Shown: positions 1 through 64,000, counted from the stretch's first letter. The stretch: DNA of 64,000 bases from an uncultured Solirubrobacterales bacterium (GCA_963712325.1 CAVQHG010000005.1:23804-87803); one strand, 5' to 3'. Translations and numbers: made by a program. Notes: a model not told the origin generated them from the sequence alone.

Positions 1-78
1 ACGCTGCTGGAGACCGGTGAGCTGCTCGACACGCCGGGGTCGCTTCGCTACGCGGACGCGCAGCGAGCGGCCGGTTGA
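1..78 (+). CDS. 3' end of an unidentified gene (partial, starts outside window)
   Basis: Frame 1 reads TLLETGELLDTPGSLRYADAQRAAG and stops at TGA 76-78. The product is not recognisable. Confidence 0.25.
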   Translation, partial: TLLETGELLDTPGSLRYADAQRAAG

Positions 79-152
79 GGCGCAGCGGGCAGCGGTCGCC
101 GCGTTCGCGGTCGGCGACCGGATTCCGGCCGTGGGCGGCATCGCCGGGGCGC

Positions 153-1307
153 TCAGCCGAAGGTGACCGAGAAGGTCAGCGGGTCCAGCCTCTCCCCCGC
201 CTTGTAGCGGCCCCATGCGGCGGCGCCGGCGGCGGTCAGGGTGACCGGCACGCCCTGCCAGCTGATCGTCTTTCCGTCGGTGCTGAGCGTCGAGGCCACC
301 GCGCCCATGTCGAGGGTCGCGAAGGGCACGGCCGGCGCGCCCCCGATTGCCAGGAAGAGTTCCCCCGTCGCGCCCTGGAAGCGCACCAGCGGATTGGCGA
401 ACACCCAGCTCTGCCCCTCCTTGCCGAAGGTCACCGCGCCCGCGGTCTGGATCACGTAGCGATCGGCCGCGCCGAAGAGGCCGCTCTGGAAGGTCCCGCT
501 CGTGAACGGGAAGGTGTAGAAGCCGCCGGCCAGGTAGTCGTCGAACTTCTGGACCCCCCCGCTGACCGCGGATTCGCCGCTCGGCCCGCCCCCCTGGCTG
601 CCGAGGACGTACTGGCGCCAGTCGTTGGACACGCCCCAGTCGGCGTGGCCCCCGACGAGCGCCACCGCCGGCGAGAGCTTCGGCGTGGCCCGGCCGCCGA
701 GGCTGCCGGTTCCCGCCGCGCCGTGCTCGACGTGGACGCCGATCCGGCGATGGATGGCGCGCCGGCCGCGAGAGGTCAACTGCAGGCCCGAGCCGCGCAG
801 GCGGACGGCCCCCGATGCGACATCGAAGCGGGCCTTCCGCGCGCTGCGCAGCACCGGTATCCGCCGGCTCCGGCGGAACCGGCCCATGATCGTCGTCGAG
901 CGCTTCGCCAGGACGACGCGCAGGCTCCCCAGGCGCGCCCGATGGCCCTTGGCATTGGGAACCTGGAGGGTGACCCCGCCGCGCAGATAGACGACCGGCC
1001 TGCCCTTGCCGAAGTCGATGCTCCGCACCGGGAAGATCGTCCGCGTGGCCCGGTTGACCCGGACCTGCCTCGCCCCCCCGAACGCGAACAGCTTCAGCGC
1101 CCGCGAGTGCTTCCACCCGCCTCGCTTGACCTTGATGCGCAGCTTCAGGTTCGCGTTGCCGGTGCTCGCGGCCTGGCTGCCCAGGGCAGCGGCCGGCGCC
1201 GCCAGCGCCGCCAATGCCACCAGCGTGACGACCACCGATCCGAGAGCGCCGGAACGGCTGCGCGCCGGCCCCCTGCCTGCCAAAGCCAATTCGGTCACCT
1301 GCACCAC
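153..1307 (-). CDS. secreted protein, C-terminal half tentatively HtaA-like
   Basis: 384-aa ORF with a signal-like N-terminus (RSRSGALGSVVVTLVALAALAAPAAALG). The segment GGHADWGVSNDWRQYV...TFPFTSGTF...VTFGKEG resembles HtaA-type domains from memory. The opposite-strand ORF 75..1385 is Arg/Pro-rich mirror noise. Confidence 0.45.
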   Translation of the reverse strand: MVQVTELALAGRGPARSRSGALGSVVVTLVALAALAAPAAALGSQAASTGNANLKLRIKVKRGGWKHSRALKLFAFGGARQVRVNRATRTIFPVRSIDFGKGRPVVYLRGGVTLQVPNAKGHRARLGSLRVVLAKRSTTIMGRFRRSRRIPVLRSARKARFDVASGAVRLRGSGLQLTSRGRRAIHRRIGVHVEHGAAGTGSLGGRATPKLSPAVALVGGHADWGVSNDWRQYVLGSQGGGPSGESAVSGGVQKFDDYLAGGFYTFPFTSGTFQSGLFGAADRYVIQTAGAVTFGKEGQSWVFANPLVRFQGATGELFLAIGGAPAVPFATLDMGAVASTLSTDGKTISWQGVPVTLTAAGAAAWGRYKAGERLDPLTFSVTFG

Positions 1308-1466
1308 TCAAGTCCCTTCTCCGCCCGCGCGGTCCGATTCCGCCGCCGCGAACCCCATCGGTTGAGGCCGCGGCCAGCCTACTAATTATTGGCCGTGATT
1401 AGTAAAGGAATTTGCCGCACCCCGTAATACTTCGCGCTCCTTGCAGCAAATCGCCCAAACTCGTCG

Positions 1467-1871
1467 ATGATCGCGCTCTTCGTCGCGATCGGCGGCAGCG
1501 CCTACGCCGCCGAGAAGCTCGATAGCAGCAACTACTACGAAGGCAACTTCAATCCCGGCATCGAGGCGGAACTGTCCGACGAGGCGCAGGACGACAGCAC
1601 CTACGTCGAGGGTCGGCCAATGACGGCCGGTTCACCGACGCTGGGTCGCCCCGCGCCTTCTGGGCCTCGGCGACGAACGCGGCCTGACCTCGGTGTCGCC
1701 GAAACCGGCCGGCTGAGGGAGGGGCGCGGCCGGGGCCGTGCCCGCCGTGGGATTGCGGGCCGCGGCGCGGGCGCGGGCGGCTCCCCGCGCCGGCGCCGTC
1801 AGGCATCCTCGTCGAGGTGGCGGCCGACGAGCTCGATCAGCTCGGCGACGTGGGGGTCGAAGAGCGAGTAG
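1467..1871 (+). pseudogene. possible orphan N-terminal fragment of the anchor-repeat paralog family
   Basis: It starts MIALFVAIGGSAYAA, matching the anchors of the genes at 4895, 5891 and 8512 (FIALGGASYAA / FVALGGSVLA). After about 55 aa the frame becomes Arg/Gly-rich noise and runs antisense into the ArsR gene, so only roughly 1467-1640 is plausible. Confidence 0.2.
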
Positions 1872-2125
1872 TAGGCGTGCCGCCCCTCCCGCCGCCTCCT
1901 CACCAGGCGAGCGGCGCGCAGCAGGCGCAGCTGCTGGGAGCAGGCGGTGGAGCTGAGCCCGGTGGCGGAGGCCAGCTCGGCGACCGCGAGCTCCCCCTCG
2001 CCGTGCAGCCTCAGCACGATGCGCATCCGCCCACGGTCCCCGAGCAGCCGGAAGATGTCGGTCAGCTCCTCCTCCCGCTCGGTGCTCACGGCTGGTATGC
2101 CTCCGGGTTCGTCGCCGCCACGCAT
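1799..2125 (-). CDS. ArsR/SmtB-family metalloregulator
   Basis: 108 aa from ATG 2125. Winged-HTH signature LAVAELASATGLSSTACSQQLRLLRAARLVRRRREGRHAYYSL. It is divergent from a CDF transporter operon. Confidence 0.8.
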   Translation of the reverse strand: MRGGDEPGGIPAVSTEREEELTDIFRLLGDRGRMRIVLRLHGEGELAVAELASATGLSSTACSQQLRLLRAARLVRRRREGRHAYYSLFDPHVAELIELVGRHLDEDA

Positions 2126-2154
2126 CGGGGCTCGAAATCTAGCTTCTGCGTGAC

Positions 2155-2176
2155 TGCATAGATGCGCAGTTATGCA
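2155..2176. promoter_or_regulatory. candidate ArsR operator (TGCATA-N10-TATGCA inverted repeat)
   Basis: AT-rich inverted repeat in the 84-nt divergent spacer between the arsR-like start (2125) and the downstream operon start (2210). Confidence 0.35.
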
Positions 2177-2209
2177 TATGATGGATCCCGTGCGAGGCAA
2201 GGCGTCCTC

Positions 2210-2782
2210 ATGAACGCAGCCCTGGCGGCAGTCGGAGCCGTCAGCCTCCTGGCGGCGGTGGCGGTCGTCGCGCGGGTGAAGCGCGAGTACGAGGGCCCGG
2301 GGGTCCTCTCCGACCTCACCGTCGTCGCGGTCTGGGCTCTCTACACGGCGATAGTCGTCGTCGTACTCGTCGCCTCCGCGGTCGGGGCATGGCCGATCGG
2401 CCTGGCCTCCGCCCTGTCGGTCCCCCTCGGCGTCGTGCTGGTCGCGGCGGGGCTGGCTCTGGTGGTCGCCGGGCTGGCCTCGATGGCGTCCTTCCGCCGC
2501 ATGTCGGGAATGCAGCCGGACACGCTGATCACGGGCGGCGCCTTCCGGATCAGCCGCAATCCGCAGAACGTCGGCATCGCGACCGCGATGAGCGGCGCCG
2601 CAATCCTCGGCGACTCCTGGCTGGCGCTGCTTGCCAGCGGGGGCTTCTGGCTGATCTTCTACGTCTACGTGAGATTCGAGGAGGAACATCTGGCGAGGGC
2701 CTTCGGCGAGCCCTACGACCGCTACCGGCGCCGGACGCCGCGGTTTCTGGGACTGCCCCGCCGGGGGGTCCCAACCCCATGA
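2210..2782 (+). CDS. isoprenylcysteine carboxyl / phospholipid methyltransferase (ICMT/PEMT)-family membrane protein
   Basis: Multi-TM protein with C-terminal signature FRISRNPQNVG...RFEEEHLARAFGEPYDRYRRRTPRF. ATG 2210 is preferred over 2162, which lies inside the operator-like palindrome. Confidence 0.65.
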   Translation: MNAALAAVGAVSLLAAVAVVARVKREYEGPGVLSDLTVVAVWALYTAIVVVVLVASAVGAWPIGLASALSVPLGVVLVAAGLALVVAGLASMASFRRMSGMQPDTLITGGAFRISRNPQNVGIATAMSGAAILGDSWLALLASGGFWLIFYVYVRFEEEHLARAFGEPYDRYRRRTPRFLGLPRRGVPTP

Positions 2783-3708
2783 GCGCGCCGGCGGGAGGCC
2801 ACGGGCATCGTGGGCACTCCCACAGCCATGGGGTGAGCGAGGACGCGAGCGCCGGCAAGCTGGCGATCGCGCTCGGCCTGATCGCCGGCTTCATGGCCGT
2901 CGAGGTGGTCGTCGGCATCGTCACCTCCTCCCTGGCCCTGCTCTCCGACGCAGCCCACATGCTGACCGACGCGGGCGCGATCGCCCTGGCCCTGGTGGCA
3001 CTGCGCCTGGCGAGGCGGCCGGCGCGGGGCCGCTTCACCTTCGGGCTCAAACGAGCCGAGATCCTCTCCGCACAGCTCAACGGGGCCACGCTCGGAGTGC
3101 TCGGCGTGCTGATCATGGTCGAGGGCGTGCGGCGGCTGATCAGCCCGCCGGAGGTCCCGGGAGCGCCGCTGCTGATCGTTGCGGTGGCCGGGGTGGTCGT
3201 CAACCTCGCCGCCACCTGGACCCTCTCCAAGGCCAACCGCGAAAGCCTCAACGTCGAGGGCGCCTTCCAGCACATCCTCACGGACCTGGCGGCCTTCGTC
3301 GCAACGGCGATCGCCGGGCTGGTGATCCTGTTGACGGGGTTCAGCCGCGCCGACGGAATCGCGGCGCTCGTGATCGCCGCGATCATGCTGCGCGCCGCCT
3401 ACGGCCTGCTGCGCGACTCGGGCCGGATCCTGCTGGAGGCCGCGCCGGAGGGAATCGATCCCGACGAGGTGGGCGAGGCGATGGTGGCGCACCCCGGAGT
3501 CGCCGAGGTCCACGACCTGCACCTTTGGGAGGTCAGCTCGGGGTTCCCCGCCCTGGCCGCGCACGTGCTGGTCGGCGAGGAGGACGACTGCCACGAGCGG
3601 CGCCGGCAGCTGGAGAGGATGCTGCACGAGCGCTTCGGGCTCGACCACACCACGCTGCAGCTCGACCACGCGCAGACCAGACCGCTCCAGGTGACCGGCG
3701 CGCCCTGA
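2779..3708 (+). CDS. cation diffusion facilitator (CzcD/ZitB-like) divalent-metal efflux protein
   Basis: His-rich N-terminus (GGHGHRGHSHSHG), LLSDAAHMLTD and HILTDLAAF motifs, and C-terminal HDLHLWEVSSG. ATG 2779 overlaps the upstream stop (ATGA). Confidence 0.85.
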   Translation: MSAPAGGHGHRGHSHSHGVSEDASAGKLAIALGLIAGFMAVEVVVGIVTSSLALLSDAAHMLTDAGAIALALVALRLARRPARGRFTFGLKRAEILSAQLNGATLGVLGVLIMVEGVRRLISPPEVPGAPLLIVAVAGVVVNLAATWTLSKANRESLNVEGAFQHILTDLAAFVATAIAGLVILLTGFSRADGIAALVIAAIMLRAAYGLLRDSGRILLEAAPEGIDPDEVGEAMVAHPGVAEVHDLHLWEVSSGFPALAAHVLVGEEDDCHERRRQLERMLHERFGLDHTTLQLDHAQTRPLQVTGAP

Positions 3709-3728
3709 GGCCGCGCTCCGGAGCGGGC

Positions 3729-4178
3729 TCAGCTGTGCGCGGCCCGCTCGCGAGCGTAGGCGTCGAGCAGCTCGAGCTCTTCCGCGTAGAGACGGCGCAT
3801 CATGCGCGGCGCAAGCAGGCGCTCGAAGAAGCCGGCGATCCCGCTCACCTCCCAGCTGGTGGCGATCTCGACCCGCGCGCCGCCGGAATCGGGCGTCACC
3901 GTCCAGGTCGTCACCAGATCGGAGTTGGTGTCGGACTCGGTCAGGACGCGACCGGGCTCGGGCTCCTCGACCAGCATCCGGAAGCTGCGGCTGCCGCCGC
4001 CGCCCTTCACCCTGAAGGTGGTGATGGTGCCGGCGCCGACCCCACCCGCCTCGATCGTGAAGTCGCGGAAGGCGGGTGGCAGGAATTTCCGGTGCTGCTC
4101 GTGGTCGGCAATGCAGCGGTAGACCACCTCCGGCGCCGCTCCCACCCTGCCGTCTTCGACCACGTCGACTCTCGCCAT
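3729..4178 (-). CDS. SRPBCC (polyketide cyclase/START-like) family protein
   Basis: About 149 aa with typical SRPBCC layout (VVYRCIADHEQHRKFLPPAF...TTWTVTPDSGGARVEIATSWE). ATG 4178 has GGAG 6-7 nt upstream. The listed ORF start 4217 is a TTG. Confidence 0.55.
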   Translation of the reverse strand: MARVDVVEDGRVGAAPEVVYRCIADHEQHRKFLPPAFRDFTIEAGGVGAGTITTFRVKGGGGSRSFRMLVEEPEPGRVLTESDTNSDLVTTWTVTPDSGGARVEIATSWEVSGIAGFFERLLAPRMMRRLYAEELELLDAYARERAAHS

Positions 4179-4242
4179 CGCGACTCCGAAGCTACCAGCG
4201 GATGCGGCCGGCGCCAACGACCGGCATTAGGGTCTCATCGAC

Positions 4243-4707
4243 ATGCTCACCACATCGATCGACGTGGAAGTGACCATGGAGATCGAGTGCCCGACCGAGG
4301 AGGTCTGGGCATTCGCGACCGACCCCGAGCGGATGCCGGAGTGGCTCGAGGAGTTCGAGGCGGTCGTCAAGGAGTCGGACGGGCCGGTCGGCAAGGGCAC
4401 CGTATTCCGATACACGGTCTCCCCCGGTCACCGCTCGGCCACGATCGAGGTGGTCGAATGGGAGCCCGGGCACCGGTTCGCGTGGGACGGCCCTCCGCTT
4501 CCATGGCGCGGCGGCGCGGCGCGTGCGCGCGGCTATTTCGAGGTGGCGCCGGCCGGCGAAGGTCGGACGCTCTTCGTCAGCCACTATCGGCCGGAGCTGT
4601 CCGGGACGATGGCCCTGATGCGCCCGATTCTCGAGCGCTGGCTCCGCAAGCGGCGGAGGTTGGACACGGAACGGCTGAAGTCGCTGCTGGAGAGCGGCCA
4701 CCGCTGA
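4243..4707 (+). CDS. SRPBCC family protein
   Basis: 154 aa with IECPTEEVWAFATDPERMPEWL..., a typical START/SRPBCC N-terminal motif. Confidence 0.55.
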   Translation: MLTTSIDVEVTMEIECPTEEVWAFATDPERMPEWLEEFEAVVKESDGPVGKGTVFRYTVSPGHRSATIEVVEWEPGHRFAWDGPPLPWRGGAARARGYFEVAPAGEGRTLFVSHYRPELSGTMALMRPILERWLRKRRRLDTERLKSLLESGHR

Positions 4708-4843
4708 GCCGGGCGAGGACCACGGGGGCAGGGTCGGTTCGGCTCGACAGGCGTTGCGGGCCGACGAATCCCCGGTACGATGCCGGTTGATGGGGAGGTA
4801 GCCGGCCGGCCGTCGGCGGAGAGCTGCACGGGGGCGATATGAA

Positions 4844-4868
4844 GAGGGGGCCCGCCGCGGGCCCCCTC
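4844..4868 (-). terminator. GC hairpin downstream of paralog A
   Basis: GAGGGGGCCC-gccgc-GGGCCCCCTC, 27 nt past the stop at 4895. On the minus strand it is followed by TTCATAT. Same GAGGGG/CCCCTC style as the hairpins after paralogs B and C. Confidence 0.45.
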
Positions 4869-4894
4869 CTCGTCGCGGTTATGCCGTGGGTTTT

Positions 4895-5665
4895 TCAGCC
4901 GACCAGCGCCGCACCGGCGAAGTGGCATTCGGTCGGGAACGGATAGCTGTCCGTACCGGGTTCGTTTTTGAAGAACGTCGAGTTGTCGGCCGCCAGGTTC
5001 CCCCAAGACGGTACGGCCATGAAGTGCCCGTCGGTGGACATCGCCATCGCTCCGTCTTCGGGGTCCCTGAAGTTGAAGCCGATCCCCTCGTTCGTCGCCA
5101 GGCTGAAGTCCACTTCGTCGTCGGAGGACGAGAGCGCCGGCGCGGCGGCGCGGTTGTATAGCACCATCGCCGTTTCGTGAGGGTGTGCCCCCTGAAGGCC
5201 CGGTGGGACGAAGTCTTCGTTCGGGTCGCAGACTCCCATCAGCTCGAAATTGGCCGTCCTGGCCAGGCTCACCATCTGATTGTCGTTGGCACCCACCGAG
5301 AACGTCCTCACGGAGTCAACGCTGCTCGCGTTGGCTGCGTTGGCTGCATTGGTCGCGTTGGCTGCGTTGGCGGCACTCACTGCATTCGTCGCATTGACGG
5401 CATTGACGGCGTTCGTGGCCTTGGGCACCTGGCCCAGCTTCGACTCCTTGATCTGTCTCCCCGTAAGGGAGTTCTTCTTGATCCGGCTGCCGGGCAGGGT
5501 GTTCTTCTTGATTCGGTTGCCGGGCAGGGTGTTCTTTTTGATTTTTTTGCCGTTGATGTTGTGGCCCTTTCCGCCGGCAAGGACACTGCCGCCAAGTGCG
5601 ACGAACAGCGCGAGACAACTGATGAGAAGGGCCGCGGACGAGCGACTCGGACGAGCGTGCTTCAT
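4895..5665 (-). CDS. membrane-anchored decapeptide-repeat protein, paralog A (distinct C-terminal head)
   Basis: ATG 5665 is preceded by GGGAGG. N-terminal anchor LISCLALFVALGGSVLAGG. Repeats IKKNTLPGNR/IKKNTLPGSR/IKKNSLTGRQ/IKESKLGQVP, then an (N-A-x)n tract, then a about 135-aa Cys-containing C-terminal domain unrelated to B and C. Confidence 0.7.
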   Translation of the reverse strand: MKHARPSRSSAALLISCLALFVALGGSVLAGGKGHNINGKKIKKNTLPGNRIKKNTLPGSRIKKNSLTGRQIKESKLGQVPKATNAVNAVNATNAVSAANAANATNAANAANASSVDSVRTFSVGANDNQMVSLARTANFELMGVCDPNEDFVPPGLQGAHPHETAMVLYNRAAAPALSSSDDEVDFSLATNEGIGFNFRDPEDGAMAMSTDGHFMAVPSWGNLAADNSTFFKNEPGTDSYPFPTECHFAGAALVG

Positions 5666-5846
5666 TACAACCTCCCATACGGGTTCATGGGCTCTCGGCC
5701 TCGACCCACGAGACCTGAAGCCCCGGTGCGATCCACTGTTCTCGGGCATACCGGATATTCAGTACCGGAAAAGGCCCTAGAGACAATGGCCGTCGAACCC
5801 AACGTAGCCCCGGACCCGGGAGCGGTCAAGTTCCGTTAAGGAATGA

Positions 5847-5872
5847 AGAGGGGCCGCCCAAATCGCCCCTCT
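5847..5872 (-). terminator. GC hairpin downstream of paralog B
   Basis: AGAGGGGC-N10-GCCCCTCT, 19 nt past the stop at 5891. Confidence 0.45.
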
Positions 5873-5890
5873 CACGCCGGCTGTGTCGAT

Positions 5891-6604
5891 TCAGGGCGCG
5901 GCGCGGAAGCTGATCCCTTCCAGGAACGTGATGCTCGTGCCTGACGGCGTCACATCTCCCCCCACGCCGACCCTGACGGAGCCCGTTCCGTCTTCTGAGC
6001 AGCTGCCACCGCTGCAGAGCGCCGGGAAGAACAGATAACGCCCCCTGGTGGGGACACTGGGCTTGAAGCCGGGTGGCAGAACGAAGGCCGCAGTGTCGCT
6101 CGTCCCGCCGCCGACGACGCCCTGGAGGTGGACGACTCCCGCCTTGTCCCTGTAGAAGGTCGGCTGCTCGTATTTGAACATCGCCGCCGAGATCGGATAG
6201 CTCCAGCCGTTCTCGAATCCGGGCTCACCCGGTGCCCCGACCACGTGCCAGGGTTCGGCGGGGCTGAGGAAATTGGCCACGTTCGCCTCGTTCGCGTAGT
6301 TCGCAGTGGGCACGGTGCCGAGGCTCGACTCCTTCACCGTCCGCCCGTTCACCGCGCCGGTCCTGATCCGGTTGCTGGGAACCGCGTTCTCGGCGAGCTT
6401 GCCGGCCTTCACCGCTTCCTTGTCGAGTTTGCCGACCCGCACCGCGTTGCGGGCGATGTCGCCGGTCTGCACCGCGTTCTTGCGGATCTGCCTGGAGCCG
6501 ACGCTGTCCTTCGGCAGGTTGATCGCCGCATATGACGCGCCCCCGAGGGCGATGAAAACGGCGACGGTCGCCATCACGTTCGCGTAGCTCAGTCGTGGAC
6601 GCAT
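5891..6604 (-). CDS. membrane-anchored decapeptide-repeat protein, paralog B (tail-fibre-like head)
   Basis: AAGGAG lies 7 nt before ATG 6604. Anchor VAVFIALGGASYAA, six to seven 10-aa repeats (IRKNAVQTGD/IARNAVRVGK/LDKEAVKAGK...), LGTVP, then PAEPWHVVGAPGEPGFENGW...VVHLQGVVGGGT...LPPGFKP...GISFRA. Confidence 0.75.
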   Translation of the reverse strand: MRPRLSYANVMATVAVFIALGGASYAAINLPKDSVGSRQIRKNAVQTGDIARNAVRVGKLDKEAVKAGKLAENAVPSNRIRTGAVNGRTVKESSLGTVPTANYANEANVANFLSPAEPWHVVGAPGEPGFENGWSYPISAAMFKYEQPTFYRDKAGVVHLQGVVGGGTSDTAAFVLPPGFKPSVPTRGRYLFFPALCSGGSCSEDGTGSVRVGVGGDVTPSGTSITFLEGISFRAAP

Positions 6605-7478
6605 CGCGGACTCCTTCGCATGCTCATCGAAATAGAGCCGTATGCATCAAGGATATTGGCCTCGCACGGTCGGCCCCACCCTGCCGCCGGCCGGCCGTTG
6701 ATTCGATGCCACGCGATCGCCAAGGTCGCATCGAATGCGGAAGAGGCGCGGCAGCCGCCGCCTCTGCCTGCTTCCCACAGCGCTGCTCCTCGTCGCGCTT
6801 GCTCCCCCGTGACCACAAGCCGTCGTCGGCGCATTGCCCCACCTCTCCTTCGCCCAACTCAAGACGACGATACGCGGCTCCGCGGGGCGGCGGGCACGTA
6901 GCCACGACCTGCGTCCCGCGGCCTTCGCGGACCGACCCTACCGGCATTGGGGCGGGGCATCTGGGCGCTTTGGCCGACCAGCGAGTTCGCAGCTCTCGAT
7001 CACCACGTTTCCGCTCCCCGATTCCGAAACCGATATGCCGAGTTCCATCTGCCAAGCACGCCCCCCACAGATGCGAGGCACCGGAAGTCTCAGGTGCCCC
7101 TCCGTTTGCATGGGACGCGTGTGACTTCAGCCTGCCCTTCGACCAACTTGGCCACGGATGCGCTCGTCGGCCCTGCGGATTCCGAAGAATCGCCACAGCC
7201 ACCGAGGGCAAGCACCACCGCACCTAAGAGCAGGAGGAAAATCAGCACATGGCCACGAAGGGCAATCTATCCGCGTTCAAGCGGTGTCATCGTCACGTGC
7301 GCCGGTCCCCTCCGCGGACGGCGGTTCGTCGGCTTCCGGTGCGCTGGCGCAGGCGGACCACCCGTATCGGATGGGGCGGCGGCCTGGTACGCATCCGCCG
7401 CCCCACCCGTCTGCTCACTCACAATCGACCGCGGAACCTACCGTTCGCCGTACGCCACACGGCCGGGAGCTTCCGTCG

Positions 7479-7784
7479 TCAGTCGCAGGTGGCCGCAGGC
7501 GGGCTGACGATCCCACCAGAGCCGCCCGTGCTGTAGTCGCTGACGGCCGCGCTTTCATTCGCATGGTCACCGGCCTGGCCCGGAATGGCGATCCGCCCAC
7601 CGGGGCCGAAGCGCAGCGCGGTGTTGTTCCCGTTCTGCATCGAGCCGTAGGGCGACGATTCGAACGCCGCCGCGCCCGAGACCCCTTCGTAGGGCGCGCA
7701 GTTGTTCGCTGCCGCACCGGTCGGAACGATGAACGCGGCGGCCAATGCCGCGGCTGCGACGAGTGCTGCGATGTACCTCTTCAT
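7479..7784 (-). CDS. small secreted protein (101 aa, two Cys)
   Basis: GGAGG lies 6 nt before ATG 7784. Clean signal peptide MKRYIAALVAAAALAAAFIVPTGAAA. The mature part is Gly/Ser/Asn-rich, with Cys near both ends (NNCAPYEG ... PAATCD). Confidence 0.6.
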   Translation of the reverse strand: MKRYIAALVAAAALAAAFIVPTGAAANNCAPYEGVSGAAAFESSPYGSMQNGNNTALRFGPGGRIAIPGQAGDHANESAAVSDYSTGGSGGIVSPPAATCD

Positions 7785-8463
7785 TGCTACCTCCGTTTCG
7801 TTGGAAATCAGACGAGACAGAGGTCGGTTTCGCCGTTGGCTCCCCGCCCATCCAGGCGACCAGTTGCAGACGGGCAGAGCTGAGCCTCCTCATGCTTCTG
7901 TAACGGCGGTCCGAGGCTGGAATCTTTCCTGCCAACCGGCCCGGCCTACTCGAACATTAGTCGACTGCTCTCGGGAGAGCCGCCTGACGGTCGGACGGAA
8001 TCAGCCTCAAAGCGAGTCGCCCTGCCATTTCCCGCCGCCCCGCCTGGCCGGTTTTGCACGCCTGCGAAGCCGGTCGAGGTGCTGACGCAGGGCTCCATGC
8101 GGGCCGTCCTCTTCTCCGGCCACGAGACGGCGCAGACGATGGCGCTCGCGTAGCAGAGCAGATCGGGCCGGAGACCTCGGTGTCAGGCCGGCGAACAGTT
8201 GGGTTCATTGAAGGCCATAGAGTCTCCGTGCCTGCTTTGGGGACCCCGCGACCTTGAGGCCGCCGCGGGCTTGGTCCAACGCCTCGGCGGCCCCCGTCAT
8301 TGTTGTGGGCAACGAACCCCACCCTTGAGGAGTACGGCCCTCCTGCGCGTTCTCACAAAGCGAGAGAGGCTATTTCGAAGGTACTTCCGAAGGAAGGGGA
8401 AGGCGCGTTTAGTCCCTGGCATATTCCGAGGGTAGGAGTCCCGTGGGGGATCCGCGAGAAAGA

Positions 8464-8490
8464 GAGAGGGCCGCTCCGGACCCCCCTCTC
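8464..8490 (-). terminator. rho-independent-type terminator of paralog C
   Basis: GAGAGGG-N13-CCCTCTC, 22 nt past the stop at 8512. On the minus strand it is followed by CTCTTTCTC. Confidence 0.5.
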
Positions 8491-8511
8491 AACCTGGATT
8501 TGTGTCGATGC

Positions 8512-9261
8512 TCAGGATTCGGCGCGAAATGAAATGCCGTCGAGGCTCAGGAAGGTGGCTTCAGGTGGTGCAACCACATCGCCTTCCACTGAGCCGTTGC
8601 CGAAGTTCGACCCCACAACGGCTACGGCACCGGCTCCGGATTCACATGAGAGGCCGCTGCCGGTGCAAGGAACGGCCATGGCCTCAAACTTTCCCCTGGT
8701 GGGACGGTATCCCACGGGTAACCGGAAGATCGGATCGTCGGTCCCCCCTCTTACCTGGCCCTTCAAGTGGACAATGCCCACCTGATCCTTGAAGAACGCG
8801 GCGGTGACACGTTTTCCGCCTTCGTTTTCCCATGAGTTGAGGAATCCCGGCTCACCGGGCGCTCCCACCTCGTGCCAATCCTCGGCAGGCGTGAGGGCGT
8901 TGGCGATGTTGGCGACGCTCGACGAGGACGCCGTTTGAGCGACGATGGCGCTGCCCGCGGAGTTCGCGCTTCCCGCCGTGCCGGCACTCTTTGCCGACGG
9001 CACGGTCCCCAGCTTGGTCAGCTTGATATCCGCCCCGGTCAGCGAGTTGTTCTTCACCTTCACCCCGTTGACCGAGTTCTTCTTGATCTTGTTCTTGGTG
9101 ACCGCGTTGCCCTTTAGCTGGCTGGTACCGACGGCCTTGTTCTTCAACTCTCTGGTGCCGACCGAGTTCTTGCCCAGCGTGAAGGCGACGGCATTGCCTC
9201 CAACCGCCAAGACTATGGCGAAGAGAGCCAAGACGTGAGCCGAGGTGAAGCGCTCGCTCAT
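8512..9261 (-). CDS. membrane-anchored decapeptide-repeat protein, paralog C (tail-fibre-like head)
   Basis: GGGGGAG precedes ATG 9261. Anchor VLALFAIVLAVGGNAVA, repeats KNSVGTRELK/NKAVGTSQLK/GNAVTKNKIK/KNSVNGVKVK/NNSLTGADIK, LGTVPSA, a Ser/Ala/Gly linker, then PAEDWHEVGAPGEPGFLNSW...IVHLKGQVRGGT...LPVGYRP...GISFRA (alignable with paralog B). Confidence 0.75.
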   Translation of the reverse strand: MSERFTSAHVLALFAIVLAVGGNAVAFTLGKNSVGTRELKNKAVGTSQLKGNAVTKNKIKKNSVNGVKVKNNSLTGADIKLTKLGTVPSAKSAGTAGSANSAGSAIVAQTASSSSVANIANALTPAEDWHEVGAPGEPGFLNSWENEGGKRVTAAFFKDQVGIVHLKGQVRGGTDDPIFRLPVGYRPTRGKFEAMAVPCTGSGLSCESGAGAVAVVGSNFGNGSVEGDVVAPPEATFLSLDGISFRAES

Positions 9262-9548
9262 TTCTCCCCCTTTTGATCCGTTGCTTTCGGCCCAAGGGGC
9301 CTCAAGAGCCGAGACTTCACGGACGGTATCCCCGGCCTGGGGGTTGGTCAAGCGAGCAGAAGGGCGAGGTCGATCAATCGCGGGCGAGCCACCCTGCGCG
9401 CCACGGTCCGCCACCTTGCGGGAACTCCGCAGTCGACGCGCGGGCATTTCTCGGATGGAATGTTCAGGAATGCGCCATAGATTCGTGACGAAGACGCTTG
9501 CATCAGTTGGCCCGGGTGCAAGGCAAAGCACGCGACGAGGAGGCGAAA

Positions 9549-9860
9549 ATGCCCACCACAGCCAAAGAGTCCAAAGTTGCATCCGGTCGCGACGCGGTTG
9601 AGAAAACCACTGAGCTGTCCGAGCAGGTGCTCGCACAGATTGAGGGGAGCCAGAAAAAAGCGATCGAGGCAGTGCGCAAGTTCATGGAGTCCGTCGATGA
9701 GGCGCTGCCACCACACGGCGAGAACCCGTCCAGGCGGCAGGAGGTAATCGACTCTGCGCTCGAGATGTCGGAGAGACTCGTTAAGACGCAGTACGACTTC
9801 CTGACCAGCGTCGTGCACAGCGCCGGTGAGGCACTGGGAGCGTCGGGCAAGAAGGAGTAG
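9549..9860 (+). CDS. small helical (phasin-like / coiled-coil) protein
   Basis: GAGGAGG lies 6 nt before ATG 9549. 103 aa, Glu/Lys/Ala-rich helical sequence (ELSEQVLAQIEGSQKKAIEAVRKFMESVDEAL). Confidence 0.5.
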   Translation: MPTTAKESKVASGRDAVEKTTELSEQVLAQIEGSQKKAIEAVRKFMESVDEALPPHGENPSRRQEVIDSALEMSERLVKTQYDFLTSVVHSAGEALGASGKKE

Positions 9861-9869
9861 GCCACGGCC

Positions 9870-10301
9870 GTGAGCCGACTCGGCCTCCCCTCGTTCGATC
9901 GTCTCTGGACGCTGCCTGCGGGTGTGCACAAGGCAGTGGGGCTGATCCCTGAGATCGCCAGGAACACGGCCTTACTGCGCGATGTCGTGCGCGCGCTGGA
10001 GCAGGTCGCCGGGGACACCGATACCCTGGTCGGAATCCGCGAGGACATGGCGCGCGTTGCAGAGGCGACGAGTGTTCTGGGGGCAATGGACGGCAGGATG
10101 GCGGCCATCGAGGAGGCCATGCCGGTGCTGGTTGAGGTCCAGCGCCATCTCGCCCAGCTACCGGAGACCATGGGGCAGCTCCTTACGACGCTCGACGAGC
10201 TCAACCAGAGCGTTGACACGCTTCAGGGGGCGGTGGAGCCGATGGGTCGCCTCGCCAATCGAGTGCCCGGCGGGAAGAAGAGCGCGCCGACGGGCACGTA
10301 G
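9870..10301 (+). CDS. coiled-coil hypothetical protein
   Basis: GTG start 10 nt after the upstream stop. 143 aa with heptad-like Leu/Val spacing (LLRDVVRALEQVAGDTDTLVGIREDMARVAEATSVL...LTTLDELNQSVDTLQGAV). Confidence 0.45.
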   Translation: MSRLGLPSFDRLWTLPAGVHKAVGLIPEIARNTALLRDVVRALEQVAGDTDTLVGIREDMARVAEATSVLGAMDGRMAAIEEAMPVLVEVQRHLAQLPETMGQLLTTLDELNQSVDTLQGAVEPMGRLANRVPGGKKSAPTGT

Positions 10302-10748
10302 CTCACGATCACACAACCGCCCGGCCCGGAATGGCCTTCCCGGCGATAGGGCGGATTGGTTACGGAGGCTCGAAAGGGCGCATTCTCATGCGGATTCAAG
10401 ACTCGCCCTGCCTACGCTTGGCCTCCGATATATCGACAGCCCGCGGGCCGCTGCCTCCGAAAGCATCTCGATGCGCTCGCGAGCAAAAGGTGTCCAAAGC
10501 CGCTCTCAACGCCGCTCCAGAGGCGCGCCAACGCGCGCACTGGGAGGCCCGCGGCCTGTTTCAAGGACCGCCACGCTGTCCGCACATAGATATCGGGCAT
10601 ATACACGAGCGTAGGTCAACCGTCGGGTGCAAACAGGGGCGCCGAGCTTGTTGTTTGCACCAGCGAACCTCCATCCCCAATCGCACAGTCCGAGCGCGGT
10701 GTGGGGGCGGAATCGAGGGGCCCTTCGTCGCGCCGCTGGCGGAGTCGC

Positions 10749-11804
10749 CTAGCTGCGTCGCGGCCGCGGGCCGACCTTGACGCTCACCCTGCCGCCCTGA
10801 CGCAGAACCGTTCGCGGCCTCGGGTGCTGCTTCTTGACCACCGCCTTCTTCGAGCGTCGGCCGCGGACCTTGCCGAGGCGGCAGCCGGCGCGCTTCAGCG
10901 CCCTTCGCGCCGCCCTCAGCCGCTTCAGCCTCAGCTTGGGGACGACGCACTTCTTGGACGACGTGGAATCAGGCGACGTGTAGGTGAAGCGATCGGCCTC
11001 GCTTGGCGCGCTCGTGCCGCCTGCCGTCGTCACCGCCACGTCGACGGCGCCCGCAGCGGCGGCTGGCGGCGAGACGGCCGTGATCTGGGAGGACGAGTCG
11101 ACGCTGAAGCTCGCTGCTGGTGTCGTCCCGAAGCTGACCGCGTTGGCTTCGTCGAGGTCACTGCCGGTGATGACGACGTGGGTGCCGCCTGCGGTCGAGC
11201 CGCCGGCCGGGGAGAGCGAGGCGAGCTGCGGTCGCGGCCGGACGTCGGCGTTGAAGAGGATCTCCAGGTTGCCGGTGGTGGCGCTCGGCGGTGCGCTGGC
11301 GAGTTCGGCCAGCGCCGGCGCCCATAACGAGAAGGCGGAGCCGGGCGCGGTGGCGGTCGCCAGATGGCGCGCATATTGGTAGTCGACGCCGATCAGATCG
11401 CCCGCCTCGATCGCGAGACTGGCCGGGAAGGTGGCGGTCGTTTCCCCGGTCGCGTTGACCGGGAGCGTGGAACCGGCCCCGGTGTACTGCCCGGTGCCTG
11501 TGGGCCGCAGCACGCGCAGGACGAAGTCGCCACCGTAGTTGCCGGCGATGCGCCAGCGGACGATCCTGCCGGAGACCGGCGAGGTCACGTGGGCGCCGGG
11601 CTCGGTGAGCACGGTGTTGGCGTACATGCAGTCCGGTTTCGCCCCGCAGGTGATAGTGCTGAAGTAGGGCGCGGTGAGCGGGCTGCCGACCGTCACCGTC
11701 GCGGCGCTGGCGCCAGCCGCTCCGAGGACCCACACAGCGCAGGCGGCCACCGCGACTCTGACGGTCCGCTTCAAGGCCCTCAATCCCCAAGCCTCGGGGC
11801 GCAT
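10749..11804 (-). CDS. secreted protein with IPT/TIG domain and basic PASTA-like C-terminal tail
   Basis: Signal peptide (VAVAACAVWVLGAAGASA). IPT/TIG-like LSPAGGSTAGGTHVVITGSDLDEANAVSFGTTPAASFSVDSSSQITAVSPP. Tail CVVPKLRLKRLRAARRALKRAGCRLGKV. Confidence 0.6.
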   Translation of the reverse strand: MRPEAWGLRALKRTVRVAVAACAVWVLGAAGASAATVTVGSPLTAPYFSTITCGAKPDCMYANTVLTEPGAHVTSPVSGRIVRWRIAGNYGGDFVLRVLRPTGTGQYTGAGSTLPVNATGETTATFPASLAIEAGDLIGVDYQYARHLATATAPGSAFSLWAPALAELASAPPSATTGNLEILFNADVRPRPQLASLSPAGGSTAGGTHVVITGSDLDEANAVSFGTTPAASFSVDSSSQITAVSPPAAAAGAVDVAVTTAGGTSAPSEADRFTYTSPDSTSSKKCVVPKLRLKRLRAARRALKRAGCRLGKVRGRRSKKAVVKKQHPRPRTVLRQGGRVSVKVGPRPRRS

Positions 11805-11991
11805 GCGCCGAGCCTAGACCGCTCGGCCGGTGTGGTCAACATCCCGCGGGCGTTGGCACGGCGCAGGACCGGGCGCGCGAACCGGCGCCGGTATGCCGGT
11901 CGATGGCCACCCAGTCCATCGTCTTAGGGACGGCAAGTCACCCGAATCAGGACCCTCGCCCGAGCGCTGCTCAGCGTGGCTCTATAGCTAG

Positions 11992-12065
11992 TGGGGCGGG
12001 CTGGACTCGAACCAGCGACCGACGGATTATGAGTCCGCTGCTCTGACCGACTGAGCTACCGCCCC
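11992..12065 (-). tRNA. tRNA with CAT anticodon (elongator Met, or Ile2 if lysidine-modified)
   Basis: The reverse complement GGGGCGGTAGCTCAGTCGGTCAGAGCAGCGGACTCATAATCCGTCGGTCGCTGGTTCGAGTCCAGCCCGCCCCA folds as a cloverleaf. G1:C72 is paired, so it is not an initiator. CCA is not encoded. Confidence 0.85.
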
Positions 12066-12120
12066 GAGGCTCTGATTATGGCCGCAGCCGCGGGTTGGTG
12101 GCTTCGCTGTTGGTGGCGGC

Positions 12121-12561
12121 TCACCGACAGCGCGACAGGCGGCGGTCCAGCTGCAAGCCGGGACCGTAGCCATGGTGTCCGATCTTGAAGCGGGCGACCG
12201 TGAACACGCGGTGGCCGCAGACGTTCCTCGGCGCGCTGAGGCGGACCTTCGTCGAGACGGGCCCGACCATGTTCGCGAGAGACCTCCCCCTTCCCACGGC
12301 CGCATTCGGGCCCCAGTGCCGCCAGCGGATGTGCCTCATCTCCACCAGGAAGGCGAAGGCAGCCGGCCGACCGCGCTGATGGAAGTTGCAGTTCGGTGGC
12401 CGCTGCGCATAGAAGCCCGCGGGCGACTCGACCGGGCTCGAACTGGCGATGCAGATGACCTGAACCGTGTGCGCCGACCGGGCCCAACCCAGCCCCGGGG
12501 CGATGAGCATGACCGCCACGATGGCCGAGAGAAGCGGGGTCAGCGCGGCTGGGAGGCTCAA
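12121..12561 (-). CDS. secreted hypothetical protein
   Basis: A TTG at 12561 gives a signal-like SLPAALTPLLSAIVAVMLIAPGLGWA. The mature part has 4 Cys and a HIRWRHWGP motif. The start is uncertain. The listed ORF start 12714 would overlap the Hpt gene. Confidence 0.35.
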   Translation of the reverse strand: MSLPAALTPLLSAIVAVMLIAPGLGWARSAHTVQVICIASSSPVESPAGFYAQRPPNCNFHQRGRPAAFAFLVEMRHIRWRHWGPNAAVGRGRSLANMVGPVSTKVRLSAPRNVCGHRVFTVARFKIGHHGYGPGLQLDRRLSRCR

Positions 12562-12589
12562 TGCCCCGCCAACGATACCCCGATGCCGA

Positions 12590-12964
12590 TCAGGCGCTGA
12601 ACAGCTGGGCGAGGGACCGGCCGACGTCGGGCGGCTCCTCCTCGCCCGCGGCGGCGGCCTGGGCACCCTCGGCGAGTGCCTTGGCGGCATCGGCGATCTG
12701 GTGGGTGCGGCCACCGCGGATGACGCCGGTCTTCTTCGCTTCGGCGAGGTCGGATTCCATCAGGCCGGCGAGCTCCGCGAGGCGGCGAAGCCCGACCGCC
12801 GCCGCGGTCCCCTTCAGGGCGTGAGCCTCGGCGCGCATCGTCTCGAAGTCGGTGGTCTCGGTCGCCAGGCCGGCGGCGATCACGTCGCAGCGGCGGCGTG
12901 CCTCCTCGGCAAAGGAGGCGAGCATCTCCGGGTCGGGAGCCTCGGCCTTCTTGTCGGCGCTCAT
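12590..12964 (-). CDS. stand-alone Hpt (histidine phosphotransfer) domain protein
   Basis: 124 aa with the canonical phospho-His motif AEAHALKGTAAAVGL in a helical context. ATG 12964 overlaps the stop of the upstream lipoprotein gene (ATGA). Confidence 0.7.
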   Translation of the reverse strand: MSADKKAEAPDPEMLASFAEEARRRCDVIAAGLATETTDFETMRAEAHALKGTAAAVGLRRLAELAGLMESDLAEAKKTGVIRGGRTHQIADAAKALAEGAQAAAAGEEEPPDVGRSLAQLFSA

Positions 12965-14019
12965 CCGGTCGCCTTTTCCAGTGCCCTGGTCATCGCGTCG
13001 ACGCCGAAGGCGCCCTCGAGCGCGGCGGCCACCGTGCCGTCCTTCCTGATCGTGAACAGCCAGGGCTCGGTGGGCAGGCGGAACGCCTTCACCTGTTCGT
13101 TGGTTCCCTTGCCCGGATCGTTGTCCTTGTAGATCTCCATGTGGATGAACGCGGCCTCCCCTTCGTGTTCCTGCTTCACCTGCTCCGCCACGTCGACGAC
13201 GGGCCCGCAGACCCGACTCTGGCAGAACTGGGGGGTCGCAAACAAGAGCGCGATCGGTTCCTTCCCGTAGGCGTCGGCGTAGTCGACGGCGTTCTGGGTA
13301 TCCGGCGGCACGCGCGTGGTCAGCTTCGACAGGTCGCCCCCCACGTCCTTCCTGGTGGGCGTGTGGATGACGGGCGCCTTCTCCCCCGGCCGCGGAACCC
13401 TCTTGACGGTGCCGACGGTGACGCTCGGCAGCAGGCCGCCGGTCAGTTGGTCGCCGTTCTTGACGACGGCGGCAAGCCGCCACTCGCCTTCGGTCGGGAA
13501 GTCGAGCTGGGTCACGTATACGACGGTGGCCGCATCGGGGTCGTTGGTCGTCGTCTGAGCGCGGAAGGCGGGCTTGGTCGCCAGCGTTTCGACCCGCGCC
13601 GGGAAGGGCCCGACCGCCGGTTCTTCGAGCGCTTTGGTCTTGGCCCGCGCGGCGGCGCCCTTGGCGTCCTTCCTTTCCGCCTTCTGGTTGACCTCGGGGA
13701 CGGGGGCCATGTAGATGGCGACTTCGCCGTCGGAGACCGGGCTGCGGTCCTTTTCGAAGACGCCGAACGGGAAGCGGTTCTCTCCCTTGTAGAAGACGGC
13801 GGCGGCTGGTGAGATCACCAATTCGGAGGGGTCGGCGTCTTCGAGGACCTCGGACAGCGAGCGGCCTTCGGGGTCCGGGAACTCGCTCTTCGGCGGCGCG
13901 GGACGGTTTTCCGCGGTGGTCGAGGAGGTGCTTCCGGAGTCGCTGGAGCCGCAGCCGGCGAGCACGGCGGCGACCGCGATCAGGCACGCGAAAGCTCGAA
14001 GCATCGGCTTCAGGCGCAT
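12961..14019 (-). CDS. lipoprotein with C-terminal thioredoxin/redoxin-like domain (SCO/TlpA-like)
   Basis: Lipobox VLAGCGSS. C-terminal LLFATPQFCQSRVCGPVVD (CxxxC in a redoxin context) followed by FIHMEIY...PWLFTI. Confidence 0.6.
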   Translation of the reverse strand: MRLKPMLRAFACLIAVAAVLAGCGSSDSGSTSSTTAENRPAPPKSEFPDPEGRSLSEVLEDADPSELVISPAAAVFYKGENRFPFGVFEKDRSPVSDGEVAIYMAPVPEVNQKAERKDAKGAAARAKTKALEEPAVGPFPARVETLATKPAFRAQTTTNDPDAATVVYVTQLDFPTEGEWRLAAVVKNGDQLTGGLLPSVTVGTVKRVPRPGEKAPVIHTPTRKDVGGDLSKLTTRVPPDTQNAVDYADAYGKEPIALLFATPQFCQSRVCGPVVDVAEQVKQEHEGEAAFIHMEIYKDNDPGKGTNEQVKAFRLPTEPWLFTIRKDGTVAAALEGAFGVDAMTRALEKATG

Positions 14020-14084
14020 CGCGCCATGTTATTGAGAGGGCATATAGGGTGCCGCTACCCGAAGGCGAACCCAAGGAGAGGAAG

Positions 14085-14816
14085 TTGGCGGAGCGAGCGG
14101 CATTGATCACGGGGGCCTCGAGCGGCATCGGCCTGGCGATCGCCCGCACGCTCGGCGAGGAGGGCTACCGGCTGACCGTCGCCGCGCGCCGGGCCGAGAA
14201 GCTGGAGGCCGCCGTCGAGGACCTGCGCGCCGAGGGCCTCGAGGTGGAGAGCGTCGTCGCCAACATGGCGAACGAGGAGGAGATCCTCGAGGTCTTCGCC
14301 CGGCACCGGGATGCCCACGGCCGGCTCGACGTGCTCTGCAACAACGCGGGGGTCGGGATCGGGGCGGCGATGGCCGAGATCCAGACCAAGCACCTCGACA
14401 TGCAGCTCGGCGTCAACCTGCGGGCGCTGATCATCGGCACCCGCGAGGGGCTGCCGATGCTCCGCGAGGCGGGAGCCGAGCACGGCAAGGCGCTGCTCCT
14501 CAACACCGCGTCGATCGCCGGCAAGATGGGCCAGGGCTGGCTCTCGATCTATGCGGCGACGAAGGCGGCGGTGATCAACTTCACCGAAGGGGCCCACCGC
14601 GAGGCGGGCGCCGACGGGGTCCAGTGCACGGCGCTGGCGCCGGCCTTCGTCGACACGCCGATGACCGACTTCGCCAAGGGCCAGGTCCCGGCGGAGGAGA
14701 TGATCCGCCCCGAGGACATCGGCGAGGCGGTCCGCTTCCTGCTCCACACCTCGCGCTACTGCCACGTGCCCGAGATCGTCTTCACCCGGCCCGGTGAGGG
14801 AGTCGGCGGCCCCTAG
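14085..14816 (+). CDS. short-chain dehydrogenase/reductase (SDR)
   Basis: TTG start with AAGGAGAGG upstream. TGASSGIGLAIA Rossmann motif, NNAG, and catalytic YAATKAA. Confidence 0.8.
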   Translation: MAERAALITGASSGIGLAIARTLGEEGYRLTVAARRAEKLEAAVEDLRAEGLEVESVVANMANEEEILEVFARHRDAHGRLDVLCNNAGVGIGAAMAEIQTKHLDMQLGVNLRALIIGTREGLPMLREAGAEHGKALLLNTASIAGKMGQGWLSIYAATKAAVINFTEGAHREAGADGVQCTALAPAFVDTPMTDFAKGQVPAEEMIRPEDIGEAVRFLLHTSRYCHVPEIVFTRPGEGVGGP

Positions 14817-14850
14817 TCCCGGGCGCGGGGCCTCCGCGCCGAGCCGGCAG

Positions 14851-16036
14851 ATGCGGCTGCTGCTCGCCGCCTTCGGCGACGCCGGCCACGTATTCCCGAC
14901 GATCGCCCTGGGCCGGGCGCTGGCGGCGCGCGGCCACGAGGTGACGATCGAGACCTGGGAGGAGCGCCGCGAGGCGGTCGAGGGCGCCGGCCTCGGCTTC
15001 ACCGCCGCCGAGGAATACCGGATGTTCCCGCCGCCGGAGCCCGACTCCGCGGACGGCACCCACGCGGCGGAGGCGGCCCGGGCGCTGCTGCCGCTGCTCG
15101 AGGAGATGCGACCGCATGCGGTGGTCAGCGACATCCTCACCCTGGCGCCGGCGCTCGCCGCCGAGAAGGCGGGCGTGCCGCTGGCAACGCTGATCCCCCA
15201 CATCTTTCCCGAGGTCGAGGCGGGAATGCCGTTCTTCGCGGTCGGACTGCAGCCGCCGCGCACGCGCCTGGGCCGGCGACTCTGGAAGGCGGGCAGGCGG
15301 GCGTTGAACGTCGGGCTCGAGCACGGCCGCCGCGACCTCAACGTGCAGCGCGAGCGCCTCGGCCTGCCGCCGCTGGAGCGCTACCACGGCGGGATCAGCC
15401 CGGCGCTGGCGATGGTCGCGACCTTCCCGCAGCTCGAGTACCCGCGGAGCTGGCCGGCGGGCGTGGAGGTCACCGGGCCGATGGCCTTCGAGCTCCCGCA
15501 CCCCGAGATCGAGCTGCCGCCGGGCGAGGGGCCGCTGGTCCTGGTCGCGCCGAGCACCGCGCACGACTCCGGCAACAGGCTGGTGCGAACGGTGCTGGCG
15601 GCGCTCGCCGGCGAGCCGGTGCGGGTGGTGGCGACGACCAACCGCGTCCGCCCGCTGACCCCGATCGAGGTCCCGCCCAACGCGGTCCTGGTCGACTGGC
15701 TCAGCTACAGCCAGCTGATGCCCGCCGCCGAGCTGGTGGTCTGCCACGGGGGTCACGGGACGGTCGCCCGCGCGCTCGGGGCGGGGACGCCGGTGCTGGT
15801 CTCGCCGATCGTCGGCGACATGAGCGAGACGGCGATGCGGGTCGCCTGGGCCGGCGCGGGGCTCTCGCTGCCGTGGCGCCTCTGCCGTCCGGCGCCGCTG
15901 CGCTGGGCCGTGCGGCGGATGCTCGCCGAAGAGTCCTTCGCCGCCCGCGCCGCGCGAGATCGCCGCCTGGGGACGCGGGCACGACGGCGCGGCCCGCGGC
16001 GCCGAGCTGGTCGAGCGCCTGGCCCGCGCCGTCTGA
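14851..16036 (+). pseudogene. GT1-family (MGT/UDP-glycosyltransferase-like) glycosyltransferase, one frame break near 15950 as sequenced
   Basis: N-terminus MRLLLAAFGDAGHVFPTIALGRAL, C-terminal VVCHGGHGTVARALGAGTPVLVSP. The natural-looking end REIAAWGRGHDGAARGAELVERLARAV-TGA (16034-16036) is in the +1 frame relative to the body. The listed ORF instead reads on through the tRNA. Confidence 0.7.
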
Positions 16037-16040
16037 AGAG

Positions 16041-16114
16041 CTCCGGGGGTGGGACTCGAACCCACAACCTCTCGATTAACAGTCGAGCGCTGCTACCTAT
16101 TGAGCTACCCCGGA
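16041..16114 (-). tRNA. tRNA-Asn (GTT)
   Basis: The reverse complement TCCGGGGTAGCTCAATAGGTAGCAGCGCTCGACTGTTAATCGAGAGGTTGTGGGTTCGAGTCCCACCCCCGGAG has the anticodon loop CTGTTAA and a GGTTCGAGTCC T-arm. Confidence 0.9.
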
Positions 16115-16128
16115 TCGTGCTAATCCAA

Positions 16129-16143
16129 TGAGCTACCCCGGAT
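16129..16143. repeat. 15-nt duplicate of the tRNA-Asn 5' end (TGAGCTACCCCGGAT)
   Basis: Identical to 16101-16115 (tRNA 5' acceptor/D-arm plus 1 nt) and separated from it by 13 nt. The HNH gene stop codon (16133-16135) lies inside it. Confidence 0.8.
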
Positions 16144-16828
16144 TAGACGTCTCAGTGGAATTTACCGGCAAGTCGATCAACCCTGCCTCAACCTCGACAT
16201 GGCAGGTCGCGCAGAGCAGGACGCACTTTTGGGCCTCGACTCGGGATCGCTCGAGGGACCGAGTGAACCCACCGTCGCCGAGATGAAAGTCCTTCGCAGT
16301 GGGATCGAGATGATGAAATTGGAGCGCCTGCTGGCATCGCGAATAGCCGCATACCACGCAGCGACCGCCGGCCTCCTCGACGAGCGTGCGCTTGACGGTG
16401 CGCCGACGCTTCGCCACCGCCTCGGCTCGACATGACGCGCACCGATAGGAGCCCCGCCCCTCGAGCACGAAGACGGCCTGTCCGTGGTGGCGACACGAAA
16501 AGACAGCTCTCTTTGGCTTTTCGGGCGCGGGGGACCGACGCTCATTTCCGGTCTTCAGACCGTACCTCCCTAACCAGTAGCGCACCGTCGTTGCGCTGCG
16601 GCCAACGCGATCGGCGATCTGACGAATAGACAGCCCATCGGCAAGGTGGGATTCGAGCTCGGCTCGGGGAATGCCACCGCGCGGTGCGTTGCTTTGCGAC
16701 CTGACCGCGGAGAGCCCGTGCTTCTTCAGCCAGTAGCTGACCGTCGAGGGGTGCCTGCCGGCGAGCTCGCCGATCGCGTCCAGCGACATCCGCTGGGACA
16801 GGCATGTCTCGAGAAAGGCCTTCTCCAT
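16133..16828 (-). CDS. HNH endonuclease with two tandem N-terminal HTH modules
   Basis: 231 aa from ATG 16828. Repeated HTH units (MSLDAIGELAGRHPSTVSYWLKKHGL / LSIRQIADRVGRSATTVRYWLGRYGL). HNH/Zn core CVVCGYSRCQQALQFHHLDP...LLCATCHVEVE. The region is visibly AT-richer than its neighbours. Confidence 0.75.
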   Translation of the reverse strand: MEKAFLETCLSQRMSLDAIGELAGRHPSTVSYWLKKHGLSAVRSQSNAPRGGIPRAELESHLADGLSIRQIADRVGRSATTVRYWLGRYGLKTGNERRSPAPEKPKRAVFSCRHHGQAVFVLEGRGSYRCASCRAEAVAKRRRTVKRTLVEEAGGRCVVCGYSRCQQALQFHHLDPTAKDFHLGDGGFTRSLERSRVEAQKCVLLCATCHVEVEAGLIDLPVNSTETSNPG

Positions 16829-16926
16829 CGGTGCCCCGATACTCGCAAACGGTGCAGACAGAAAGTTGCGAACACATGTTCGCTCCACGCACCGGCAGGA
16901 GCCGGTGAGCAACTCGTCCCGGGTGG

Positions 16927-18711
16927 CTAACCGACCCGCTCGGCGTGGGCGATGCGTTCGACGAGGGCGGCGCGCTCGCGGCTGAGCGCGGCGCGGCGCT
17001 CGGTCTCCCCCGCCTCTCCGGCGGCGGAGATCTCGGCCTCGAGGCGGCGCTGCTCGAGCAGCAGGAAGTTGAGCTTCATCGCTTCGGCGGACGCCGGCTG
17101 CTCGCCCGCCATGATCACCAGCTCGGCGATCAGGCCGGCCAGGTCGTCGTCGCCTTGAGGGAGGCTCGCCGCGGGCGCCTCGGGATGCTCGCGAAGCCAG
17201 GCGAGCGCCCGGGCGCCGAGCGGGGAGAGGTGGGCGTCGCCGAGCGCCTCGAGGTACTCGCGGCCCTCCGCCGGCATCGCGATGCACATCGCCAGCAGGG
17301 CGCGCTCGCGCCGCTCGCGCGAGGTGAGCTCGCCGCCGCCGCGGCGGGCGCCGGCCGCCACCGGCCCGGGGCTCGCGCCACCGTCGCCGCCCTCGGGGCC
17401 GCCGCTCGGCGGGCGCGCCGCCGTCACCCGCCCCATCACCGTCGCCGGCTCGAGTTCGAGGCGCTCCGCCACCCGGCGCAGCAGGTCTTCGCGGCTCACC
17501 GTCTCGCCCATCGCCGCCAGCACCGGTGCCACCTCGCCGAGCGCCCGCTCGCGCTCGGACGGCGAGGAGGTGTCGGTGCCGTCGAGCACCAGGCCGACCT
17601 GAAAGACAGGCAGCTCGACAGCCCCCTCGAGCAGCGCCCGGAAGCGCTCGGCGCCGCCCTCGGCGGCCATCATCTCCGCCGGGTCCTCGCCGGCGGGCAT
17701 CGCCGCGATCCGCAGGCTCATCTTGCGCTCGCCGGCGACCCGCTGGGCGCGCAGCATCGCCTCCTGGCCGGCCGAGTCCGCGTCGAGCGCCAGCACTACC
17801 TCCTCGACCATGCCGGAGAGCGTCGCCACCTGCTCCTCGGTTATCGCGGTGCCCATCACCCCGACCGCCTCCTCGACCCCCGCCTGGTGCAGGGCGAGCA
17901 CGTCGGTGTAGCCCTCGACGACGATCGCGCGCCCGGCCCGGGCGATCGCCGCCTTCGCCCGGTCGATCCCGTAGAGCATGCGGCTCTTGTGGAAGAAGTC
18001 GGTCTCCGCCGTGTTGACGTACTTCGCGCCCTGGTCGGAGCGCATCGCGCGGCCGCCGAAGCCGAGGGTGCGGCCGCGACGGTCGCGGATCGGGAACATG
18101 ATCCGCGAGCGGAAGCGGTCGTACTCCCCTCCCCCCCGGCCGCGCTGGACCAGGCCGACGCCGCGCAGCTCGTCTACCTTGAAGCCCGCCCGCTGCCCGC
18201 GCAGCAGGACCTGGTCCCAGGCGCTCGGCGCGTAGCCGACGCCGAAGGAGCGCAGCACCTCCTCCCCCAGACCCCGGTCGCCGAGGTAGGAGCGCGCCTT
18301 CCCGGCCTCATCGGAATCCCACAGGTAGGCCGCGTAGAAGGCCGCCGTGCGGTCGAGCAGCTCTTCCAGGCGGCGCCGCTGCTGGCGGCGTGCCTCGGCG
18401 CGCGGGTCCTCCTTCTCTCGCTCCAGCTCCACCCCGTAGCGGTCGGCGAGCAGCTCGACCGCGTCGGTGAAGCCGACCCCCTCCTTCTCCTCGACGAACT
18501 TGATCGTGTCGCCGCCGACCCCGCAGCCGAAGCAGTGGTAGAGCTTTTCCTGCGGGTCGACGGAGAAGGACGGGGTGCGCTCCTCGTGGAAGGGGCAGAG
18601 GCCGACCCAGCGGGCGCCCTGGCGGCGCAGGTCGGTGTGGGCGGAGACGACCTCGACTATGTCGGCCGCCTGCTTGACCCGCTCGAGGCTCTCGGCGGAG
18701 ATCAGCGCCAC
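16927..18711 (-). CDS. dnaG: DNA primase
   Basis: GTG start. Zinc finger GLCPFHEERTPSFSV...YHCFGCGVGGD. TOPRIM region VVEGYTDVLALHQAG...LALDADSAGQ. Confidence 0.95.
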   Translation of the reverse strand: MALISAESLERVKQAADIVEVVSAHTDLRRQGARWVGLCPFHEERTPSFSVDPQEKLYHCFGCGVGGDTIKFVEEKEGVGFTDAVELLADRYGVELEREKEDPRAEARRQQRRRLEELLDRTAAFYAAYLWDSDEAGKARSYLGDRGLGEEVLRSFGVGYAPSAWDQVLLRGQRAGFKVDELRGVGLVQRGRGGGEYDRFRSRIMFPIRDRRGRTLGFGGRAMRSDQGAKYVNTAETDFFHKSRMLYGIDRAKAAIARAGRAIVVEGYTDVLALHQAGVEEAVGVMGTAITEEQVATLSGMVEEVVLALDADSAGQEAMLRAQRVAGERKMSLRIAAMPAGEDPAEMMAAEGGAERFRALLEGAVELPVFQVGLVLDGTDTSSPSERERALGEVAPVLAAMGETVSREDLLRRVAERLELEPATVMGRVTAARPPSGGPEGGDGGASPGPVAAGARRGGGELTSRERRERALLAMCIAMPAEGREYLEALGDAHLSPLGARALAWLREHPEAPAASLPQGDDDLAGLIAELVIMAGEQPASAEAMKLNFLLLEQRRLEAEISAAGEAGETERRAALSRERAALVERIAHAERVG

Positions 18712-18739
18712 GCCGCCGCCCCCGGCCCGCCCGCGAACA

Positions 18740-19750
18740 TCAGAAGCGCGCCTCCTCGGGCACCGTCAATTCGGTGAAGCGGGCGATGCAGTAGCGGTCG
18801 GTCATACCGGCCAGGTAGTCGGTGACCCGCTGCGTGGGGTCGGCGCCGGGCTCGGCCTCGGGCGCCTGCTCGGGGTGCTCCATGTAGTGGTCGAAGAGCC
18901 CGCGCAGGGTGCGCTGGACCCGTTCCTGCTCGTGGCGGGCGGCCGGCCCCAGGTAGACGCGGTCGAACATGAACTTGCGCAGCCTCAGCATCGCGCCGCC
19001 CACCTCCTCCCCCTGGGCGATGTCGCCGGCGTCGGCGGAGTGGGCGACGATGTCGCGCACCAGGGTGTCGATCCGGGCCGAGCCGGTCGGTCCGAGCAGC
19101 TCGATCTCCTCGGCCGGCAGATCGTCGGGGCGCAGGACGCCGGCGCGCAGGGCATCGTCGATGTCGTGGTTGATGTAGGCGACGCGGTCGACCAGCTTCA
19201 CTATCCGGCCCTCGAGGGTCGCCGGCCGGCTCGAGCCGGTGTGGTTGAGGATCCCGTCGCGGACCGGCTCGGTGAGGTTGAGGCCGGCCCCGTCCCGCTC
19301 GAGCACGTCGACGACACGCAGCGAGTGCTCGTTGTGGCGGAAGCCGCCGGCGCCGCGCTCGCGCAGCGCCGCGTCGAGCGCCTCCTCGCCGCTGTGGCCG
19401 AACGGCGGGTGGCCGAGGTCGTGGCCGAGGCCGATCGCCTCGGTCAGGTCCTCGTTGAGGGAGAGGGCGCGGGCAACGGTGCGGGCGATCCCGCAGGCCT
19501 CGAGGGTGTGCGTGAGGCGCGTGCGGTAGTGGTCGCCCTCGGGGGCGATGAAGACCTGCGTCTTGTGCTTGAGGCGGCGGAAGGCCTTCGAGTGGACGAT
19601 CCGGTCGCGGTCGCGCTGGAACGGGGTCCGGAGGGGGCTGTCGGGCTCCTCGGCACGGCGCTCGGCCGGGTAGGAGGGCGTCGCGGACTCGGCGAGGAAC
19701 TCTCCCTCCCAGGCCCTCACGCGCTCCTCCAGATCGACCGCCGTCCTCAC
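18740..19750 (-). CDS. dgt: dGTP triphosphohydrolase-like HD-domain protein
   Basis: FQRDRDRIVHSKAFRRLKHKTQVF...RLTHTLE...GHDLGHPPFGH. It is adjacent to dnaG, as in other actinobacteria. Confidence 0.85.
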   Translation of the reverse strand: MRTAVDLEERVRAWEGEFLAESATPSYPAERRAEEPDSPLRTPFQRDRDRIVHSKAFRRLKHKTQVFIAPEGDHYRTRLTHTLEACGIARTVARALSLNEDLTEAIGLGHDLGHPPFGHSGEEALDAALRERGAGGFRHNEHSLRVVDVLERDGAGLNLTEPVRDGILNHTGSSRPATLEGRIVKLVDRVAYINHDIDDALRAGVLRPDDLPAEEIELLGPTGSARIDTLVRDIVAHSADAGDIAQGEEVGGAMLRLRKFMFDRVYLGPAARHEQERVQRTLRGLFDHYMEHPEQAPEAEPGADPTQRVTDYLAGMTDRYCIARFTELTVPEEARF

Positions 19751-19760
19751 ATCTCCGATC

Positions 19761-20498
19761 CTACGCGGCAGCGCGCAACTGCACGTGGGCGTGATGCTCG
19801 AGCGTCTCGCCCACGGCTCGCTCGGCGAGGCGCAGGTCGCGCTCGCCGACCTCGGCGGGGGCCTCCGCCAGCGGCCTGGCGATCGCCTCGACCATGAATC
19901 GGTGCGCCTCCCCGGTCAGCGGGAACGAGCCGGAGCCCCCCTCGCAGGCGGAGCAGACGACCCCGCCGGCGGCCCCCGAGAAACCGGTCAGGTGGTCGGC
20001 CTCGCCGCAGCGCGCGCAGGATGCGAGCTCGGGCGCGAACCCCGCCGCCAGGGCCAGCTTCAAGCGGAAGGCGACCGCCGTCTGCGCCGCCGACGCCCGC
20101 GCCCCGAGCTCCGCGTCGTCGAGCATCGAGAGGTAGCGGCAGAGCAGGTTGTAGGCGGGGCGGTTGGCCTCGGCCGAGTCGAGCAGCCGCAGGACCGAGT
20201 CGCAGGCGCGGGCGCCGGCGCCCAGCGCCGGCCCCGAGGAGCGCAGGCGTGGGTAGCCGTCGACGGTGGCGACGTTGGTCACCGTGAGCAGCTCGCTGCG
20301 CCCTTCGTGGAGCACGAGGTCGAGCCGGAAGAACGGCTCCAGACGCCCGCCGAAGCGCGATCGTGGCTTGCGGACGCCCTTCGCGATCGCGTTCACCCGC
20401 CCCCGGGCGGCCGAGTAGAGGTGGAGGATGCGATCTGCCTCGCCGTAGCGGATGCTGCGCAGCACCACCGCCTCCGTCTTCACCGTCCGTCCAGGCAC
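19761..20498 (-). CDS. recO: DNA repair protein RecO
   Basis: EAVVLRSIRYGEADRILHLYSAARGRV N-terminal OB region and a C-terminal CxxC...CxxC motif (CARCGE...VCSACE). Confidence 0.85.
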   Translation of the reverse strand: MPGRTVKTEAVVLRSIRYGEADRILHLYSAARGRVNAIAKGVRKPRSRFGGRLEPFFRLDLVLHEGRSELLTVTNVATVDGYPRLRSSGPALGAGARACDSVLRLLDSAEANRPAYNLLCRYLSMLDDAELGARASAAQTAVAFRLKLALAAGFAPELASCARCGEADHLTGFSGAAGGVVCSACEGGSGSFPLTGEAHRFMVEAIARPLAEAPAEVGERDLRLAERAVGETLEHHAHVQLRAAA

Positions 20499-20592
20499 CT
20501 ACTCAGATTGAACCCCCGGCCGGACGGCGTGGGCACGTTTCGCCCTGCCATGGCAGGGTCAAGTGTCGAAGCGACAGGCGTCCGGGGAATCG

Positions 20593-21495
20593 CTAGCGGC
20601 GGGCGCGGCGGCGAGGGCGCCTGCGCAGGCGGACCTGGCAGCTCGGGCAGTAGTAGGTCGAGCGGCCGGAGACGACGATCCTGGCGATCGGCCCGCCGCA
20701 GCGCGGACAGGACTCCCCCTCGCGCGTGTGGACGAGGAACTCGTTCTGCATCCCGCCCTGCTCGCCGCGCCCGTCACGGTAGTCGTCGATCGAGGCGCCG
20801 CCGTGCTCGATCCCCGCCTCGAGCGCCTCGACGACGCCCTCGCGCAATGCCTCGAGGTGCTCGGGCTTCATCGAGCCGGCCGGCGAGAGGGGATGCAGCC
20901 GCGCCCGGAAGAGCGCCTCGTCGGCATAGATGTTGCCGACCCCGGCGATGTGGGCCTGGTCGAGCAGGAACGACTTCAGCGGAGCCGAGCGCCCCGCAGC
21001 CCGTTCGCCGAGCAGCTCGGCGGTGAACTCCTCCGAGAGCGGCTCGACGCCGAGCCTCGCGAAGCGCTCCTCGAGGCCCGGGTCGTCGACCAGGAAGGCC
21101 TCCCCGAAGCGGCGGGGGTCGGTGAACCACAGCTCGCGCCCGTCGTCGAGGGAGAAGCGCGCCCGCAGGTGTCGCTCGGAGGTCGAGCGCTCCCCCTCGT
21201 ACAGGCGCATCCCCTCGGAGGGGTCGAGCCGATCCTGCCCCTCGATGAGCACAAGGTTGCCGGTCATCCGCAGGTGCATGACCAGGGTGCGACCGTCGTC
21301 GAGCCCGAGCAGCAGGTACTTGCCCCGCCGGCCGAGCCCCTCGATCGTGCGCCCGGCCACGGCCCGCTCGACCGCCGCGGGCGGCACCGGCCTCGTCCAT
21401 CGCGGGTCGAGGACCTCGAGCGCCTCGATCCGCCGCCCTGCGATCTCCGGCTCGAGCTGACGGCAGACGGTCTCGACCTCCGGCAGCTCGGGCAT
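20593..21495 (-). CDS. mutM: formamidopyrimidine-DNA glycosylase
   Basis: The MPELPEVE N-terminus is diagnostic. C-terminal zinc finger CPRCGGPI...YYCPSCQ. Confidence 0.9.
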   Translation of the reverse strand: MPELPEVETVCRQLEPEIAGRRIEALEVLDPRWTRPVPPAAVERAVAGRTIEGLGRRGKYLLLGLDDGRTLVMHLRMTGNLVLIEGQDRLDPSEGMRLYEGERSTSERHLRARFSLDDGRELWFTDPRRFGEAFLVDDPGLEERFARLGVEPLSEEFTAELLGERAAGRSAPLKSFLLDQAHIAGVGNIYADEALFRARLHPLSPAGSMKPEHLEALREGVVEALEAGIEHGGASIDDYRDGRGEQGGMQNEFLVHTREGESCPRCGGPIARIVVSGRSTYYCPSCQVRLRRRPRRRARR

Positions 21496-21656
21496 CCCCG
21501 AGTTCTACACCTGCTGAAGCTCCACGCCCGCTGAGTTCAACTTTGTCCGCCCTATGAGCGGATAAGTGCGAACTCAGCGGGGGGCAGGGCGACGGCGGGC
21601 CGTTGCGCCCCGTTGCGCCGGTGGGCGGTTGGCGCCCCGTTGGGGCGTTGGGGCCG

Positions 21657-22625
<969 letters not shown>

Positions 22626-22650
22626 GCCGGGGAGTTCTCCCCGCCGGCGC

Positions 22651-23742
22651 TCAGACCTTGCCGCGCAAGACCGCGCCCGCCAGCGCCGCGCCGGCGGCGA
22701 GCGGTGCGGCGAAGAAGAGCGGGTCCTCGGCAAGCGCGCGGCCCATTGTGCGCGCCGGCAGGCCGCTCTCCAGGTAGCCGTCGAGGTCGACGGGCCCGGT
22801 CAATAGCCGGTGGCGGCCTCCCGCGACCTCCCGCAGCGCCCGCTCCGCCTCGGCGCCCGCCGGCCAGCGCTCCGGGCGCTCGGGCAGCGCGACCTCGAGC
22901 GGCGCCAGCGCCAGGCCCAGAGCGGTGAGGGTGTGATGGCTGGCGCCGCGGTGCCGCTCGCGCGGGTCCGAGGAGGAGAGCCGCGGCGAGAGCATCGTCG
23001 GCAGGCCGAGCGCCAGGGCGCTGTGGGCGCTCTCGAGCGCGACCGCTCCCCCGTGCCCGAGGCGGGTCGCCGAGCCGATGATCCCGGGCCCCGGCCCGGC
23101 CAGCACAGCCTCCCAGCCAAGGCCGTGGGCGGCGTCCAGGGCGCCCGCGGTGGTGACCGCCTCGTGCTCGCCGCCGTAGGCGCCGCCTGCGGTGAGATGA
23201 GACTCGAGCAGGCCGCGCTCGCGAAGCTCGGCGACGTCCCTCGAGAGCGCTCCCGGCAGCGCCCCCCCGGCGGTCTGCACGTAGCCGAGGCGGATCCCGG
23301 GCGCTGTCTGCACCGCGCTCCAGACCGCCGGCGCCAGGTGCCCGTGCAGGGGCAGCACGAGGACGGGCGGGCCCGCTTCCCGCGACTCCCCCGGCCTGGC
23401 TCCCTCCTCACCCGTCAGGCCATCGATGGGCCGGGCCGGCGAGATCTTCTCGACCGGATCGACCGGATGCTGGAGGGAGGTGTAGTTGAGCTTGATCACG
23501 TGCTCGCCGTCCACCCGGCCCGCCGCCAGGCCGCGGGTCAGGTTGACGTGGACGACGTCGAAGCCCCCCGAGCCGAGGCCCAGCTCGACCGCGCAGACGT
23601 TGACGACCACCTCGTCGCCCTCGCGCATCTCCCCCAGCAGCGCGGTGTCGGCCCAGGCGTCCCGCAGCTCGCCGTCGACCTCGACCGCCAACGGCTCCTC
23701 GCGCGCGACGACCCCCCTGCGCAGCTGAAGGCGGCCGCTCAC
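22651..23742 (-). CDS. DUF3866-family protein
   Basis: The GTG at 23742 overlaps the M20 stop (GTGA). Conserved-looking VVNVCAVELGLGSGGFDVVHVNLTRGL...IKLNYTSLQ...LPLHGHLAP. The family name is recalled from memory. Confidence 0.55.
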   Translation of the reverse strand: MSGRLQLRRGVVAREEPLAVEVDGELRDAWADTALLGEMREGDEVVVNVCAVELGLGSGGFDVVHVNLTRGLAAGRVDGEHVIKLNYTSLQHPVDPVEKISPARPIDGLTGEEGARPGESREAGPPVLVLPLHGHLAPAVWSAVQTAPGIRLGYVQTAGGALPGALSRDVAELRERGLLESHLTAGGAYGGEHEAVTTAGALDAAHGLGWEAVLAGPGPGIIGSATRLGHGGAVALESAHSALALGLPTMLSPRLSSSDPRERHRGASHHTLTALGLALAPLEVALPERPERWPAGAEAERALREVAGGRHRLLTGPVDLDGYLESGLPARTMGRALAEDPLFFAAPLAAGAALAGAVLRGKV

Positions 23743-24869
23743 TCGGCCGCGGCGGCTGCGACTATCCCCTCGCAGACCTCGAGCATCGTCTCGAGGTTGC
23801 GCGCCGAGACGCTCTCCTCGGCGGTGTGGACGTCGTTGGTGCCGTTGGAGAGCAGGACGCAGTCGAAGCCCTCGAGGCGCATCGCGTTGACGTCGCTGCC
23901 GCCGCCGATCGCGACCCGCCTGGGCTCCAGGCCCGCAGAGCGCAGCCCCGCCTCGGCCAGCGCCAGCGCCTCGGAGTCCTCGGGCAGCTCGTAGCCGCGG
24001 AACAGCTCCTCGACCTGCACGTCGACGTCGCAGCCATGCTCGCTGGCACCCCATGCACAGGCATCGGCGATCACACCCGCGACCTCGGCCGCCCGCCCCC
24101 CGTCGAGGCTGCGGGTCTCGGCGACGATCCAGCAGTGGCCGGGGACGACATTGCCCGAGGTGCCGCCCTCGATCAGCCCGACGTTGGCCGTGGTCCCCTC
24201 GTCGAGGCGGCCCAGCTCCATCCGCGAGACGGCGGCCGCCGCGGCGGCGATCGCGTTGCTGCCGTCCTCGGGCCGGATCCCGGCGTGCGCCTCCACTCCC
24301 GAGAAGTCGGCGCGGATCTTCTGCTGGGTCGGCGTCGCGACCACCACCTCGCCCACCGGGCCGGCGTGGTCGAGCACGAAGCCCTGCCGGGAGCGCAGCG
24401 AGGAGGTGTCGAAGGCCTTCGCCCCGCGCAGCCCCTGCTCCTCGGCGACGGTGAAGAGCAGCTCGAGGCCGACCGCCGGAGGCTGCGGAGCCTCGGCCGC
24501 CCGCGCGCCGAGCTCCATGAAGACCGCGACCGCCGCCTTGTTGTCGGCGCCGAGGATCGTCTCTCCGCGGCTGCGGAAGACGCCTTCGTCCTCGACCACC
24601 TCGACCTGGCCCCGGTGCGGGACCGTGTCGATATGGGCGCAGAAGGTGAGCCAGCGCTCGCCCGAGCCCGGCAGGCGGGCGAGCAGGTTGCCGGCGCCTG
24701 CCTCGGCCGGCCCCGCCGCCCCGTCCTCGGCGACCTCGAAGCCGAGCGCCCCCATCTCGGCGGCGATCGTGTCGGCCACCTCGCGCTCCTCCCCGGTCGG
24801 GCTTCGAATCTCGCAGAGCCGCACGAAGGTCTCGCGCAGCCTCTCCGTGGCGGCCTCGGACATCGTCAT
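23739..24869 (-). CDS. M20-family metallopeptidase (peptidase T / deacylase-like)
   Basis: FCAHIDTVPH metal-ligand motif, GADNKAAVA, FTVAEEQGLRGA, and a C-terminal region typical of M20. Confidence 0.75.
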   Translation of the reverse strand: MTMSEAATERLRETFVRLCEIRSPTGEEREVADTIAAEMGALGFEVAEDGAAGPAEAGAGNLLARLPGSGERWLTFCAHIDTVPHRGQVEVVEDEGVFRSRGETILGADNKAAVAVFMELGARAAEAPQPPAVGLELLFTVAEEQGLRGAKAFDTSSLRSRQGFVLDHAGPVGEVVVATPTQQKIRADFSGVEAHAGIRPEDGSNAIAAAAAAVSRMELGRLDEGTTANVGLIEGGTSGNVVPGHCWIVAETRSLDGGRAAEVAGVIADACAWGASEHGCDVDVQVEELFRGYELPEDSEALALAEAGLRSAGLEPRRVAIGGGSDVNAMRLEGFDCVLLSNGTNDVHTAEESVSARNLETMLEVCEGIVAAAAAE

Positions 24870-24956
24870 GGCGCGTCCTCGGTCACTTGCGGGCGGACTC
24901 CATGGGCGAAGGCTAGTTCACCGCAACCCGCTCGGGGCCGCCCGCCTCCGAGCCGC

Positions 24957-27533
<2,577 letters not shown>

Positions 27534-27537
<4 letters not shown>

Positions 27538-28409
27538 CTGCGCCGCTCGTCGGGCGCCAGCAGGTCGGGCAGCAGGCGGTCGGCGGAGCTCTTGATCCCG
27601 AAGCTGCCCTCGGCGCCGAGCAGGGCGAAGACCGCGGCCAGCCGCCCCGCGACGAGGTCGACGTCGTCGACGCTGGAGAGGTCGTTGCCCTGGTAGAAGG
27701 AGATCGACGAGCCTTCCTGGTCGCTCTTCTCGACCCCGACCGCCGGCGTCTTGGTGCCGACGATGCCGCTCATCAGGCCCGACTCGAGCCTGCCCGCGAG
27801 CGCCGTCCGCTTTGGCCCCATCGCCCGCGGCGGGAGGTGGACGACGATCACCCCGTCGAGGGCGCCGAAGTTGCCGCTCGCCCGCGAGAAGAGGTGACCG
27901 CGCACGGCGTTGACCAGGGTTCCGCCGCGGACCACCTGGCGCCCGACGCCGACCCCGAAGGCACTCAGCGTTTCCGGGTTGCGCGCGATGTCGGAGAAGC
28001 GCGTGCGGGAGAGGTCGGCGGCCAGGCCGCGGACGTCGACCGGCTCGCGCACCACCCCGACCCCGACGAGCCGCGCCCCGGTCGGCGCCAGCGCCTCCTC
28101 GATCGAGTCGGAGACGTCGCCCGGCAGCTCGCCGATCGCAAGCAGCCCGATTCGCCTGCCGTCGAGCAGGTCGCGGACGAGCACCGGGTAGACGCGGCTC
28201 GCGAATTCGTTCGACCGGCTCAGTTCGCCGCCCAGCTGATCGGAGCGCTCGCGCGCTTCCTGGAGGTTGTCGACGAGGCTGTGCTCGAGGTCGCGGCGCG
28301 TGTTGCGCAGCGTGTCGCCGCCGAACTCGGCCCCGATCAGGATCCCGATCGCGAGGGCGATGAACACCGCGACCAGCGAGGCGGCGTGATAGCGCGCGCT
28401 GTAGCCCAT
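27534..28409 (-). CDS. MctB-like 'copper transporter' family protein
   Basis: N-terminal TM (HAASLVAVFIALAIGILIG), then a coiled region and GLLAIGELP...VGVGVVREP. The position next to steA matches Rv1698/Rv1697. Confidence 0.55.
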
Positions 28410-28424
28410 CGGCGGGAAGCCTAG

Positions 28425-29612
28425 CTACACGCCGAGCCAGATCCGGATCTTCAGCCAGAGCAGGCTGACCAGGTCGCTGAGGGCCGGCGAGGTGGCGATC
28501 ACGATCACCAGCAGCACCGTGAAGACCGCGATGAAGACGACCAGCGGGCCGAAGGAGGAGCCCGGGTTGTAGAGGCGGCTCACCCCCTTGGCGTCGACCA
28601 GCTTCTCGCCGATCCGCAGCCGGGTCAGGAAGGTGGAGGACATCCCGCCCCGCTTGCGGTCGAGGAACTCGATCAGGTTGAAGTGGGCGCCGACGGAGAC
28701 GATCAGGTCGGCCCCCTTCTCGAACGCCATCAGCATCGCGACGTCCTCGCTGGTGCCGGCGGCGGGTACCAGCGTGTGGTCGAGGCCGAGCGCAAGCAGG
28801 CGCTCGCGCCCGGGGGCCCGGCCGTCGGGATAGGCGTGGACGATCAGCTCGGCCCCGCAGCTGAGGGCGGCATCGCTGGCCGAGTCCATGTCGCCGAGGA
28901 TCACGTCCGGGCGCAGCCCCTCCTGGAGGGCGCCGTCGGCCCCACCGTCGACGGCGACGACAAGCGGCCGCACGTCGCGGACGTAGGCCCGCAGCGCCTT
29001 GATGTCGTTCCGGTGACGGTCGCCGCGGACGACGATCAGGACGTGGCGGTCGCGGAAGCTGGCGCGGGTCGGCGGAAACTGGACGGCGCCGGTGAGCAGG
29101 TCGGTCTCGCCGCGCACGTGGGCGACGGTGTTCTCGGCGAACTCGGCGAGCGCCTCGTCGACGCGCAGCCGCTGCTCGTCGAGCTGGCGCTCGAGCTCCT
29201 CGATGCCGAGCACCCGCCCGTGCAGCGCCCGACCGCCCTCGGCGCTCCGCACCGAGCCACCCTCGACCCGAACCCGCTCGCCGTCGCCGAGCGCCGCGAA
29301 CGGGTCCCCGTCGAGGTCGACGAGGACGATCCCGGCGCGGGCGAGGAGCAGCGGGCCGGCGTTCGGATAGCGGCCGTTGGAGGACGGCGCGGCGTTGAGG
29401 ACGGCGCGGACGCCGGTCGCGATCAGCTCCTCGGCGGCGATCCGATCGATGTTGAGGTGGTCGACGACGGCGACGTCGCCGGGGCGAAGGCGCCTGACCA
29501 GGTCCTTGGTCCGCCGCCCGAGCCGGGCCGTCCCCTCCACCGCGTCGGCCGGGCCGGCGCCGTTGCGCCGCGAGAGCAGCGCCGGGAGGCGGCGGCGGCT
29601 GGCGGTCGCCAT
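28425..29612 (-). CDS. steA: putative cytokinetic ring protein SteA
   Basis: GTARLGRRTKDLVRRLRPGDVAVVDHLNIDRIAAEELIATGVRAVLNA plus a C-terminal TM. It sits between recN and the mctB-like gene. Confidence 0.7.
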   Translation of the reverse strand: MATASRRRLPALLSRRNGAGPADAVEGTARLGRRTKDLVRRLRPGDVAVVDHLNIDRIAAEELIATGVRAVLNAAPSSNGRYPNAGPLLLARAGIVLVDLDGDPFAALGDGERVRVEGGSVRSAEGGRALHGRVLGIEELERQLDEQRLRVDEALAEFAENTVAHVRGETDLLTGAVQFPPTRASFRDRHVLIVVRGDRHRNDIKALRAYVRDVRPLVVAVDGGADGALQEGLRPDVILGDMDSASDAALSCGAELIVHAYPDGRAPGRERLLALGLDHTLVPAAGTSEDVAMLMAFEKGADLIVSVGAHFNLIEFLDRKRGGMSSTFLTRLRIGEKLVDAKGVSRLYNPGSSFGPLVVFIAVFTVLLVIVIATSPALSDLVSLLWLKIRIWLGV

Positions 29613-29691
29613 GGGCTAGACCGCGCGCTTTGCTCGGATCGCAGGGAGGCGGAGGTGAGCGCTCGCTCGCCGCACCCCCTGAGATTAGCCG

Positions 29692-31370
29692 CTACGCCGC
29701 AGCGAGCAGCTCGCGCGCGTGGCGGGTGGCCGCTTCGGACTCCCCGCCGAGCATGCGGCGGATCTCCTCGACGACGGCCTCGCCGTCGAGCCGCTCGACC
29801 GTGGCCCGGGCCGGCTCCGCCTCGACCGTCTTCTCGATCCGGAAGTGCGTCTCGGCCAGCGAGGCGACCTGCGGGAGGTGGGTGATGCAGAGCACCTGGC
29901 GACCGCCGCCCAGGGCACGGAGCCGCTCGCCGACCACGCGGGCGGTGTTGCCGCCGACGCCGGCGTCGATCTCGTCGAAGACCATCGTCGGGGCGCCGGC
30001 CGCGTCGCTCTGCAGGCCGCTCAGGGCCAGCATCACGCGGGAGAGCTCGCCCCCGGAGGCGGCGTCGCGCAGCGGGGCGGGCTCGATCCCGGGGTTCGGC
30101 GCCACCCTCAGCTCGACCGACTCGGCGCCACCGGCATTGAAGCCTCCCGGCGGTGGCTCGAGGATGACCTCGAGCCGGGCGCCGGGCATGGCGAGCTGCT
30201 CCAGCTCCTCGGCGACCCGCTCGCACAGGGGCTCCGCGGCCGCGGCGCGGCCGGCGCCCAGCCGCCCGGCGAGCTCCGCGCGACGCGCCTCCGCTTCTGC
30301 GAGGGCCGCCCGCGCCTCCGCCCCGCGCTCCTCGGCGCCCTCGAGGCGGGCGATCTCCTCCCGGCAGCGCTCGGCGTGGGCGAGAACCGCCTCGACACTG
30401 CCGCCGTGCTTGCGTCGCAGTCGATCGACCGCATCGAGGCGCTCCTCCACGGCGGCGAGCCGCGCCGGATCGGAGTCGACGCCCTCGGCGTGGTCGCGCA
30501 GCCCGGCGGCGACGTCGCCCAGCTCGACCCCGAGCGCCGCGAGACGCGCGGCGAGCTCGTCCAGGCCCCGGTCGACACCCTCGACGCCGCCGAGGCCCGC
30601 CTCGGCCCGGGCGATGGCGGCGACCGCGCCGCCGCCGTCCTCTTCGGCGCCGGCGAGGCCGGCGTGTGCCATGGCGGCGGCGTCGCGCAGCGCCTCGGCG
30701 TGGCGCAATCGCCCGCGCTCCTCGAGGAGCGCCTCGACCTCGGCCGGATCGGGGTCGACCTCCTCGATCTCGGCGAGCTCGAAGCGGTTGAGGTCGAGGT
30801 CGCGCTCGCGCGAGCCCTCCCTCCCCCGCAGCTCCTCCAGCTCGGCGGCAAGGCGCAGGCACCTGCGGTGGGCCTCCCGATAGCCGTCCCTGAGCTGCAG
30901 GTGATCGACGCCCGCGAAGCCGTCGAGGACGTCCATCTGCGCGGAGGAGAGCGTCAGTCGCCGGTGCTCGTGCTGGCCGTAGAAGGCGAGCAGCCTGGCG
31001 CCGAGCAGCTTCAGGTCGGCGGCGCTCGCCGCCCGCCCGGCGACGAACGCCGTGGTGCGACCCGCCGAGGAGACGCGGCGGCCGAGCACGACCTCCGCGG
31101 CACCCTCGGGCAGGCGCTCCGCGAGCTCGGCCATCTCGGGCTCCTCGAGCAGGCCGGGAGGCAGGTCGAAGCAGCCCTCAACCCACGCCTCGGCGGCACC
31201 GGGCCGGACGATCTGGGGCCGAGCACGACCCCCCGTGAGCAGGTCGAGCGAGTGCGCGAGGACGGTCTTGCCGGCGCCCGTCTCGCCGGTGATCGCGTTA
31301 GCCCCGGGCCGAGGCGCAGCTCCGCGCGCTCGATCAGCAGCAGGTTCTCGATGCGCAGCTCACGCAGCAC
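29692..31370 (-). pseudogene. recN: DNA repair protein RecN, one frameshift near 31300 as sequenced
   Basis: GTG 31370 gives VLRELRIENLLLIERAELRLGPGL. The expected NAITGETGAGKTVLAHSLDLL Walker A continues in another frame (1 nt missing at GGGCT-AACGCG). The remaining 480 aa are intact (ORF 29692..31134), ending in a Walker B/signature region. Confidence 0.85.
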
Positions 31371-31436
31371 GCATCCTGTGTAGCAGCGGGCGCGGACCGA
31401 CCCGGGCCGGGCGGGCCGCAAATTGCGGAAGCGGGG

Positions 31437-32948
31437 CTAACCGCGGGCGGCGGGCCCGTCGGTCGCCTGCACGAAGTCGCGGGCGCGGACCAGGACGAAG
31501 CCGAGGATCGCACCGATCAGGCAGACGACCGCCGCAATCAGCACGATCTCGTTGAAGGCGCTGACGAAGGCCTCCGTCGCGGCGTTCCCATAGGCGGCCT
31601 CGTGCCCGGCGGGGCGAATCTTCGGCTGCCTTGGTCCCCCCCGAGGCGACCATCTCCCCCAGGCCGTGCCTGGCGCCAGGCAGGATCTCGGCGATGCGGG
31701 AGTCGATCCGCGACTGGAAGACCGCCCCCAGCACGGCGACGCCGGTCGCGATCCCGACCTGCCGGAAGGTGGTGTTGATCCCCGAGCCCATCCCCGAGCG
31801 CTCGACGGGGACGACGCCGATCGCCGCCTGTCCGATGCCGGGGTTTGCCGTCCCGATCCCCACTCCGGCGACGAGGAACCCGGCGAGCAGGGCGGTCCAG
31901 CCCGAGTCGGGCGAGACCCCGTGGATCGAGCAGCAACCCGAGCCCGACCAGGCCGAGGCCGACCCCGAGCAGCACCCGGATCGGGATCCGGTGGGAGAGC
32001 GAGCCGGCGATCGGCGCGACGACGAAGGAGAGCACCGTCATCGGCAGGAAGCGGAGGCCCGCCTGCAGCGGCTCGTAGCCGAGCACGCCCTGGATGTAGA
32101 GCGTCAGGTAGAGGAACATCGCGAACATCCCCGCCGAGAGGCAGAAGGCGACGGCCGAGACGCCGTTGAAGGCCGGTTTGCGGAACAGCCGGAAGTCGAG
32201 CATCGGGTGGGGGCTGCGCATCTCCACCGCGACGAAGGCGAGCAGCATCGCCGCCGACCCGGCCAGCGAGCCGACGATCAGGGCGCTGCCCCAGCCCTCC
32301 GGGTTGCCGCGGATCAGGCCGAAGATGAGCAGGAAGAGCCCCAGCGAGAAGGTGATCAGACCCGGCAGGTCGACGCGCTCCGCGTATTCGGCGGCGACAT
32401 TGGCGAGCCTCAGCTCGGTGAGCGCGATCGCCGCCAGCCCGATCGGGACGTTGACGAAGAAGATCCACTCCCAGCCGAGGTGCTCGGTGATCACGCCGCC
32501 GACCAGGGGCCCGATCGCGACCGCCCCGCCCATCGGTCGCCCCCCAGACGCCGAACGCCGTCGCCCGGTCGCGACCGTGGAACTCCTGGCCGATCAGCGC
32601 CAGGGAGGTTGCGAACATCGCCGCTCCGCCCACCCCCTGCAGGCCACGGGCGAGGTTGAGCAGGGTCGGCTCGCCGGCCAGCCCGCAGAGGAAGGAGGCG
32701 GCTGTGAAGATCCCGAACCCGATCGAGAAGACGCGGCGCCGGCCGAGGCGGTCTCCGAGCGACCCGGCGGTGAGCAGGAACGCGGCCAGGGTGAGGGTGT
32801 AGGCGTCGACGACCCACTGCAGGCTGGAGAGGCTGGCGTCGAGTTGGCGCTGGATGTCGGGCAGGGCGACGTTGACGACGGTGATGTCGAGCAGCAGCAT
32901 GAACGTCGCCACCGAGATCAGGATCAGGGTCCACCACTTGCGCTGCAT
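31437..32948 (-). pseudogene. MFS transporter (DHA2/EmrB-like, 14-TM type), about 3 frameshifts as sequenced
   Basis: The N-terminus MQRKWWTLILISVATFMLLLDITVVNVALPDIQ...LGDRLGRRRVF is classic DHA2. Reading continues in other frames at about 32535, 31928 and 31620 (pieces in ORFs 31538..32533, 31360..31863 and the tail of 31437..33851). Confidence 0.7.
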
Positions 32949-33001
32949 GGCGCGCAAGCCTATTGAGGGGCGCCGGGCGCGCGCCCGGAACCGCCTGGCG
33001 C

Positions 33002-33851
33002 TCAGACGGCGAGGTGGCCGAACTTCTCGCGGATCCGCTGATAGAAGCTCGTCCCCGGCAGCTGGGCGAGCAGGCTGACGGCGTCGGTGAAGCGGACCTC
33101 GACCTGCCCGGCCGGGGCGAGCTCGCCGAGCCGCTCTCCGTCGACGGCGATCTCGACCGGCTCGCGGCCGGCCGCGTTGCCGATATGCAGCACGTCGGAG
33201 GGCGCGACGACCAGCGCCCGCGCGGTCAGCGAGTGCGGGGAGATGTAGCTGACCACGTAGCCCTTGACGCCCCAGGCGAGGATCGGGCCGTGGTTTGCGA
33301 GGTTGTAACCGGTCGAGCCGACCGGGGTCGAGGCGACCAGGCCGTCGCAGCGCACGTGCCCGACCTCCTCGCCGGCGATCTTGTAGCTGAGCTCCGCGAC
33401 CCGATCCTGCGGGCCTGCGCGTGAAGCTGACGTCGTTGAGGCCGGTCCGGGTCGTGCCCTCGACCTCGACCTCGAGTCCCGGCAGGTCGATCGCCTCGGT
33501 CTCCGACGCGAAGGCGCGGCGCAGGCCCTCGGCGGCGTCGTCGCGGTCGACCGCGGCGAGGAAGCCGACGGTGCCGAAGTTGACGCCGAAGACCGGCACG
33601 CCGGTGCGCGGCGAAGTGCCGCAGGCCGTGCAGGATCGAGCCGTCCCCGCCGAGCACGACGCAGAGGTCGATCCCGTCGTGGCCGGCCGGTGGCCTCCTC
33701 CAGCGCGGCCCCCACCTCGCCGTGCTTGGCGACGCTCGCCGGCGGTGGCGACGATCCGCCAGCCGGCCTCGGCGGCGACGGCGACCGCCTGCTCGACAGC
33801 CTCGGTCGGCGAGGGAGGGTGGGAATGGCTGATCAGCGCCGCGGTCCTCAT
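33002..33851 (-). pseudogene. nadK: NAD kinase, at least 4 frameshifts as sequenced
   Basis: The pieces are spread over three frames. They are [14 protein letters not shown]..., GIDLCVVLGGDGSILHG, GVPVFGVNFGTVGFLA and GHVRCDGLVASTPVGSTGYNLANHGPIL... Confidence 0.75.
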
Positions 33852-33918
33852 AACAGTCGCGCCTTCGCTCGCTGCGCAACAGAGTCAAGTTTCGATTGCT
33901 GGCTCGCTCGGCGCTCCC

Positions 33919-34701
33919 TCATACATCGACCTCTTCGATTGCTTCGGCGAGGTCTGCGATTCCGGTACCCGCCCGGGCGCAGCGAACAAAGGTCTCCCGG
34001 TTGCCCTTCGGCCCCGGCAGGCCGGAGGGCGCGAAGCCGAGCACGGCGAGGCCGACCTCCCGAGCCGCCCGGGCAACGCCGAGGACGGCCTCGCGCCGGT
34101 CCTCCGGATCCCCCACGACCCCCCTGCCGACGCGGGCGCGGCCGAGCTCGAACTGCGGCTTGACCATCGCCAGCAGCTCGCCGTCCGCGGTCAGGCAGCC
34201 GGCGACCGCGGGCAGCACCTTGGCCAGGGAGATGAAGGAGACGTCGAGGACCGCGAGCTGGGCGGCGAAGGGCAGATCCGCGCGCCGCAGCCGCCGCGCG
34301 TTGAGGCGCTCGACCACGGCCACGCGGGGGTCCTCGCGCAGCGATTGGGTCGATCTGCCCATAGGCGACGTCGACTGCCGCGACCCGGGCGGCGCCACGC
34401 TGCAGCAGGCAGTCGGTGAAGCCTCCGGTCGAGGCGCCTACGTCCAGGCAGTCGCGGCCGGCGACGTCGAGGCCGAGAGCATCGAGAGCGTTGTCGAGCT
34501 TGATCCCGCCGCGGGAGACGAAGCGGGGGCCCGAATCGACCAGCAGGGCGGCATCCGGCTCGACCAGCTGGCTCGGGCGCAGGGCGACGGGCCGTCCTCG
34601 CCGAGCCTCACCTCGCCCGCCCGGACCGCACCCGCCGCGGCGGAGCGCGAGGGGAACATCCCCCGCTCGGCGAGAACCGCGTCTATGCGCGCCTTGCTCA
34701 C
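33919..34701 (-). pseudogene. tlyA: TlyA-family rRNA 2'-O-methyltransferase, 2 frameshifts as sequenced
   Basis: S4 domain [33 protein letters not shown], then [44 protein letters not shown], then [18 protein letters not shown]...MVKPQFE. The three pieces are in three frames (breaks at about 34590 and 34350). Confidence 0.75.
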
Positions 34702-34779
34702 GGGGGAACGGTACTGCGCGCCGCCGAGGAGCCGGATCTTTAGCCGATTTCCAGCGGTTCTTTATCCCATGCTTAATAT

Positions 34780-34808
34780 TTAGTAGAATGCTTTTCGCGA
34801 TCTCGCAA
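34780..34808 (-). promoter_or_regulatory. candidate sigma-70-type promoter upstream of tlyA
   Basis: The minus strand reads TTGCGA-17 nt-TACTAA in an unusually AT-rich stretch about 75-105 nt upstream of the tlyA ATG. Confidence 0.25.
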
Positions 34809-34841
34809 TCACCGCTTGGGATGCGGGCTCTGTGATCCGAA

Positions 34842-35036
34842 TCACACACGAAGCGCACATATGTTCGTATCCTGGTTCAAGGATTCGACGAGGAGGCCGA
34901 TAGGTACTCGACATAAGACTTCTCGGTTGGATTCCGCGCCGTCGATATAGCTGGCATCGATTCCCACGATGTCCGCACCGAGCGGCACCAAGGAATCCGG
35001 CCCACCTCCCATCGATCCACATATACAGAGATACAT
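34842..35036 (-). CDS. 64-codon ORF, possibly an amputated N-terminus of a Rossmann/SAM-methyltransferase-like gene
   Basis: ATG 35036 directly follows GGGAGGAGAGAT from the repeat element. The peptide [37 protein letters not shown] resembles MTase motifs I and II. The stretch is much AT-richer than the window average. Confidence 0.35.
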
Positions 35037-35120
35037 ATCTCTCCTCCCTGTAGTAACCCCAGAAGCGCCCCGTCGAAAGGCGGGGCGTCTTCTGTTGGGG
35101 GGCCGCTCTGGCAAGCCAAA
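35037..35120. repeat. box+hairpin element, copy 1 (84 nt, 83/84 identical to copy 2)
   Basis: ATCTCTCCTCCCTGTAGTAACCCCAG followed by the hairpin CAGAAGCGCCCCG-tcgaaagg-CGGGGCGTCTTCTG, then GGGGGGCCGCTCTGGCAAGCCAAA. Confidence 0.9.
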
Positions 35121-35251
35121 GATCGACCAATCCCCCATTCCCGCAGGGATGTCGCTGTTTGCCAACCCGCGGCGATCGGCGACGGTCGACATTCGTTCGC
35201 AACTGGATGCCCTTGTCGCCGAATACGACCGGTTTTTTGGATTTGGGTTCC

Positions 35252-36406
35252 TTAGGTGCGGGTGCCCGACTGCCTCGGCGCACCGCTGGGCCCCGGCGCG
35301 ACGCCGTCTTCTTCTAGGACCCCCTTCAGCGCCTCCCCCCAGAGCTCGGGGGCGTTCGCCTCGAGGAAGGCCGACACGTTTTCGAAGTGGCGCACGGCCT
35401 CCTGCCCACGATCCTCGAGCTTGATTCGCCAGCGGATCGACGTGCCGCCGCCTTCGAGGGGGACGAACTCCATCGTCTCGAGCGAGCGGGGCATCATCGG
35501 CGGTCCGTTGGGAAGCGGCGTGAAGCGGCTGGTGAAGTAGCGGAAGGGGCGCCAGTCGAGATACTCGCGCAGAGCGTCGCCGGCCTCGCCGTGCGCGCAG
35601 TGACTTGCCGCGCCCACTCCCATCCGCCCGCCGTCGTTGGGCTGGTTCTCCGACTGCGGTCTGGAAAGGCTGCCAGCGCAGGCGCTTGTCGGCGTCGACC
35701 CAGTACTGCCAGATGGCAGCCGCGGGAAAGGGCAACTCCATCTCGACCTCGAAATCGGCGTCGCCCGGACCGATGTACGCACGGCGGGCCTCGCGCATCC
35801 GCTCCAGGGCGGGCTTCAGGTCGTAGACGCCCCCGGCGACCTCGCCGAAGGCGTCGTAGGTCTCGCGTGTGCCGGGGCAGCTCGAAGGACGACGGCAGCC
35901 GCCGTTGGCAGGCCTCGGTGAAGAAGGCATACGCCTCCGGCCCGCCGTCTTCGCCGATGCTGTTCTTCAAGAGCCGGTGAACGAGGATGACGTCGGGGCC
36001 GGCAAGGTCCTCGCGGCCGTCTCTCGCTTTCGATCATGAAGCTCCCATAGTGCGTTAGGAACTTCAGGTCGAGAGAAGGGATCGCTGCGCACGCGTCACA
36101 ACGACAGGTGGTTCCGCGCTCCATGTCCTGAAGCCGGTTGGCGAAATCGAAGTAGCACGCCTCGACCAACTCAATCAACCGCTCACCGTGTTCAAAGGTC
36201 TCGTCCTCCGCGTAGCAAAAGACGGCATCGCCCTCCAGCTTCACGAACCGCATCGGAGGCGCGAGCCGTTCGCGGATCAGCTTGGTCAGCTCGCCGATGA
36301 TGGCGTGGGCATGCTCGAGCTCGGTGCCGGTGAGGAACGCCGTGTATCCCGAGATGTCGGCCAAGAGCAGGTAGCCCTGCCGGGGCGATTGATCGGGGCT
36401 GGTCAT
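35252..36406 (-). pseudogene. DUF2652-like protein (nucleotidyl-cyclase-fold N-terminal domain plus SRPBCC-like C-terminal domain), about 3 frameshifts as sequenced
   Basis: N-terminus GYLLLADISGYTAFLTGTELEHAHAIIGELTKLI...FVKLEGDAVFCY...TTCRCDACAAIPSLDLKFLTHYGSF. It continues in other frames as LVHRLLKNSIGEDGG..., YDAFGEVAGGVYDL...IWQYWVD, and ...REYLDWRPFRYFTSRF. One break falls at a G4 run (35874-35877). Confidence 0.55.
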
Positions 36407-36613
36407 TCCGGGCGCCCCGGGCTAGGTGTATGCCGATCCGTGGGGGGGCCAAGGTTTCGCTTCAACGATAGCCCGGCATCCATGGGAGCGGTGCTACCCG
36501 TGCCACAGTCGTGCCACAGTCGTCGCCTGAAACAACCGGATTCAGCCGGAACCAGCCGAATGGTATTTGGCTTGAACATGCGGTTTTCCGCCTTCCCAGG
36601 CGGATGGCGGTCG

Positions 36614-36697
36614 ATCTCTCCTCCCTGTAGTAACCCCAGAAGCGCCCCGTCGAAAGGCGGGGCGTCTTCTGTTGTGGGGCCGCTCTGGCAAGCCAAA
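36614..36697. repeat. box+hairpin element, copy 2
   Basis: Same 84 nt as 35037-35120 with a single G/T difference. It lies 208 nt upstream (minus-strand sense) of the DUF2652-like start. Confidence 0.9.
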
Positions 36698-36900
36698 TTC
36701 GGCGAGGCCCACAAGGCGAGGGCGAGAGCCTATCCGGCCGCGGATCAGGCTCGTGCCACAGTCCGTGCCACGGTCATGCAGCGCCAGGGCACGGATCGGC
36801 TCCCCGAGCAATCCTTCGGGCAGCGGCCGGCGGCCAGCTTCGAGGATGAACGCGCGAGAGCCGGCCCGCGGCTCAGGTGGGCCGGCTCTCCTGAGGGGGC

Positions 36901-37176
36901 TCAGTCGCGCTGCAGGAAATGCGCCTCGAGGGACTCGAGGTCGACGCCGCTGCGCTCCATGGCGCTTTTCAGATCCTCGTTGGACAGGAAGGCACGGGCG
37001 GCCTCCGGTGACTCGAAATCGTGGGTGACGGCGACGACCCCGTCGCCATTGCCGGGCCGGAGCACCTGGGCGTCGGTGACGCCACCCTGCCGGCGAAGCT
37101 CATCGACCGAGTCGTAGGCCTCGCGCCAGGAGTCGTAGTCGTCGACGCGATGCAGAATCAGAGCGGTGGTGGCCAT
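36901..37176 (-). CDS. small alpha+beta protein (Dabb/stress-responsive-barrel-like), function unknown
   Basis: 91-aa clean ORF, MATTALILHRVDDYDSWREAYDSVDELRRQGGV...VTHDFESPEAARAF. It is divergent from a MarR gene. Confidence 0.45.
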   Translation of the reverse strand: MATTALILHRVDDYDSWREAYDSVDELRRQGGVTDAQVLRPGNGDGVVAVTHDFESPEAARAFLSNEDLKSAMERSGVDLESLEAHFLQRD

Positions 37177-37216
37177 TTGCGTCCTCCTTGGTGGGGTGAG
37201 TGTGCTCTTGCTAGGG

Positions 37217-37238
37217 TATTTGCTTCCGACAGCAAATA
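37217..37238. promoter_or_regulatory. perfect 8-6-8 palindrome, candidate MarR operator
   Basis: TATTTGCT-tccgac-AGCAAATA in the AT-rich divergent spacer between 37176 (minus-strand gene start) and the MarR gene. Confidence 0.45.
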
Positions 37239-37338
37239 ACTATTACCAGGTGAAAGTAACTTCGTCAAACGAAATCGCCCCGAGCCGGCCGAGCCGGATC
37301 CCTTCGACGAGCGGGAGTTCCGCGCCTGGCGGGGCTTC

Positions 37339-37786
37339 ATGCGTGTCCACCGCACCGTGACGGACGAGCTGGCGCGGCGACTCGAGCGGGCCCACGACTC
37401 TGCCGCTAATCCAGTACGGGGTCCTGATCACGCTTGTCACTGCCCCAGGTCGCCGGTTGCGGATGACCGACCTCGCCGAGCGGGTGCTGATCAGCCCGAG
37501 CGGGATGACGCGGGCGGTCACTCGGCTGCAGGCGCAGGGCTTCGTCGAGCGCGAGCGGGACCCGGACGACCTGCGCAGCCTCATCGTCTCGATGACGCCC
37601 GCCGGTCTCCGCAGGCTGCGGGAGGCGCAGGTCACCCATCATGCCTGCGTTCGCGAGTTGCTCTTCGGCGGCCTCGAGGGCGACGACCTCGAGCGTCTGG
37701 CGGCCATCTTCGACCACGCCTTGCCGGGCGTGCTCGACGCTCCTGTCTGGCCAGCACCGACCGAGCAGCCTCCTCAGCCGGCCTGA
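37339..37786 (+). pseudogene. MarR-family transcriptional regulator, one frameshift near 37396 as sequenced; true start probably upstream
   Basis: FRAWRGFMRVHRTVTDELARRLERAHD | LIQYGVLITLVTAPGRRLRMTDLAERVLISPSGMTRAVTRLQAQGFVERERDPDDLRS. The wHTH core is in ORF 37457..37786 and the N-terminal part is in the frame of ORF 37339. Confidence 0.7.
37728..37770 (+). repeat. 43-nt repeat, copy 1 (3' end of MarR gene)
   Basis: GCGTGCTCGACGCTCCTGTCTGGCCAGCACCGACCGAGCAGCC. 39/43 identical to 38124-38166. Confidence 0.8.
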
Positions 37787-37810
37787 CGGACGCCGCCCGC
37801 TCCCCGGCCG

Positions 37811-38035
37811 CTACTGCCCCTCGGGATCGCCGAGATGTTCAATGAAGATGTCTGAGCCTGGAAAGACCTCGGACTCATGCCCGTCGCTCCAACGCACCAA
37901 GTAGGGCGGTGCTCCATCCTCGCCGAGCACTTTGAGGATCTCACCGTCACGCTGCGGCTCCCCCGTGTGGTGTCCCTTGACGACCAGCCGATCGCCCGGA
38001 CTTGCTTCGAATATTGAATCGTCAGCTGATGCCAT
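37811..38035 (-). CDS. DUF1918-family small protein
   Basis: 74 aa from ATG 38035. GDRLVVKGHHTGEPQRDGEILKVLGEDGAPPYLVRWSDGHESEVFPGSD matches my memory of DUF1918. Confidence 0.65.
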   Translation of the reverse strand: MASADDSIFEASPGDRLVVKGHHTGEPQRDGEILKVLGEDGAPPYLVRWSDGHESEVFPGSDIFIEHLGDPEGQ

Positions 38036-38123
38036 CGCGTTCCTTTCGGTCCGTGGAACCCGATTGTCGCGGCCGGACCGCGAAAGGCGCATCCGGGATA
38101 AGCCCCATTGCCGTGGCTACCGA

Positions 38124-38166
38124 GCGTGCTCGACGCCCCTGTCTGGCCGGCACCAACCGAGGAGCC
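38124..38166 (+). repeat. 43-nt repeat, copy 2 (non-coding duplicate of the MarR 3' end)
   Basis: GCGTGCTCGACGCCCCTGTCTGGCCGGCACCAACCGAGGAGCC. Confidence 0.8.
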
Positions 38167-38235
38167 CGGCAGCGGTGACGTCTCCAGGTTCTCCTCGATG
38201 CCCCAACCCGGCGACCGCCATCCTGAAGGCACCTG

Positions 38236-38490
38236 ATGGTGCCAATGCCTCGACAGCTCATAAGTGGCCTGACAGGAGCGGCCCAGACTCTTTCTATCCT
38301 TGTTCGGCGAGGTGGGTGGTCCCTTTCGATCGGGGCGCTGGCCGTCGCAACAGCGCCGATTGTCGGAGCCAACCCGTCGCCCCCAACTGAAGGGGGCAAC
38401 GGCGCCGGTAAGTCCGGGCAGTGCACCGGCAAGAACTCGGAACGCCCGGCTTCCTGCAAGAGCCAGGGCGGTCCAGGCAACCAGCCGTAG
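38236..38490 (+). CDS. small secreted Gly-rich peptide precursor with a Cys pair
   Basis: Hydrophobic stretch SLSIGALAVATAPIVGANP, then PSPPTEGGNGAGKSGQCTGKNSERPASCKSQGGPGNQP. A strong terminator follows 8 nt after the stop. The start codon is uncertain. Confidence 0.4.
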   Translation: MVPMPRQLISGLTGAAQTLSILVRRGGWSLSIGALAVATAPIVGANPSPPTEGGNGAGKSGQCTGKNSERPASCKSQGGPGNQP

Positions 38491-38497
38491 GAGCCCG

Positions 38498-38545
38498 GCG
38501 CCGGGCGGCCTCTGCGAATCCCAGGTGGCCGCCCGGCGCTTTCAA
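38498..38545 (+). terminator. rho-independent terminator
   Basis: Perfect 13-bp stem GCGCCGGGCGGCC / GGCCGCCCGGCGC with a 16-nt loop, followed by TTTCAA. Confidence 0.65.
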
Positions 38546-38559
38546 CCATCTCTCGCGGG

Positions 38560-39044
38560 AGTTGCCAGTGGTGGCTCGACCGCGTGGCCGAATCACTGTG
38601 GTCCATCGCCTCGATGACCACTGCGGCTGGAAGCCGACGTTCCCCCTTGCTCTCGGAGGGCTGCACGTTCAGCCTCCGCAAGCTGGCGGCCAATGCTGAT
38701 TCCAATGCCTCGCCGGGTTCGCGCGGTCCCAACACGGTCGCCACAACTCGAATCCCATCTGGCGCGTGCTCGGCCTCTGGCACTCCGAGAAGATCCAGCA
38801 TTCCACCTCGGACGCCTTCGACGCTGCCCATCTCCGATCGAGAGAACCCCACCCTCTTATTGCCTTTCCTGGGCTCGATCGCGTCGTGAAAATCGCTCGT
38901 CGTTCCCGGTCCAGTGCCCACGATCATGCAGGCCGAGGAACGGCCACGCAAATCCGCAGCTCCCACGTATGACAAGTAGTTCAATCCGGTGACGCGGCGT
39001 GTGGCCTGCTCAGTCGGCGCCGCTGCGACGTCCCCTGCCGACAA
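38560..39044 (-). CDS. hypothetical protein (only the N-terminal part of ORF 38022..39044 looks coding)
   Basis: Moderate-GC stretch with coding-like composition (MIVGTGPGTTSDFHDAIEP...GIRVVATVLGPREPGEALESALAASLRRL). There is no recognisable family. The ORF runs on through the terminator and the DUF1918 promoter, so the 3' end is unclear. Confidence 0.2.
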
Positions 39045-39315
39045 GGGCCTGGAGCACGCGGCCGAGCCGGTGCCGCGGGCCGGTCGGGGATCGCGGCTGG
39101 GCGGCCAGCCACTCCTCGCGGGTCGGGAGCCTCCCCGCCCTCCTCTCGGCCAGCACGCATTCGGTGTGGGCGTGCCGGCGCCGGCCCATGTCTCCCTCGG
39201 GGGCGACGAGGACGTGCTCGCTGAGGGCCGGTAGGTACTCGCCGCAGAACGGGCAGCGGTAGGTGGCCGGCTTCCTGTTCTGCGCCCTGCGCATCGACCA
39301 CCAGCGGACGGTCAT
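39010..39315 (-). CDS. conserved small zinc-ribbon protein
   Basis: 101 aa, basic N-terminus then YRCPFCGEYLP...RRRHAHTECV (a CxxC...HxxC arrangement). I recall similar small actinobacterial proteins. Confidence 0.5.
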   Translation of the reverse strand: MTVRWWSMRRAQNRKPATYRCPFCGEYLPALSEHVLVAPEGDMGRRRHAHTECVLAERRAGRLPTREEWLAAQPRSPTGPRHRLGRVLQALVGRGRRSGAD

Positions 39316-39689
39316 CGCCCGATGATGCCGGTTCGGCGCTAGACTGCGTCGCCGATGGCAACCTCCCGCGGACAGATCGTCGCCTCGCAGCTGTCCGTCG
39401 TGGAGAAAATCGGCGCCGAGCTCGTCAGCTCGGTCGTCGCCTGAGCGCCAAGCAACGCCCGCCGGCCAAGACGAGGAGAGGGGACGCGGCGGAGGCGTTG
39501 GAGGCCGTCCCGAACCCCTCGAGGCAGTGGCAGGAAGTGCTGCGAACCGTCGCCGGCAACGGCTTCGGCCCCAACGGCGGTCGAGGCGTCCGGAGCTCGA
39601 GGTCCCCCGACCCGGACGGCGAGCGCCGCCCCTGGATGTCTGGATGATGGATTCCTGACTCCCCCATGCCCGAATCAGGAATCAATCTT

Positions 39690-40427
39690 CTAGTGCCCCG
39701 GGCCCAGCTCGCAGCCGTGTGACTTGCCGCGGCCGGGGCCGCCGTCGCAGTAGTCGCGGCCCGGCCCTCCGTAGAGCTGGTCGGCGCCCGGGCCGCCGAA
39801 GAGGCGGTCGTTGCCGGGACCCCCGTGGCAGCCGTCTTCGCCGGCGCCCATGAAGCATTCGTCGTTGCCGGGGCCGCCGAAGCAGCCGTCGCTGCCACCG
39901 CGGTGCCGGCAGTAGTCGTCGCCCGGGCCCCCGACGCAGTCGGTGTTCTTCCGCCCGGTGATGCAGATGTCGTCGCCTCCCCCGCCTATGCAGCGGTTGC
40001 GTTTCGTCCCTTCCGGATAGCAGGTGTCCGGCTCGCCGTTGCCGATCAGCATGTCCGAGCCGGCACCGAGGCGGACGGTGAGCGGCATCGGCAGGCGATC
40101 GGCGACCTCGACCTTGTCGTCCTCGGGGCCCATCACGATTTCGATCCCGCCCGCGTGGGCGACGGGGCACGTCGTCCGCCCCCTCGCCCTCCTGCAACTC
40201 GAGGGGGCGGCCCCGATGCGGCCGCTCACCTCGACCACGCGACCACGAGCCAGGAGGGTCAGGTGCGAGGAGCTGAGCGGGCCGTGGACGACGATCATCC
40301 TCTCGGGGACGGCTTCGGCCGGCTCGAGCATCGCCAGCGCCGCCACGCACAGCACCAGCAGCGGGATCGCCCGGCGCGCGCCGCCCCGCGCCATCGCCAC
40401 CGCCCGGATGCCGGACTCCGCGCCCAT
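39690..40427 (-). CDS. secreted Cys-rich protein with RTX-like GGxGxD repeats
   Basis: Signal peptide (ARRAIPLLVLCVAALAMLEPAEA; alternative ATG at 40394). The C-terminal 110 aa are GGGGDDICI/GGPGDDYCR/GGSDGCF/GGPGNDECF/GAGEDGCH/GGPGNDRLF/GGPGADQLY/GGPGRDYCD. Confidence 0.6.
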   Translation of the reverse strand: MGAESGIRAVAMARGGARRAIPLLVLCVAALAMLEPAEAVPERMIVVHGPLSSSHLTLLARGRVVEVSGRIGAAPSSCRRARGRTTCPVAHAGGIEIVMGPEDDKVEVADRLPMPLTVRLGAGSDMLIGNGEPDTCYPEGTKRNRCIGGGGDDICITGRKNTDCVGGPGDDYCRHRGGSDGCFGGPGNDECFMGAGEDGCHGGPGNDRLFGGPGADQLYGGPGRDYCDGGPGRGKSHGCELGPGH

Positions 40428-40552
40428 ACCGGCAACGTCTAACAGACGGGGGCGAGGGAAGTCGTGCCGGAGGCCGTGTTTCACCCGTCGGGTTGTGGGT
40501 AACTCACGGGTGAGACACGTCGGCCACACCCCCCATAGCGGCCGGCGTCCAG

Positions 40553-40611
40553 CTCTCTCCCTGTAGTGACCCAGGCCGGTGCCTCGTCCTCCCCGACGGG
40601 GCACCGGTCTG
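40553..40611. repeat. box+hairpin element, copy 4 (divergent hairpin)
   Basis: CTCTCTCCCTGTAGTGACCCAG followed by the hairpin CCGGTGCC-N16-GGCACCGG. It lies in the divergent spacer between the RTX-like gene and the epimerase gene. Confidence 0.7.
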
Positions 40612-40662
40612 CATGGAGACACCCGAGGATTGAGATCCGGCCGAGCGGGGTAGGGTCGCGGC

Positions 40663-41595
40663 GTGATGGGGGGAACGGGAACCGGTTCCGGGGAGAAGAG
40701 CAGCTTCCCCCCCACGCGGGCTGCGGTGACGGGAGCGAGCGGCTACCTCGGAGGGCTGGTCGCGACGCGGCTGGTTGCGGGCGGCTGGGACGTCGTCGGC
40801 CTCGGCCGGCGCCCGGTGAGCCAGCCCGGCGTCACCCATGCCGACTACCGGCTCGGCGACCGGCCGGGGCTCGCTTCCCTGACCGGCGTAGATGTCCTGA
40901 TCCACTGCGCCTGGGACTTCGGCCAGCGGAGCTGGAAGGCCGTCGAGTCGATCAACGTGCAGGGGACCCGGCTCCTGTTCGAGGCGGCGACGGAGGCGGG
41001 CGTGCCCAGAATCGTCCACGTCTCGACGGTGAGCGCCTCGGGCGTGCCGCGGTCGATGTACGGCCGGGCGAAGCTGTTCACGGAGGCGGCCGCGCTGGAG
41101 ATGGGCGGAAGCGTGGTCCGGCCCGGGCTGCTCTATGGCGCATCGCCGGGGGGGATGGTCGGAATGCTGACGGCGCTGGTGCGCGCCCTGCCGATCGTGC
41201 CGATCCTCGTCGGCGCCGACCGCCCGCTCTTCCTCGCCCACGAGGAAGACGTGACCGAGCTGATCGCGATGGTCGCCGACGGCTCCGAGTGGAGCCCCGG
41301 CGCCCCGCTCGTCGCGGCTTCCCGCGACCCGCACAGCCTGCGTGAGGTGCTCGGCGCCATCGCCGAGGCCCAGGACCGGCGGCGCACCTACGTCAGGGTC
41401 CCCTGGCAGGCCGCCTACGGTCCGCTGCGGGCGGCGGAGCTGCTGCGGGTCCCCCTGCCGATGCGCTCCGACAGCGCCCTCAGCATCGCGACCCTCGACC
41501 CCGACCCCTTCGCCTGGGGGTACGCGCCCCGCAGCGCCTCGTTCAGGCCCTTCGAACCGTCCGCCCTGCGGGCGGGGGGTGCCGAGGGCCTTTGA
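40663..41595 (+). CDS. NAD-dependent epimerase/dehydratase family protein
   Basis: Rossmann motif VTGASGYLGGLVATRLVAGGWDVVGLGR. 310 aa. GTG 40663 or ATG 40666. Confidence 0.7.
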   Translation: MMGGTGTGSGEKSSFPPTRAAVTGASGYLGGLVATRLVAGGWDVVGLGRRPVSQPGVTHADYRLGDRPGLASLTGVDVLIHCAWDFGQRSWKAVESINVQGTRLLFEAATEAGVPRIVHVSTVSASGVPRSMYGRAKLFTEAAALEMGGSVVRPGLLYGASPGGMVGMLTALVRALPIVPILVGADRPLFLAHEEDVTELIAMVADGSEWSPGAPLVAASRDPHSLREVLGAIAEAQDRRRTYVRVPWQAAYGPLRAAELLRVPLPMRSDSALSIATLDPDPFAWGYAPRSASFRPFEPSALRAGGAEGL

Positions 41596-43178
41596 ACGTC
41601 GTCGTCGGCTCCGGGCCGACCGGAGTCGCCTGCGCCCTCGAGCTGGCCGACCGAGGCGAGGACGTGACGATCCTCGACGTCGGACGCGGGCCCGACGAGG
41701 AGAAGGCGCGCCGGTACGCGCCGCTCGCCGACCTCCCTCCCTCCGACTGGGACCCGCAGCTGATCGAGGACCTGCGGGCGGAGTTCTCGGTGAGCCGGGA
41801 CCAGCTGCCGCTGAAACCGGTGCTCGGCTCGCTGCACCCGTACGCGACGACCGATCCCAGCGCCCCCCGTCCCGGCAGTGGCATCGGCGCCACGCCCTCG
41901 AACGCGCGCGGGGGGCTGAGCACCGCCTGGGGCGCGGCGATCCTCCCCTATCGGGAGTCCGACATTGCCGACTGGCCGCTCGGCCTCGAAGACCTCGTCC
42001 CCTTCTACCGCTCGGTTCTCCGCTTCATGCCCATCGCCGCGCGGCGCGACCGGCTCGAGGCCGAGTTCCCGCTCTACGTCGACGGGCGACCCGCCGACGT
42101 CGAGCCGACCCCCCAGATCGATGCCTTCCTCGGCGACCTCGACCGCGGCGCGGAGCGCCTGCGCGACGAGGGAGTTCTGGCGGGGCGGGCGCGGATCGCG
42201 GTGCGCACCGAGGACGACGGCGGCGGCCGCGGCTGCCGCCGCACCGGCCTCTGCCTGCACGGCTGCCCGCTCGGCGCGGTGTGGTCGGCGGAGCAGATGC
42301 TCGGCGCCCTCGCCGCCCGCCCCAACGTCAGCTATGTCCCGGACCGCCGCGTTGAGCGCTTCGAGGAGGGCCCCGACTCGGTGCGAGTCACCGCCCGGAC
42401 CGCGGTCGGCGACGAGGAGGAGGTGCGCGCGGCGCGGCTCTTCGTCGCCGCCGGAGCACTGCCGACGACGCGCCTGGTGCTCCGCTCGCTGGACGCGGCG
42501 GGCGAGCGGGTGGAGCTCGCCGACTCCCAGTACTACACGTTCCCGCTGCTGCGCAGCCGCGGGGCCGACGTCGGCGTCGACCGCCTCGGCAACACCCTCG
42601 CGCAGGCCTTCCTGGAGGTGAACGACGAGAGCGACCCGCGACGCTCCGCCCATGTCCAGGTCTACGGGTACAGCGCCCTGATGCTGAGGGAGGTCGCCTC
42701 CACCGTGCACCTGCCTCCCGGCCTGGTCGAGAGGGTGGGCCGCCCGCTGCTCTCCCGCCTGCTCTTCTGCCAGGGCTACCTGCACTCGGACCGCTCGCGG
42801 CGGATCGGCGCGGAGCTCGACGGCGGAGAGCCGTCGGGGCCGCTGCGGCTCTGGCCGCTCGGATCGGCCGAGCTGACCGCGGAGGCCGTCGGCGCGGTGC
42901 TCGCCCGGATCGGGCGGGTCGCGGGAGCGCTGCGCGCGCGGCCGCTTCGGCCGCTGCTGCGGATATGGGAGCCGGGGCGCGGGATCCACGTCGGGGGCGG
43001 CTTCCCGATGCGGGAGAGCCCCTCGGGGCTGGAGACCGACCTCCTCGGCCGGCCGGCCGGCCTGCGCCGCGTCCACCTCGTCGACTCCAGCGTCTTCCCG
43101 ACGGTGCCGCCGACGACGATCACCCTGACGGCGATGGCGAACGCGCAACGGATCGCCGCGGGCCGTGACCTCGGCTAG
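41592..43178 (+). CDS. FAD-dependent GMC-family oxidoreductase
   Basis: The TTG start overlaps the upstream stop. VVVGSGPTGVACALELADRGEDVTILDVG dinucleotide fold. GMC C-terminal signature VHLVDSSVFPTVPPTTITLTAMANAQRIA. Confidence 0.7.
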   Translation: MNVVVGSGPTGVACALELADRGEDVTILDVGRGPDEEKARRYAPLADLPPSDWDPQLIEDLRAEFSVSRDQLPLKPVLGSLHPYATTDPSAPRPGSGIGATPSNARGGLSTAWGAAILPYRESDIADWPLGLEDLVPFYRSVLRFMPIAARRDRLEAEFPLYVDGRPADVEPTPQIDAFLGDLDRGAERLRDEGVLAGRARIAVRTEDDGGGRGCRRTGLCLHGCPLGAVWSAEQMLGALAARPNVSYVPDRRVERFEEGPDSVRVTARTAVGDEEEVRAARLFVAAGALPTTRLVLRSLDAAGERVELADSQYYTFPLLRSRGADVGVDRLGNTLAQAFLEVNDESDPRRSAHVQVYGYSALMLREVASTVHLPPGLVERVGRPLLSRLLFCQGYLHSDRSRRIGAELDGGEPSGPLRLWPLGSAELTAEAVGAVLARIGRVAGALRARPLRPLLRIWEPGRGIHVGGGFPMRESPSGLETDLLGRPAGLRRVHLVDSSVFPTVPPTTITLTAMANAQRIAAGRDLG

Positions 43179-43238
43179 CCCGACGGCGAATCCGGGCAGC
43201 GGCCCGCCCCACTGCCGGGACCGCTGACCAGAGATACA

Positions 43239-43316
43239 CGTCTCTTCTCCCTGTAGTAACCCCAGCGATGCCCGGCTCGCAGGGAGCCGGGCCTCCTGCT
43301 CGTCACTGAAGAGACG
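43239..43316. repeat. box+hairpin element, copy 3, enclosed by a 9-bp outer stem
   Basis: TCTCTTCTCCCTGTAGTAACCCCAG plus the hairpin GCCCGGCTC-gcagg-GAGCCGGGC. CGTCTCTTC (43239-43247) pairs with GAAGAGACG (43308-43316). It lies between the convergent GMC oxidoreductase and dxs genes. Confidence 0.7.
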
Positions 43317-43352
43317 GCGGAAAGCTACATGATTGAGCGCATTGGTTCAAGC

Positions 43353-46881
<3,529 letters not shown>

Positions 46882-46889
<8 letters not shown>

Positions 46890-47442
46890 GGGAGACGTAC
46901 TCGCCGCTGCGGGTGTCGATCCGGACGACCTCGCCCTCCTCGATGAAGAGGGGACCTGGACCGACGACGCCCGACTCGAGCGTCGCCGGCTTGCTGCCGC
47001 CGCCGGAGGCCGTGTCCCCCTTGAGGCCGGGGTCGGTGTCCGTCACCTTCATCTCGACCGCACTGGGGACCTGCACGTCGCTGGGGCGTTCGTCGACGAA
47101 GAGCACGTCGACCTCGGCGTTGGGCAGCAACCACCGCATGGCCTCGCCGACCACGTCCCGGGGAATCTCGATCTGCTCGTAGTCGCCGTTGTCCATGAAG
47201 ACGGCGGCGTCGCCGGAGTCGTAGAGGTACTGCATCTTGCGCGACTCGGTGCGCACCGGGCGGAACTTCTCCCCGGCGCGGAAGGTCTTGTCCTGGACCG
47301 AGCCGTCCTCGAGCTTGCGCAGCCTCGTGCGCACGAAGGCGCCGCCCTTGCCGGGCTTCACGTGCTGGAACTCGACGATCTTGTAGATCGTCCCGTCGAT
47401 CTCGATGTGAGACCCGTTCTTGAACTGGTTTGTGGAAATCAC
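46882..47442 (-). CDS. efp: elongation factor P
   Basis: GTG 47442 gives (M)ISTNQFKNGSHIEIDGTIYKIVEFQHVKPGKGGAFVRTRLR, which is canonical EF-P. Confidence 0.95.
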
Positions 47443-47533
47443 CGTCGCGAATCCTAGACAGACCACCGCATGGTTCGCGCTCGACCCGGGTTACTGGGAT
47501 GACGGGATGTAATCTTCCGAGCGCAGGGGAGCT

Positions 47534-48033
47534 ATGAGAGCACGTTCGACGACAGTTGCGCTGACGATTGCCGCCGCGCTCGCGGTCGCGATTCCGGCGC
47601 AGGCCGAAGATCCTGTCCGGGAGCGGACCCGACCCGCGACGAATACGTCGCCGAAGTCGACCCGATCTGTCACAAGAACACGAACTCCAACAAGTCGATC
47701 CTGAAGGCGGCGCGGAGGAACGTGAAGAAGAAGCACCTGCCCGCGGCCGGCCAGCAACTTCCTCAAGGTCTCGAGGAACTTCGGCCACTCGCTGAAGGCG
47801 ATCGAAGCGGTGCCGCGGCCCAGCGCCGACAGCGCCCGCCTGGAAAAGTGGTTCACCTTCCTCAAGCGCGTGCAGAAGAACCTGGCGAAGATCGGCAAGG
47901 CGCTGAAGCACAAGAACCGGGTCCGGGCCTCGCACGAAAAGATCCGCACCGAACGGAGCAGCAACGCCGCCAACAACGTCAGCTTCGTCTTCGGCTTCAA
48001 GTACTGCCACCTGCCCCCGCCCAGTTCAGGTAG
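47534..48033 (+). pseudogene. secreted hypothetical protein, about 2 frameshifts as sequenced
   Basis: Signal peptide MRARSTTVALTIAAALAVAIPAQA, then DEYVAEVDPICHKNTNSNKSILKAARRNVKKKHL, then SADSARLEKWFTFLKRVQKNLAKIGKAL...FGFKYC. The three pieces are in three frames. Confidence 0.45.
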
Positions 48034-48057
48034 GGCGACTCGCCGCCGCCCGGCCGG

Positions 48058-48879
48058 TCAGCCGGCCCGCTTCCGTTCTTCGGCGGTGCTGGTCGTCAGC
48101 GCTGCGGCCGCCCCTCCGGAGAGCACCCTGCGGACCAGGCCCGGAGAGAGCACCCGGGCGACCGCCGCCAGCGCGTAGGGCCGCGGCACGTAGCGCTCGG
48201 CGCGGCCACCGGGGCCGGCCTCGAGGATCGCCTCGGCCACCCGCTCGGGCCGGGAGACGAGCCAGCGGGTCAGTGCCCGCTCGCGCAGCTCGGTCGCCGG
48301 GAAGCCCTCGGTCTCGATGTAGCCGGGGAGCACCAGGCCGACGTGGACGCCCGCCGCCCGCTCCTCCGCGTAGAGCGCGTCGGTCCAGCCGACCAGGGCG
48401 AACTTGCTCGCCGAGTAGGACCCGGTGCGGGCGCGGGCCACGCGGCCGGCGGTGCTGGCGACGTTGACGATCGAGGAGGGTGCCGAGGCGCGCAGCGCCG
48501 GCAGCAGCGCCTCGGTGAGCCTGACGACGGCGTCGAAGTTGAGCTGCATGTGGCGGCTGACGTTCTCGTGCCCGCCCTCGGCGAAGGAGGCGCGCCATGA
48601 GGCGCCGGCGTTGTTGACGAGCAGCGTCGGGCGGCCGCCGAGGCGCTCCTCGACGTGGCCGGCAACTCGAGCGGGTGCGTCCTCGTCGGTGAGGTCGACG
48701 GCCACGTGGCTTGCCTCGCAGGGCAGCGAGTCGGCCAGCGCCCGGAGGCGATCCTCGCGCCTGGCGACGAGAACCAGCTCGGCTCCCGGCTCCCGCGCAA
48801 GCCGCCTCGCGGTCGCCTCGCCGATGCCGCTCGAGGCACCGGTGATCACGGCTCTCATCGAATTGTCCACTTCGGCCAA
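48058..48879 (-). CDS. short-chain dehydrogenase/reductase (SDR)
   Basis: ITGASSGIGEATA, NNAG, YSASKFAL. The alternative start at 48858 (MRAVITG) is equally plausible. Confidence 0.8.
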   Translation of the reverse strand: MAEVDNSMRAVITGASSGIGEATARRLAREPGAELVLVARREDRLRALADSLPCEASHVAVDLTDEDAPARVAGHVEERLGGRPTLLVNNAGASWRASFAEGGHENVSRHMQLNFDAVVRLTEALLPALRASAPSSIVNVASTAGRVARARTGSYSASKFALVGWTDALYAEERAAGVHVGLVLPGYIETEGFPATELRERALTRWLVSRPERVAEAILEAGPGGRAERYVPRPYALAAVARVLSPGLVRRVLSGGAAAALTTSTAEERKRAG

Positions 48880-48937
48880 GTCACCCGGATCTTCTGTACA
48901 AAGTGTTTTGCACTAGCCAGGCATACTGCCGACCGCG

Positions 48938-50079
48938 ATGGCCGAGACGCCCGAACTGCTCGACAACCTACTCCGAATCGGAGCGCCCTCGGGTACGAGT
49001 CCCCCGCCGCGGACGCCTGGCGCGACGCGGCGGGGTCCTTCGCGGCGCTCTCCAGCGACGGACTCGGCTCCAGCGTCGCGCGGGTGGGCGAGCAGCGTCC
49101 GCTGCTTGCCGTCGTCGGCCACATCGACGAGATCGGCCTCGTCATCACCCACGTCGACGAGAAGGGCTTCCTGTACTTCAACCCGATCGGCGGCTGGGAC
49201 CCGCAGATCCTGGTCGGACAGCGGGTCGAGGTGCGCGGCAGGGACGGCCTGGTGCCCGGAGTGGTGGGGCGCAAGCCGATCCACCTGCTCGACCCCGACC
49301 AGCGCAAGAAGGTGGTCGAGCTGAAAGCGCTGCACGTCGACATCGGCGCCGCCGACCGCGAGGAGGCGGCGGAGCTGGTCAGGGTCGGCGACCCGGCGGT
49401 GATCGCCGCCGAGCCGGTGCGGCTTGCCGGCGACCGGCTGATCTCGCGCTCGATGGATAACAGGCTCGGGGCCTACGTCGCGCTGGAGGCGCTGCGACGC
49501 TGCCACGAGCGCGGCTCGCTGAAGGCGAGCTTCGCGGCGATCGCCGCGGTCCAGGAGGAGATCGGCCTGTTCGGCGCCCGCACCTCCGCCTTCGAGGTGC
49601 GGCCCGACCTGGCGATCGCGGTCGACGTCACCCACGCGACCGACGCGCCGGGAGTCGACGAGAAGGAGGTCGGCAGCCATCCGCTCGGCTCGGGGCCGGT
49701 GATCGGCCGCGGGTCGACCCTCTCCCCGAAGCTGTTCGAGCTGCTGGTCGAGACCGCCGAAGCGGAGGGGATCGACCACTCGATCGGCGCCAGCGGCCGC
49801 GGCACCAGCACCGACGCCGACATGATCCAGATCTCGCGCTCGGGCATCCCCACCGGCCTCGTCTCGATCCCCCTGCGCTACATGCACTCCCCGGTCGAGC
49901 TGGTCGACCTCGGCGACCTCGAGGCGACGGTCGAGCTGATCGCCGCCTTCGCGGCGCGGGTGGAGGACGGGATCGACCTCTCGCGCTGGCGGCCCCACGC
50001 CGAGCCGAGCAAGGACCAGCCAGGCTCCTCGCGGACGCCCCGGGAATGGTCGGCAGGCCCGCGCCGCCCTGGCTCGTGA
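48938..50079 (+). pseudogene. M42-family aminopeptidase (FrvX/glutamyl aminopeptidase-like), one frameshift near 48992 as sequenced
   Basis: MAETPELLDNLLRIGAPSG | YESPAADAWRDAAGSF...VVGHIDEIGLVITHVDEKGFLYFNPIGGWDPQ...SMDNRLGAY...AVQEEIGLFGA. The break is at a G-run (48991-48993). Confidence 0.8.
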
Positions 50080-50087
50080 GAGTGGTG

Positions 50088-51131
50088 CTATGCGGCCGCG
50101 TAGACCATGTCGCGCCCGCCGGCCTTGGCCGCGTAGAGAGCCTGGTCTGCACGGTGGACGAGGGCGTCGCTGTCGAGCCCGCCCGGTGGCGATACCGCGA
50201 CCCCGACGCTGACGGTCATCGAGACGCCGGCCGGATGCAGGTCGCGGACCGCGAGGCGCAGGCGCTCGGCGATGCCGAGCGCGTCATCGCGCGTGGCGCC
50301 GGGCAGGACCACGAGGATCTCCTCCCCTCCGACCCGGTAGATCGAGTCGCCGGCGCGCAACGAGGAGCGCATCGCCTCGGCGACCTCCTGGAGGACCCGG
50401 TCGCCGGCGCCGTGCCCGAGCACGTCGTTGACCCGCTTGAAGTGATCGAGATCGCAGAGCAGCAGCGCGTGCGAGGACCGCGGGTCGCCGGCGGCGCCGA
50501 CCTCGAGCTCGGCGAGCCTCAGCTCCAGCGCGTTGCGGTTGAACAGGCCTGTGAGCGGGTCGACGGTCGAGCGCCGGCGATGGGCCCGGTCGGATTCGAC
50601 CAGCGCCCCCGAGAGGGTCACCGTGCAGAGCAGCAGCGCGGCGGCGGCGATCACCGACTGCTGCTCGGAGGACGTCGCCGCCGGGTCGATCGTCGTGCTG
50701 ATCAGGAGCAGGGCGAGGATGTAGGCGGTCCCGAAGATGATCCCGCGCGGGTCGAAGCGCGCACCCAGCGTCACCGCGGGCAGCGCGAACCACATCAGCG
50801 CGGGGCTGCCGGCGCCGCCGGTGGCGATCACAGCGCCGCACAGGATCAGCGGGGTCAGAGCCCAGGCGGCGCCGATCCAGAGCGCCGGCCGCGGGCTATG
50901 GCGCATGAAGCGGTCGGCGACGGCGAAGGCGGCGAAGGCGAACGCCATCGGGGCAAACCACCACCAGCCCAGGTCGGGGGCGAGCGGGACAAGGCCGAGG
51001 GCGAGGATCGCGAAGCAGGCGGCCCGGTAACGGCGCAGGCGCAGCTCCATGTCGAGCAGCCGCTCGCGGCGGGCCGACTCGCGACTGCCGGCGAGCGGCT
51101 CGGCGCTGGCCTGCGTGGAGGTGGCGATCAT
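50088..51131 (-). CDS. membrane-bound diguanylate cyclase (GGDEF domain, GGEEI variant)
   Basis: About 5-6 N-terminal TM segments, then DPLTGLFNRNAL...LLLCDLDHFKRVNDVLGHGAGDRVL...YRVGGEEILVVLPG...ADQALYAAKAGGRD. Confidence 0.85.
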   Translation of the reverse strand: MIATSTQASAEPLAGSRESARRERLLDMELRLRRYRAACFAILALGLVPLAPDLGWWWFAPMAFAFAAFAVADRFMRHSPRPALWIGAAWALTPLILCGAVIATGGAGSPALMWFALPAVTLGARFDPRGIIFGTAYILALLLISTTIDPAATSSEQQSVIAAAALLLCTVTLSGALVESDRAHRRRSTVDPLTGLFNRNALELRLAELEVGAAGDPRSSHALLLCDLDHFKRVNDVLGHGAGDRVLQEVAEAMRSSLRAGDSIYRVGGEEILVVLPGATRDDALGIAERLRLAVRDLHPAGVSMTVSVGVAVSPPGGLDSDALVHRADQALYAAKAGGRDMVYAAA

Positions 51132-51210
51132 CCGCTGCAGATCGGCCAGAGGCCGACCTGCGGTGAGAACTGCACGCCCAGACCCTTAGGGCTGCAGCGA
51201 ATCGCCCCGA

Positions 51211-52269
51211 TCAGGCGACGACCTGGAGCTGCTTCGGAAGGCCGCTGAGGTTGCGGTGGCCCTCCTCGGTGACGACCACCAGGTCCTCGATGCGCACCCC
51301 GAGCTCGCCGGGCAGGTAGATGCCGGGCTCGACGGTCACCACCTCCCCCGCCGCGAGCGTGTCCTCCGAGCGCTGTGAGAGCCGCGGCGCCTCGTGGACC
51401 TCGAGGCCGACGCCGTGACCGAGCCCATGGCCGAAGCGCTCGCCGTGGCCGGCCGCCGCGATCGGCTCCCGGGCCGCACCGTCGACGGCCTCGCCCTCGA
51501 CCCCTGCGCGGATCGCGGCCAGCGCCTTCGCCTGCGCCTCGAGGACGACGTCATAGACCTCGCGGCCGCGTTCGCCCGGCTCCCCGCAGGCGAAGGTGCG
51601 GGTGCCGTCGGAGCAGTAGCCGTCGAGGCGGGCGCCCATGTCGAAGACGACCAGCTCGCCCTCGCCGATGCGCCGCTCGCCCGGCTCGGCGTGGGGAAGG
51701 GCGCCGTTGGGACCGGCCGCGACGATCACCGGGAAGGAGGGCTCGGCGCCGAGCTCGCGGATCCGCGCTTCCGCTGCGGCCGCCACCTCGCGCTCCTCGC
51801 GCCCGCCCAGCCCACGTTCGAGGCTCCAGCCCCAGACCTCGTCGGCAAGCTCCGCCGCCGCTGCGATCGAGGCCAGCTCGCCCTCGTCCTTGACCCGACG
51901 GAGCCGCTCCACCGCGCCCCCGGCCGGAGCCATCTCCACGCCCTCGGGAAGCTTCTCCTCGAGGCGGCGCAGGAAGCGGACCGAGACGTGGTCGTCCTCG
52001 AAGCCGACCCGACCCGAGAAGCGGGCGGCGATGCCGCCGAGCCAGTCGTCGACGACGGTGACCACCTGCCACCCCTCGACCTCCGACTCAGCCCGCTCGG
52101 TGTAGCGGAAGTCGGTGAAGAAGAGGCGCGTGTCGCCGCCGCAGAGACAGGCGCCGTTGGTGCCGCCGAAGCCGGTCAGGTAGCGGACGTTGACCAGGTC
52201 GGTTACGAGGATCGCCTCTAGCCCGCGCTCGGCGGCCTCTGCCGCAAGGCGGTCGCCGCGGCCGCGCAT
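51211..52269 (-). CDS. pepQ: Xaa-Pro aminopeptidase/dipeptidase (M24B)
   Basis: NVRYLTGF creatinase-like N-terminus. M24 ligands in FDMGARLDGYCSD...GHGLGHGVGLEVHE...TVEPGIY. The position between aroQ and efp matches other actinobacteria. Confidence 0.85.
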   Translation of the reverse strand: MRGRGDRLAAEAAERGLEAILVTDLVNVRYLTGFGGTNGACLCGGDTRLFFTDFRYTERAESEVEGWQVVTVVDDWLGGIAARFSGRVGFEDDHVSVRFLRRLEEKLPEGVEMAPAGGAVERLRRVKDEGELASIAAAAELADEVWGWSLERGLGGREEREVAAAAEARIRELGAEPSFPVIVAAGPNGALPHAEPGERRIGEGELVVFDMGARLDGYCSDGTRTFACGEPGERGREVYDVVLEAQAKALAAIRAGVEGEAVDGAAREPIAAAGHGERFGHGLGHGVGLEVHEAPRLSQRSEDTLAAGEVVTVEPGIYLPGELGVRIEDLVVVTEEGHRNLSGLPKQLQVVA

Positions 52270-52727
52270 CAGGCGTCGCTCACCCCGAGCTCGGCGGCGA
52301 GGCGTGCGAGCGCCTCGCGATAGCCGTCGGGGCCCTTGCCGGAGACCTTGGCGAGGACCAGGCCGTCGAAGACGGATACGCGGCGCCAGTCGTCGCGGGA
52401 CTCGACGTCGGAGAGGTGGACCTCTACCGCGGGAAGCCGGGTGACCTCGAGGGCGTCCGCGATCGCGCGGCTGTAGTGGGTCCAGGCGCCGGCGTTGAGG
52501 AGGACCGCGTCGGCGACCTCGGGCACGCGGTGCAGGTGCTCGACGAACTCGCCCTCGGAGTTGGTCTGAAAGAAGGTGGTCTCCAATCCCAGCTCGCCGG
52601 CGAAGGAGGCGATACGGCGCTCGAGCTGGTTGAGCGAGATGCCGCCGTAGATAGTCGAGTCGCGGCGCTCGAGGATGTCGAAGTTGACGCCGTGCATCAC
52701 CGCAACCCGGTTGTGGGCCGAGCTCAT
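52269..52727 (-). CDS. aroQ: type II 3-dehydroquinate dehydratase
   Basis: 152 aa, [25 protein letters not shown]...[15 protein letters not shown]...[13 protein letters not shown]...EVHLSDV. The stop overlaps the pepQ ATG. Confidence 0.9.
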
Positions 52728-52746
52728 TCGGCGAACTCCGCGGCGC

Positions 52747-53802
52747 TCATCGCAATTCCTCCACGGCCGCACGGACCCTATCCGGGCCGAGCACCTGGCC
52801 TTCGCGAGGCTCGCCCGGGACCGCGAGCAGCACGAACCCCACCCCAGCGGCGGTCCGCTTCTTGTCGCGCTGGAGCGCCTCGAGGACCGCGTCGACCTCG
52901 ATCTCCGGGCTCGAGCGAGACCGGCAGGCCGTGGCGGTCCAGGATCGTCGTCGACCTGCTCGGCGAGCTCGGGCGCCTCGGAGAGGCGCAGGCCGCCGAG
53001 CAGGCCCAGCCCGACCGCCTCGCCGTGCCGGTAGCGCGGTAGCCGCTGGCGGCCTCGATCGCATGGCCGATCGTGTGGCCGAGGTTGAGCACATGGCGCA
53101 GGCCGCCGTCGCGCTCGTCGGCGGCGACCACGGCGCACTTGTAGCGGGCGCACTCGAAGACGACGTCGCCGAGTGCGGCCGGGTCGAGCTCGTCGATGGA
53201 GCGCACCCGCTCCCAGAGCGAGCCGCCCGCCAGCAGGCCGGTCTTCAGCGCCTCGACGAAGCCGGCGGCGAGCTCCTCGGGCGGCAGGCGTGGCGAGGGT
53301 CGAGGTGTCGGCGAGCACCGCCGCCGGCAGGTGGTAGGCGCCGACGTAGTTCTTGCCCTCGGGCAGGTCGACTCCGGTCTTGCCCCCGTAGGCGGAGTCG
53401 ACCTGGGCGACGAGCGAGGTCGGCAGCCCGACGAACGGGCACGCCGCGCTGGTAGGTGTGGGCGCAGAAGCCGGCCAGGTCGCCGACGACGCCGCCGCCG
53501 AGGGCGACCACGTGGTCCTCGCGGGTCATCCCGGCGCGGGCCAGCTCGCGCAGCACGCGCTCGGCCTCGGCCATCGTCTTCGCGCCCTCCCCCGGCTCGA
53601 CCTCGACCCGCGCCTCCAGCGGCCCGAGCCGATCCGCGTAGCGGGCGGCGACGGTGGCGTCGCGTAACGCAGAAGCGGCGGCCCTCGCAGCGGCCACCAG
53701 CCGCAGTCGAGCAGGCCGGGGCCGACGAAGACCGGGTACTCGCCGGAGCGCGCTCGACGCCCAGAGCAGCCTGGTTCCGCGCGGGAAGCTCGCCGAGCGC
53801 AC
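52747..53802 (-). pseudogene. aroB: 3-dehydroquinate synthase, many frameshifts as sequenced; 5' boundary unresolved
   Basis: The pieces are spread over all three frames. They are [25 protein letters not shown]...[52 protein letters not shown] (implied), [17 protein letters not shown] and [12 protein letters not shown]...AAVEELR. Confidence 0.75.
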
Positions 53803-54288
53803 GGATCGAGGGCAGCGCCCGGGCGAAGGCGCCGCGGTCGCGTGAGGGGACGACCGCGTCGGCAAGCCTGTGCGTAGAGCGGCAGCCGCGTCCTCGAGCA
53901 GCCGGTCGACTCCTCCTCGGAGCTGGCCAGCGGCCGGTCCGAGTGCGCGATGCGCCGCCATGCCTCCTCGGCTCGACCTCGAGCCAGACGACCGTGTGGC
54001 GGGCCAGGGCCTCGCCGCACCCGCTCGCGAGAGGACGCTGCCCCCGCCGAGCGCGATCGCGCCGCCCTCGGCGCTCCTCGAGCAGCGCGCCGACGACCTC
54101 GGCCTCGCGTTCGCGGAAGCGCCTCCTCGCCGTCGCGCTCGAAGGCCTCGGCGATCGGCATCCCCAGCTCGCTCTCCATCAGCGCGTCGACCTCGACCGT
54201 CTCCATGCCCGGCCTCGCGGGCGGCGGCGAGGGCGGTGCTCTTGCCGGCGCCCATGAAGCCGATGAAGACGACGGCGGGGCGGCTCAT
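53800..54288 (-). pseudogene. aroK: shikimate kinase, many frameshifts as sequenced; 3' boundary unresolved
   Basis: ATG 54288 gives [27 protein letters not shown] (Walker A). Later pieces are [42 protein letters not shown] and RPLA...LYAQ. Confidence 0.7.
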
Positions 54289-54290
54289 GC

Positions 54291-55463
54291 TCAGCCCTTG
54301 AAGTCGATGCGCTTCTTGTAGGCGGCGACGGCGGCAGCACGTCGTCGATGTGGTCGCCGCCGAACTTCTCCCGGTAGCAGCGGGCGAGCGACCAGGCGAC
54401 CATCGCCTCGGCGACGACCGCGGCCGCGGGGACGACGGTCGAGTCGGTGCGCTCGCGCAGCGCCTCGGCCGGCTCCTTGGTCTCGGTGTCGACCGAGCGC
54501 AGCGGCTTGGTCAGGGTCGAGATCGGCTTGATCGCCGCCCGCACCGAGAGCGGCAGGCCGTTGGTCATGCCGCCCTCGAGGCCGCCGGCATGGTTGGTCT
54601 CGCGGTGGTAGCCGCGCTCCTCCGACCAGAAGATCTCGTCGTGGGCCTCCGACCCCGGCCGCCCGGCGACGTCCCACGCCTCGCCGATCGCGACGCCCTT
54701 CACCGACTGGATCGAGGCGACGGCGCCCGGCCAGCCGGCCGTCGAGCCGATCCTCCCAGGAGACGTGGGAGCCGAGCCCGGGGACGAGGCCGAAGACGCG
54801 CACCTCGAAGCTGCCGCCGAGGCTCTCGTTCGCCTTGCGCAGGCGGTTGATCTCCTCGACCATCGCCGCGCTCGCCTCCGGGTCGAGGCAGCGGACGGGG
54901 TCGTCGTCGACCGCGTCGAAGTCCGCCGGAGCCGAGGTCGGGCCGCTCCGGCGCGCTGCACCGAGGCGATCTGGAGCGACGTGGCTGTGGACGCTGACCC
55001 CGAGCGCCGCGAGGAAGCCGCGGGCGACCGAGCCGGCGGCGACGCGGGCGGCGGTCTCACGGGCGCTGGCCCGCTCGAGGACGTTGCGGATGTCGGAGTG
55101 GCCGTACTTCTGGGCGCCGACCAGGTCGGCGTGCCCCGGCCTCGGCAGGTGGACCTCGTCCGGCTCGAAGCCCTCGACCGGCCAGGGGCTCATCCGGTCT
55201 TCCCAGTTGGCGTAGTCGCGGTTGGCGACCAGCAGCGCGATCGGGCTGCCCAGGGTGCGGCCATGGCGGACGCCGGAGCGGACCTCGACCGAGTCCGCCT
55301 CGATCTTCATACGGCCGCCGCGGCCGTGGCCCAGCTGGCGGCGGGCCATGTCGCGGTCGAGCGCCTCGCGGTCGAGCTCGAGCCCCGCCGGCATGCCCTC
55401 GACGATCGCCACGAGCCCCGGCCCGTGCGACTCGCCCGCGGTGGTGAAGCGGAAGCCACTCAT
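54291..55463 (-). pseudogene. aroC: chorismate synthase, at least 4 frameshifts as sequenced
   Basis: ATG 55463 gives MSGFRFTTAGESHGPGLVAIVEGMPAGL...GRGGRMKIE...LPRPGHADL. The C-terminal half ([14 protein letters not shown]...[10 protein letters not shown]...[16 protein letters not shown]) is in ORF 54179..55060. The end KKRIDFKG is back in the first frame. Confidence 0.85.
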
Positions 55464-55473
55464 GGCGGCAAGG

Positions 55474-57036
55474 CTATACGGAGGGGCCGCCGCTCCGAGC
55501 CCGCGGCGCGGCGGGGCTAGCGCCGTTTGTGGTTGGCGGTGCTTCCTGCTTCTTCTTGGCCCTGTCCTTCTTGCGCAGCAGCACGGAGCGCCCCACTGCT
55601 TGACGGGACCGGCCCGGCCTTCGAAGATCACCTTAGGTGGACCCTGCGTCTTGCCGCGTTCTTGAGCCAGGCGGACCTTCGTGATCGCCCAGGTCTGGAT
55701 CGGCAGCGAGACGACGCCCCCGCAGCCGGGCGCCGTGCGCCGAACCAGCTTCACGCCGCTGCCTGTGAGCGAGACCGTGCCGGCTCCGGGCACTTCGACG
55801 AGCACCCTCCCGGCCCGTCTTCCTGTTCAGCTTGAGGCTGACGATCCGGAAGACCGGCTTGCGCGGTTCGACCGGCGGCGGAGGCGGCGGCGGGGGCAGC
55901 GGGCAGGCGGCGGTCGGCTTCCGCTCGTAGGCGCCCATGTCCGGAATGGCGGCGGCACCGACGCACCCGGGCTGCGCACGGGCGGACTCGTCGAGGTCGA
56001 AGCGGGCCGACCTGGGAATCGAGGGTGCCGCCGTCGATCGTCTCGAGCCGGCAACGACGTGAAAGTCCCCGCATCAGCGGATTGGCGAAGGCCGGCAGCG
56101 GCGCTGATGTTGCCCGCCAGTTCCCAGCGGAGTCACGGTTGCCGCGCCGGGTTCGTCGGCGAACTCGCCGAAATCGGAGTTGACCAAAATGACGTGCGCC
56201 TCGGGCAGGAGGTTTTCGGGACGAGCCCTGCGACCAGGTCGGTGTCGTCGACCGACTGGGCGATGACGTTTGCCGCGTAGACCGAGAGTGTCGCCCCGGG
56301 GCCGGACCGCGCTGATCGCGTTGCCGTCCGCTCGTTCCGCGATAGGCCGTGACGTTGCGGAGATCACCGGCGCGTCCTGTTCTTTCGTCGCCGCCGGGAT
56401 GAGGATCGCGTCCGATTGCGCCCGCTTCTTCGTCTCCCTGCTGCTTGGTCCAGCAGACGCTGTCGCGAAGAACCGTGCCCTGCCGAGGTGGCAGGCGGCG
56501 AAGCCGGCGCCCGAAGTAGGCGACGAAGACACTGTCCGCGGCTTCCCGATTCGAGCTGCAAACCCTGGTCGCCGGTCGCCTTCGATCCGCAGGTCGTGCA
56601 GAGTGGCGCCGGCTCCCCGGTCACCTGGAGGTCGGCGAGGCTTTCCATCACCAGGATCGCGGGCCCGCAATTTGGGACCCGTCGGCCCACCGAAGTCGAT
56701 TTCCTTCTGGATCGTCAAGCCGGTGAATGGCAGGCTTTACGGCAGGTATTCGCCGGCGTCGAGCTTCACGTTGTCGCCGTCGCCTGCCTTGCTCAGGGCT
56801 TCGCCGACCGAGCAGGGCACCGGTGCCGAGCATTGCCGAGCATCCCCGTCGGCGACGCGTGGTAGGTCGTCGCCGACGCGACGGAGGGAACGACGAGCAG
56901 GCAAGAGAAGGCCGATCGCCAACGGCACTGCCCGCCGAATGGGGGCCCCGGGCGACGAGACAGGACTCACTCCCATTGAAACTGCGCTGTTCCCCATTCC
57001 CTGGCCACTGATGTTACACACGCGCTGGCCGTCCAC
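55474..57036 (-). pseudogene. secreted right-handed beta-helix-type protein with basic C-terminal tail, heavily frame-disrupted
   Basis: Signal-like RRAVPLAIGLLL, then TTYHASPTG...CSAPVPCSVGEALSKAGDGDNVKLDAGEY (typical beta-helix N-cap). C-terminus PPPPPPPPVEPRKPVFRIVSLKLNRKTG...VEVPGAGTVSLTGSGVKLV...KVIFEG. The pieces are scattered over three frames, and the boundaries are approximate. Confidence 0.35.
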
Positions 57037-57054
57037 TGCCGAGTCTGCCGCCGA

Positions 57055-57874
57055 TCAGCCCCGGGAACGGCCTCCCGCCGGCCGGGCCGCGGCGCGCATC
57101 GCGTCCAGCGGGGCATCGCGGCCGGTCCATGCTTCCAGCGAGAGAGCGCCCTGGCGGACCAGGACCTCGATCCCGTCGACGGTCTGCGCCCCGGCCGCCC
57201 TGGCCGCCGCGCAGCAGCGCGGTCGGCTCGCCCCCGTAGACCATGTCGACGACGACCTGGCCGGCGCGAAGCCCGTCCCGAGCGCAGGGGCAGCTCGCTC
57301 GAACGGGTCCTCGCCGCCAGGCCGACCGAGGTCGAGTTGACGATCAGCCCATACCGCCGAGGGTCGAGGGTCCTCCACCGGCCGGCCGCCGAGCTCCTCG
57401 CAGAGGTGGCGGGAGCGAAGCGGCGGTGCGGTTCCAGACCTCGACCGCGGCGCCCTCGCGGAGCAGCGCCCAGACCACCGCCCGCGCGGCGCCGCCGGCA
57501 CCCAGGACCAGCGCCGCCGGCCCGCCGGCGCGGCCGGCAGCGCCGCGAGCAGGCCGCCGGCGTCGGTGTTGTCGGCGTGGATCTCGCCGCGGCGAAGCTG
57601 AGCGTGTTGGCGGCGCCGATCTCCCGCGCCGTCTCGGAGAGCGACGTCGGCGACGGCGAGCGCCGCGCCCTTGTGGGGAACGGTCACGTTGGCGCCGACG
57701 AACCCCCGCTCCGGGCAGCTCGCGCACGTAGCCGGCCTCGAACTCGTCCGGCGCGACGTCGATCGCCTCGTAGGACCACTCCCCGCCGAGGCCGAGCTCG
57801 GCCAGGGCCGCGGTCTGCATCGCGGGCGAGCGCGAATGGGCGACCGGGTGGCCGATGACGGCGAGCCGCTTCAT
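57055..57874 (-). pseudogene. aroE: shikimate dehydrogenase, several frameshifts as sequenced
   Basis: ATG 57874 gives MKRLAVIGHPVAHSRSPAMQTAALAELGL. Later pieces are GANVTVPHKGAALAVAD, NTDAGGLLAAL, LVLGAGGAARAVVWALLREGA and GIEVLVRQGALSLEAWTG. Confidence 0.8.
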
Positions 57875-57888
57875 CGTCCCATCGTCCC

Positions 57889-59267
57889 CTATCCGCAGGT
57901 GTCGGGCGAGTCGCCGCCGGCGGCGGCGCGCGCTCGTTCGTAGCGGGCCGACGTCGGCTTCGAACTGCGCTTCGCGTGGAGGAGAAGGAGTGCTCTCCGC
58001 AGGTTCCCGGCTTGACCACGTAGTAGAGGTAGTCGACCTTCGCCGGGCGCGCGGCAGCTTCGATCGAGGCGAGCCCAGGGCTGTCGATCGGCCCCGGCGG
58101 CAGGCCGGTGTGACGCGCGTGTTGTAGGGGGAGTCGGTCGCCAGTTCGGATTCGGTCAGCGGCTCGTCGTAGTTGCCGGTGGCGAAGCGGGTCGTCGCGT
58201 CGATGCCGAGCGGCATGCCCTCGTGGAGGCGGTTGTAGATGACCGCCGCGATCAGCGGGCGCTCCCTGGCGACCATCGCCTCGCGCTCGACCATCGAGGC
58301 GATCGTGAGCACGTCGTAGACGGTCAGGTTCTTGGACTTCGCGTAGCGCATGTCCACGCCCTTGATCCGCCGCTTGAAGTCCTGCAGCTGGAGCTGCACC
58401 AGGTCGGCGGCCGGCGCGCCCGGCTTCAGTTCGAAGGTGTCCGGGAAAGAGGAAGCCCTCGAGGTTCTCGCGCGCCCTGCCGCCGTAGCGCGCCGGGTTC
58501 AGGTACTTCGAGCGCACCTCGCCTTCAGGTAGCTGCCCGAGAGCCCCGCTTCCGCGACCAGCGGCGCCGCCTGGGCGCGGCTGTAGCCCTCCGGGATGGT
58601 CACCGTCGGCGACCTTCTTCGCCGGCGCCGTCGTGAGCGGCGTCGATCGCGGCGCCGTAGGACATGCCGCGGCGAGGACGAAGCGGCCCGGGTAGAGGTC
58701 GGAGCGCTTGCCGGCGAGCGTCACCCGGAACTGGAAGAGGGTCGAGCTGGAGACGACGCCCTTTCTCGTCGAGGATGTCGCCGACCTCGCTGACGCTCGC
58801 CCCCTTTGGGACGGTGACCACCACCCGCCCGAACCGTCTCCGTGGAATGGTTGGAAGAGCGCGACGAGGAACCAGGCGAGCGGCAGAGGCGGCGACCGCC
58901 GCCACGAGCCTCGAACGGGATGGCGTCGCAGCGCCGCGAGCGGCCGCGGGCCCCGGCGGGGCGGGCCCCGGGGCCGCACGGGCCGACCGGCCTCCTGATG
59001 GCGGCTCCATCGGCTCGGGGTCCCCGTCCGAGAAGCGATCGGGGTCCTCGTCCGGCGGAACCGGCGGCGCGCGGGTCGGCGGCCGGCGGCGCCTCCGGCG
59101 GTGGCCCGGGGGGGCGCGGGCGGGCGGCGCGCCGCCTCCTCGGCCTCGCGCTCGTGCCGGCGCTGTTCGTTGCGGCGCGCCTCGCGCTCGCTGCGCCGCT
59201 GCTCGCGGGCCGCGGCCCGCGGATCGTCGGGGTCGGCGAACGGGTCGTCGAGCCAGTCGTCAGCCAT
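57889..59267 (-). pseudogene. mltG: endolytic murein transglycosylase MltG (YceG-like), several frameshifts as sequenced
   Basis: Acidic/basic N-terminal tail from ATG 59267, a TM segment (LPLAWFLVALF), then YceG motifs GFLFPDTF(implied), LTIASMVEREA, VIYNRLHEGMPLGIDAT, SPYNTR, GLPPGPIDSPG and YYVVKPGTCGEHSFS. Confidence 0.75.
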
Positions 59268-59680
59268 CGTCGCAGCTCCTCGCCGGCCGTCCTCGGCCCT
59301 GTCCCGCCCGGCGGGCGAGGTAGGCCTCGAGCAGATGGGCGGCCGCCAGCGAGTCGGGCGCGCGTCGGCCCCCTGGCGGCGGCTGGCCTCCGCCATCCGC
59401 GTGGTCAGGCGCTCGTCGTAGGTCTCGACCGGGACGTCGAGCAGCGCCTCCAGTTCCAGCAGAAGGTGCGCACCAGGCCGGCCTGGGCGCCCTCCTCGCC
59501 GCTCAGGTGCAGCGGCAGGCCGACGACGACCCGCTCGACGCCGTGCTCGACCACCAGGTCGGCGACGGTGCGCGGCTCCGGCGGCTCGATCGTCGGCAGC
59601 GGCGTCGCCAGCGTCCCGCTCGGGTCCGAGATCGCGCAGCCGATCCGGGCGGTGCCGTGGTCGAGGGCGAGCACGCGCAT
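59260..59680 (-). pseudogene. ruvX: Holliday-junction-resolvase-like RuvX (YqgF), about 2 frameshifts as sequenced
   Basis: MRVLALDHGTARIGCAISDPSGTLATPL...VVVGLPLHLSGEEGAQA, then ETYDERLTT and AAAHLLEAYLA in other frames. The stop overlaps the mltG ATG. Confidence 0.75.
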
Positions 59681-59684
59681 CGCG

Positions 59685-62380
59685 CTAGGCGGCGCCCGCC
59701 GCCGGGCTGGAACATCGCAGCCGAGCTCCCGCTCGATCGCCGCGCTCGGCCGCGGCCAGCGCTTCGTCCAGCCTGGCGGCGTCCTTGCCGCCCGCCTGGG
59801 CCATCTCGTCGCGCCCGCCGCCGCCGCCGCCGATCAGCGGGGCCGCCTCGGCGACGACCGCGCGGCCGAGACGCCGCGCGGTCACCGCGTCCTTGGAGAC
59901 CAGGGCGACGATGCCCGACGCGCTCGCCCTCGGCGCCGCCGAGGACGACCGCCGAGTGCCCGCCGAGCTTCGACTGGATCCGGTTGGCCAGGTCGAGCAG
60001 CTGCTTCTGGTCGGCGATCGGCGCCGCCGGCGCAGACGATCCTGCAGGCCGTCGCAGCTCCTGCGCGTCGGCGGTCAGGCGTCGGCCTCGTCGGCGAGCA
60101 GCTGCTTCTCGCCTGCTTCGCGCCCTCGCCGGCCTCACTTCAGCCGCTCGGCCGCGCGCCGCGCGCCGGCGACGGGGTCCTGAGGCGACGCCGAGCAGCT
60201 CACCGACCTCGCGCAGCTGCTCCTCGCGGCTCGCGGAACCAGTCGATCGCCGCCGGGCCGGTGAGCGCCTCGACGCGGCGCACGTTCGCCGCGCTCGAGC
60301 CCTCCGAGGCGATCTTGAAGATGCCGAGCTCGGCGGTGTTGGAGACGTGGGTGCCGCCGCAGAGCTCGCGGGAAACGCCGTCGACCTCGACCACCCGCAC
60401 CCAATCGCCGTATTTCTCGCCGAAGAGGGCCATCGCCCCCAGCTCCTCGGCCTCCTCGCGCGCCATCTCCAGCCATCGCACGGGGCGGCTCTCCTTGATC
60501 CAGCCGTTGACCCGCTCCTCGATCTCGCGCAGCTCCTCGGCGCCGAGCGCCTGTCCGTGGGTGAAGTCGAAGCGCAGCTTGTCGGGGCGCACCGCGGAGC
60601 CGGCCTGGCGCACGTGCGTGCCGAGCCGCTCGCGCAGCGCCGCATGCAGGAGGTGGGTGGCGGTGTGGTTGCGCATCGTCGCGTGGCGGGTCTCGCGATC
60701 CACCTCCGCGTCGACCGGTCGAGCGCCCTCCTCCTCTCGCCGGGTGCTCGCTCGCTCGCTTCCGCCTCCGGGCCTTTCCCCGATCTCGAGGACCTGGTCA
60801 TCGCCGAGGCGGTAGACATCGAGCACGTCCGCCTCTTCGCCGTTCGGCCAGCGCAGGACGCCGGAGTCGGCGACCTGGCCTCCGCCCTCCGCGTAGAACG
60901 GGCTTCGCTCGAGCTTGACCAGCGCTCGCCCGTCCTCGCCGCGCACCGCCGCGATCCCGGTCGTGGTGCGCAGGGTCTCGTAGCCGACGAACTCGGTCGC
61001 GGCAGCCTCGGCCGAGAACGCCTGGACCGCCTCGTGGTGATCCTCGGAGCCATGGGCGGTGGCGGCGCCGACCCGGGCGCGCTGGCGCTGCTCCTCCATC
61101 AGCTCCTCGAAGCCGCGGTCGTCGACGGAGAGGCCCCGCTCTGCGAGCAGCTCCTTGGTCAGGTCATAGGGGAACCCGAAGGTGTCGTGCAGGCGGAAGG
61201 CGTCCTCGGCGTCGATCCAGGAGGTCTCGGAGCGCTCCGCCTCGACGACGAGCTGCTCGAGCAGCTCGCTGCCGCGCTCGAGCGTGCGTCCAAAGCTCTC
61301 CTCCTCGTCGCCGATCCAGCGCTCGATCGTCTCCCGCTCGGAGCCCAGCTCCGGATAGGCCTCGCCCATGATCTCGATCGTGCGCCCGGCGAAGCGGCCG
61401 AGCCAGGGCGACTCGAGGCCGAGGGCCCGGCCCTGCTGAATCGCCCTGCGCATGATCCGGCGCAGGATGTAGCCGCGGTCCTCGTTGGAGGGGACCACGC
61501 CGTCGGCGATCAGGAAGGTGGCGCCGCGGGCGTGGTCGGCGACGATCCGCATCGCCCGGGTCACCGCGCCGCCCTCGGCGTAGCTGTGGCCGGAGAGCTC
61601 CTCGGCGAGGTCGATCAGCGGCCGGACCAGGTCGGTCTCGAACACGGAGGGGACGTCCTGGAGGATCGCCGCCATCCGGTCCAGCCCCATGCCGGTGTCG
61701 ATGTTGCGCATCGGCAGCTCGGTGAGGCCCCCATCGGCGTCCAGGTCGTAGGTCATGAAGACGTGGTTCCAGAACTCGAGGAAGCGGTCGGTGTCGTCGC
61801 CGGGCCGCTCCCCCGGCCCGCCGAACTCCTCGCCGCGATCGAGATAGAGCTCCGAGCAGGGCCCGCAGGGCCCGGTCGGGCCCGCCTGCCAGAAGTTGTC
61901 CGCTCGGCCGAGGCGGACAATCCGCTCGTCGGGGACGCCGGTCTCCAGCCAGACCGAGATCGCCTCCTCGTCCGGGCCCAGCCCGAGCTCCTCGTCTCCC
62001 CCGAAGACCGTCACCCAGATCCGCTCCGGGTCCATCCCGAATCCCTGGGTGGACAGCTCCCACCCCCACGGGATCGACTCCTGCTTGAAGTAGTCGCCGA
62101 AGCTCCAGTTGCCGAGCATCTCGAAGAAGGTCAGGTGCCGGGCCGTGTTGCCGACCTCCTCGATGTCGGTGGTGCGGAAGCACTTCTGCACGTCGGCGAG
62201 CCGCCGCGCAGGGGGCTCCTCGCGGCCGAGGAAGTAGGGCTTGAAGGGCTGCATTCCGGCGGTGGTGAGCAGAACGGAGGGATCGTGGACGGACGGCACC
62301 AGCGAGGCCGAGGGCACGATCCTGTGCCCGCGCTCCTCGAAGAAGGAGAGATATGTCCGCCGGATTTCCGCTGCCCTCAT
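59685..62380 (-). pseudogene. alaS: alanine--tRNA ligase; N-terminal 726 aa intact, C-terminal about 170 aa frame-disrupted
   Basis: MRAAEIRRTYLSFFEERGHRIVPSASLVP..., the editing-domain HTATHLLHAAL, and CGGTHV are in ORF 60200..62380. C-Ala/DHHA1-like pieces (QKQLLDLANRIQSKLGG, IGGGGGGRDEMAQAGG) are in other frames below 60200. Confidence 0.9.
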
Positions 62381-62401
62381 CGGTAGGAGAGCCTATTCGC
62401 G

Positions 62402-63871
62402 TCAGGCAGCGGCGGCGATCGTGCCGTGGCCGACGATCGCCTCGCCGGCGAGCAGGACCGCGGTCTGGCCGGGGCAGGCACCGAAGAAGGCGGCGCCGAG
62501 CTCGAGGTCGAGCCGCGGGTGGCGGCCGGCGGCGGTCGCCGCCAGAGCCGCCGGCACGGTGGCCGAGTGATAGCGGAGCCGCACGGCGTCGACGCGCTCG
62601 GCGGAGCGGTGCAGGACGGCGTCGCGCAGGCGCACCCGGCTCGCCTCGGCCTCGCGCCGGGTGCCGACCGTGACCGTGTTCGCGTCCGCGTCGGTGCCGA
62701 TCACATACAGCGGCTCGGGGGCGGAGACGCCGATCCCGCGGCGCTGGCCGACGGTGAAGTTGTGGTGGCCGGAGTGGCTGCCCACCCTCTCGCCGGCCGG
62801 GTCGAGCACGGCGCCCGGCCGCTCGCCGAGGCCGGCGTGGCGCGCCAGGAAGCGCGACTTGCCCTGGCCGGCGAGGAAACAGAGGTCCTGGCTCTCGGGC
62901 CTGCGGGCCACGGAGAGCCCGTGACGGGCGGCGATCTCCCGCACCTCGGGCTTGCTCAGCTCGGTGAGCGGGAAGCGGACGCGCTCGAGCAGACCGGGTG
63001 GCAGCGCCGCGAGCATGTAGCTCTGGTCCTTGGCCTCATCGGCCGCCGCCGCGAGCAGGGGCCCGGAGCCGTCGTCGACGATGCGCGCGTAGTGCCCGGT
63101 GACCAGCTGCGAGGCGCCCAGCCGGTCGGCGAGGTCGACCATCGCCGCGATCCGCACCTCGCCGTTGCAGACGATGCATGGGTTGGGGGTGGCGCCGGCG
63201 GCGTAACCGGCGAGGAAGCTCTCGACCACCCGGCCCCGGAACTCCTCCTCGAGGTCGAGGGTCAGGTGTGGGACGCCGATCGAGTGAGCCAGCGCCCGGG
63301 CCCCGAGCACCGCCTCGGGCGAGCAGCACGCCTTGGCGCCGTCGGTCTCGGGGTCGGCCCAGAGCTTCAGGGTGACGCCGACGACCTCCGCCCCTCGCTC
63401 ACGCTCGAGCAGCGCGGCGACGGCGCTATCGACGCCGCCAGACATGGCGACCAGGACCCTGCCCGAAGCCGAGTCGGCGAGTCGCTCGCTGCTCGCCGCG
63501 GCGCCGGCGAGAGCGCGGTGTAGGGCGTCGGCGGCGAGCTGGGCGGCATGGCGCTTGGCAGCGCTGAGGCCGCCGAGCGCCGCGTCGACCTCGTCGGTGC
63601 CGATACCGGCCGCCGCGATGACGCTTTCCCCGTCGACCAGCTCGGCCGCCGCGGCCGTGGCCGCCCGGGTCGCTCCGCAGCCCTCCGCGTCGAAGCTGAC
63701 GGCGGCGATGCGCCCGGCCTCGAGCTCGAGCGAGACCCGCGCGAGGTCGCCGCAGGCAGCGCCCCCCGCGGCGCCGGTGAACGCCGCGTCGCCCGCCGGA
63801 CCACGGCGGCTCTCGTCGCGCAGGTAATGCTCGAGGAGCTCAGGATTCGTGGACGAATGGCGTCTGTCCAT
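62402..63871 (-). CDS. mnmA: tRNA 2-thiouridine(34) synthase MnmA with N-terminal IscU/NifU-like domain fusion
   Basis: The first about 125 aa are GGAACGDLARVSLELEAGRIAAVSFDAEGCGATRAA...AAKRHAAQLAADAL (IscU-like, third Cys position is Ala). The MnmA core follows: VLVAMSGGVDSAVAA (PP-loop), NPCIVCN, VTGHYAR. One uninterrupted 489-aa ORF. Confidence 0.8.
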   Translation of the reverse strand: MDRRHSSTNPELLEHYLRDESRRGPAGDAAFTGAAGGAACGDLARVSLELEAGRIAAVSFDAEGCGATRAATAAAAELVDGESVIAAAGIGTDEVDAALGGLSAAKRHAAQLAADALHRALAGAAASSERLADSASGRVLVAMSGGVDSAVAALLERERGAEVVGVTLKLWADPETDGAKACCSPEAVLGARALAHSIGVPHLTLDLEEEFRGRVVESFLAGYAAGATPNPCIVCNGEVRIAAMVDLADRLGASQLVTGHYARIVDDGSGPLLAAAADEAKDQSYMLAALPPGLLERVRFPLTELSKPEVREIAARHGLSVARRPESQDLCFLAGQGKSRFLARHAGLGERPGAVLDPAGERVGSHSGHHNFTVGQRRGIGVSAPEPLYVIGTDADANTVTVGTRREAEASRVRLRDAVLHRSAERVDAVRLRYHSATVPAALAATAAGRHPRLDLELGAAFFGACPGQTAVLLAGEAIVGHGTIAAAA

Positions 63872-63912
63872 ACCTCAAGGGTAAGCGTGCGGCCCCTGTT
63901 CCGTTGAGCAGT

Positions 63913-64000
63913 CGATTCGACCCCCTGCGGGGGGTCAATTGACGGCTCGAGGCCGATTGCCGATCCGACCCCCTGCGGGGCTCAACTGACGCCTCGAGAC
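63913..64000. repeat. tandem repeat, 48-nt period, each unit carrying a GC hairpin (truncated by window end)
   Basis: CGATTCGACCCCCTGCGGGGGGTCAATTGACGGCTCGAGG aligns with CGATCCGACCCCCTGCGGGGCTCAACTGACGCCTCGAGAC. Only two units are visible. Confidence 0.6.

Follow-up and report, generated by a model that had tools for sequence, protein, structure and literature searches.

The attP of lambda Int and that of mycobacteriophage L5 consist of a core flanked by arm-type integrase binding sites. Accretion of ICEs, IMEs and CIMEs at one att site is known from the Streptococcus ICESt family. A survey related to accretion at one att site is available (PMC4701971). According to the Islander paradigm, islands and prophages are integrated by tyrosine integrases into tRNA or tmRNA genes (PMC4383910). 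We analysed a window of 64,000 nucleotides from an uncultured Solirubrobacterales bacterium, in which a conserved box recurs between tlyA and dxs. The tlyA-dxs interval is likely to be a site-specific integration hot spot at a core linked to a structured RNA, termed RNA A, with two of the four box copies (copies 3 and 4) being RNA genes. The locus and its relatives share with the Islander paradigm an element-encoded tyrosine integrase, a conserved RNA target, co-oriented repeats at the ends, tandem arrays at one site and integrase decay. They differ in the target, which is a structured RNA of ~270 nt instead of a tRNA or tmRNA, and in the repeated block, which combines the RNA 5' end with an upstream hairpin, whereas the classical block is the 3' end of a gene. 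ARAGORN found no tRNA or tmRNA in 33500-44000, and none was found at the site with Rfam.

The box TCCCTGTAGTRACCC is present at 35045, 36622, 40558 and 43248, always on the plus strand and with 0 mismatches, against a chance expectation of 0.08. The 19-mer CTCCCTGTAGTAACCCCAG, searched with up to 3 mismatches, retrieves the same four sites only in the 64-kb window (expectation 0.00). A GC-rich hairpin directly follows the box in 4/4 copies, and the plus-strand folding z-scores of copies 1-4 are -4.9, -2.8, -2.7 and -3.3. The four co-oriented copies with GC hairpins that the initial annotation described are therefore real, as judged from the exact-match count against chance and from folding. 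Its statement that the stems are unrelated does not hold for copies 1 and 2, which have an 84-bp block in common (35037-35120 and 36614-36697) with one mismatch and an identical stem, so that three stem types remain and not four independent ones. Nor do the copies constitute a single element. Two types can be told apart: copies 1 and 2 as att-core repeats, and copies 3 and 4 as paralogous small-RNA genes of the minus strand. An upstream stretch, CAGAGATACAyrTCTCT, is common to copies 1 and 4.

The 19-mer was found at at least 120 loci, nearly all of them in Solirubrobacterales/Thermoleophilia MAGs, often as 2-3 co-oriented copies within 8 kb. Among the matches listed, the box is confined to one region per genome in 16/16 complete chromosomes. 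The order of the locus is always tlyA, a class A site, n class D sites, a B/C site and dxs, with tlyA and dxs both pointing leftward and variable genes in both orientations in between. Direct repeats of a ~63-bp block (TCTCTCC, the box, the hairpin and TTTTCTGTTG) flank variable islands at more than 120 related loci; without exception the islands are situated between tlyA and dxs and the block copies are co-oriented. The A/D identity block has sharp edges, 7 nt to the left of the box start and 56 nt to its right, and is perfect in 14 of 24 within-genome pairs, lineage-specific hairpin variants included. The A and D hairpins are the same within a genome and different between genomes, which implies that the elements are kept to a lineage or that gene conversion takes place. 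Homology connects the right flank of A in one species with that of D in another (L026/L022, L102/L046, L102/L055, L015/L046 and L089/L090). This flank comparison is between species only, as no excised attP or empty attB was seen, and no cultured phage with the site was found.

The distribution bears on the proposal that the copies are REP/RAYT repeats or IS200/IS605 ends with GTAG/TAAC and a palindrome, which a Y1 HUH transposase would move as single-stranded DNA. A flank with a conserved tetranucleotide does precede a palindrome, the copies are strictly co-oriented, and the wobble asymmetry of the hairpin, described below, also fits a fold of one DNA strand. However, the box is not dispersed in the 16 chromosomes mentioned above, GTAG stands 9 nt away from the stem, the repeats enclose islands that carry genes and have tyrosine integrases and arm-type repeats, and no Y1 transposase was found among the ORFs of 121 loci or of the window block. 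The single region and the tyrosine integrases largely refute this candidate, which we regard as extremely improbable.

Tyrosine integrases (PF00589) are encoded beside A in L111, L029, L038, L010 and L117, and also in L049 and L060; together with fragments in 13 further loci, a full or fragmentary island integrase is present in 20 of 121 loci. Other island genes include an HTH_17 excisionase-type ORF and a TrwC relaxase, and one prophage (portal, prohead protease, DnaB) has a D-type site at its end. The 10-mer RTGCSMCAGT has 142 matches in 975 kb, almost all of them in tandem pairs; these lie to the right of A or D (+100 to +150) or to the left of D (-125). The same 10-mer class occurs at both ends of 6/6 islands with both ends readable. 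As in lambda and L5, short direct repeats, which would be the arm-type sites, flank the core on both sides at ~100-130 bp; the same motif class is seen on both arms, and an excisionase-like HTH gene lies beside int. In contrast to those phages, whose overlap of 7 bp plus core sites is far shorter, the core identity spans ~63 bp, and the arm motifs come as tandem pairs (period 11-12).

These features are hard to reconcile with a plain local duplication, in which an intergenic terminator and its flank would have been copied by unequal crossing-over with no site-specific recombination. The near-identity of copies 1 and 2, the terminator-like hairpins of the plus strand and the identity of A and D within genomes speak for such an event. 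It is nevertheless very improbable, given block edges that are sharp and the same in many species, arm motifs that match at both island ends, integrases, a prophage and a relaxase within the units, unrelated cargo between the repeats, and the A/D flank homology between species, which supports insertion.

The block in the window is bounded on the left by tlyA (33919-34701, minus strand), which encodes an FtsJ and S4 rRNA methyltransferase and is frameshifted in the window, and on the right by dxs (43353-45290, minus strand). Copy 1 (35037-35120, plus strand; 84-bp identity with copy 2) is an attL-like junction of class A, a layout found in 95 related sites and always beside tlyA. It comprises the att core, made up of ATCTCTCC, the box (35045-35059), the hairpin and CTTCTGTTG, followed by a degenerate P'-arm start, GGCCGCTCTGGCAAGCCAAA. 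The cargo of island 1 (35121-36499) is a minus-strand DUF2652-like gene, which a frameshift divides into 35816-36406 and 35252-35782. The P-arm-like right end of the island (36500-36613, plus strand) contains a tandem 10-mer pair (ACTGTGGCAC twice, on the minus strand, 36500-36520), three CCGGYTG repeats (~36530-36561) and ATTTGGCTTG, and the same layout is found left of 39 D-type hits in related loci. Copy 2 (36614-36697, plus strand; class D), with its box at 36622-36636 and its hairpin at 36642-36665, is situated as an att core between tandem islands in a P-core-P' arrangement. The P'-arm-like left end of island 2 (36698-36775, plus strand) follows, with GTGCCACAGT at 36753-36762 and the degenerate GTGCCACGGT at 36765-36774. 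Island 2, or older accessory DNA (36776-40552), carries a MarR-family gene (plus strand, 37361-37786) and a gene for an RTX-repeat secreted protein (minus strand, ~39690-40400). No integrase or remnant of one was found in the window's own block, either among the ORFs or by tblastn with an island integrase, and the islands of the window are therefore relics at best. The resemblance to the ICESt family would lie in tandem att-flanked units, many of them lacking recombination genes, and in newer units that seem to stand beside older remnants; phylum, target and integrase clade are different.

Small gene units without integrases that are separated by co-oriented hairpins could also belong to an integron-like cassette array, in which attC-like hairpins (sequence-variable, structure-conserved) would recombine as folded single strands and the cassettes would be expressed from a promoter on the dxs side. 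The structure of the hairpins is indeed conserved while their sequence varies between genomes, their wobble pattern is strand-specific, and the array has a promoter-like block at one end that is directed inwards. Unlike attC sites, however, the hairpins are identical within a genome and the R''/R' pairing (RYYYAAC/GTTRRRY) is not conserved; the long arms with direct 10-mer repeats are typical of attP, and cargo genes occur in both orientations. There is no IntI beside the array. The integrases found are of phage type, lie inside the islands and score far below integron cut-offs, and the XerD at 21657-22799 is a housekeeping recombinase. An integron is thus highly unlikely.

For the integration hot spot, we propose that attB would be the ~63 bp formed by the box, as the first helix-forming segment of RNA A, and the adjacent GC hairpin. 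The attP of temperate phages, or of integrative or mobilisable islands with a tyrosine integrase, would carry the same core between arms in which tandem 10-mer and CCGGYTG repeats occur. Integration beside RNA A would duplicate the core and displace the older junction towards dxs, and the outcome would be a co-oriented array of A (attL), D copies (attR/attL junctions) and RNA B. Copy 1 of the window would then represent A, and copy 2 a D junction between two decayed islands without integrase, while copies 3 and 4 would be paralogous B-type small-RNA genes with their own promoter-like block and with the box in a loop closed by a helix, P1. The observations behind this proposal are the repeats and their confinement to a single locus, the arm motifs and integrases, the RNA covariation and the way flanks relate between species; from these we infer actual recombination at the core, the crossover point and the role of the hairpin.

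RNA A (34828-35064, minus strand), a conserved structured RNA of ~270 nt, starts with the box (CUGGGGUUACUACAGGGAGGAGAGAU...) and ends ~125 nt upstream of the tlyA start codon (GTG 34701). Its region has a GC content of 52-65%, compared with 71% for the genome, and conserved blocks are recognisable in 86 loci. Covariation scored 0.133, compared with 0.076 for shuffles (0/500); 22 pairs differ on both sides, and compensatory helices fall in alignment columns 157-239. G.U pairs outnumber A.C pairs in the minus reading, which favours the minus strand. The element had not been recognised as a known Rfam family, and the search agrees with this: there was no match over the element at the gathering threshold, and none over 34500-43800 even at E<=5. 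For RNA A itself, no promoter was found.

The hairpin of copy 1 (35065-35088, plus strand) is terminator-like, with the tail CTTCTGTTGG, and was flagged by a terminator scan. Its pairs covary across species (GC57/UA15, CG67/GC12), and the selection on structure that the initial annotation suspected is borne out by a pairing that compensatory changes (GC/UA, CG/GC) have kept across 82 species. The wobble pairs of the hairpin fit the plus strand only, with 30 A.C against 3 G.U in the minus reading, a count that comes from few independent substitutions. The core hence mixes features of both strands: the hairpin wobble and the U-tract point to the plus strand, and the RNA body reads on the minus strand, which makes the identity block the 5' end of RNA A. 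On the plus strand, copies 1 and 2 resemble intrinsic terminators: a covarying GC stem of 9-10 bp closes a short loop and leads into a U-rich tail. They differ from intrinsic terminators in that no plus-strand gene ends at copy 1 and the hairpin lies inside the recombination identity block; a U-tract is absent from the hairpins of copies 3 and 4. The hairpin could be a plus-strand terminator or, alternatively, an inverted-repeat core site of the integrase.

Copy 4 corresponds to RNA B (43185-43316, minus strand), for which 21 B/C loci were aligned. It consists of the 5' half of P1 (CGUCUCUUC, 43308-43316), a hairpin (43270-43292), the box (43248-43266) and the 3' half of P1 (GAAGAGACG, 43239-43247), followed by a 3' domain. 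P1 has at least 4 compensatory variants in the B/C loci (WC 126, GU 8, AC 2), its wobble pairs occur in the minus reading only, and the purine run of the B-type RNAs is the 3' half of this helix. Covariation, G.U pairs and P1 together place the box within structured RNAs read on the minus strand. A promoter-like block (43321-43350, minus strand; TTGAAC at 43345-43350, 18 nt, TAGCTT at 43321-43326) begins directly after the dxs stop codon (43353-43355). The 21 loci have the conserved block GCTTGCAyCAAAGCGCTCAATCGGTTAGCCTGCC, which would act as the promoter of RNA B; an E. coli-type promoter scan did not call it. Copy 3 (40553-40619, minus strand) is a degenerate B-like RNA 5' domain, in which a short helix, UCUCC/GGAGA, encloses the hairpin (40574-40609) and the box variant GGGUCACUACAGGGAG. 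Its promoter block is likewise degenerate (CTCAATCC), and comparison of arm motifs revealed no P or P' arm at this copy. Copies 3 and 4 have stems with no relation to those of copies 1 and 2 because they are B-type genes, in which a lineage-specific hairpin is inserted into a box loop closed by P1.

The initial annotation considered a minus-strand 5' leader or riboswitch-like element, in which a hairpin, a strong Shine-Dalgarno sequence and a start codon would control downstream minus-strand genes. The box does belong to minus-strand structured RNAs, copy 1 lies ahead of tlyA, copy 3 is ~150 nt upstream of the RTX-like gene, and in one related locus (L110) GGGAGGA of a box variant precedes an apparent gene start by 6 nt. 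Several details, however, had been assigned to the wrong copies, as copies 3 and 4 were swapped: GUG UAU CUC UGG belongs after copy 4 (43239 downward), and the RTX-like gene is downstream of copy 3 rather than copy 4. The AUG-led ORF is not conserved, since a 2-nt indel, TATATA[TG]TGTGGATCC, breaks the frame in many species and the consensus has 12 codons. The purine run taken for a Shine-Dalgarno sequence is paired in P1 in the B/C RNAs, the hairpin wobble pairs match the opposite strand, and Rfam gave no match. Copy 4 is surrounded by the convergent ends of a GMC-like gene (plus strand, 43178) and dxs (minus strand, 43353) and so is not the leader of a nearby minus-strand gene; the genes after B are unrelated, or on the opposite strand, in different species. 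The D copies are followed by a repeat-bearing arm and not by a leader; the DUF2652 gene is separated from copy 2 by 208 nt of attP-like arm, in which binding-site-like motifs recur. A leader is accordingly very unlikely, and the integration hot spot with separate small-RNA genes is preferred.

RNAs A and B are presumably expressed and functional. They apparently represent an undescribed family of structured small RNAs with the box at the start, spread across the order Solirubrobacterales. The att system at this locus is of a known kind; the RNA that serves as its target is new.

The 64-kb window contains four copies of the 15-mer TCCCTGTAGTRACCC, at 35045, 36622, 40558 and 43248, always on the plus strand and against a chance expectation of 0.08. 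A 19-mer search allowing up to three mismatches returns the same four sites and no others. A GC-rich hairpin follows every copy and folds better than shuffled sequence; the searches and the folding thus confirm the four co-oriented copies with hairpins of the initial annotation, in which numbers had been swapped in the minus-strand details of copies 3 and 4. An 84-bp block, stem included, is common to copies 1 and 2, and copies 3 and 4 have just the ~25-nt box in common. Genes were placed by GC3 frame analysis and Pfam. Besides tlyA (minus strand, start codon GTG 34701), they include a split DUF2652 gene (minus), a MarR gene (plus), an RTX-repeat gene (minus), an epimerase (40663-41595, plus), a GMC-like oxidoreductase (41592-43178, plus) and dxs (43353-45290, minus), and copy 4 therefore lies between convergent genes.

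Several window genes are split by frameshifts, namely tlyA (33919-34701), the DUF2652 gene (35252-36406) and the region 31437-33851. Compared with an 86-locus consensus, tlyA shows a 1-nt gap near 34591, and the nadK/MFS region reads as a single fused ORF. Such frameshifts either mark genuine pseudogenes or stem from indel errors in a long-read assembly. We also note a c-di-GMP-II-GAG riboswitch aptamer (RF03169) at 7814-7898 on the minus strand, at 52 bits and so above the gathering score of 40, and two tRNA genes called by Rfam at 11992-12065 and 16041-16114 (both minus), far from the integration locus.

When CTCCCTGTAGTRACCCMRG was sought in 185,579 species genomes, at least 120 loci were found, and each was examined as an 8-kb stretch. 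Almost all of the matches listed come from Solirubrobacterales/Thermoleophilia MAGs, and many of the loci listed carry two or three co-oriented copies inside 8 kb. The 16 complete chromosomes among the matches listed have one block each, or two adjacent blocks; the box is therefore a single-locus feature and not a dispersed repeat. The REP/IS200 reading of the initial annotation fails on this occurrence, a single locus per genome among the matches listed, together with the finding of no Y1 gene among the ORFs of these loci, and a MITE was rejected on the same evidence. Full A-type loci were found in L009 and L053 despite their labels as Frankiales and Chloroflexota MAGs, which suggests mis-binning or mislabelling, and the Paeniglutamicibacter match (L032), a box with no flanks, looks like a chance match.

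Sorting by flanks divides 164 sites from the matches listed into four classes. Class A (95 sites, including window copy 1) is highly conserved over a long distance from the box towards tlyA, and in class D (48 sites, including copy 2) the likeness to A begins only at TCTCTCC. In classes B (17 sites, window copy 4 counted in) and C (4 sites) the hairpin is different or absent, and the dxs side keeps the block GCTTGCAyCAAAGCGCTCAATCGGTTAGCCTGCC. Copy 3 reads as a degenerate B-like unit. The gene order in the loci listed is always recN, MFS, nadK, tlyA, A, a variable number of D sites, B or C, and dxs, with every named gene pointing the same way as tlyA. Unrelated genes in both orientations lie between the A, D and B/C sites.

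The A and D copies have the features of att-site repeats, the attachment sites of a phage-type integrase. Within a genome, the block of A/D identity has sharp edges, with median limits 7 nt to the left and 56 nt to the right of the box start, and comprises TCTCTCC, the box, the hairpin and TTTTCTGTTG. The identity is complete in 14 of 24 within-genome pairs, though the hairpin varies between genomes; polymorphisms in these 24 pairs do not locate the crossover point. The 10-mer RTGCSMCAGT has 142 matches in 975 kb, nearly all of them tandem pairs 100-150 nt right of A or D, or ~125 nt left of D, where three CCGGYTG repeats come after the pair. In all six islands with both ends readable, the two ends carry one and the same 10-mer class, TGCGCCAGT or TGCCACAGT, a layout that corresponds to an attP of arm, core and arm. 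With arm 10-mers at 36500-36520 and 36753-36774, copy 2 would represent a P-core-P' junction of two relic islands. In five cases, right flanks are homologous between species, that of A in one matching that of D in the other, which suggests that a newcomer would insert at A and turn the former junction into D. An integron attC site was considered and rejected on the within-genome A/D identity, the matched 10-mers of the island ends and the identity of the recombinase.

That recombinase is a PF00589 tyrosine integrase, encoded adjoining A in several loci (L111, L029, L038, L010 and L117). The integrase is accompanied in one locus by an HTH_17 excisionase-type ORF and in one by a TrwC relaxase. 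In L117 a TrwC-relaxase/AAA_30 protein (5467-7998) lies beside the island integrase, and at least this occupying element seems to be conjugative or mobilisable. The island integrase, full or fragmentary, was detected by tblastn in 20 of the 121 loci listed, and shares no more than 30% identity with known phage integrases. The block in the window has no integrase or fragment of one, as judged by a Pfam search of 10 ORFs and by tblastn with the island integrase as query. The sole tyrosine recombinase in the window, 13 kb away at 21657-22799 on the minus strand (TIGR02225, 343 bits), is XerD, a housekeeping recombinase and not an island integrase.

The single IMG/VR match is a prophage (L121, IMGVR_UViG_3300013105_000558; 1-11492) with portal, prohead protease and DnaB-type helicase genes. 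At the end of the prophage lies a D-type site (11250-11460) with the common core but an arm 10-mer of its own, GTTCGCCAGT, present twice; a single core thus seems to serve several integrase specificities. A blastn comparison of the P-core-P' region of copy 2 with 50,697 phage records gave no match. Recurrent island cargo includes a PIN-domain toxin (f16), a membrane protein family (f8) and, directly after RNA B, a predicted minus-strand small RNA near dxs, a glutaredoxin-like protein (f11). One cargo unit adjoins A in one species and D in another.

The A/D hairpin covaries (GC57/UA15, CG67/GC12). One-sided changes in it give G.U pairs in the plus-strand reading only, 30 versus 3, and these wobble counts contradict a hairpin that belongs to the minus-strand RNA. 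A U-rich tail is present on the plus strand, and copies 1 and 2 are called terminator-like by the scan. The hairpin therefore probably lies outside the minus-strand RNA, few independent substitutions standing behind the wobble evidence. Either a plus-strand terminator at the end of the element or the integrase's inverted-repeat core site could account for it.

The 340-nt interval from copy 1 to tlyA has 52-65% GC, compared with 71% for the genome, and contains conserved blocks in 86 loci. The fold of this predicted structured minus-strand RNA, RNA A, was analysed with 82 sequences less than 90% identical. The consensus fold reaches -148 kcal/mol on the minus strand versus -134 on the plus strand, and 93.4% of cells are paired in the minus structure. 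Changes on both sides affect 22 pairs, versus 13.9 ± 1.7 in shuffles (0/500), and the covariation score is 0.133, compared with 0.076 for shuffles and 0.02-0.04 for slid controls. The compensatory changes fall mostly in one long hairpin, e.g., AU41/GC32, UA42/CG31 and GC37/AU30, and the helices contain frequent G.U pairs that would be A.C if the other strand were read. The box pairs with the downstream UGUGGAUCC in a helix that is invariant across the alignment, and because it never varies, covariation neither supports nor contradicts it. An E. coli-type promoter scan found no promoter of RNA A, and ARAGORN found no tRNA or tmRNA at the element.

In B and C, the box is enclosed by a 7-bp helix, P1, with the variants GCCUCCU/AGGAGGC, GCCUUCU/AGAAGGC, GUCUCUU/AAGAGAC and GUCUC/GAGAC; all eight of its G.U pairs occur in the minus reading. 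These compensatory variants, along with the covariation in RNA A and in the A/D hairpin, bear out the earlier suggestion of selection on a fold. RNA B begins with a conserved TTGCAy-N17-TAGCCT block that comes directly behind the dxs stop codon. As the E. coli-type scan makes no calls at the element, we infer only from its sequence that this block is the RNA B promoter, of actinobacterial-style TAnnnT type. In L026, a perfect tandem repeat of at least four copies of the 21-nt unit GAUCAGUCCUCCUCGAACGCC lies ~300-400 nt downstream (minus orientation) of a C-type RNA.

No Rfam family covers the element, in the whole window at gathering score or in 34500-43800 at E<=5, as had been anticipated. 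The riboswitch or 5'-leader reading put forward with it does not stand, given this result and an AUG after the purine run that opens no conserved ORF. A small ORF after the apparent Shine-Dalgarno was likewise discarded: a 2-nt indel breaks its frame and its stop is not conserved. In L110 a box variant at oriented position 3546 has GGGAGGA 6 nt before the AUG of an apparent protein gene, a possible sign that certain diverged copies have been recruited as ribosome-binding sites.

The most far-reaching reading combines the two systems. The box would be the invariant core of a hitherto undescribed structured-RNA family with three paralog types (A upstream of tlyA, B and C downstream of dxs), and the 5' end of RNA A would be where phages and islands insert, every newcomer bringing a hairpin and an arm in place of the promoter and 5' helix of the RNA and thereby rewiring expression of RNA A and of the tlyA-nadK-recN operon behind it. 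We consider this combined reading improbable as a whole. As a weaker addition, the box GGGGUUACUACAGGGAG may loosely resemble the 16S h44 segment around C1409, the TlyA methylation site, or 23S H69; on this view RNA A might regulate tlyA by mimicking its substrate.

By analogy, the A/D system would work in the same way as classical tRNA/tmRNA-targeted islands (PMC4383910), in contrast to which the target is new and the identity block overlaps the 5' end of the target RNA. The tlyA-dxs accessory block would thereby be explained as stacked integrated elements, mostly decayed. The RNA family, with ~95 nt nearly invariant in more than 80 species and helices that covary, is strongly conserved, structured and absent from Rfam. 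For motif hunting there is a caution, in that a conserved box with divergent hairpins appears here to be att repeats mixed with paralogous RNA genes and not one RNA element. A candidate attB of ~63 bp and attP arm motifs are now defined for a soil Actinomycetota order, the Solirubrobacterales, for which, to our knowledge, genetic tools are nearly absent and no phages are known, and the integrase/att pair could become an integration vector.
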